32,000 nt of DNA from Candidatus Saccharimonadota bacterium (GCA_963698035.1 OY969114.1:180001-212000), one strand, 5' to 3'. Positions 1-32,000 are shown, counted from the first letter of the stretch. Translations and numbers: made by a program. Notes: a model not told the origin generated them from the sequence alone.

Positions 1-1
1 C

Positions 2-715
2 CTAGCTCAGCTGAACAGCAGCCTGTCTGGGGAGCTCGCCCTTCTTGTTCCGTTCATAGGAGGACCGGCTGCCTTCAATTCAACCAATCCGTCGCAGATG
101 GTGAGCCTGGCGCAGAGCTCTTACTCGAGCGCGGCCTCAGTGTACCAATCCAAGGTGGTAGCAACGCTGCATGGGTTGATAAGCTTCAGCTCCTACTCCT
201 ACAACGCCGTAACTGCCACGCTCGGCTCGTTCTTCCTGTCGCAGATGCAGACGATAATAATAGCAGCATTCATCATAGTCGCCATTGCGGTACTCATAAT
301 ATTCAGGAGCCCGATTCCGGCGCTCGCTGTGGTGTTCAGCTCCGGCAACGACATACTTGTGGCGCTGGGGGTGATGGGGATATCGGGCATACCGCTGGGG
401 GTTGCATCCATAGGAGGAATACTTATGCTGATAGGATACTCCATTGACACGTCGTTGCTCTCTTCCATAAGGATATTGAAGAGGAGCGAGGGAACCACAA
501 CCGAAAGGGCCTTCAGCACAATGAAGACGGGAATAACGATGACTTCGGCAGCGATAATAACATTCGCCACGCTGCTCGTGGTGTCGTACATCGCATTCAT
601 ACCTACGTACTTTGAGATATCCGGAGTTGTTCTTGCAGGACTTGTAGCTGACATATTCACAACGTGGTTCGGCAACACACCGATGGTGCTTGGTACAAGA
701 AGAGGAAGGAGGTGA
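2..715 (+). CDS. secF: Protein-export membrane protein SecF, 5'-truncated by the window edge
   Basis: The frame is open from nt 2, with no stop before the first ATG at 98, so the gene starts upstream of the window. The translation shows the SecF-type C-terminal TM bundle (IIAAFIIVAIAVLIIFRSPIPALAVVFSSGNDILVALGVMGISGIPLGVASIGGILMLIGYSIDTSLL ... TGITMTSAAIITFATLLVV). secD-like sequence begins 10 nt downstream, matching the secF-secD pairing known in archaea. Confidence 0.8.
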   Translation, partial: LAQLNSSLSGELALLVPFIGGPAAFNSTNPSQMVSLAQSSYSSAASVYQSKVVATLHGLISFSSYSYNAVTATLGSFFLSQMQTIIIAAFIIVAIAVLIIFRSPIPALAVVFSSGNDILVALGVMGISGIPLGVASIGGILMLIGYSIDTSLLSSIRILKRSEGTTTERAFSTMKTGITMTSAAIITFATLLVVSYIAFIPTYFEISGVVLAGLVADIFTTWFGNTPMVLGTRRGRR

Positions 716-725
716 GGGGAGCGAG

Positions 726-1240
726 ATGATGCTGACACAGCTATCTGAAGGATAGGAGGATAATCATCCTCATAGTCATAGCTGTGGTGCTCGCCATATG
801 CGACGTCCATTTCGGCCTCCATCTGGGGATAGAGTTCGCGGGTGGAACGCAGATACCCGTTACGCTCGAGCAGTCGGTCAATGCGAGCGCGATGGCAAGC
901 CTGATATCTCGCTCCAGCAGAGGGTATCCACATTCGGCCTCAAGCAGGTAACCGTCGAGGGGATAGGCAACAGCGAGGTTTATGTGATAATACCATCGGT
1001 GTCACCAGCAGAGATAAACCAGACGATAAACATAATACAGAGCCAGGGAAGGTTCGATGGCGTAGTGAATGGACAGGAGGCGGTCAACGGCAGCGACATA
1101 CTCAAGGGAAGCATAGGGCAGCCTACGCCCGAGGTGCTCGAACAACACGGCTGAATGGCAGGTCACCTTCTACATAACCACGACGCGGCTGCAAGCAGTT
1201 CGCGAAGGCGGTCTTCGGCCAGGGCAACAAGCCCCTCTAC
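726..1240 (+). pseudogene. secD: SecD N-terminal third (TM1 plus first extracytoplasmic domain), readable only by changing frame about 4 times
   Basis: The SecD-like sequence is split across four frame segments. (1) ATGATG at 726 gives MMLTQLSEG, then TAG at 753-755. (2) Frame +1 from 757 reads RRIIILIVIAVVLAICDVHFGLHLGIEFAGGTQIPVTLEQSVNASAMASLI, with a stop at 949-951. (3) ORF 798..1154, from about 909, reads SLQQRVSTFGLKQVTVEGIGNSEVYVIIPSVSPAEINQTINIIQSQGRFDGVVNGQEAVNGSDILKGSIGQPTPEVLE, with a stop at 1152-1154. (4) The next frame, 1141-1185, reads NNTAEWQVTFYITTT. The frame of ORF 1241..2302 is open from 1178 (..KQFAKAVFGQGNKPLYMFLDRP). Confidence 0.6.
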
Positions 1241-2302
1241 ATGTTCCTTGACAGGCCTACGGCTACCGCCATATTCTTCAACCAGTCGATACCAACGAAT
1301 GTGTCGTCGCTGACATCGCAGAGCACGGCGCTCTCTGCAATCGAGCAGGCGCTCGCGTTCGGCAACCAGACGATACCGGTATTCATGGTGTACAACTCAA
1401 ACGCCAGCGTCCAGAACGCGGAGAACCTCCTGCAGAACAACAAAGGGAAGTACAAGACCGTAATAGCGAGCAGGGGGATAAACGCTACGCTGCTGGCGTA
1501 CCTGCGCGCCAACAATTACACGGTAAGCCTGCAGAACAGGGCGAACATGACGCCCACATTCACAACCCTAGCGCTTAACCAGACAGTAGTCGAGAGCTGG
1601 CCGCTCGTCGGACTTCTCTCCTCGCCTGTGCTCAATCCATCGATAACTAACGGCAACGTGAGCGAGAGCTACGAGATATCCGGAGTCTCGCCCAGCGGGC
1701 TTACAAGGGCGCAGGCGACCCAGTACGCCCAGGAGCAGACAAAGCAGATAGCGAGCATACTGAGCGGTGGTGCACTGCCTGTCGCGGTCTACGCGGGGAC
1801 GCCTTCGACGACGCCGCCGACCCTGGGGGCGCACTTCCTCTACATCAGCATGCTAGCCGGTGGGGTAGCGGTGATACTAGTCTCTGCATTAATAGTTGTA
1901 AGGTACAGGAAGCTCTTCCTTATCGCTCCGATACTCCTCACAACTGCGATGGAGCTCTTCATAATAGTGTCGATAATAGGGCTCGTAGGCACGATCGACC
2001 TTGCGGCCGTAGCAGGAATGATAGCGGTCGTCGGAACCGGCGTCGACGCACAGATAATAATAACTGATGAGGTGCTCTCCCACGGCGGCGCCCAAGTATC
2101 TGCGAAGGTGCTCCTCGGGAACGCTTTCTACATAGTCTGGGCTGACGCCGCGCTCCTGGTACTCGCGATGCTGCCGCTCTTCTTTTCAACTTCACTTGTT
2201 ACGGTAATAGGATTCTCCGAATCGACCATAATCGGCGCGCTCCTTGGAGTGCTGATAACAAGGCCCGCATATGGTGCGATAATAGAGAAGCACTATTCCT
2301 GA
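1241..2302 (+). CDS. secD: SecD, C-terminal two-thirds including the TM bundle (frame open back to 1178)
   Basis: The C-terminal region AGGVAVILVSALIVVRYRKLFLIAPILLTTAMELFIIVSIIGLVGTIDLAAVAGMIAVVGTGVDAQIIITDEVL is a typical SecD/SecF (RND-like) TM segment. It lies directly downstream of secF. The N-terminal part continues in other frames (see the pseudogene entry). Confidence 0.8.
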   Translation: MFLDRPTATAIFFNQSIPTNVSSLTSQSTALSAIEQALAFGNQTIPVFMVYNSNASVQNAENLLQNNKGKYKTVIASRGINATLLAYLRANNYTVSLQNRANMTPTFTTLALNQTVVESWPLVGLLSSPVLNPSITNGNVSESYEISGVSPSGLTRAQATQYAQEQTKQIASILSGGALPVAVYAGTPSTTPPTLGAHFLYISMLAGGVAVILVSALIVVRYRKLFLIAPILLTTAMELFIIVSIIGLVGTIDLAAVAGMIAVVGTGVDAQIIITDEVLSHGGAQVSAKVLLGNAFYIVWADAALLVLAMLPLFFSTSLVTVIGFSESTIIGALLGVLITRPAYGAIIEKHYS

Positions 2303-2311
2303 GCTGATCTC

Positions 2312-2968
2312 ATGCTTAAGTACTGCCCAACGTGCAACAGGTCGAGCGATGAAGTAAGGTTCATCGGCGAGTTCTGTGAGGTCTGTGTTGCGGACAGGCT
2401 GAAGGAAAAGATAGCGGACTCGGCGGGCGTGGAGAGGTGCAAGTCCTGCGAGAGGATAAGGACTAGAGAGGGATACGCCGTGCCGGACAAAAACACCGTA
2501 AAGGATGCGATATCGTTCTCGATGAAGCCGAAGTGCGACATATTCATAGACAGCTTCGACTGGAAGGCAGCCGAGGTGAGGTTCAGATGCGAAGTCGACG
2601 GGGAGAAGGTCGCGTTCGCCAAGAAGATCAACATCAGGGTAACCAAGACGATGTGCATAGACTGCTACAGGAAGACCTCCGGGTACTATGAAGCGATAGT
2701 ACAGCTCCGCGGGGACGCGGAAAGGTGCGAGAGGGTGATGAAGAGGCTGCTCACCTTCATAGACAGGCGCGACACGTTCGCATCAAGGATAGACGAGCTG
2801 TCGAATGGCTACGACCTCTACCTGAGCAACAAGAAGACAGCGAGCGCCTTCTTCGAGTACTACGACCTGAAGCCGAAGAGGTCTTACTCATTATACGGGT
2901 TGAAGGGCGGCAAGAAGATCTATAGGAACATCTACCTGCTCAGGTTCGAAGAGAAGAAGGACTCATGA
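2312..2968 (+). CDS. NMD3-family protein (archaeal homologue of the 60S-subunit export adaptor)
   Basis: There are N-terminal CxxC pairs (CPTCN...CEVC, CKSCE, CIDCY). The characteristic GYYEAIVQLRG motif is followed by a C-terminal domain ending in ...YGLKGGKKIYRNIYLLRF. Confidence 0.75.
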   Translation: MLKYCPTCNRSSDEVRFIGEFCEVCVADRLKEKIADSAGVERCKSCERIRTREGYAVPDKNTVKDAISFSMKPKCDIFIDSFDWKAAEVRFRCEVDGEKVAFAKKINIRVTKTMCIDCYRKTSGYYEAIVQLRGDAERCERVMKRLLTFIDRRDTFASRIDELSNGYDLYLSNKKTASAFFEYYDLKPKRSYSLYGLKGGKKIYRNIYLLRFEEKKDS

Positions 2969-3454
2969 CTGCTGTTGTATGTAGACGCATGGCACTGCGT
3001 TGTTCGATGGGCAGACATTCTGCGCGCTGACATTTATCAGATAGCTTCCCTGTGCGGCTATCCCGCCAAGGTTTCCGCTGACGTTTACCGGGGTATATGA
3101 GGTGACGTAGCTGCTGCCGCCGCTGGTGTAGATGACGAAGACTATCTCGTGACCCACGCCGTTCTGCTGAGTGCCCACATATACGCTTTGGACGCTCGGT
3201 GGCACCTGTATCAGCACAAGCTGCCTTGCAGGATATCCCTGCGCTCCGACCGAGATAGCGATGTTGGCAAGCTTGCTTGCGGCCGCCTGCGCCTCAGTAG
3301 AAGCGAGCGATGAATTAGATACGGATATCTGGAGGAATGCAAGCACAACTATGGGAAGTAATATTATGAGACCGAACGATACTGTTATAAGCAGCTCGAA
3401 GCTAGACTGCCCCTTCCTGCTCTTCGAGAGTTGTCTAATCCACATAGGTAGCAT
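2963..3454 (-). CDS. Archaeal type IV pilin-like protein with a class III signal peptide
   Basis: The N-terminus is M(LPMW)IRQLSKSRKG|QSSFELLITVSFGLIILLPIVVLAF. This is a basic stretch, a KG/Q prepilin-peptidase-type site, Glu at +5 and a hydrophobic helix. It is followed by a Ser/Thr/Gly-rich extracellular domain with N-x-S/T sequons. The start may be the internal ATG (MWIRQ...). The 3' end overlaps the NMD3 stop by 6 nt (convergent genes). Confidence 0.7.
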   Translation of the reverse strand: MLPMWIRQLSKSRKGQSSFELLITVSFGLIILLPIVVLAFLQISVSNSSLASTEAQAAASKLANIAISVGAQGYPARQLVLIQVPPSVQSVYVGTQQNGVGHEIVFVIYTSGGSSYVTSYTPVNVSGNLGGIAAQGSYLINVSAQNVCPSNNAVPCVYIQQQS

Positions 3455-4613
3455 CCTCGTCCATTCCCTTCTTGAATATATTGACCTTCCTTACCGACAA
3501 ATATTTTTCCTTATTGCCCCTGACCTCTTTCTCAAGGTTGCGCAGCAGCTGGACGAGCGTCCTCTCGATGCTGTAGCCTGTAGCGTGCACGAAGATTGAT
3601 CCCTTGTTCTGCATGGTGAGGCGCGCATGTAGCTCATACATCCGGGTTCCAACCCTCTTGATATTTAGGGTGATGTAAAGAGTGCCGACGCCGTGGAGCT
3701 TCGCGGTCTTCTTCATGAATCCCTTCAGCTCCTCACGTATATCGTTTTCGTAATCCTTGCTCGATTCGTCGAGACCCGAGATGAAGATCTTCTGCTCTTC
3801 TATCCTTCTCCTTGATATTACGTCGCCGAATATATCGAAGAGCGTCAGGATCCCCACAGGCTTGCCACCCCTAAGGATTATAACCGAGGAGACGTTGTTT
3901 TCTATCATGGACCTTGCAGCATCGGCAAGGCTCTTCCTGTAATCGAGCACCACAAGGTTGCGGCTCGATACGCTGCCGAGGGCCGCGTCCGCAAAATTGG
4001 ACGGCTCACTTTTCTTCTCGGGGAGGCGTTCTTCGCTCTTTGAGCGGCTGTAAGCTATGTCATGGTTTGTTATTATGCCATAGAGGCTGTCGTTCTGCAG
4101 GACTATTATCCTGCTTATCTTTCTGTCGCGCATTACAGCCCTCGCCTGTGATATGGAGGAACGCGCATCGATCGCAATGACCGGGAACGTCATTGCCTCA
4201 TTTACGGGCGTGTCCTGCAGCATCTTGAGGGATAGGAGGATTTTCAGCATGGTGAAACGCTTTATCACTCCTGTTATCCTGCGGCCTGACACATATGGCA
4301 GCGCCTTTGCCCTGCTCTTGTAGAATCCGAGGAGCGCATCGTCTATGCTCGTGCTGTCGCTTATGGAGGGAACTCGCGCTGCATATTTGCCTGCGCTCTC
4401 TTTGCCGCTCGTATTCGCAGTTATTCCGAAGCGGTAGAGCGACCTGTCATCTATCAACCCGTAATACTCGCCGTTCTTGTTGACCACTACCGCCCCATAC
4501 TTAGATATCGAGGATATGGCCTTCGATATGTGCGTAGCGGCGTCGAAGAACTCGGTCTTCGATATTAGCGCGCTTGGGATGTTGAGATTGGATGCGTCCA
4601 TGTAAACCCTCAC
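3435..4613 (-). CDS. CBS-domain protein (two Bateman modules) with a C-terminal HPF/RaiA-like domain
   Basis: CBS-type segments recur (GAVVVNKNGEYYGLIDDRSL; ALPYVSGRRITGVIKRFTML; ISRIIVLQNDSLYGIITNHDI; VSSVIILRGGKPVGILTLFDIF). The C-terminal ~100 aa (KIFISGLDESSKDYENDIREELKGFMKKTAKLHGVGTLYITLNIKRVGTRMYELHARLTMQNKGSIFVHATGYSIERTLVQLLRNLEKEVRGNKEKY) follow the beta-alpha-beta-beta-beta-alpha pattern of ribosome hibernation/S30AE-type proteins. That assignment is an inference. The start is GTG at 4613 or ATG at 4601. Confidence 0.6.
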   Translation of the reverse strand: MRVYMDASNLNIPSALISKTEFFDAATHISKAISSISKYGAVVVNKNGEYYGLIDDRSLYRFGITANTSGKESAGKYAARVPSISDSTSIDDALLGFYKSRAKALPYVSGRRITGVIKRFTMLKILLSLKMLQDTPVNEAMTFPVIAIDARSSISQARAVMRDRKISRIIVLQNDSLYGIITNHDIAYSRSKSEERLPEKKSEPSNFADAALGSVSSRNLVVLDYRKSLADAARSMIENNVSSVIILRGGKPVGILTLFDIFGDVISRRRIEEQKIFISGLDESSKDYENDIREELKGFMKKTAKLHGVGTLYITLNIKRVGTRMYELHARLTMQNKGSIFVHATGYSIERTLVQLLRNLEKEVRGNKEKYLSVRKVNIFKKGMDEDATYVD

Positions 4614-4637
4614 GGCAATCTAATATCAATAACAAAA

Positions 4638-4645
4638 TATAAATA
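4638..4645 (+). promoter_or_regulatory. TATA box (TATAAATA) of the tRNA-Cys promoter, possibly shared with the divergent CBS gene
   Basis: TATAAATA is centred 27-28 nt upstream of tRNA position 1 (4669), preceded by an A-rich BRE-like AACAAAA. The same element read on the other strand (TATTTATA) is centred 28-29 nt upstream of GTG 4613. Confidence 0.5.
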
Positions 4646-4668
4646 GTCGGTAATAAAATTCTATATGT

Positions 4669-4739
4669 GCCAGGATGGCAGATCGGCTATGCAGTCGCCT
4701 GCAGAGCGGCGTAGGGGGGTTCGACTCCCTCTCCTGGCT
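4669..4739 (+). tRNA. tRNA-Cys (anticodon GCA)
   Basis: A hand-folded cloverleaf fits. The acceptor stem GCCAGGA/TCCTGGC has 7 Watson-Crick pairs. The D-arm is GCA(G)..GG..(A)TGC. The anticodon stem GTCGC/GCGGC carries the loop CTGCAGA, with U33 and anticodon GCA. The T-arm is GGGGG-TTCGACT-CCCTC. The discriminator is U73, the CysRS identity element. No CCA is encoded. Confidence 0.9.
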
Positions 4740-4820
4740 TTATTCCTAAGGGATATAAAGCTCTGGCTCCAGAAGGAATGGTTAAGAATTTTGATATCCT
4801 TTTATTTTAAGGATGGTATT

Positions 4821-5246
4821 ATGGCAACAGCCAATTTAGCCAAGGAGGCGGGGGGCGCAAAAACATACAAAATGGAGCATGTTTCCGAACTTACCCTGAC
4901 CGATCTGATCAAACATATATCAGCGGTGGTCGCCAACGGCGAGTTTGCGCTCCCGGCGAACCATGATTCGTGGGAGCAGATTATCCGTAATATTTCGGGA
5001 TACCCGGAAGCTCCCAAGTTCATTAGAGGTATAAAGAGCCGGGAAGAGATATCGGAAGTGCTGACCAACCTTAGAATAAATCAGTATTTTGAAAGCTTAC
5101 CGCCGTCGTTCAGCTTTTATTCCGTTAGCAAGGGGATGGCCGACCACCAAATACGCAGCCTGGAGCAGTATTCGGACGATTACCGCGCTTTTGTGCTAAG
5201 ATCTGCAAGGATGATTGAGGTAAAGTTCGCGCTTCGGAGGAGATGA
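4821..5246 (+). CDS. Hypothetical protein (141 aa) with codon usage unlike its neighbours
   Basis: The ORF-track entry 4665..5246 starts inside the tRNA, so the first plausible start is ATG 4821 (MATANLAKEAGG...). I recognise no family. It uses ATT, AAA, GAA, CGN and TTT codons much more than the surrounding genes, which prefer ATA, AAG, GAG and AGG. Confidence 0.5.
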   Translation: MATANLAKEAGGAKTYKMEHVSELTLTDLIKHISAVVANGEFALPANHDSWEQIIRNISGYPEAPKFIRGIKSREEISEVLTNLRINQYFESLPPSFSFYSVSKGMADHQIRSLEQYSDDYRAFVLRSARMIEVKFALRRR

Positions 5247-5264
5247 CTTTAAAAGGCTTTACCC

Positions 5265-5708
5265 CTAAACATCGAGCACGGCCCTTGCCCTGTATTCCTT
5301 GCCCTTTTTCTCGACCTTGAGGTCGAATCTCGAGACCCCTTTTACATATATTACAGAGTACTTTGGGTTCTCGTCCTTTGCAGACAGCTCCGCAGTAATT
5401 GCATAACTGCCTTCCGACTCGGTTATCTTGACTCTGTTTACTTTGTAGCAGTAGATCCCTTTGGCGTCTGCAAGTGAGAGTGCATCCTGGAGGGTCACCC
5501 AGAGAAGGTCCTCAAGGCTTGAGGCCTCGTCTTTTATCCTAAGGCGCTTTACTTTGCCCTTAAGCTTCGCCAGCGCACCTATGTTCGCGGATGTATCGAA
5601 CATCGCTAGCAGCGCATTGGCAAATGCCTCTTCCGGGCTCTTTCCATGCGCAAGAAGCTCCACATCTGCAGTGTGGTTCATGAATTCGTATCCCTTCCTA
5701 CTCATCAT
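5265..5708 (-). CDS. Archease
   Basis: The N-terminal signature is KGYEFMNHTADVELLAHGKSPEEAFANALLAMFD (the archease Y-E-x-x-x-HTAD motif). Its size (~147 aa) is typical. Confidence 0.85.
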   Translation of the reverse strand: MMSRKGYEFMNHTADVELLAHGKSPEEAFANALLAMFDTSANIGALAKLKGKVKRLRIKDEASSLEDLLWVTLQDALSLADAKGIYCYKVNRVKITESEGSYAITAELSAKDENPKYSVIYVKGVSRFDLKVEKKGKEYRARAVLDV

Positions 5709-5840
5709 CTCGCTCTATTTTAAGCAATCTCTTATTAATATTGCTTCCAAATGCTCTATGTCCGATGAAGAAAAGAGTAACTGCTGAAAAATGATGAAGC
5801 CCATTTCGACCGAGGACAATCATGCTTACTGCGTGTTTTG

Positions 5841-7373
5841 ATGCGCACAGACACTGGGAAGGTATTGGGGATTGGAGTCCTGTTCGTGGCAGTCCTCCTG
5901 TCAATGATAACGATCATATCCGTGACTAATTTCACGATACTTGACACGGATTCGACCACTTACGTGATAGTGGTAATGCTGATGCTGTTCGTTTTCCTGG
6001 TCTTCTCGCTGAAGGAGAGGCTGCAGCTGAACAGGGATGGTGCGCAGATCTTTTACGGGGCGCTAATATTCGCAGGGTACATATTCCTGCTTTCTTATCT
6101 CAGGGTCTCCCTCTCTTTCGTATACACGACATTCGGCATCGGGGCGCTGCTTATCCCGATGGCCATCCTCTCGTTCACGATAATGCTCTTCGGGTTTGAC
6201 GGGGTGAGGAGGCTCTGGCCCGTAATAGTCTATGCGCTCTTCGCTTCTCCGCTGCTCCTCATGCCAGTACTTTGGCAGGGCGGCAGTTTCGCGACTGCAA
6301 ACGCCTACGTTGTATACGGGGCGATGAAGCTCTTCGGCGTTCCGGTAACAATAAATGGGATAATGATAACATCGCAGGCGGGTGCGAGCATATCCATAGC
6401 GGCTACATGCGCACCAGTCGGGACCTTTATCGCGCTGGTGATGTTCCTGGTCCCGATAGCTTACCTCTTTGACGGGCCGAGGAAGCGGAAGGGGCTCTGG
6501 GTGCTATCCGGGTTTGCGCTGCTGCTGCTCCTCAACTTCGGAAGGATGTTCCTAATAGCGTATTCGTGGAGCCACTACGGGATAACGCAGGCGGTGGCTG
6601 TCTTCCACCTCTTTGCCGGACAGATACTCTTCTATGCTGCAATAATAGCGATGCTGCTCCTCGCTGGACGGTACGGTCTCAGGGTGCTGAAGTTGCGCAA
6701 GAACCAGTTGAGGCAGCTGGGGGCCGACGTGCGGGAGAGGGGCTGGGGATTCAACAGGTCCTGCGCGATTACCTTATCGTTGGGAGTAGTGGCACTTCTC
6801 TTCTCTCTACCATATCTGAATTCGATATACGCATCGCCGACCTTCTTCTATGGCAACATCAGCGCACCTGAGGCGCACACTCTCTACCAGATGGCTGGGC
6901 AGTCTATCGGGTATATATATCCAAATGCGCTCGCCGTAGGTGAGAACGGTACATCCTACGCGTTTGCGATAGAGAACTCGACGTCTGGAGCGACCTACGT
7001 GATTGCGTGGGCGGTTCCGGTGCCGTCGCAGGGGCCAATCGAGGTAGGGAATAGCCTGAGCGCCAACCAAGGCAGGTATATGCTGGAGAACGGCGTGAGC
7101 GTCGGGGCTGCGATTGCCAGTACTGAGAATTACACCTTCGAGCTGAACTACTTCGCCCTCCCATTCAATGTGAGTGGCTCCCACGTCTCTGTCAATTATG
7201 AGTTCCTCAGCCTGCTCAACTCCAGCATACCAACTTGCAGGGACATAGGCTACACGTCCATCGGGCTTTTCAACTACATAGAGTCATCGATTTACAATAC
7301 CTTAAACGGGAACTTCAATTACGGCGCGAGTGGCTTCCTCTGCAGCGCCTACCTGACGGCGCAGTACGGGTGA
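5841..7373 (+). CDS. Exosortase/archaeosortase-family polytopic membrane protein with a ~200-aa C-terminal extracytoplasmic domain
   Basis: It has about 8 TM helices. A conserved-looking triad sits in the expected order and spacing: Cys in KLFGVPVTINGIMITSQAGASISIAATCAPVG, Asn/Arg in LLLNFGRMFL, and His in VAVFHLFAGQILF. The ORF track starts at TTG 5838; ATG 5841 is more likely. The C-terminal part (from about RKNQLRQL) is sequon-rich and non-membrane. Confidence 0.6.
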   Translation: MRTDTGKVLGIGVLFVAVLLSMITIISVTNFTILDTDSTTYVIVVMLMLFVFLVFSLKERLQLNRDGAQIFYGALIFAGYIFLLSYLRVSLSFVYTTFGIGALLIPMAILSFTIMLFGFDGVRRLWPVIVYALFASPLLLMPVLWQGGSFATANAYVVYGAMKLFGVPVTINGIMITSQAGASISIAATCAPVGTFIALVMFLVPIAYLFDGPRKRKGLWVLSGFALLLLLNFGRMFLIAYSWSHYGITQAVAVFHLFAGQILFYAAIIAMLLLAGRYGLRVLKLRKNQLRQLGADVRERGWGFNRSCAITLSLGVVALLFSLPYLNSIYASPTFFYGNISAPEAHTLYQMAGQSIGYIYPNALAVGENGTSYAFAIENSTSGATYVIAWAVPVPSQGPIEVGNSLSANQGRYMLENGVSVGAAIASTENYTFELNYFALPFNVSGSHVSVNYEFLSLLNSSIPTCRDIGYTSIGLFNYIESSIYNTLNGNFNYGASGFLCSAYLTAQYG

Positions 7374-7377
7374 TCAA

Positions 7378-8343
7378 TTGGAATTTGAATATTCGAGCGG
7401 GATTATTGTCTACTCTTACATAAAAGGAAGGAGGGCATTCCTGTTCCTCAAAAGAAGGGAGGGCTGGCTGGACATTCCCAAGGGGCATATAGAGAGGGGC
7501 GAGCGCGCTCGGGATGCTGCGATAAGGGAGACATTCGAGGAGGCAGGGCTTCGTGTTGAGCCAGATAGGTTCTTCAAGCGCAAGTCGACCTACTGGTTTA
7601 GGAGGGAGGGCAAGACCATAAAGAAGACATTGACGGTCTTACTCGCGAGGGCGGGTAGTGGGGCGAGGGTTCGGATATCTAGCGAGCATGTCGGGTATGT
7701 CTGGCTCGAGCTCGGGGAGGCGATGAGGAGGATTTCCTTTGAAGATTCGAAAGAAGCGGTAAGGGCAGCCAACGAATACATAGACAGGATGGAAAGGATG
7801 GATAGGCTGAACGCTGCATACAGGAAGCTGCCCTCCATGATAAAGGGATGGGCGCTGAGCAGGGGGCTCGTGCCGGGCGAGGGCCCGCTTGACGCTAAGG
7901 TCATGCTGGTAGGGCAGGCGCCGGGCAGACACGAGGACATGCAGGGAAGGCCTTTTGTCGGGTTAAGCGGAAGGCTCCTCGACAGGCTGATAAAGAGTGC
8001 GGGGCTGAAACGCGACAGGATATATATAACCAGTGTGGTGCAGTTCTTCCCCCCAAAGAACAGGGCGCCATCTTGGCAGGAGGTGGAAGCATGCAGGAAG
8101 TTCCTGAAAAGGCAGATCGAGATAATAGACCCGAAGATTGTAGTTCTTGCCGGCGCTGTTGCCGCAGGCGAACTCCTGGAGGATAAGAGAGTGATGAAAT
8201 CGCATGGCAACCTGGTCGATAAGGAGAGATATTATTTTACCACCATACATCCTGCAGCCGCAGTAAGGCTGAAGAAGAACCTTCCTTTGATAGAATCTGA
8301 CTTCGCGCGTCTTCGCGTGGAGCTCAAGAAGCTCGGCATCTGA
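7378..8343 (+). CDS. Fusion protein: N-terminal Nudix hydrolase plus C-terminal uracil-DNA-glycosylase-superfamily domain
   Basis: The Nudix box is perfect: GHIERGERARDAAIRETFEEAGL (G-x5-E-x7-REUxEExGU). The C-terminal half has UDG family-4-like motifs: VMLVGQAPGRHEDMQGRPFVGLSGRLL, ..YITSVVQFFPPKNRAPSWQEVEACRKFL.., IVVLAGAVA, and TIHPAAAVR. The start is TTG at 7378, 4 nt after the preceding stop. Confidence 0.75.
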   Translation: MEFEYSSGIIVYSYIKGRRAFLFLKRREGWLDIPKGHIERGERARDAAIRETFEEAGLRVEPDRFFKRKSTYWFRREGKTIKKTLTVLLARAGSGARVRISSEHVGYVWLELGEAMRRISFEDSKEAVRAANEYIDRMERMDRLNAAYRKLPSMIKGWALSRGLVPGEGPLDAKVMLVGQAPGRHEDMQGRPFVGLSGRLLDRLIKSAGLKRDRIYITSVVQFFPPKNRAPSWQEVEACRKFLKRQIEIIDPKIVVLAGAVAAGELLEDKRVMKSHGNLVDKERYYFTTIHPAAAVRLKKNLPLIESDFARLRVELKKLGI

Positions 8344-8377
8344 GCCGCGCTGCAGCTATGGAGCCAAAATAGGGTAG

Positions 8378-8401
8378 GGAGTCCGCGTCGCTGCGGACTC
8401 C
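8378..8401. terminator. Hairpin (9-bp stem, 6-nt loop) between convergent genes
   Basis: GGAGTCCGC-gtcgct-GCGGACTCC is a perfect inverted repeat. It lies in the 60-nt gap between the stop of 7378..8343 and the stop of 8404..8937. Its function as a terminator is unproven, since archaeal termination usually relies on T-tracts. Confidence 0.3.
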
Positions 8402-8403
8402 GC

Positions 8404-8937
8404 TTACTGTGGGGGTGAAACAATTAGTGTTTCGGTCGCCTTGCCAGCATCATATTTGTAATAGACCTTCCTGCCAAGCTGATGCCTGTCCAGAAGACCC
8501 ATCTTGTAGAGCTTGTTGAGGTGCATAGAGGCTGCATTCCGGCCCTTATAGTTCATGGCTTTCTTTACGTCGTCGGCGCATGCTAGGTCGAGCACCTGCA
8601 CAGTCTTGATTATCTGTGCGTCCAGGCTCGATATGGGTATCTCTCTTGCGCCCCTGGCCACTCCCTCATCCGTTACTGCAGCCTCCTCCTCGTAGTAGGT
8701 GTCGTGAAGGCCGTTCTCCAGCCTTGCCATACTTTCTGAAATGCCTTTCAGAAGCATTGTGGTTCTCTTGTTCTCATCTATCATATACTTTATGAGCGCA
8801 AAAAGGTTCGAGCTAGTCTCCTCGACCTTCTCATTCTTCACAAGGAGCTCCTTCTCCCCTGTGTTGCTCTGGTTGATGGTCTGCAGTTTCTTCTGTATCT
8901 CAACTAGGGCGGTTTCTATCTCCTTTTTTGATCGCAT
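8404..8937 (-). CDS. Coiled-coil protein with a C-terminal winged-helix DNA-binding domain (putative transcription regulator)
   Basis: The C-terminus ACADDVKKAMNYKGRNAASMHLNKLYKMGLLDRHQLGRKVYYKY has an HTH plus beta-wing pattern. The N-terminal half is a charged helical region. Confidence 0.55.
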   Translation of the reverse strand: MRSKKEIETALVEIQKKLQTINQSNTGEKELLVKNEKVEETSSNLFALIKYMIDENKRTTMLLKGISESMARLENGLHDTYYEEEAAVTDEGVARGAREIPISSLDAQIIKTVQVLDLACADDVKKAMNYKGRNAASMHLNKLYKMGLLDRHQLGRKVYYKYDAGKATETLIVSPPQ

Positions 8938-8980
8938 GATAAACCCATCCCAACTCTTTCATGACTTGGTGCTTGACCAA

Positions 8981-8997
8981 TCATGACTAAGTCACGA
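8981..8997. promoter_or_regulatory. Near-palindromic 17-mer TCATGACTAAGTCACGA, a candidate operator in the promoter region of 8404..8937
   Basis: 14 of 17 positions are self-complementary. The half-site TCATGACT also occurs at 8959-8966, 22 nt away. A TTGGT-n5-ACCAA palindrome lies at 8966-8980. The element sits just downstream of a TATA-like AATAAAAT (minus strand, 8997-9004). Confidence 0.3.
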
Positions 8998-9160
8998 TTT
9001 TATTGTGAATGATTAAGTATTTAAATCTTTCCAGAGCTCCGAATAGGGGAACTTTTAACATTTTTGTTTGTTCCGCTATTATTTTGGGGTGTTTTGCTTC
9101 AATTTTGCCGTCATAATTTAAATACTATAATATGCAAGTTATCTATAAAGCAATGGTGAC

Positions 9161-9685
9161 ATGGAACAAATATATATACCAACAGAGCGGCTCGAACTGC
9201 TAAAGGAAGATAGGAAGATGCGCGCCCTTCTTGAGAAGATCTGCGACTGCAGCGTATCGGTGGGCAGCGATGAGTTCGTAGAGATACGCGGCACCCCCTA
9301 CGCGGAGTTCGTCGCGAAAAACATCATTTTCGCATTCGGGCGCGGCTTCAACGTAGAGGTGGCGCGGCTCCTCCTCAATGAGGAGTACTACTTCTCGTCT
9401 ATAGACCTCAAGGAGGTGCTTGGAGGGGAGAAGAAGGTGTCCCGCATAAAGGCCAGGATAATAGGGGAGGACGGCCGCGCAAAACGCTACATAGAGGGCG
9501 TCAGCGCAGTGAAGATGAGCGTATATGGGTATACTGTAAGCTTTATAGGCAATACCAATGAAATAAATGAGGCGGAGACCGCGGTAAACACGCTGATAGA
9601 AGGCGGAACCCATAAGCTCGCCTATCTCAGGATGGAGGCGGCGCACAGGAAGAACAAGAGCAATGCATCTAATCCCAAGTTTTGA
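9161..9685 (+). CDS. KH-domain RNA-binding protein (Pno1/Dim2-like, small-subunit rRNA maturation)
   Basis: It has a two-KH architecture. The canonical second KH core is RIKARIIGEDGRAKRYIEGVSAVKMSVYGYTVSFIG. The size of ~174 aa is typical of archaeal Dim2-like proteins. Confidence 0.7.
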   Translation: MEQIYIPTERLELLKEDRKMRALLEKICDCSVSVGSDEFVEIRGTPYAEFVAKNIIFAFGRGFNVEVARLLLNEEYYFSSIDLKEVLGGEKKVSRIKARIIGEDGRAKRYIEGVSAVKMSVYGYTVSFIGNTNEINEAETAVNTLIEGGTHKLAYLRMEAAHRKNKSNASNPKF

Positions 9686-9703
9686 ATGATAAAAAAGTGA
9701 CAT

Positions 9704-11320
9704 ATGGTGACGACCAGCGCGGAGCAGATATTCAAGGAGTTCCGGGAGCATTCGGCGGCCGAGTTCTTCAAGAAGAACAGGCAGATGCTCGGATACTCGG
9801 GAGCAGGTCGATCGCTCGTCACGATAGTGCATGAATATTGCACAAATTCTCTCGACGCCTCAGAAGAGGGAGGGATACTCCCTAACATAGAAGTCTCGAT
9901 AAGCAAGGTGGATAATAATAGGTATACTATAAAGGTATCAGACAACGGACCGGGGATACCGAAGAACTTCGTCGGCAAGGCTCTCGCAACGATCTTCGCG
10001 GGCACTAAGTTTCACAGATACATGCAGCAGCGCGGACAGCAGGGCATCGGAGCGGCGGGCTGCCTCCTCTTCTCGCAGATAACAACAGGAAGGCCGATTT
10101 TTGTCAAGTCCTCGACCGGACAGGGCAAGGCGTACTCATGCCACATAGCGCTCAGCACGGCGAACAACAAGCCGATCATAACCGATATGGTAGATATAGA
10201 CGACAAGTTCTCAGGCCTGTCGGTGGAGGGGGAGTTCGCTGACATACGGTACGAGGCTGGGGAGCACAGCGCCTATGAGTATATAAGGAGGACCGCGCTC
10301 TCCAACCCGCACGCGCAGATAAAGCTCTCAGATCCGAATGGGCAGGAGTTTCTTTTCGTGAGGTCGGTCAATGAGCTGCCGGCTCGGCCACCCCCAGCTA
10401 AGCCGCACCCCGCAGGGTTGAGCACGGGCGACCTCCTTGACTTCGCGCATGTCAGCCAGAGCAGGAAGATATCATCTTTCCTAGTCGACACATTTGCAAG
10501 GACGACATCGAATAAGATATCCGAGATAAAGGAGGTAGATCCATCTATCAACATGGACGAGGACCCGAAGCAGCTCACCTGGAATCAGGCTGAGAAGCTC
10601 GTCAACGCGTTCAAGAAGGTCAGGTGGGTAGCCCCCGACGCAAGTTATGTTGTGCCAATCGGAGAGGCGCAGATAAGGATCGCGGTGAAGAACATACTGA
10701 ATCCAGAGCACATGTCCGTGATTGAGCGGAAGCCCCGCATCTTTAGGGGCGGAGTTCCCTTTGTGGTGGAGGCCGCTGTAGCATACGGAGGCGGCTCGGG
10801 CAAGAAGGAAGAGGAAGGCTACTCAGGCAACATACTCAGGTTTGCAAACAGGGTGCCGCTGCTCTTCGACAGTGGAAGCTGCGCGATAACAAAGGCTGCC
10901 AACGACGTAGAGTGGAAGAGATATGGAATAGATATGGAGATCCAGCCCATCAGCGTCTTTGTCAACGTCTCCTCTGTCTACCTGCCCTATTCGGGGGTTG
11001 GGAAGGAGGCGATCGCACAGGAAGACGAGATAATAGAGGAGATAAAGCTTGCAATCATGGAGGCTGCAAGGGGCGTGCAGCGCTATATGCGCGGCAAGCA
11101 GGTGGCTAGCTTCGATGCCGGAAGATACAAGACGATAGCAAGGTACGTGAAGCAGCTCTCAAAAGACATAGGCGACCTTACTGGCGCAGACAGCGGGAAG
11201 GTTGAGAAAAAACTCAATGATATCGTGAAGAGGCACTTTCCGAAGACGGAGCATGGAGAGGAGGGGGTGGAGGAGCCTGTGGGCGAGGGCGCGCCCAAAG
11301 CAGATGAGGAGGCTAGGTGA
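9704..11320 (+). CDS. top6B: DNA topoisomerase VI subunit B
   Basis: The N-terminal Bergerat/GHKL ATPase motifs are EFREHSAAEFFKKNRQMLGYSG..RSLVTIVHEYCTNSLDA, SDNGPGIP, FHRYMQQRGQQGIGAAG. The transducer region follows. The length of 538 aa fits. Confidence 0.92.
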   Translation: MVTTSAEQIFKEFREHSAAEFFKKNRQMLGYSGAGRSLVTIVHEYCTNSLDASEEGGILPNIEVSISKVDNNRYTIKVSDNGPGIPKNFVGKALATIFAGTKFHRYMQQRGQQGIGAAGCLLFSQITTGRPIFVKSSTGQGKAYSCHIALSTANNKPIITDMVDIDDKFSGLSVEGEFADIRYEAGEHSAYEYIRRTALSNPHAQIKLSDPNGQEFLFVRSVNELPARPPPAKPHPAGLSTGDLLDFAHVSQSRKISSFLVDTFARTTSNKISEIKEVDPSINMDEDPKQLTWNQAEKLVNAFKKVRWVAPDASYVVPIGEAQIRIAVKNILNPEHMSVIERKPRIFRGGVPFVVEAAVAYGGGSGKKEEEGYSGNILRFANRVPLLFDSGSCAITKAANDVEWKRYGIDMEIQPISVFVNVSSVYLPYSGVGKEAIAQEDEIIEEIKLAIMEAARGVQRYMRGKQVASFDAGRYKTIARYVKQLSKDIGDLTGADSGKVEKKLNDIVKRHFPKTEHGEEGVEEPVGEGAPKADEEAR

Positions 11321-13673
11321 GCACCCCTTCCGGATTGTCTGAATCCATCAGACCTATGCTTCCAGAAGATATGTACATGCGCATCTCTTCTGCCTCTGTG
11401 CTGGTTGAGCTGTAGAGATATCTGTTGAACTCGTCCAGCGCGCCCGCGTTCAGGAATGCTATATAGGTCTTGGCGTTCCCGAATATCTGAACCTTCTGGA
11501 ACTTGCTTGTCTTCGAGTAGATCACGATATAGACACGCTCGTTGTGCATCGAGGCGACCATGTCGGCTTTATCGCTCGAGTCTATGTCACCCGATTGGTA
11601 TGCATGCGATACCATGTAGACCCTCAGCTTCTTGAACGTGGCGAGATACTCTATGTCATGCCCACTCTGAGCCACCCATGCCTTCGGCGCGTATAGGCCG
11701 TCTGCGCTGACAAGATAGCCTGGCGAGACCATCTGGTCCAGCATCATCTCCACGTTGCTGTGGGTAAGGCTCACCTGTATGTTGTTGTACCTGATGTTGC
11801 TGGCGACCGCGTGCCTGACCTCGTCGACCGATAGGGGCATGAACCTCCAGTGGTTGTAGATGTTGAGCTTGTCGAAGACGGAGACCAGCTCGGCCGCCTT
11901 TATCTTTATCGGGATCTTCTGCTGCTCGCGCATGGTTGGCACGTCGATGTAGAATTCGTCCCTGCTCGGCGCCCTGATAATGGTTATCAGCACCAGGGCG
12001 ACCACTATGACTACGGCAAGCTCTATGTACTGGCTGTTTATCGCTATCGGGGGGGCCAGGGTGCTTGTGATGTAGGTGAAGTTGCCCGACAGCATGTTGA
12101 TATTGAAACTTGTGCTGCTGCTTCTGGGTGCGGTGGCGCCTGACGGCAGTGAATATGTGAGAACTCCGTCATTTATTGTTCCCGCGGCAGGATACAGCCC
12201 GTTCACGTTTATCTGGTAGTCGATCCCGGAGAGCGGCGTGCCGCCTGACGCTACAGAGAAAACAAAGGTGCCGCTTGTGTAATTGGCGGTCTCCAACTTT
12301 ATTATCACCGGAGTAATGTTGAAGAGGGCGGCGCCGTACACATTGTTGTAGAAGCCCTGCACTTGGGCTATGTACCGGCCTGGCGAAAGGTATAGGGTAA
12401 GCGGCTTTAGGAAGGTGAAGTTGCCGCTTGCATTGAAAGATCCGAGGGGTATGCTCATAACCTCCGTCAGGTTTGCGTTGTATACGTTTATGTGGGGCGT
12501 AACGCTTACCGGCACGCTGGAATGCGTGAATATGCTTATGGCTACAGGTACCTGCACCGACGGGACTATGCTCTCTGGCATGGAGACCGTGCCATTGACG
12601 CTGAAATTAAGCTTGTAGGAGAGGTAAGTGTAGGTGCTGCCCTGCAAAAGCGAGTAGTTTTGATTATTGTAGACGACAACCCGGCTGTATCCGTATGGTA
12701 TGCTTCTCGAGGATTGGTAGCTGTATCCGGTCGTTAGGTGAGTAAGCGGGAAGCCCACTATGCCCGTCGCGTTGGTGAGGTTCTGGGGGGAGAGCGACAT
12801 GCTGCCATAGGCGTACTTCTGCACCCAGAAGAGCTGCGAGAGCACCTTGGAGATGTCCTGCGCAGCCTCCGCGGAGCTGTTCCATGAGGTAAGGTAGTCG
12901 GGAAAGACGAGGATCGAGCCGTTGGAGTGGTAGATGTAGCTCAGGGGGCCATATCTTGTGCCGTTGAGCAGGTAGAAGGTGGGATTGTCGAAATAGAAGC
13001 CGCTTTGGGTGCTCACAGTGTGATTTTTCTCTACGGCCCAGGCAAGGAACCAGGGTATGCTGCGCGGAGGCACAGGCACAAGCAGCGGCCCGCTGGTCGC
13101 GTTGGAGAAGTTCCTTCCTACGTATATTATGTCTGTGCCCTTGTCGAGGAGCCTCTCTATCAGCAGCTCACTCGAGTTCTGCACGGGAACGAACATCTCT
13201 AGCGGCATCGCGCCGCTCAATATCACAAGCGCGGAGTCATTGGGAATGCTGGAGACGCTCTGCTCGCTTATTATGGATACATTGAGCGGGTTCGCAACCA
13301 CACCATACCGCTGCAGGTCCTGCGCTATCATCGACATGGTCTGCGGCAGCTGGCCGCAGTTGTAGCAGCTGCTTGTCACGTTAAGTATGTATATCTTCTG
13401 CGGCGGGGGTACCACAAAGAGGGTGGAGTTTTCGTAGAGGCTTGTCACATTTGAGGTCACATAGCGCAGCTGCACGTACGGCACGAGGTAGTTGTTCGAA
13501 TCGTAGGAGAACGCGCCCTTCGAGAGCAGGAATGCGGCTATCTGCGTGTTTGGCAGCACCGCGGGAGGCGCCACGGAAGGGGGCGCCCGGAGGCTGAGTC
13601 CTATATAGGCTAGCAGGCCTATTAGAAGGAGGGCGATTATCCCTATGACAGTGAAGAGTCGCTTTAGGCGCAT
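11313..13673 (-). CDS. 786-aa bitopic membrane protein: N-terminal anchor, ~540-aa sequon-rich extracellular region, second TM, 217-aa cytoplasmic domain. Last gene of the cluster
   Basis: The N-terminal TM is MRLKRLFTVIGIIALLLIGLLAYIGLSL. I count 23 N-x-S/T sequons in the middle region. The second TM is YIELAVVIVVALVLITIIRAP, and a soluble C-terminal domain (SRDEFYIDVP...NPEGVLT) follows. The 3' end overlaps the top6B stop by 8 nt (convergent genes). Confidence 0.75.
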   Translation of the reverse strand: MRLKRLFTVIGIIALLLIGLLAYIGLSLRAPPSVAPPAVLPNTQIAAFLLSKGAFSYDSNNYLVPYVQLRYVTSNVTSLYENSTLFVVPPPQKIYILNVTSSCYNCGQLPQTMSMIAQDLQRYGVVANPLNVSIISEQSVSSIPNDSALVILSGAMPLEMFVPVQNSSELLIERLLDKGTDIIYVGRNFSNATSGPLLVPVPPRSIPWFLAWAVEKNHTVSTQSGFYFDNPTFYLLNGTRYGPLSYIYHSNGSILVFPDYLTSWNSSAEAAQDISKVLSQLFWVQKYAYGSMSLSPQNLTNATGIVGFPLTHLTTGYSYQSSRSIPYGYSRVVVYNNQNYSLLQGSTYTYLSYKLNFSVNGTVSMPESIVPSVQVPVAISIFTHSSVPVSVTPHINVYNANLTEVMSIPLGSFNASGNFTFLKPLTLYLSPGRYIAQVQGFYNNVYGAALFNITPVIIKLETANYTSGTFVFSVASGGTPLSGIDYQINVNGLYPAAGTINDGVLTYSLPSGATAPRSSSTSFNINMLSGNFTYITSTLAPPIAINSQYIELAVVIVVALVLITIIRAPSRDEFYIDVPTMREQQKIPIKIKAAELVSVFDKLNIYNHWRFMPLSVDEVRHAVASNIRYNNIQVSLTHSNVEMMLDQMVSPGYLVSADGLYAPKAWVAQSGHDIEYLATFKKLRVYMVSHAYQSGDIDSSDKADMVASMHNERVYIVIYSKTSKFQKVQIFGNAKTYIAFLNAGALDEFNRYLYSSTSTEAEEMRMYISSGSIGLMDSDNPEGVLT

Positions 13674-13683
13674 ACTGACACCA

Positions 13684-13833
13684 CTAGGCGGGAAGCCCCC
13701 CTTCCTTCGGCTTCCTGTTTAACAGCCTTACGAATATCTTGGTTAGGAAATTCTGGTGCTCGCCGACCTTCTCTTTTATATTGTAGGCTCGCAGGTATCT
13801 GACCTTCTTGTTTATCCTGACCAAGTATTTCAT
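13684..13833 (-). CDS. Small basic protein (49 aa), below the ORF-track size cutoff
   Basis: The sequence is MKYLVRINKKVRYLRAYNIKEKVGEHQNFLTKIFVRLLNRKPKEGGLPA. Its ATG lies 1 nt after the TAG of 13835..14581. Its stop lies 10 nt before the ATG of 11313..13673, and a GGTG sits in that spacer. It fills the only apparent gap in the operon exactly. Confidence 0.4.
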   Translation of the reverse strand: MKYLVRINKKVRYLRAYNIKEKVGEHQNFLTKIFVRLLNRKPKEGGLPA

Positions 13834-13834
13834 G

Positions 13835-14581
13835 CTAACCCTTCAGCTCTATATAGCCCATCGAGACCATCTTGTTCAGTATCTGCTCGACCCTTGGCGG
13901 CACCACCCTCGTCGCCTTTGAAAACTCGTTAATGTCTATGGTGCTGTCATGCGATTCTATCCAGTCCTGCACCCGCACCATGAGCGCCTCGTCGGAATAT
14001 GTCTCAAGCTCGCTCGTCCTCTGCTTTAGCTCGCGGTTCTCCGCACTCAGCTGCATGCCCTGAACGGTAAGGTTCTTGTTCGACGCTGCAAGCTCTATGT
14101 TGAGCCTTCGTACCTCCTTGTACTCGTTGTAGAGAGAATCGTAGGTGTTGTAGAGAGCGCTGTAGCTCGGCGGGATCGAGCTGATTAGGTCGTCGATCGC
14201 GGAGTCGGCATGCTGGAAGAGCTCTGCGGTGTCCGGTTGGTATATATCGGCGACGAGCGAGAGGACACCCATCAGGTTCTTGATCACATAGAGCCTCCTC
14301 ATCCTCACGCTTGAGTCGTGCGCGATGGAATACTGGACGCTCAGGCCGTCCGAATTGAATGTTATTATGAAGAAAAGGAAGGGCCTCTTCTGTATGTCAC
14401 GGCTCTCGACCCTGAGCAGCACGAGATTGCCTGGATTCCTCTTTGCGTAGAAGAGTTCAAGAGTAGAGAGGCGCTTCTGCAGGTCGTCGAAGTTGCCGTT
14501 CAGCTTTCCGCCAATCTTTATCTCCTCTACGTCAGGCTCTATGAAGCCTACCCGCTCCTCCTGCTGCTCCAATTCTACCAC
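13835..14581 (-). CDS. Hypothetical protein: N-terminal domain, central coiled coil, C-terminal winged-helix-like domain
   Basis: The coiled-coil segment is YNEYKEVRRLNIELAASNKNLTVQGMQLSAENRELKQRTSELE. The C-terminal segment IDINEFSKATRVVPPRVEQILNKMVSMGYIELKG is HTH-like. The GTG start at 14581 lies 25 nt from the centre of a TATA box. Confidence 0.65.
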   Translation of the reverse strand: MVELEQQEERVGFIEPDVEEIKIGGKLNGNFDDLQKRLSTLELFYAKRNPGNLVLLRVESRDIQKRPFLFFIITFNSDGLSVQYSIAHDSSVRMRRLYVIKNLMGVLSLVADIYQPDTAELFQHADSAIDDLISSIPPSYSALYNTYDSLYNEYKEVRRLNIELAASNKNLTVQGMQLSAENRELKQRTSELETYSDEALMVRVQDWIESHDSTIDINEFSKATRVVPPRVEQILNKMVSMGYIELKG

Positions 14582-14601
14582 AATATCCTATTACAGAGAG
14601 G

Positions 14602-14610
14602 TATTTTATA
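14602..14610 (-). promoter_or_regulatory. TATA box (TATAAAATA on the minus strand) preceding 13835..14581
   Basis: It lies immediately after the stop (14613-14615) of the upstream gene. It is centred 25 nt upstream of GTG 14581, which implies a leaderless or near-leaderless mRNA. Confidence 0.4.
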
Positions 14611-14612
14611 CC

Positions 14613-15056
14613 TTATCTGCCGCGCTGCTCATCGGAGGGCTTCTTCCCCTGCCTGACCGATTCCGAGAGCACCTGCTTCGGGACATCGAGCGGCGGCATG
14701 TAGCTTATGAGCGATAGCAGGTACATCACGACTATCACCCCGAAGCCGAAAAGAAACGAGACCGGGTTCGCTCGCGAGGCAATCACTATGAAGGCTGCGA
14801 AGAGGAATCCTATTACCAGATAGGCGACGAGTTTCGTCTCGTAGCTCCTCCGCCTTTTCATATACTTGGGGAAGCACTCCCTGCACACAACGGAGCGCGT
14901 CGGGTTCTCGTACTTGACGGTATGGCTGTTCAGCCACCTCAGCGCGTTCACCACGCTGTCCGCCTTTATCGTTATGCCTTCCTTCTGCCCGTTACACATT
15001 ATGCACTTCGGTTGCTTTGCCTTCTGATTCTGCTTCTGCTTTGTCTTCATCTTCAT
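14613..15056 (-). CDS. Membrane-anchored zinc-ribbon protein
   Basis: The N-terminus is Lys-rich (MKMKTKQKQNQKAKQPK). A CxxC...CxxC pair follows (CIMCNG ... CRECFPKY). Then come two TM helices (LVAYLVIGFLFAAFIVIA; VSFLFGFGVIVVMYLLSLISY) and a basic tail. Confidence 0.65.
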   Translation of the reverse strand: MKMKTKQKQNQKAKQPKCIMCNGQKEGITIKADSVVNALRWLNSHTVKYENPTRSVVCRECFPKYMKRRRSYETKLVAYLVIGFLFAAFIVIASRANPVSFLFGFGVIVVMYLLSLISYMPPLDVPKQVLSESVRQGKKPSDEQRGR

Positions 15057-15060
15057 CTAA

Positions 15061-15375
15061 TCATCCGAATTCTATAGTTGCGCTGTAGAGTCTGCCTATC
15101 TCAGCGCTTATCTTGCTCTCGTCGGCCATGTTCAGCACCTCGCTTATCAGTATGTCGTTCATGTTCAGCCTCCTGAATATGTTGGTTATCCTATCACGCG
15201 ACATTCCCTCCTTCTCGAGCAGGTTGACAAGCTGCACTATGTTTATGTGCCTGTGCTCCTTCTCCAGGTTGCCGAAGACCTCATTTATGCGGTTCTCGCT
15301 CAGGCCGTAGGCTGCAAGAATCCTCCTGAGCTCGAGCCTGCTAACGGTAAATGTACTAGGATTGGCCATCTCCAC
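15061..15375 (-). CDS. Small helical protein, paralog A of a pair
   Basis: LRRILAAYGLSENRINEVFGNLEKEHRHINIVQLVNLLEKEGMSRDRITNIFRRLNMNDILISEVLNMA aligns position by position with the product of 15356..15616. It contains an internal helix-G-helix duplication (GLSENRINEVFGNL / GMSRDRITNIFRRL). Confidence 0.6.
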   Translation of the reverse strand: MEMANPSTFTVSRLELRRILAAYGLSENRINEVFGNLEKEHRHINIVQLVNLLEKEGMSRDRITNIFRRLNMNDILISEVLNMADESKISAEIGRLYSATIEFG

Positions 15376-15616
15376 CAGCGTATGATATTATCCTTGTAAT
15401 TATCATGTCATCTATGCTCAGGCTCTTCAGGAGGTTTACTATGTTCGTGTTCGGTGCGCCGTTCGACTTCAACTGCCTCACGAAGTCGAGCATTTTCATC
15501 CTCCTGCTGTTCGCGTCGAAGGCGGAGAAGACCGCGCTGGTAGTTCCGCCGAGCATGCCGTACTCTATGAACTTGTTCCTCAGTTCGTCCTTCTCCATCT
15601 GTAGCTCGCTATCCAT
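15356..15616 (-). CDS. Small helical protein, paralog B of a pair
   Basis: LRNKFIEYGMLGGTTSAVFSAFDANSRRMKMLDFVRQLKSNGAPNTNIVNLLKSLSIDDMIITRIISYA aligns with paralog A. It overlaps the ATPase stop by 8 nt and paralog A by 20 nt. Confidence 0.55.
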   Translation of the reverse strand: MDSELQMEKDELRNKFIEYGMLGGTTSAVFSAFDANSRRMKMLDFVRQLKSNGAPNTNIVNLLKSLSIDDMIITRIISYAGGDGQS

Positions 15617-16151
15617 GACCTTTGCGGAGAGCTCGCTCTGCTGTGAGCACGTCCGACATGTCTATCGTGTAGACGTAGAGGGGCTCCTCCCCGATTATCC
15701 TCTCAAGGACGAAGGTCTCTGGGAAGTTCAGCGTGGTGGTGAATTCCATCTTCACTGCGGCCTGCCCGACGCCGAACTTGCCTATCTCGCCCTTTATGAA
15801 GTCGGAGAAGTTGAGCGAGCCCTGCAGGTAATTCATGAACTTCTCGAACTTTATCCTGAATATGAAAGTCGTGCCCACGTTGGAGAATATCGCCTCGTTT
15901 ATGTCCGTAGGGTTCTGCGATGCGACTATGAGCCCGAACTGGTACTTCCTGCCCTCCCTAACTATGGTTATCGCGTCGCTCTTCTCGTCGCTCGCCACCT
16001 TCCAGGCCTCGTCGAGGACGATTATCGCCTTGAGCCCCTTCGTCTCGCTCCAGCCCTCTCCCCTCATCTTCTCCTTCATCGTCTGCAGTATGAACAGCGC
16101 GGCCAGCGCCCTGAACTTCTCATCGGGCAGCCCGGATAGGTCTATGTCCAC
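15609..16151 (-). CDS. VirB4/TrbE/HerA-type ATPase, C-terminal fragment (Walker B onward)
   Basis: It reads (V)DIDLSGLPDEKFRALAALFILQ...KAIIVLDEAWKVASDEKSDAITIVREGRKYQFGLIVASQNPTDI. Walker B IIVLDEAW lies at 16002-16025. The frame is open upstream of the GTG at 16151 (..RLAKSGLVDIDLSG) and joins ORF 16142..16885 by a 1-nt frame change near 16167-16168. Confidence 0.8.
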   Translation of the reverse strand: MDIDLSGLPDEKFRALAALFILQTMKEKMRGEGWSETKGLKAIIVLDEAWKVASDEKSDAITIVREGRKYQFGLIVASQNPTDINEAIFSNVGTTFIFRIKFEKFMNYLQGSLNFSDFIKGEIGKFGVGQAAVKMEFTTTLNFPETFVLERIIGEEPLYVYTIDMSDVLTAERALRKGHG

Positions 16152-16885
16152 GAGGCCGGACTTCGCCAGTCGCCGAGGTCGAGCGTGCTCTTCCTTGCGA
16201 AGTAGTCCTCACCCTCCCGTGCGAACTGCCTGAGCCTGTATATCGCGTTCTCGAGCTCCGCCGGATATTCGTAGGTGCCCTCCTGGAGCTTCTCCTGCAG
16301 GAGCGCTATCACCTCATTGAGCGTGGGCGGCTCCTTAGACGCTACAGGCGTCTCGTAGAGTATGAAGCCTGCGTTGGCGTAGGACTGCTCTATAGCCTCC
16401 TCGGTAATCCTGCGCTGCTCGGGATAGAGCGATATGTCCGTGAGTATGTCCAGTGAGTTCATTATCTGCTTCGTCCTGTCGAGCGGCTTCATTCCCGATA
16501 GGTCAATCATGTTTAGGTAATCGCCCTTCGCGAGCGAGACCACCTTGCCCCTCGTCTGCTTGACCCAGGCCTTGTACTCCCCGGCCCAGTCTATGATTAT
16601 CGCGTTGGTATTCCAAATGTAGCTCGCGCGCCTTATCAGCGTCTTTACGAAGAAGCTCTTTCCCGCGCCGGTTATGCCCACAACCGCTATGTGCGGATTG
16701 GTGATATTTATGAAAGACCAGCTGAACGGAATCTTGAATATGTTAGTGTTGCCTATGTATATTGCCTCGAAGGGATTGCTTATCAGTACGCTTGCCGGCG
16801 GCTCTGGAGGCCTCGAGAGGAAAGCCCTCTTGGCCACCTCGTTGCTCATTATGCTCTGGAACTTTAGCTGTGTCATCGAAACCAC
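16142..16885 (-). CDS. VirB4/TrbE/HerA-type ATPase, N-terminal fragment of the P-loop domain (Walker A)
   Basis: It reads NPHIAVVGITGAGKSFFVKTLIRRASYIWNTNAIIIDWAGEYKAWV. Walker A GITGAGKS lies at 16655-16678, verified on the DNA. The region ...NMIDLSGMKPLD...PTLNEVIALLQ... follows, typical of the VirB4/TraC/DUF87 clade. The likely real start is ATG 16876 (MTQLKF), 26 nt from a TATA centre. Confidence 0.8.
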   Translation of the reverse strand: MVSMTQLKFQSIMSNEVAKRAFLSRPPEPPASVLISNPFEAIYIGNTNIFKIPFSWSFINITNPHIAVVGITGAGKSFFVKTLIRRASYIWNTNAIIIDWAGEYKAWVKQTRGKVVSLAKGDYLNMIDLSGMKPLDRTKQIMNSLDILTDISLYPEQRRITEEAIEQSYANAGFILYETPVASKEPPTLNEVIALLQEKLQEGTYEYPAELENAIYRLRQFAREGEDYFARKSTLDLGDWRSPASWT

Positions 16886-16897
16886 TCAAATCTTAAA

Positions 16898-16906
16898 TTT
16901 TTATAA
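16898..16906 (-). promoter_or_regulatory. TATA box (TTATAAAAA on the minus strand) preceding the ATPase gene
   Basis: It lies directly after the stop (16907-16909) of the upstream gene. It is centred 26 nt upstream of ATG 16876. Confidence 0.4.
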
Positions 16907-17740
16907 CTATCCCTCTACGCTGAACTCCCTTGCAATCTCGTCGTAATTCAGTGGTATGGCGAAGTTGAACCTAAATAGCAGATAGAGTTCCCTCCCTGCA
17001 ATCCTCGAAAGCTGCAGGTTGAGCGAGCTCATCGCGATCTGGAGCTGCTTTATCTGCAGGGATAGCGCGTCGAGCGACGCCTTCTCGCTGACGCCCACAG
17101 CGGTTGTTTCGAAGTACATAATCGATGATATCGGCTTCTCGCCAGCGGATATCCTGTCTATCTTCGCCTGTATTACGCTGATCTTCCTGCGTATGTCGGT
17201 GATGGCTGCCTCGGTGGAGGCCTTCTCGTTCTGCAGGGTCCTTGAGAGCTGGAACTCCTGATAGCTTCTCCTGCCCTCCAGATCATCCCTTATCTTCTGT
17301 GAGTCCCTACCCACGGAGAGGACGTGGAACTTGAACGGGAACGATATGCTCATGACCGCCCTCTCCCAGTTCTCCGGCGCAAGGGTCATCTTTTCCTCGA
17401 CATCCAATTCAATCTCCTCTTCCTTGAAGGAGTACGAGAAGAGATTGCCGGTTACAAAGCCCGTCGCGTAGAAGAGACCGTTGACGTCCTTCACCACAGC
17501 GTCCTGCCTCTTGACTATCGTGTAGTCCTTCGCAGGCTGGAAGGTTATGCCTAAGATACTGGCGAAAAGCGGGAATATGATGAAGTCTGCCCAGTTCAGC
17601 GCGAGTATCAGGCCGAGGGCCAGGAGGGTGAAGAAGAGCGCGGCGAGATCCCAGCCCTTGCCAAAAGAACCTATGCTCGCAAGCACTATGAATATTGCAA
17701 TCAACGAAAGCGCAAGATAAACTATGTCGGTATCATCCAC
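16907..17740 (-). CDS. Membrane protein (2-3 N-terminal TM helices) with a VirB4-N-terminal-domain-like soluble part, paralog 2
   Basis: The TM helices are IVYLALSLIAIFIVLASIG, AALFFTLLALGLILALNWADFIIFPLFASIL. Then comes YTIVKRQDAVVKDVNGLFYATGFVTGNLFSY...MSISFPFKFHVLSVGRD..., a coiled segment, ...MYFETTAVGVSEKASLDALSLQIKQLQIAMSSLNLQLSRIAGRELYLLFRFNF. It has the same architecture as 17740..18582. The GTG start overlaps the upstream stop by 1 nt. Confidence 0.5.
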   Translation of the reverse strand: MDDTDIVYLALSLIAIFIVLASIGSFGKGWDLAALFFTLLALGLILALNWADFIIFPLFASILGITFQPAKDYTIVKRQDAVVKDVNGLFYATGFVTGNLFSYSFKEEEIELDVEEKMTLAPENWERAVMSISFPFKFHVLSVGRDSQKIRDDLEGRRSYQEFQLSRTLQNEKASTEAAITDIRRKISVIQAKIDRISAGEKPISSIMYFETTAVGVSEKASLDALSLQIKQLQIAMSSLNLQLSRIAGRELYLLFRFNFAIPLNYDEIAREFSVEG

Positions 17741-18582
17741 TATACCACCTCCCGCTCTGTCTTCTGTTCTATCTCGGTAGTGATTGTTGAGAACGGAGCC
17801 ATCTGCTCAGGGTCGACGAACTTGAGTATGTCCCTGCCGGTCACTACGCTGGGGGTTACCCCGAAGGTCGTGCTGATTCCGGATATCACCTCGCGTGCCT
17901 TCTGCTGCACCATGCTTACGGCCTCGTACTCCTTCGAGCCCGCCGCTGATATGGCTGCATATGATATGAGCTCTATGGACGGAGCCCTGCTGGAGCTCTC
18001 AAGCACATTCCTCCACATCGCAATCTTGCCCCTTGCTACGTCGAGTGCAGCACCCGGATTCGCGCTCTGCAACAGCTGCGACTCCTCATTCTCGGCGGCG
18101 CTCATCGCGTCCCTGAGCGTCTGTATGTATGAGTCCTTGTTCATCATGTAGAGCTCAGCGGTGAACCTTATCGGGTCCGAGCTTATCCCTACGAGGCGGC
18201 TCACCTGCCTTGAGAAGTCTATCTTCTCTTCGTCGCTCATCTCTGTAGCAGACCTGTATGTCGGTATGCTTATGTAGGCAGTGGCGACGTACTCTCCTTT
18301 CTCCCTCTTGATTATCGAGTCGTCAGAGGAGGAGAGCCAGTAGGGCTCCTCGACGCTGATTATTATATTCCTGCGCCGCTGCTTTAACATCGGTATTATG
18401 AGGTAGGAATAGCGCCTTGAAGAGAACGCAATGACGTCGAAGATTAGGGCTACAATCAGCACCACGAGCTTTGCAGGATACGGCAGTATATATGTCGGAA
18501 GGGTGATTGCGATGCCGATAAGCGCTACCGAGACCGCAAGGAAGCCTAGAAGTATGAATATCTTGGGGTCCATCCAAGCCAC
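17740..18582 (-). CDS. Membrane protein (VirB3-like 2-TM N-terminus) with a VirB4-N-terminal-domain-like soluble part, paralog 1
   Basis: The TM helices are IFILLGFLAVSVALIGIAITL and LVVLIVALIFDVIAF. Then comes IIISVEEPYWLSSSDDSIIKREKGEYVATAYISIPTYRSATEMSDEEKIDFSRQVSRLVGISSDPIRFTAELYMMNKD...ISYAAISAAGSKEYEAVSMVQQKAREVISGISTTFGVTPSVVTGRDILKFVDP. This matches the pattern of VirB4/TrbE N-domains: a 'went to X, got Y' beta segment, a substrate-count helix and a terminal helical segment. That reading is an inference. The start is GTG 18582 or ATG 18573. Confidence 0.5.
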   Translation of the reverse strand: MAWMDPKIFILLGFLAVSVALIGIAITLPTYILPYPAKLVVLIVALIFDVIAFSSRRYSYLIIPMLKQRRRNIIISVEEPYWLSSSDDSIIKREKGEYVATAYISIPTYRSATEMSDEEKIDFSRQVSRLVGISSDPIRFTAELYMMNKDSYIQTLRDAMSAAENEESQLLQSANPGAALDVARGKIAMWRNVLESSSRAPSIELISYAAISAAGSKEYEAVSMVQQKAREVISGISTTFGVTPSVVTGRDILKFVDPEQMAPFSTITTEIEQKTEREVV

Positions 18583-18604
18583 TCTTTTGTATACCCTATC
18601 AATC

Positions 18605-18612
18605 TATTTATA
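18605..18612 (-). promoter_or_regulatory. TATA box (TATAAATA on the minus strand) preceding 17740..18582
   Basis: It is the same octamer as the tRNA-Cys promoter. It is centred 26-27 nt upstream of GTG 18582 and lies just after the stop of 18618..19727. Confidence 0.45.
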
Positions 18613-18617
18613 GCTTT

Positions 18618-19727
18618 TCAGACGAGCCCCCTGGCGCTGCTTAGGCTCCTGCTTGCGCCGCCTATGAAGTTGGCAATCTGGGTTATGAAGGCGTAGGTTA
18701 TCGCGATTATCAAGGCGGGATAGAACAGCACAAGCAACCAGAACGAGCTTAGCGCGGATTGCGCTTGGCCCACCGCGAGAACCAGCGGCGATGAGGGGCT
18801 GAGGGCGTTCTGCTCGGCCCCTGTTCCGGCACCCCACCTGTTCAGCTGGGCGGCCGAATTGGCGAGCCCCTGCAGCAGGGTGGGCGAAGTGAAATAGTAG
18901 GCTATCGCGAAAAGCGACGGCATTACAAGATAGAAGCCTATCCCTATCGCTATGAGCATGCCGCCCAGCGCCCTGGTGGGGAGGATCGCCCTGAATACAA
19001 CACCGGGCACCAAAAAGACGGGTATCGCTGTCACCGAGAAGAATATTAGGATGTAGTACTGGCTGTAGAGGGCGGCGGTGCCATCGAGGACTAGCTGGCC
19101 GAGCGTGGTCGCGGGCAGTATGAATAGCAGCTCCAGCGGGTAGGCGGTTACGGAGCCGGGGCCTATGAAGTCGCCGATAAAGTTGCTATAGTCTACGCCG
19201 AGTATCTGGAGCGTTACCGATGGGCTTATATAGAAGCTGTCCACAAGCACGATCTGGTACATCGAGGCGTAGAGCTGCTGTGCCTGCCCTATCGTCGACA
19301 TTATGAGGTTTATCGCTGTTGCGTATGGGTTTATGCCGCCGACCGTTATGGCGGGTATCAGCCCGAACACCACCGCGCATATGAACAGGAAGAAACCCAC
19401 TATTAGCGTGCTTGCTATCGCCTCGTAGAGCTCACCGAGTCCGAAATTCCTTACCTGGTCACTCTTCATCGCCGCCCCAATCATGAAAATCAGGCCAGCG
19501 ATGGTGAAGGCGAGGAGCAGCACTGCGAATACGAAAGGCAGCTCTTGGGACCAGACAGCGTATATCTGCCCATTTATCGGGCAGTACCACGGCGCAGATG
19601 TTGTCAGCTGCTGCGCTAGGGTCGCGGGGAGCAGACCGCACTGACTTGCCGAAGAGGCGCTTGGAATACCTGTGACTAGAAGGACGGCCAGAAGCGATGC
19701 GATTGCGATAGTTTTTATCATCACCAC
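18618..19727 (-). CDS. Polytopic membrane protein, member 6 of 6 of a tandem paralog family (candidate VirB6/TrbL/CedA-like subunit)
   Basis: It has a signal-like N-terminus and then multiple TM helices. The family motifs are LIFMIGAAMKSDQVRNFGLGELYE; FRAILPTRALGGMLIAIGIGFYLVMP; and the C-terminal IANFIGGASRSLSSARGLV. Confidence 0.7.
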   Translation of the reverse strand: MVMIKTIAIASLLAVLLVTGIPSASSASQCGLLPATLAQQLTTSAPWYCPINGQIYAVWSQELPFVFAVLLLAFTIAGLIFMIGAAMKSDQVRNFGLGELYEAIASTLIVGFFLFICAVVFGLIPAITVGGINPYATAINLIMSTIGQAQQLYASMYQIVLVDSFYISPSVTLQILGVDYSNFIGDFIGPGSVTAYPLELLFILPATTLGQLVLDGTAALYSQYYILIFFSVTAIPVFLVPGVVFRAILPTRALGGMLIAIGIGFYLVMPSLFAIAYYFTSPTLLQGLANSAAQLNRWGAGTGAEQNALSPSSPLVLAVGQAQSALSSFWLLVLFYPALIIAITYAFITQIANFIGGASRSLSSARGLV

Positions 19728-19729
19728 AC

Positions 19730-20821
19730 CTAAGCGAGCCCCGTGAGCATCTGCAGGAAGTTTATCTCCTCACCTATAGACTTTGAGAAGTCACGTATAA
19801 AAGCATCAAGTATTATGAAGTTGAGGAATGGTATGAAGGTCAGCCCCCCGATTATGAAGCCGACCTGCTGTATGAATTGTGGGTTGAATATGATGAGGGC
19901 GCCCAATCCGGATCCGAACTGGCCTGAGATGCTGGCGATGAGTATGGTGATGAGCGATTGGAGTAGATTCCCCACCATCTGCACCACATTGAGCCCGCCT
20001 AGCGCAGCTATCTGCACGTTTATGTAGCCGTAGGTTATCGCGACCAGCAGGGGGTATACAAGACCTAGGCCTAGGCCGAAGGCGATCATCGCGCCTCCGA
20101 ACGTCCTGGTTATCCCGAAGCTCCTCGCAACCAGTCCGACCGTGACGAAGAAGGCGAGGAAGAGGAGCGAGCCGGCTATCAGTATAACCTGAAGCTGGTT
20201 GAGCATGAGCATGAAGAATGAGGCACTGAAGGCGACCGATAGTAGCTGCTCCTCCGACGTCGGTAATATGTCGTCTATGCCGAAGCCTACGCCGAGTGCT
20301 GTGGACTGGAACCCCGGGACTGCGACCTTGATGGTTATCCCAGGGCTCACGCCGGCGAAGAAAGATACGAGAAAGAGCGTCTGCACCAATGTGTTTGCGT
20401 TGCCGCTGAATATCCCTATGTCGCATTCGGAGAGTGAGTAAAGCGTTGTGGCACCAGTGCACGGGCCTGGCACCAAGTTGAGCGACTGGAAGGCTCCCTG
20501 CGGACTGAGGAAGAATAGATAGGCGAATGCAGCGAAGATGAGTAGCAGCACAATTGAGATCAGTGCGTCATAAACCTGGCCCAGCGCCCAGCTCCTTGCA
20601 TTGAAGCTCCCGGCGAGGCCGCTGAGCATGTAGACTAACGCGGCTATCACGATTATCAGCATGACCCCAAGGAATGCGATGCCCACCCAGTTGGCTGGGT
20701 TTAGAGGAAGCGTGTTGGAAGGATCCGATGCGGCGTATGCTAGAGGCATTGTCGCAAGCATAAACACTATCATTATCACGGCCGAAATGGCAATCTTGCG
20801 GTTCCTTGTAATGTTCATCAT
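19730..20821 (-). CDS. Polytopic membrane protein, member 5 of 6 of the tandem paralog family
   Basis: The family motifs are LVYMLSGLAGSFNARSWALGQVYD; VARSFGITRTFGGAMIAFGLGLGLVYP; and the C-terminal FSKSIGEEINFLQMLTGLA. The start overlaps the upstream stop (ATGA, 20818-20821). Confidence 0.7.
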   Translation of the reverse strand: MMNITRNRKIAISAVIMIVFMLATMPLAYAASDPSNTLPLNPANWVGIAFLGVMLIIVIAALVYMLSGLAGSFNARSWALGQVYDALISIVLLLIFAAFAYLFFLSPQGAFQSLNLVPGPCTGATTLYSLSECDIGIFSGNANTLVQTLFLVSFFAGVSPGITIKVAVPGFQSTALGVGFGIDDILPTSEEQLLSVAFSASFFMLMLNQLQVILIAGSLLFLAFFVTVGLVARSFGITRTFGGAMIAFGLGLGLVYPLLVAITYGYINVQIAALGGLNVVQMVGNLLQSLITILIASISGQFGSGLGALIIFNPQFIQQVGFIIGGLTFIPFLNFIILDAFIRDFSKSIGEEINFLQMLTGLA

Positions 20822-21930
20822 AACAACTTGTTGAGCGACTGCTTGGAATTTAGGCTGGGGGCGCCGAGGAGGTCTCCCGCGGCTTCCATGAAGTCAAACG
20901 ATATTATGAACGAGAAGAGAACGCAGAAGACTGCGTAGAAGTTCTGCGCGAAAAGCCCCACCAGGAAGAGTAGGAGCTGCGCTGGATCAAAGACTGAGAG
21001 GAACGATGACATAATCGCGAATATCACGCCGAAGTTCGATGCATTCCCCAATATGTCGCTTGAGAAGCTACTGAGCGGGGTGCCTGGCGGGACGTTCGGG
21101 ATCGCAGACGCCGAGGCGGCCGCCAGCATGAAGTGCAGTAGTATCGGGAAGACCATGTAGAACGCTATGAACATGCCCAAAAACGCACCGCCTGCGGCTC
21201 TCGTCCAAGGCAGCGTCCTAAGTATTATGCCGGCGAAGAGGAAGAGCGGCATTATGGCGTAGAATACCCCGAGTATGATGGAGACCGCAATAAGGAGGCC
21301 TGCCAGCCCGCCTAGCGCTGAAAGTAGCATGCTGATAGGGGCATTGGCTGTGGACAGGCCTGCGAAGGGTGAGAAGGTCACTCCGAAATTATAGGGCATT
21401 ATACTTATTTTTAGCGAGCTAATCAGGGCCTGTATGTCCTGTGCTACAGCTAGGTCTATGTAGTAGCTGAATATTTGAACAGCTGGCGTGGTCAGGATGG
21501 AGCAGTCGTTGAAGAAGACGTTGTAATTGTATGCCCCCGCTGCAGATAATATTTTGGGTGCAGTGAACGAGCTTGCGGTGGCGAAGCTGCCTACAAAGAT
21601 GAGGACCACGAGCACGGTCACAAATATCTCCCCGAATTCCTGCTTGCTGAAGTTTACGAGCTTGTTCACCTTGGCGGAGTACCCTATCATGTAGATGAGG
21701 GCGGCTATCAATGCCATTACCAGCAGGATGAGCAGGGATATACCGAGTATGCCGCTCAAGGAAGTGTAGTTGCCGAGCGGCGTCAGTGATGTGAGAGGTA
21801 TCGCTGCGGAGCAGAAACTGCTGGTATAGTCTGCTGTGGGGGATGACACCGCCAGTATCGTGAACATGACTACCGTCAGCACCGCGACCTTTGCGAATCC
21901 TATGTTCATCTTTTTAGACATGTAGATCAT
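20818..21930 (-). CDS. Polytopic membrane protein, member 4 of 6 of the tandem paralog family
   Basis: The family motifs are LIYMIGYSAKVNKLVNFSKQEFGE; ILRTLPWTRAAGGAFLGMFIAFYMVFP; and the C-terminal AAGDLLGAPSLNSKQSLNKLL. There is a 4-nt start/stop overlap with the upstream gene (21927-21930). Confidence 0.7.
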   Translation of the reverse strand: MIYMSKKMNIGFAKVAVLTVVMFTILAVSSPTADYTSSFCSAAIPLTSLTPLGNYTSLSGILGISLLILLVMALIAALIYMIGYSAKVNKLVNFSKQEFGEIFVTVLVVLIFVGSFATASSFTAPKILSAAGAYNYNVFFNDCSILTTPAVQIFSYYIDLAVAQDIQALISSLKISIMPYNFGVTFSPFAGLSTANAPISMLLSALGGLAGLLIAVSIILGVFYAIMPLFLFAGIILRTLPWTRAAGGAFLGMFIAFYMVFPILLHFMLAAASASAIPNVPPGTPLSSFSSDILGNASNFGVIFAIMSSFLSVFDPAQLLLFLVGLFAQNFYAVFCVLFSFIISFDFMEAAGDLLGAPSLNSKQSLNKLL

Positions 21931-23426
21931 ATCAGCCTGCTTAGGCCTGCAAGCGAGGTGTCACCGCCGAGAAGGCTCGAAAGCCCCAGTATGGCAGAGA
22001 GGGTTATAAGTATGTCAAGTATCGGAAGGAGATATCCGCTTACTCCGTATATAGCGTACATGTCGACGTATGCGAAGATAAGGGCGGTCTGCTGCTGGAG
22101 CAGGCTGCCCTGGGAGAGAGAGCCGCACTGATAGGGTAGATATATTACCGGGATGCTGCTCACAAATGAGCCTGTCATCGCACTGAGTACATCATACAAC
22201 GGCGCACCTGGGATCCAGAAGAAGGCTATGTCTGCCGCTTCGGCGTCGAGCGCGCCGGCGGTATTGCCGTTAGGAGGCCAGCAGTAATAATAATTGGCTA
22301 TCGTCTGGACGCTGGGAAAGACGTAGAAGTTGGGGATATACGGCGGGCACTGCGGGGAGCCGCCAGAGGTGTACTGGCTTCCGCAGCCGTTTTCAGGGAG
22401 GTAAGTAAACGAGCTGCTCGGCAGGCCGTTGAATCCGTAAATCGAGCTTATGCTGCCTGGGCCGCTGAAGACATTGCCGAATGTTGCAAGGTTGCCCAGC
22501 CCGTTGCCCAACGTTAGGTACTGTATCGCAAAAATCACAGGGTAGAAGAATACAGCACCTATAGCGACAGCTATGAAGAGACCGCCGAGCTTCCTTGTGA
22601 TGAAATTAGACCTGAGCAGCAGCCCCACGAATATCAAGTAGGGCCACACGAACAGGAATATAGTGATGAACGAGAGTTGTATTATGAAAGAGTAGAGGGA
22701 GCTGGTCAGCAGTATGCCGAGTGATGCCATGGAAGCGAAGAGGAAGGAGAAACCCGCATAGGGCGTATACGAGACAGAGAGGAAGAAAGCTGGCGGCGGC
22801 TCGGGGATGGGGGTTATGCACTGCCAGCTGTTGGGTATGCTATCAATGCAGATGCCGAACGTCGGCGCCAGATGCGCAAGGAATCCTATGAAGCTGTCGA
22901 CAACGAAGAAGCTGTTGATATTGGTGGCCGATTGATATGTGAGGTTCTCAAGCACGACTCCTGATGCGGCGAGCGGGTAATCTATCTCTGAGGTAATATA
23001 GTCCGTGGCCGTCCCACCCACAACCGGGCAGAGCAGGGCGGAGAAGCCGCCGCTACTCAGTACTCCAATAGGGGTCTGCGTACCGCTGGCTGCCTCTGCC
23101 TCTATGCTGGAGCACATGCTGCTTATTGCAGTCTGGCTGAGCAGCTTTGTGTTGTTCAGCGTGGTCTGGAAGAATCCACCAAAGGTGACGAGCGCGAAGG
23201 TTATTATGGCGATAAGTATTGCGGTGCCTATCAGCTGGTAGAACTCTGACCTTGCTGACTGCCTGACTGCGGGGTTGCCGAGCACATAGCCGAACATGTA
23301 CCATATAGTTACTATCGCAGCGTCGACAAGGAGCGCGGCCAGTATGAGCGGGATAAGAGTGAGCTGAGTCTGGGAGAAGCCCGTCACGCTCTGCAGAACA
23401 ATTGCAAACATTGTTGGTGGTATCAT
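21927..23426 (-). CDS. Polytopic membrane protein, member 3 of 6 of the tandem paralog family, with enlarged Cys-containing extracytoplasmic loops
   Basis: The family motifs are IWYMFGYVLGNPAVRQSARSEFYQ; LLRSNFITRKLGGLFIAVAIGAVFFYP; and the C-terminal LSSLLGGDTSLAGLSRLI. Its insertions include ICIDSIPNSWQCITPIPEPPP and ENGCGSQYTSGGSPQCPPYIPN...YYYCWPPNG. Confidence 0.7.
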   Translation of the reverse strand: MIPPTMFAIVLQSVTGFSQTQLTLIPLILAALLVDAAIVTIWYMFGYVLGNPAVRQSARSEFYQLIGTAILIAIITFALVTFGGFFQTTLNNTKLLSQTAISSMCSSIEAEAASGTQTPIGVLSSGGFSALLCPVVGGTATDYITSEIDYPLAASGVVLENLTYQSATNINSFFVVDSFIGFLAHLAPTFGICIDSIPNSWQCITPIPEPPPAFFLSVSYTPYAGFSFLFASMASLGILLTSSLYSFIIQLSFITIFLFVWPYLIFVGLLLRSNFITRKLGGLFIAVAIGAVFFYPVIFAIQYLTLGNGLGNLATFGNVFSGPGSISSIYGFNGLPSSSFTYLPENGCGSQYTSGGSPQCPPYIPNFYVFPSVQTIANYYYCWPPNGNTAGALDAEAADIAFFWIPGAPLYDVLSAMTGSFVSSIPVIYLPYQCGSLSQGSLLQQQTALIFAYVDMYAIYGVSGYLLPILDILITLSAILGLSSLLGGDTSLAGLSRLI

Positions 23427-23433
23427 GAAATCA

Positions 23434-24603
23434 CTATAGGTTGGACCAGAGTGGGGTTGCCCCCTCCAAGCCTGCGTTCAGGGCCTTGTAGAGGCCGGCT
23501 GCAAATGCTACCGTTACGAGTATGTCCATCACGAAGAGGAACACTGCTATGAACATGAACTGGGCCATGGAGTTGATGAGCGAGCTTATCTGCGCGAAGG
23601 CAGTGAACGGGTCGAGCGCGGGCAGGCCAATCGTCAACGCGCTGTTCAGTAGTGAGCCTATAGCCGGCGAGTTTATGAGTATGCCACTACCGAGGTTTAT
23701 CTGCGAGGAGCCCAGGCTTGAGAACTCCTGCGGGGAGAGGGAACCGACGGTGTACGAAGGCAAGTACTGCGCAGCGGGGTTTATCGAGCCGAAGCAGTTC
23801 GACTGGCCGTATATCCAGCTGACTATGCAGGGGCTGAACGAGATTATGAGCGGGTAGATTATGTATGCCGCTATCGCTATCGCGAGCAGAGAATTGGCGG
23901 CCTGACGGAGCCCTGAGCCGGCAGACGCGTAGGCTATAGACCTCATCGCTATGGCGATTGGCAGGACTATCACGAATGCGGTCGCCTGTATCACGGGTAT
24001 TGAAAGCCACTGGATGAATAGCATTCCCAGAGCGGTCACTATTAGGGGGGCGAAAACCGTAAGGAAGAGGCTCCCCAGTATGCCGTAGAATACGCCGAGG
24101 TCGAATCCTAAGGGGAACGAGACCTGCACGACTCCCCCAAGCGTTGGAGTCTTTAATAATCCCCCTATATAGCCAGAGCCAGCGGCGAGTAGGTTGGAGT
24201 CTATAGAATAGTCTATCGAGAGGGCGTATACGTTGGTTAGCAGGCTGAGCCCTGTGTTGAAGGTGAGGTTTCCTATGTAGAAGTCTGCAAAATGGAACGG
24301 GTCCAGACTGCTGCCTGTTACAGATTGGCTTATCACTGTAGAGACGTTGCACGCCCCCGCAGCAACAGCGATAAGCGCTGTTATTATGATGGCCGAGATT
24401 ATCAGCTCAAATATTTCTACCCTCGTTATGCTGCTTATCTTGCCCGCTACATTGGCGGGCATGAACCTTGAAAGCATGTAGACAAAGGCGATTATTGAGA
24501 ATCCTGCGAGTATGATAAGGTAGTTTATTCCGAGCCAGCCCGTGGCGTAGCCGGAGCCGCCGTACAGGGCGCAGGCGTTTATTCCTAATTGTCCTACTGC
24601 CAT
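23434..24603 (-). CDS. Polytopic membrane protein, member 2 of 6 of the tandem paralog family (most divergent)
   Basis: The family motifs are FVYMLSRFMPANVAGKISSITRVEIFE; a degenerate central motif AMRSIAYASAGSGLRQAANSLLAIAIAAYIIYP; and the C-terminal LYKALNAGLEGATPLWSNL. The junction with the upstream gene is TAGTGATATTATG, so the stop overlaps a GTGAT SD-like element. Confidence 0.65.
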   Translation of the reverse strand: MAVGQLGINACALYGGSGYATGWLGINYLIILAGFSIIAFVYMLSRFMPANVAGKISSITRVEIFELIISAIIITALIAVAAGACNVSTVISQSVTGSSLDPFHFADFYIGNLTFNTGLSLLTNVYALSIDYSIDSNLLAAGSGYIGGLLKTPTLGGVVQVSFPLGFDLGVFYGILGSLFLTVFAPLIVTALGMLFIQWLSIPVIQATAFVIVLPIAIAMRSIAYASAGSGLRQAANSLLAIAIAAYIIYPLIISFSPCIVSWIYGQSNCFGSINPAAQYLPSYTVGSLSPQEFSSLGSSQINLGSGILINSPAIGSLLNSALTIGLPALDPFTAFAQISSLINSMAQFMFIAVFLFVMDILVTVAFAAGLYKALNAGLEGATPLWSNL

Positions 24604-24610
24604 AATATCA

Positions 24611-26374
24611 CTACGCCAGCTTGAACTGTCCTAACTGGAGGCGGAGGCTGCCGCCCAGGATCTTTGCGAGCTGGTTAGTAAGTGTCACCACAATCACGAT
24701 GTCGAGCACTAACAGGATGAACTGGATTATTAAGGGCAGTATTTGATACATCACACCGTTGAAGAGGGGGTATATGCTGGTAATGGAGGTTAATCCCGCA
24801 TAGGCGCCCGCCTCGTAAAGCCCTCCGGCATAGAAGAAGTTGCAAAGCACGCCGTCGGCGAGGGCGTTCAAGATTGCATTGTTGAAGTTGAAGCTGCATG
24901 TGGTCGGAATCGAAATTCCACTATTATTAACCACGAAGCTCGTCACAGGCTGGTTGAACGCGACTAGCGTGGTGGGATAGATGAGCGATAGTCCGATAGC
25001 TATCGCTATCAGCGTGCCGCCGATTCCCCTCAGGAACGGCAAGGCCCTAAGTATTATCCCAATTGGAAGGAAGACGAGGAGGCCTATCATGATAATGCTC
25101 TGTAGGAGCACCGCCTGAGCCTGCATCACTAAAAGCACGGGCACTATGACAAAGGTGAGGGAGTCCCTGAGGAAGGAGAGGTTCTTGCCCGCGCCGGTGG
25201 TGTCTATTATGCTACTCTGGAATATATTTTCTTTCGAGCCGTCCTGCAGCGCGGCAAAGAGCAAGCCAGGGATGGGAAGAATTGGTACCGGTATCCATGT
25301 CGACAATACGACGCTCTGTATGAAATTGACTCCGAGGGCGGCCCCTGCAGAGAAGTAGAATGCCTGCGTTGCAAGGAGCACCTCGTTCTGCAGGTATTTG
25401 CTAGCAGCCCCGTAGAGATTCTGCCCCAGGTTCGTTTGGATTATACCGGATCCTGTAGCGGGAGTTGCCCCCGCGAGCGTCGCGGCTATCCCGCTCAATA
25501 TTACCAGGCTGGCGAATATCAGCGCTATTATCATTATGCTCTTGGCGGTCTCCTTCAGCTCATTGATATACCACCTCTTGAGGCTCTGTATGCGGACTAC
25601 CGTGTCGAGCATGTAGCATATTGCGATCAGTGCAAGTGAGAGAAGTATGCCTATCATGGCGATCGGCAGGGCATACGAGATGCAGCTGTCGAAGGTAGTC
25701 GTCGTGCCTGTAATTATGCACGCAATAAGGTTATTACCGGCTGGTACTACTGTCAGGGTCTGCGGGGTGCTGCAGACGCCATTTGTGAGGTCGCATCCTA
25801 CGACAGTATAGCTGCCGGGGGCGGAGCAAGGTGAGGATGTGCCGCATGTAAACGTGGCTGGGCCGCTGGGGTTGCTCGCGACCTTCTGCCCGTTTATAGT
25901 TATATAAGTGCTGTCCTGCACGTTAGGCTGAGACGTTGCGCTTATGCTGTCGCCAGTCCCGGAGGTGGCTTGGCTGTATTGTATGTAAAGAGAGACGCCG
26001 GACAGCAGCTGCTGGCTGTTTATCGTAAGGAATGTGTTGGTGCACTGGTTGCTGGTCAGGTCGCAGCCGATGACGCTGTATACCCCTGGCGGGTAACAGT
26101 TGACCAGGCCATTGACGCAGATGGTGTAGGTGGCGTCGCCGGTTGCGCTTGAGGCGACCGTAAGTCCGTTTATTATTATGTTGGCGCCGTCGGATGTGGG
26201 CGTCGGCACAGTGGTTATCGTGTCCTGTACGCCGCTGTTGATTGGGTTGTAGGTAAATTGGAGGTAGACGGCGCCGGATTGGAGCTGCGCAGACCAGGTC
26301 CTGCCTGCGAAAGATGCCAGCAGCATCAGGGAGAGCACTAAAAGGAAAGCGCCCCGCTGCATTTTCACCCGCAT
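24611..26374 (-). CDS. Polytopic membrane protein, member 1 of 6 of the tandem paralog family, with an N-terminal secreted domain of two Cys4 repeats
   Basis: The signal peptide is MRVKMQRGAFLLVLSLMLLASFAGRTWSA. Two ~85-aa repeats span aa 36-118 and 129-208. The family motifs are ICYMLDTVVRIQSLKRWYINELKE; ILRALPFLRGIGGTLIAIAIGLSLIYP; and the C-terminal LAKILGGSLRLQLGQFKLA. Confidence 0.7.
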   Translation of the reverse strand: MRVKMQRGAFLLVLSLMLLASFAGRTWSAQLQSGAVYLQFTYNPINSGVQDTITTVPTPTSDGANIIINGLTVASSATGDATYTICVNGLVNCYPPGVYSVIGCDLTSNQCTNTFLTINSQQLLSGVSLYIQYSQATSGTGDSISATSQPNVQDSTYITINGQKVASNPSGPATFTCGTSSPCSAPGSYTVVGCDLTNGVCSTPQTLTVVPAGNNLIACIITGTTTTFDSCISYALPIAMIGILLSLALIAICYMLDTVVRIQSLKRWYINELKETAKSIMIIALIFASLVILSGIAATLAGATPATGSGIIQTNLGQNLYGAASKYLQNEVLLATQAFYFSAGAALGVNFIQSVVLSTWIPVPILPIPGLLFAALQDGSKENIFQSSIIDTTGAGKNLSFLRDSLTFVIVPVLLVMQAQAVLLQSIIMIGLLVFLPIGIILRALPFLRGIGGTLIAIAIGLSLIYPTTLVAFNQPVTSFVVNNSGISIPTTCSFNFNNAILNALADGVLCNFFYAGGLYEAGAYAGLTSITSIYPLFNGVMYQILPLIIQFILLVLDIVIVVTLTNQLAKILGGSLRLQLGQFKLA

Positions 26375-26395
26375 ACTAAGCTGTCAATAATAAGG

Positions 26396-26403
26396 TATTT
26401 ATA
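26396..26403 (-). promoter_or_regulatory. TATA box (TATAAATA on the minus strand) preceding the six-paralog block
   Basis: It is the same octamer as the tRNA-Cys promoter. It is centred 25-26 nt upstream of ATG 26374 and lies directly after the stop (26407-26409) of the upstream gene. Confidence 0.45.
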
Positions 26404-26406
26404 GTC

Positions 26407-27147
26407 CTATCTCTTCAGGAGCGCGAACCTCTTCATGTAGCATTCGCTCTGCAGCATGACGAGGAAGGGCAGTATGAAGAATGAGTCGAAGACGAGCATC
26501 GCATACTTCGAAATAAGGGCGCCGCTCACCGTTATGAATATTAAGTCAAAGAAGGTCACAAGGACTATGCCGATCGCAAGCCAGAGAAGGAAGTAATCGA
26601 ACCTCTTCATGAAGAAGGAGAGGCTGGCGCGCATGGCGTGGACAATGCCGCGCTCGTCTATCACTATAGAGGATGGCGCATAGAAGAAGAACGGGGCGAA
26701 GACCAGCCCGACAACCGCGGTCGCTATCCCTGCGATCCCATACGAATAGGTGAGGAGGTTTGTGGCTATCACTATGGTGGTGTAGAAGATGAGGACTACG
26801 AATACCCTTCCGGTGTACCTCTCTAGCCCCTCTATCACCTCGTGCCTTATCCTTGCGTTGGTCCTGCTGTGCTTGACTATTACATTTATCGCCACAATCG
26901 CGAAGCTGAGGAAGAGGAGCGAGAAGAGCATGGAGGCGACTATTACGGCGCTGTTCAGCACATTCAGGTTTACGAATACACTGGCGCTCCTTATGAATAT
27001 CCCGCCTATGTCGCTGTACGTTGGAAGTGAAGCGAATATCGGGATGAGGATTGCTATGAAGAATGCAATGGAGAAGAGCAGCAGGAGCCCTAAGCGTTTG
27101 AAGTAGGTGTCAACGGTGTACGCCAGCACATTGGTCATGTAGGTCAA
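26407..27147 (-). CDS. Hypothetical polytopic membrane protein (~6 TM helices)
   Basis: There are six hydrophobic segments (e.g. LGLLLLFSIAFFIAILIPIFASL; AVIVASMLFSLLFLSFAIVAINVIV; FLLWLAIGIVLVTFFDLIFITV) and a cytoplasmic loop KHSRTNARIRHEVIEGLERYTGR. The start is TTG 27147 or ATG 27138. A TATA-like ATATTTATTA lies at 27166-27175 on the minus strand. I recognise no family with confidence. Confidence 0.7.
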   Translation of the reverse strand: MTYMTNVLAYTVDTYFKRLGLLLLFSIAFFIAILIPIFASLPTYSDIGGIFIRSASVFVNLNVLNSAVIVASMLFSLLFLSFAIVAINVIVKHSRTNARIRHEVIEGLERYTGRVFVVLIFYTTIVIATNLLTYSYGIAGIATAVVGLVFAPFFFYAPSSIVIDERGIVHAMRASLSFFMKRFDYFLLWLAIGIVLVTFFDLIFITVSGALISKYAMLVFDSFFILPFLVMLQSECYMKRFALLKR

Positions 27148-27226
27148 TAACTAATGCACAGCAACTAATAAATATGTAGCACAGAGGCAGGAGGGATAGA
27201 TGCGGTTTGCGCTGTGCAATCGGCGA

Positions 27227-27604
27227 TTATACGCACACCTTGGCGATGGTGCTTGCGGCCGTCCCGCTTATCAAGCCGAGTATGTATGGTGCGAGGAGCG
27301 CGATTACCACGCCGACTATTCCTCCCATTATCATACCGAGGCCGTAACCTTGGGCTGCTCCCTTTGTGGTGCTAGGCAGCACATTTCCAGCTGCATAGAG
27401 GACGGCACCGGTTATTATGAGCGCCAGTGCTAGAATGAATATTACGGTGTGTACAGTGTTGTATACCAAGCAGATCTGGCTTGTTATGGTGGTTGCTGGG
27501 GTTACTGGTGCCGATACCGTGAATGATGCCAGCACGCCTGTCATCATCAGCAGAGATATTCCGATTAGATACAGTTTTCTGGTGACCTTGTAGCTGTTTA
27601 CCAT
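27227..27604 (-). CDS. VirB2/TrbC/CedA1-like conjugative-type pilin candidate, copy 1 (intact, 125 aa)
   Basis: It has a basic N-terminus and a signal-peptide h-region (MVNSYKVTRKLYLIGISLLMMTGVLASFTVSA|P). The ~90-aa mature part has two hydrophobic helices (VHTVIFILALALIITGAVLYAAG and GLGMIMGGIVGVVIALLAPYILGLI) joined by a short polar loop with one Lys (NVLPSTTKGAAQG). This is the VirB2-type helical-hairpin architecture. A strong SD (AGGAGG) lies 8 nt upstream. There is no class III (type IV pilin) signal. Confidence 0.55.
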   Translation of the reverse strand: MVNSYKVTRKLYLIGISLLMMTGVLASFTVSAPVTPATTITSQICLVYNTVHTVIFILALALIITGAVLYAAGNVLPSTTKGAAQGYGLGMIMGGIVGVVIALLAPYILGLISGTAASTIAKVCV

Positions 27605-27689
27605 ATTACAACCTCCTACTGCACGCTATGGGATGGATAGATGCGGTTTGCGCTGTGCAATCGGCGATTATACGCATACTGAGGCGATG

Positions 27690-28097
27690 CTACTTGCAGC
27701 CGTTCCGGTTATCAAGCCGAGTATGTATGGTGCGAGGATTGCAATTATCACGCCGACTATTCCTCCCATTATCATACAGTATGTATGGTGCGAGGATTGC
27801 AATTATCACGCCGACTATTCCTCCCATTATCATACCGAGGCCGTAACCTTGGGCTGCTCCCTTTGTGGTGCTAGGCAGCACATTTCCAGCTGCATAGAGG
27901 ACGGCACCGGTTATTATGAGCGCCAGTGCTAGAATGAATATTACGGTGTGTACAGTGTTGTATACCAAGCAGATCTGGCTTGTTATGGTGGTTGCCGCGG
28001 TTTGCGATACCGTGAATGATGCCAGCACGCCTGTCATCATCAGCAGAGATATTCCGATTAGATACAGTTTTCTGGTGACCTTGTAGCTGTTTACCAT
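27690..28097 (-). CDS. VirB2-like pilin candidate, copy 2; C-terminus frameshifted by an internal 58-bp tandem duplication
   Basis: It matches copy 1 through ...GMIMGGIVGVIIAILAPYIL except at the mature N-terminus (SQTAATT versus SAPVTPATT). It then runs into out-of-frame sequence (YDNGRNSRRDNCNPRTIHTRLDNRNGCK). Removing one 58-bp copy restores ...APYILGLITGTAASSIASVCV with a stop at 27668-27670, which parallels copy 1 (...APYILGLISGTAASTIAKVCV). Confidence 0.55.
   Translation of the reverse strand: MVNSYKVTRKLYLIGISLLMMTGVLASFTVSQTAATTITSQICLVYNTVHTVIFILALALIITGAVLYAAGNVLPSTTKGAAQGYGLGMIMGGIVGVIIAILAPYILYDNGRNSRRDNCNPRTIHTRLDNRNGCK
27730..27845. repeat. Perfect tandem duplication, 2 x 58 bp
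   Basis: AGTATGTATGGTGCGAGGATTGCAATTATCACGCCGACTATTCCTCCCATTATCATAC occurs at 27730-27787 and again at 27788-27845 without a mismatch. Because 58 is not a multiple of 3, it shifts the frame of pilin copy 2. Confidence 0.95.
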
Positions 28098-28285
28098 ATT
28101 ACAACCTTTTATTGCATGATTACGCTTGTAATGACCGCAACTAAAGATATTGAGACGGAAGTATTTAAAAGCCTTTCGCTCTTGGGCTTATTTGGCTGAA
28201 GTAGATACCGTTGATTGCGGGCTGCACAATGCATTAATATTAATTGTTTCCCTCCCAATAGTGGCTACGAAGAGCGTGCTTTGCG

Positions 28286-30004
28286 ATGAGGATACTCCAA
28301 CTTGACTCTGACAGCATAGGATACGAGCTCATGGAGCCCGAGTCAGAGGTCTACGAGAAGAGCGATGGGAAGAGTTTCGAGACAAAGGAGGCGCTCGTTC
28401 TTTTCACCTCGGTAGAGGATGGGGACACTGAGGCGTTGGTGAGCAAGGCGATAGGGGACGCTGTTGAATTCGCGGACAGGCTAAAAAGGAAGACTATTGT
28501 GATATACCCGTTCGCACACCTAAGTTCAGACCTGGAAAAGCCACAGAGGGCGATGAACCTCTTCAACTATATGGTGAAAGAGGCGGAGAAGTCAGACCTG
28601 AAGGTGTACCATGCCCCGTTCGGCTGGAACAAACGGCTCTCCATACAGGTGAAGGGGCATCCATTGGCGGAGATGTCGAGAAGCTACGGAGGTAAAGGGG
28701 GTAAACCGCAAAAGAGGGCGAAAAAGGTAGATCTATCCATAGTAAAGAAGAGCGACTTTTCGGGTCTCCCTGAAACCGATCACAGGATCATCGGTGAGCG
28801 CCTTGACCTTTTCAGCTTCCAGGAGGTTTCACCCGGTATGGTTTATTGGCACAATAATGGAAACATAATCTTCAAGGAGCTCATGAGGTATATAAGGGAG
28901 ATGCTTGAGAAATATGGCTATGATGAGATAGCAACTCCGGTCCTTGCAAACATTGCGCTATGGCATGTTAGCGGCCACATAGAGCACTATAGAGAAAACA
29001 TGTTCATAATTAACAACAATGGAGAAGAGCTCGGTCTAAAGCCGATGAACTGCCCATCGACAATGCTTGTTTATAAGTCGAAGAAGTGGAGTTACAAGGA
29101 ATTCCCGATAAGGTTTGGGGATTTCGACAAGCTTTACAGGAACGAGATAAGCGGTGCACTGACAGGATTATTCAGAGTCAGAGAGATGACCCAAGATGAC
29201 GCCCATATTTTTGTGACAGAAGAACAGGTGGAGCAGGAGCTTACCGGTGTATTGAACATGGTCAAGGAACTGTATGGACAATTTGATCTAAAATACAAGG
29301 CAAAAGTATCGACAATGCCTGATGACCACGCGGGTGATGAGAAAATATGGGAGAAGGCGACAAAGACGCTGGAAAAAGTGATGAAGGCGAATGGTATGAC
29401 GTATGAGGTCAAGGAGAAGGAGGGTGCTTTCTATGGGCCAAAAATAGATTTTGACATAAAGGACTCTTTGGGGAGGGATTGGCAGTGCGCGACTGTGCAA
29501 CTTGATCACCTGTTCCCAGTAAGATTTAATTTATCTTATACAGGAGAGGATGGAAAGGAGCATCAACCAGTGATAATACACAGGACGATATTTGGCACTT
29601 TGGAAAGGTTCTTGGGAATCCTGATAGAGCACTATCAAGGCAGGTTTCCCACTTGGCTATCTCCAGTGCAGGCGATAGTCATACCTATATCTGAGCAGAC
29701 CAACGGCTATGGTGCAGGGCTCTTCGATGAGCTCAAGAAGGCGGGCATAAGGGCGGAGCTGGACGAATCCGACAGGACACTAGATTACAGGATAAGGGAC
29801 GCGCGGGAGCGCAAAATCCCGTACATGGTAATTGTGGGTAAGAGGGAGGAAGACGCCGGCACAATCTCGGCGAGGAGTAGGGAGGGAGTCCAGCAGCAGG
29901 GGCTGAAGCTGCAGCAGTTTGTAGATAATATAAAGAAGGAAATTCTCTCGAGGAGCATGCAGCTTGGTGTCATTTCCGGCGAGAAGAGGGCGCCGAAGAA
30001 GTGA
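28286..30004 (+). CDS. thrS: Threonine--tRNA ligase, archaeal type with N-terminal editing domain
   Basis: The N-terminal ~140 aa resemble the archaeal ThrRS editing (D-aminoacyl-tRNA-deacylase-like) domain (IVIYPFAHLSSDLEKP...HAPFGWNKRLSIQVKGHPLAE). The class II core is DHRIIGERLDLFSFQEVSPGMVYWHNNGNIIFKELMRYIRE..., FRVREMTQDDAHIF, and GAFYGPKIDF. The C-terminal anticodon-binding domain is VQAIVIPISEQ...PYMVIVGKRE. Confidence 0.93.
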   Translation: MRILQLDSDSIGYELMEPESEVYEKSDGKSFETKEALVLFTSVEDGDTEALVSKAIGDAVEFADRLKRKTIVIYPFAHLSSDLEKPQRAMNLFNYMVKEAEKSDLKVYHAPFGWNKRLSIQVKGHPLAEMSRSYGGKGGKPQKRAKKVDLSIVKKSDFSGLPETDHRIIGERLDLFSFQEVSPGMVYWHNNGNIIFKELMRYIREMLEKYGYDEIATPVLANIALWHVSGHIEHYRENMFIINNNGEELGLKPMNCPSTMLVYKSKKWSYKEFPIRFGDFDKLYRNEISGALTGLFRVREMTQDDAHIFVTEEQVEQELTGVLNMVKELYGQFDLKYKAKVSTMPDDHAGDEKIWEKATKTLEKVMKANGMTYEVKEKEGAFYGPKIDFDIKDSLGRDWQCATVQLDHLFPVRFNLSYTGEDGKEHQPVIIHRTIFGTLERFLGILIEHYQGRFPTWLSPVQAIVIPISEQTNGYGAGLFDELKKAGIRAELDESDRTLDYRIRDARERKIPYMVIVGKREEDAGTISARSREGVQQQGLKLQQFVDNIKKEILSRSMQLGVISGEKRAPKK

Positions 30005-31921
30005 TCATCTTGCTGTGGTAGCTGGGGGGCAGATGTAATAGTATGGGCCATTGTAGATAACGCACTCTGCAAGGGACACCTTGTTTATGCTGTTGCTTGG
30101 TATTTTGACGGATATGTTGATGGCGCCAGACTGGCCTGTCAGCAGTATCCTGTTTGGATTTACCTTGTATTGGAGACTCTCATTTGTCAGGTTGTAATAC
30201 GGCTTTATGAGTATCTCGTCTCCATGCATCCCGTATGCGACCGGCACGGCCTGGTAGCTGTACATTACGGACTCCTGCAGGGTGAGCGAGCCGAGCGTAT
30301 TGGAGGAATAGCTCAAGCTTGCGTTGTATAGGGTGTAATTGGACGTGGGCGGCGGCAGCGACTGGTTCGCAACCGAGATGCCGATCTTCTCGAATGCGTT
30401 GTGCGACGATACGATAAACAACGCGGTTGACAGCGCCAAAATGGCGATGCATGATAGGGCGACCCTGGTCGCCAGAGCGCTGGGCAGCCTCCTGGCGTCT
30501 GCCCTCTTTGCTCCGTTCTTTATGTAGAGAGTTACTATCATCGCGGCGAGGAAGAAGGTGTAATAGGGAAGTATGGCATGGTAGAGGAACATCAGGGGCA
30601 GCAGCGATAGCAGGAAGATCAGCCTCTTGTCTTCAAGCCAGAGGAATAGTATTATCGATAAGATGGTCGCAGATATGAAGAGTATGCTCTCCAAGCTGAG
30701 CAGTGTGTTGTATATCATCAATATCGAGAAGCCTATCGGAGCGGATGAGTTGGGAAGTATGTAGCTGCTTGCCGGAGCAATGACCTGGCTGAAGAACGCC
30801 GAGGGGTTTGCAGCGATGAAGTAGCCGTTTATCAGCAGGAAGACCAACAATGTGCCGGCAAGGTTGATGGAGCCCCTCTTTGCGCCATGCGCCCTGAAGC
30901 TGTATGCCAGCATCAGTATCACAACAATCCAGAGCTGTTCCTGGAGCGACGCGGCTATGCCAAGCAGTATCCAGAGGTACTTGTTGTCTATAAAGTAGAA
31001 CGCCAGCAGCACGACAGCCAGCATTATAAAGTCGATTAGGGAGGCGTAGACCGCTAAGAACGCGAGAAGGAATACGAGCATGATGACGGGCGGCCTGCGC
31101 AGCGCATCCGGCTCCACGATGAATGCGATTACGAAGACGAGGAGCAGGGTAAGTATGACGTTCAGCACATTGATTCCCGAATAGGTGAAGCCGAGACCGA
31201 TGCTGGAGAGTGCGGCGAACGGGGCAAAGACCAGGAACGAGAGCGCGGGATAGTCGACCCCGCTCTCAAAGAGGTTATCTGTCGTGTAGGTCAGCCCCGC
31301 CGAGAAGTTCTTCGTGAGAGAGTAATTGTAGAGCTGGCTGGCGAAAGAGTGCAAATAGGGGTTCTGCCCGGATACCAGGGCATGCGCTGCTGCTATCGAG
31401 ACGAACTCCTCATCGTCAAGGGAGGTGCTGATGATGCCGCACAGGTATATCACTATTATGAACGCTATAGCGCCAGCAACAAGGGCATAAGAAAGCGCCT
31501 TGGCGGTCCTCTTCTGCTTTGCAGGTAGCTTTATCGTGCCGAGGTATCTTGCAAAGAAGATAAGAAGTATGACAGGAAGGAAGGCCGGCAATATTACGGC
31601 TATCAATTCCGGCCCGTACACGACAGAGTAGAAATTGGCCCCGATTACAAGCGCCACATAGGTTATCTGCACGGCGAGGATTGCCGCCATGGAAACGAGG
31701 AGCGGCTTGAAGCACGCCTTGAGGAAGCCGAATGCCTTCCTTTTGCCGGAGAATAGCAGATAGCATATCGCGTATGCGATGAAGAGCAGCGAGAGAAGGA
31801 GCTCGAGTGCGAGCATGAGCCTCGATATTGCACCGTAGGTTGCGAGCCCAGCTATCTCTGCTATGAATATGAAGGCGGCAATCGCGAAAAGGGCCCTGTT
31901 TCTGTCGAATTCAAGCTTCAA
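30005..31921 (-). CDS. Large polytopic membrane protein with a C-terminal extracytoplasmic domain; possibly a GT-C-type glycosyltransferase (weak)
   Basis: It has more than 12 TM helices. There is an acidic loop (SLDDEEF) and a ...GVDYPALSFLVFAPF... segment reminiscent of DUF2029/GT-C mannosyltransferase-like proteins. The C-terminal ~130 aa are sequon-rich and soluble. Its stop abuts the thrS stop with a 0-nt gap (convergent genes). Confidence 0.6.
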   Translation of the reverse strand: MKLEFDRNRALFAIAAFIFIAEIAGLATYGAISRLMLALELLLSLLFIAYAICYLLFSGKRKAFGFLKACFKPLLVSMAAILAVQITYVALVIGANFYSVVYGPELIAVILPAFLPVILLIFFARYLGTIKLPAKQKRTAKALSYALVAGAIAFIIVIYLCGIISTSLDDEEFVSIAAAHALVSGQNPYLHSFASQLYNYSLTKNFSAGLTYTTDNLFESGVDYPALSFLVFAPFAALSSIGLGFTYSGINVLNVILTLLLVFVIAFIVEPDALRRPPVIMLVFLLAFLAVYASLIDFIMLAVVLLAFYFIDNKYLWILLGIAASLQEQLWIVVILMLAYSFRAHGAKRGSINLAGTLLVFLLINGYFIAANPSAFFSQVIAPASSYILPNSSAPIGFSILMIYNTLLSLESILFISATILSIILFLWLEDKRLIFLLSLLPLMFLYHAILPYYTFFLAAMIVTLYIKNGAKRADARRLPSALATRVALSCIAILALSTALFIVSSHNAFEKIGISVANQSLPPPTSNYTLYNASLSYSSNTLGSLTLQESVMYSYQAVPVAYGMHGDEILIKPYYNLTNESLQYKVNPNRILLTGQSGAINISVKIPSNSINKVSLAECVIYNGPYYYICPPATTAR

Positions 31922-32000
31922 TGACCCACCTACGATATCTTTTTAGTCTTTGAGATGGCTTTTATATATACATTGCTTTATTCTACTCTGCCTATGCTGG

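Follow-up and report, generated by a model that had tools for sequence, protein, structure and literature searches.

Six consecutive minus-strand genes in a 32-kb stretch of DNA (the window) encode anciently diverged, non-interchangeable paralogs of an unannotated family of membrane proteins, and they probably make up the membrane core of a machine, so far undescribed, that transfers DNA or cargo, because they lie in fixed order beside pilin-like genes and a conjugation-type ATPase. We think it reasonably likely that the six form the hetero-oligomeric membrane platform of a new system resembling Ced and the type IV secretion systems (T4SS). A first-pass annotation had placed ORFs of 587, 389, 499, 370, 363 and 369 aa (here paralogs A to F) at 18618-26374 and assigned them to one polytopic family; all six are present at these coordinates (Table 1), and their common origin stands up to comparison of ortholog-group profiles with controls.

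Table 1. Features of the block in the window, listed along the direction of transcription.
Feature	Coordinates	Strand	Remarks
VirB2/TrbC-like pilin paralog 1, 135 aa	27690..28097	-	signal peptide, two hydrophobic helices, short basic loop
VirB2/TrbC-like pilin paralog 2, 125 aa	27227..27604	-	88% identical to paralog 1
246-aa polytopic membrane protein	26407..27147	-	immediately precedes paralog A; same strand in 42 loci
TATA-like box CTATAAATA	26396..26404	-	~26 nt upstream of gene A ATG
Paralog A, 587 aa	24611..26374	-	from alignment, hhalign and orthologs
Paralog B, 389 aa	23434..24603	-	most divergent member; signal peptide absent
Paralog C, 499 aa	21927..23426	-	two long extracellular loops, six conserved Cys
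Paralog D, 370 aa	20818..21930	-	ATGA overlaps with C and E
Paralog E, 363 aa	19730..20821	-	from hhalign and ortholog lengths
Paralog F, 369 aa from GTG start	18618..19727	-	best-conserved member
Second TATA-like box CTATAAATA	18605..18613	-	upstream of 280-aa gene
280-aa protein	17740..18582	-	two N-terminal TM helices and ~220-aa soluble domain; 82 loci
277-aa protein	16907..17740	-	two TM helices and soluble domain like CedB/VirB4 N-terminal region
Third TATA-like box TTATAAAAA	16898..16906	-	upstream of ATPase gene
HerA/VirB4-superfamily ATPase	15356..16885	-	DUF87 58 bits, AAA_10 30-32 bits, both above Pfam cut-offs
104-aa soluble protein, conserved	15061..15375	-	same strand, 84 loci
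147-aa protein, conserved	14613..15056	-	basic N-terminal part, two TM helices; 79 loci
248-aa coiled-coil protein, conserved	13835..14581	-	71 loci; weak winged-helix-like C-terminal matches
786-aa surface protein, conserved	11313..13673	-	68 loci; topology prediction

The decisive test of paralogy is profile-profile comparison of ortholog groups and not of single sequences. With single sequences, BLASTP and phmmer E-values among the six are marginal and B goes undetected, as one might expect if the ORFs resembled each other merely in composition, being hydrophobic and of low complexity, and were not true paralogs. When ortholog-group alignments are compared by hhalign, however, all 15 pairs score 81-152 at probabilities of 96.8-99.2% (E 3e-10 to 2e-19; 96.8-98.9% for B against the other five), and the alignments are colinear across 208-334 columns and share invariant polar residues. 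Reversed-target controls score 16-34 (probability <=13%) and a polytopic control protein of these genomes, unrelated to the six, 13-29 (<=6%), so that real pairs score 3-8 times the controls. Searching with a family profile brings in 3152 clusters, 574 with E <=1e-30, and we give the compositional explanation practically no credence. The family has no match in Pfam, NCBIfam, PHROGs or PDB sequences.

The three shared motifs picked out in the first pass are real. In a MAFFT alignment of the six, a YM-x-G...E-x2-E block follows the first long TM helix, R443, R449 and P467 (numbered as in A) are invariant within an R-x5-R-x2-GG...YP block, and a C-terminal G-G tail is common. From the K and R residues in the short loops and tail, and the long loops nearly free of them, each paralog core is predicted to be N-out with five TM helices and C-in. 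The predicted cytoplasmic face carries the acidic E-x2-E, the basic R-x5-R-x2-GG and a basic C-tail, and the first two of these are the best-conserved parts of the proteins. Conservation in paralog F is 0.71-0.76 in TM2, TM3, cytoplasmic loop 2 and TM4 and 0.44-0.46 in the extracellular loops, which across the paralogs are Cys-containing, variable and insertion-bearing; conserved residues and Cys pairs are distinct for each paralog group. The AF2 model of F (pLDDT 86, pTM 0.76) has helices 31-53 residues long, and that of A reaches pLDDT 80-90 in the core and <50 in the N-terminal domain. On the extracellular side, long helices reach past the predicted TM cores.

The lineage-specific extracytoplasmic insertions proposed earlier are confirmed by ortholog length ranges (A 376-587, C 367-694, D 342-645, E 300-843 and F 299-1237 aa, the lower ends including orthologs cut at contig ends). 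The longest E ortholog, in locus L004, has faint Ig-like Pfam matches, and the 1237-aa F ortholog is that of L008. Paralog A consists here of a signal peptide, a ~200-aa extracellular Cys-rich domain made of two repeats of roughly 90 aa each, and the 5-TM core; in B, alone among the six, the TM1-TM2 hairpin matches the pilin profile (84%, E 8e-6). Such features, and the surface exposure of the extensions of Anaplasma VirB6-3 and VirB6-4 (PMC7648143), favor a reading in which the six are not a channel but membrane-anchored presenters of extracellular domains, whether adhesins, host-recognition modules or a VirB5/minor-pilin-like stalk or tip, co-regulated with the pilus and with the variable loops doing the work. 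But large ectodomains are absent from most orthologs (median lengths across the paralog groups are 363-502 aa), and conservation peaks in the TM helices and cytoplasmic loops, where R-x5-R and E-x2-E are invariant, a sign that the conserved function lies in the membrane or inside the cell. We therefore regard the presenter reading as unlikely, while noting that presenter and channel roles are not mutually exclusive.

The order A-B-C-D-E-F is complete in 53 related loci (49 non-redundant), with exactly six 1:1 orthologs wherever the region is complete and each gene best matching its positional counterpart. Another 17 truncated loci agree, and no deviating order or number was found among the 53 complete and 17 truncated loci. 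Such fixed order with positional best matches indicates that the duplication predates the sampled Micrarchaeota radiation. Micrarchaeota, which are tiny symbiotic DPANN archaea, and MAGs clustering with them were the sole sources of family members in these searches; paralog F has 179 orthologs in the database.

Tight packing of the six, as first described, recurs in relatives (gaps <=12 nt or overlaps), and the reported junction types were also recovered: ATGA overlaps at C-D (21927-21930) and D-E (20818-20821), TAG-TGAT(n)-ATG with 7-nt gaps at A-B and B-C, and 2 nt at E-F with the GTG start of F. Paralog F probably starts instead at the ATG at 19721, giving the 367 aa of database protein P0028 and an E-F gap of 8 nt. 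Tight spacing, overlapping stop and start codons, and SD-like GTGAT/GGTG elements suggest that translation of the six is coupled. The six also seem to make up a single leaderless operon, because the window has only three TATA-like boxes, one each ahead of A, the 280-aa gene and the ATPase gene; judging from its position, the box upstream of A may be the promoter of this leaderless six-gene transcript. The pattern YTATAAAWA occurs three times in the 32 kb against 0.73 expected, each time on the minus strand in an intergenic spacer of this cluster.

The six belong to a conserved chromosomal block of ~17 kb comprising the pilins, the 246-aa protein, the six, two N-domain proteins, the ATPase and four more genes. 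It keeps to one strand throughout 68-84 loci, and the complete Ca. Micrarchaeum sp. A_DKE genome is among these. The two pilin paralogs differ in the C-terminal tail. Pilin orthologs match PF18895 T4SS_pilin (E 1e-4) and PF04956 TrbC (E 2e-4) in 7 of 10 members, below threshold, and the window copy of paralog 1 has no Pfam match. In paralog 2 one Cys near the mature N-terminus is conserved at >=90%, usually with another near the C-terminus. The 246-aa protein has no Pfam match and by hhalign no kinship with the six. Downstream, the 280-aa and 277-aa proteins are paralogous (hhalign 95%, E 3e-8, 253 columns). NCBIfam CedB is matched at positions ~125-208 by 13 of 29 orthologs of the 277-aa protein (best E 2e-4) and VirB4_plasma by 3 of 29 (best 2e-5), and because this protein resembles the CedB/VirB4 N-terminal region, the VirB4 homologue appears to be split. 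A 1-nt deletion and a 1-nt insertion break the window's ATPase gene into three ORFs (16142-16885, 15609-16151, 15356-15616); in a second assembly (L001) it is intact at 506 aa. The broken window copy counts against the reading of the block as a transfer machine. The ATPase matches conju_CD1110, CedB, CedD and HerA in NCBIfam, and HerA and VirB4 (4ag5) in the PDB. Among the four remaining genes, the 104-aa protein has no significant family match, and the 248-aa protein has weak ZapB, TrmB, PCI and FeoC matches. The 786-aa surface protein has no Pfam match and consists of a signal/TM segment, a ~510-aa sequon-rich ectodomain, a TM helix and a 214-aa cytoplasmic domain.

In one distant lineage (L088) the six are again in tandem, with A, B, C and F recognizable at positions 1, 2, 3 and 6, but the genes after them are one of the ornithine carbamoyltransferase family (OTCace) and others with no relation to the cluster, so physical linkage to the ATPase is not absolute. 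This arrangement, the six genes' own promoter-like element and separate transcription unit, and the lack of detected homology to T4SS components speak for an autonomous transporter or membrane complex (a lipid or nutrient permease, or S-layer anchoring) that merely adjoins the VirB4 and pilin genes. Yet every Micrarchaeota locus examined retains pilins upstream and the ATPase module downstream, the six match no transporter or permease family in Pfam or NCBIfam at E <=1, and the block contains no other energising component, all of which makes such independence quite improbable in our judgment.

The proposal that the six fill a VirB6/TrbL/CedA-like channel role fared unevenly: context (pilins, ATPase, CedB/VirB4-like protein), now much firmer than in the first pass, and topology speak for it, and profile comparison with VirB6 gives no sign of homology. 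None of 48 family members matches PF04610, no NCBIfam model matches any of the six, and hhalign against two VirB6 profiles (89-sequence TrwI and 29-sequence broad) gives probabilities <=1%. All Foldseek matches lie above E 1e-3. For paralog F the VirB6 matches are sub-significant (E 0.2-0.4, TM-scores <0.5), with TrwI/VirB6 chains top by TM-score among PDB matches (TMt 0.36-0.41) and a TrbL-annotated protein at rank 9 in a BFVD search; paralog A, the second one modelled, has no VirB6 match. The fold likeness in these models is thus weak and not reproducible, and the case for a VirB6/CedA-like role comes from context and topology only. VirB6 is N-out and C-in with five TM helices and a large extracytoplasmic loop. 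The topology predicted for the six resembles that of VirB6/TrbL (PF04610; TrwI of R388, PDB 7O3V, 8RT9), as do the centering of conservation on the central TM helices and TM3-TM4 cytoplasmic loop and the location of the genes between pilin and VirB4 genes; the signature motifs R-x5-R-x2-GG and E-x2-E set the six apart. The solved R388 VirB6 (PDB 7O3V) is reportedly a pentamer, so six subunits have no straightforward place in the known architecture. Elsewhere VirB6 is described as having 'four to five TMDs' (PMC7648143).

We propose that the six assemble into a single hetero-oligomeric inner-membrane platform or channel that would be the functional counterpart of VirB6, CedA or TedA, with assembly, stoichiometry and channel role all inferred. 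The equimolar translation and the hetero-oligomer, perhaps a hexamer, suggested in the first pass would find only indirect support, in the constant set of six 1:1 orthologs in unvarying order. Its conserved cytoplasmic face may dock the ATPase module, which would be a split VirB4/CedB-like machine of two paralogous membrane-anchored N-domain proteins and the ATPase. The extracellular helical bundle could nucleate or support a pilin filament through the S-layer, with the variable loops facing the host cell. A candidate substrate is DNA, as in Ced and Ted, or other host-derived cargo.

An AAA_10/VirB4-like ATPase and VirB2-like pilins typify conjugation systems, and among plasmid proteins the ATPase is closest to TraC and VirB4-like proteins from conjugative plasmids of Gram-positive bacteria (22-27% identity). 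The cluster might then be the mating-pair-formation module of an integrated conjugative element, the six serving plasmid or ICE transfer and not a host-cell function. But a relaxase, coupling protein (T4CP/VirD4), integrase and replication gene were all looked for in the window and not found, housekeeping genes flank the block, ThrRS adjacency is common to L006 and L089 among four relatives with upstream context, and no relatives were found on viral contigs or plasmids. Together these argue that the block is chromosomal and not mobile. GC content is also uniform through the block, and the ATPase is 62-79% identical over 80 loci from species-level genomes; we consider a conjugative element very unlikely.

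The systems closest in kind to the preferred platform are Ced (CedA/CedA1/CedA2/CedB) and Ted (TedA/TedB/TedC) of Thermoproteota, T4SS-derived machines for DNA import that archaea encode on the chromosome (PMC9905601). Like them, the present system is chromosomal, archaeal and without relaxase, and brings together a pilin of VirB2 type, an ATPase of VirB4/HerA type and polytopic membrane proteins; the archaeal matches of the 277-aa protein and ATPase are to CedB and CedD models, and, as between Ced and Ted, components lack simple sequence similarity to other systems. Ced and Ted have one VirB6-like protein of ~7 TM helices, whereas the present system has six paralogs of five TM helices each in fixed order, a VirB4 homologue split into two paralogous N-domain proteins and an ATPase, two pilin paralogs, extra conserved surface and coiled-coil proteins, and a host lineage in the DPANN Micrarchaeota.

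The multiplicity of the six recalls the Rickettsiales rvh T4SS, where tandem virB6 paralogs (4 in Anaplasmataceae, 5 in Rickettsiaceae) lie beside virB3-virB4, their conservation being concentrated in the central TM helices and TMD3-4 cytoplasmic loop (PMC7648143). Both cases feature diverged VirB6-type paralogs in tandem in one operon, synteny across a host-dependent, genome-reduced lineage, variable surface-exposed extensions and duplicated pilin genes (PMC7648143). In Rickettsiales the paralogs have genuine TrbL/VirB6 domains and belong to diderm bacteria with a full VirB8-11/D4 set, whereas the Micrarchaeota six form a separate family, and their host is a monoderm archaeon with an S-layer from which the other VirB components are absent.

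Patescibacteria/CPR carry a chromosomal minimal T4SS of VirB4, VirB3-like protein, VirB6 and divergent VirB2-like pilin arrays matching PF18895, mostly without relaxases (PMC12102498). These systems are bacterial; most genomes have just one recognisable VirB6, and a six-fold paralog set is not described there (PMC12102498). In Micrarchaeota, matches to that Pfam pilin model stay below threshold. What the two share is a conserved, chromosomally encoded system in ultra-small episymbionts, and the bacterial one is reported to be essential for epibiotic growth in one cultivated species (PMC12102498).

The six membrane-protein genes (A to F) are true paralogs. All six ORFs lie on the minus strand where the first-pass annotation had placed them, and the junctions read as it described: A>B and B>C are TAG-TGAT(n)-ATG with 7-nt gaps, and C>D and D>E are ATGA overlaps. 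The E>F gap is 2 nt from a GTG start, or 8 nt from the ATG start of a 367-aa database protein (P0028), and the junctions in two related loci (L002 and L006) likewise overlap or leave gaps of at most 12 nt. The three motifs seen by eye in that annotation are recovered in a MAFFT alignment of the six, where they are colinear: YM-x-G...E-x2-E after the first long helix, an invariant R-x5-R-x2-GG...YP, and a G-G tail. Single-sequence comparison of the six gave weak signals and left B undetected, so for each gene we built a profile of its orthologs in related genomes and ran these profiles against one another (hhalign, without predicted secondary structure). All 15 of 15 pairs matched, with scores of 81-152, probabilities of 96.8-99.2%, E-values of 3e-10 to 2e-19 and 208-334 colinear columns, as against scores of 16-34 (probability ≤13%) for reversed targets and 13-29 (≤6%) for an unrelated polytopic protein of the same genomes; VirB6 profiles, which doubled as a control, stayed at ≤1%. 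With all pairs strong and the controls low, the earlier worry that the motif matches might be statistically insignificant falls away, and a likeness that is merely compositional is hardly conceivable. Every paralog group also has its own conserved residues, including differing Cys pairs in the outside loops, which indicates that the copies are specialised and not redundant.

Features of the six-gene array, the conserved block around it and its flanks
Feature	Coordinates	Strand	Description
Pilin-like pair	27690-28097 and 27227-27604	-	signal peptide and two-helix hairpin
Polytopic protein	between pilin-like pair and A-F		246 aa
A	24611-26374	-	587 aa
B	23434-24603	-	389 aa
C	21927-23426	-	499 aa
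D	20818-21930	-	370 aa
E	19730-20821	-	363 aa
F	18618-19727	-	369 aa
280-aa and 277-aa proteins			each two TM helices and a soluble domain; mutual paralogs (hhalign 95%)
ATPase	15356-16885	-	506 aa (intact in L001, a second assembly of the same organism); above Pfam cut-offs for DUF87 and AAA_10
ORF antisense to ATPase gene	15405-16139	+	244 aa
Downstream of ATPase			104-aa protein; 147-aa 2-TM protein
Further downstream			248-aa coiled-coil protein with weak winged-helix matches
Surface protein, end of block	11313-13673	-	786 aa, sequon-rich
Exosortase-family protein	5838-7373	+	511 aa
Housekeeping flanks			SecF, NMD3, exosortase-family protein, UDG/NUDIX, topoisomerase VI B (assigned by eye from translation), ThrRS

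Hydropathy and charge distribution agree with two AF2 models on one common predicted core, preceded in A, D, E and F by an optional signal peptide. Its first half would consist of TM1, a short basic cytoplasmic loop and a TM2 that opens with E-x2-E; an outside loop of ~60-130 aa, nearly free of K and R, would lead into a second half made of TM3, a cytoplasmic loop carrying R-x5-R-x2-GG, TM4, a second outside loop and TM5, and the core ends in a short amphipathic basic tail. The model of F has a pLDDT of 86 and a pTM of 0.76, and the core of the A model, built on a shallow, mixed alignment, has a pLDDT of 80-90. Helices in the F model are 31-53 residues long, the longest exceeding the span of a bilayer, and given the TM cores placed by hydropathy they would extend on the extracellular side. 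Conservation within the F group is highest in TM2, TM3, the second cytoplasmic loop and TM4 (0.71-0.76) and lowest in the outside loops (0.44-0.46). The lineage-specific extracytoplasmic insertions proposed earlier are indeed located in outside parts of A, C, D, E and F in various loci. In the window, residues ~29-215 of A form an extracellular Cys-rich domain of ~200 aa in total with two ~90-aa repeats (local BLOSUM62 score 138), which AF2 models as beta strands at pLDDT <50 and which is confined to close relatives (protein P0002, locus L012). The carrier of a big ectodomain is a different paralog in different lineages: E in L004:15013-17544 (843 aa, with faint Ig, PKD and SprB matches), F in L008:4569-8282 (1237 aa), D in L068:4115-6052 (645 aa) and C in L069:2778-4862 (694 aa).

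Relatives of A to F appear in databases as unannotated 'hypothetical' proteins from Ca. Micrarchaeota/Micrarchaeia MAGs, apart from one family member in Ca. Mancarchaeum named 'multipass membrane protein'. A homolog search with the six-protein alignment returned A-type orthologs only, and a separate search with F was added. The family profile search proposed in the first-pass annotation, run over 1.84 billion representatives, recovered 3152 clusters at 50% identity, 574 of them with E ≤1e-30; its phyletic reading rests on the best 150 of the 3152, so members outside Micrarchaeota are possible. Scanning one genome per species with the neighbouring ATPase as query gave 177 relatives, and the best 80 of these 177 loci, 62-79% identical, nearly all come from Micrarchaeota, among them Ca. 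Micrarchaeum sp. A_DKE with its complete genome. Several contigs with the cluster (L013, L015, L040, P0107, L037, L049, L054 and L082) were deposited as Candidatus Acidoferrum, Acidiferrales, Methanothrix, Baltobacteraceae or Marsarchaeota. The ATPases on these contigs share 63-74% identity with the query alignment, which consists of Micrarchaeota-type ATPases, and since this is within the Micrarchaeota range, the contigs are probably mis-binned or mislabelled. The order A-B-C-D-E-F is complete in 53 loci (49 non-redundant), where every ORF best matches its positional counterpart, and a further 17 loci cut short by contig ends hold the expected part of the series; none of these 53 complete and 17 partial loci deviates in order or number.

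Three copies of the motif YTATAAAWA are present in the 32 kb (0.73 expected), each on the minus strand ~26 nt upstream of a start: those of A, the 280-aa gene and the ATPase. Archaeal promoters place a TATA-like element at such a distance ahead of a leaderless start, and because the spacing fits this layout, the boxes suggest three leaderless transcription units, one of them formed by the six genes. The TAGTGAT spacers include GTGAT; at other junctions there is GGTG or GGAGGTG, and these would be complementary to the 16S 3' end usual in archaea (the organism's own 16S lies outside the window). We set aside a scan for bacterial sigma-70 promoters and terminators as uninformative for an archaeon. 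In one locus (L089:8626-9855, minus strand) the spacer between A and the 243-aa membrane-protein gene, where the window has its TATA-like box, has taken in an IS605-type OrfB/TnpB (Cas12f-like) gene. A separate promoter would fit a reading in which the six form an autonomous membrane complex and merely neighbour the ATPase and pilin genes, as would a distant lineage, L088 (GCA_964532715.1), where six tandem paralogs (9053-16996), the first, second, third and sixth best matching A, B, C and F, are followed by an ornithine carbamoyltransferase-family gene (OTCace) and other unrelated genes and by no ATPase module. Synteny is invariant elsewhere, however, and we think such autonomy quite improbable. 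Divergently upstream of the six, L088 also encodes two very large unannotated proteins of 962 and 1842 aa.

Position and predicted topology put the six in the VirB6/CedA slot. Their predicted topology, with an extracytoplasmic N-terminus and a C-terminus in the cytoplasm, about five TM helices and a large extracytoplasmic loop, is that of VirB6-type proteins, and the genes neighbour those of a VirB4-type ATPase and VirB2-type pilins. The VirB6/TrbL/CedA-like candidacy put forward in the first-pass annotation stands as regards position and predicted topology and finds no counterpart in VirB6 sequence profiles. PF04610 (TrbL/VirB6) has no match at E ≤1 among the six window proteins or 48 family members, and the family profile has none at E ≤10 among PDB sequences, TrwI included. 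The profile comparison with VirB6 proposed at the same time came out negative: each ortholog group and a merged 333-sequence profile reached ≤1% by hhalign against exclusively proteobacterial VirB6 alignments, one TrwI-like (89 sequences) and one of broad MPF_T VirB6 (29), the latter grown from 13 plasmid VirB6 proteins (12 extra plasmid loci). Foldseek found no significant match for the two AF2 models in PDB or for one in BFVD. TrwI chains of the R388 stalk (7O3V/8RT9) rank 5, 6, 14 and 16 for the F model in PDB (E 0.2-0.4, probability 0.69-0.89) and have the highest TM-scores listed (TMq 0.28-0.33, TMt 0.36-0.41); the A model gave no VirB6 match in PDB, and a TrbL-annotated viral protein ranked 9th in BFVD (E 0.17). 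Tweety-homolog (TTYH) channels recurred at TM-scores of 0.14-0.24 and were dismissed as long-helix membrane-protein noise.

As for CedA, an NCBIfam scan of the 48 members returned no Ced-related match, and NCBIfam may hold no CedA model. CedA's N-terminal part is reported to be homologous to its cognate pilin CedA1 (PMC9905601). Among our six, the pilin profile matches B only, at 84% (E 8e-6), with pilin residues 56-105 aligned on B residues 28-77 (TM1-TM2); the best alignments to D, E and F fall in the same TM1-TM2 region and are not significant, and those to A and C fall elsewhere. The cluster is chromosomal and combines a CedB-like ATPase and a VirB2-like pilin with no relaxase or T4CP, and so resembles the Ced/Ted kind (PMC9905601), with its VirB2-like pilin, VirB4-like ATPase, polytopic membrane protein, chromosomal location and lack of a relaxase. 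That the six might belong to a known transporter or permease family unrelated to secretion systems, as the first-pass annotation had allowed, gains nothing from Pfam, NCBIfam or PHROG scans of the six and the 48 members, which returned nothing significant and no transporter or permease model. A GspF/FlaJ-type pilus platform and ABC-type permeases were rejected for lack of family matches, and also because the sole ATPase of the block is of HerA/VirB4 type and not GspE or ABC.

The block lies on one strand and is kept in 68-84 loci. Below-threshold matches to TrbC/VirB2 PF04956 (best 2e-4) or T4SS_pilin PF18895 (best 1e-4) were found in 7/10 pilin-like orthologs. Among orthologs of the 277-aa protein, 13/29 match the CedB N-terminal region and 3/29 a VirB4 model. 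The ATPase also matches VirB4-like, CedB, CedD and HerA models as well as HerA and VirB4 structures. A conjugative element would be the familiar home for such parts, and we think one very unlikely here: the 32-kb window holds no relaxase, VirD4 coupling protein, integrase or replication gene, and the cluster has no relatives on IMG/VR viral contigs or PLSDB plasmids, so the mobile-element reading was rejected.

We consider it probable that the six, co-produced from one operon, form one hetero-oligomeric platform or channel in the cytoplasmic membrane, which docks the ATPase module and supports a pilin filament. Docking of the ATPase module would fall to the invariant cytoplasmic motifs, acidic and basic, together with the basic tails, probably via the two VirB4-N-like proteins anchored in the membrane; the VirB2-like filament would be carried across the S-layer by the helical extensions on the extracellular side, with the variable loops toward the host. 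Of this picture, the data show the paralogy, the constant number and order, the topology as a prediction and the make-up of the cluster, while assembly, stoichiometry, docking, pilus and substrate are inferred. It is also possible to see in the six surface-presentation or stalk components and not a channel, which we judge unlikely. For a hetero-oligomeric platform, a 1:1 hetero-hexamer matching a hexameric ATPase would be attractive, because the number six never varies. The solved VirB6 (7O3V) is reportedly pentameric. One could go further and speculate, somewhat doubtfully, that this is a domesticated, lineage-wide T4SS/Ced-like machine with an obligate one-of-each hetero-hexamer core that matches the six-fold symmetry of the HerA/VirB4-type ATPase (cf. 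MCM2-7, Rpt1-6), by which Micrarchaeota, as ectosymbionts with reduced genomes, would take up DNA, nucleotides or other macromolecules from Thermoplasmatales hosts; in such an uptake machine the six may have arisen independently of VirB6 for the same role.

We rate the cluster as a T4SS/Ced-like system that has a split VirB4 and is centred on a new membrane-protein family with six paralogs. To our knowledge, no archaeal system has been described with a counterpart to the fixed set of six diverged paralogs, to the doubling of the VirB4-N-domain proteins or to that of the pilins. The part of the literature covered (on Micrarchaeota/DPANN with VirB4, CedB or type IV secretion, and on M. harzensis) does not describe the cluster or the family, and a paper on a cultivated Micrarchaeum mentions neither secretion, pili nor VirB. 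For the multiplicity of six, the nearest analogy is in Rickettsiales: there 4-5 virB6 paralogs stand in tandem beside virB3-virB4, with conservation chiefly in their central TM helices and TMD3-4 cytoplasmic loop (PMC7648143). In ecological terms, the closest parallel is the T4SS that Patescibacteria episymbionts conserve on their chromosomes (PMC12102498). For the open question of how DPANN archaea and their hosts physically exchange material, the cluster offers a concrete, testable candidate apparatus in Micrarchaeota. At least 80 species-level genomes carry it, that of the cultivated Ca. Micrarchaeum sp. A_DKE included, chromosomally and among housekeeping neighbours, with T4SS-type parts as in the Ced/Ted DNA importers and the Patescibacteria T4SS reported to be essential. 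The six-paralog set and the duplicated N-domain proteins and pilins recall the VirB6 paralog arrays of Rickettsiales, themselves unexplained, so a structure could also explain why host-dependent lineages multiply this component. With 3152 unannotated clusters, naming the family would annotate thousands of 'hypothetical proteins'.

Some further features of the block deserve mention. The two pilin-like paralogs are 88% identical and differ in their C-terminal tails. In an alignment of pilin-like proteins, a Cys just past the signal peptide is conserved in at least 90%, and most sequences have another within the last few residues; we speculate that the pair could form a disulfide joining the N- and C-termini, reminiscent of cyclised TrbC/VirB2 pilins. 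A 1-nt deletion and, ~530 nt away, a 1-nt insertion break the ATPase gene into three ORFs, as seen by comparison with L001:10348-11868. Window and L001 share 12.6 kb at 99.7% identity, and the segment with the ATPase gene shows 35 mismatches, as many as are reported for all 12.6 kb together, which points to a strain-mixed or mis-polished consensus, or else to a recombination tract, more than to simple decay. The ORF antisense to this gene is almost certainly a spurious shadow ORF in a GC-rich coding region. The 786-aa protein carries many N-x-S/T sequons in a ~510-aa ectodomain, has a 214-aa cytoplasmic domain with no family match, and may be an adhesin or receptor of the system. About 4 kb from this last gene of the cluster, the exosortase-family gene encodes an archaeosortase-like enzyme, to judge by its match to Exosortase_EpsH (PF09721, E 3e-21).
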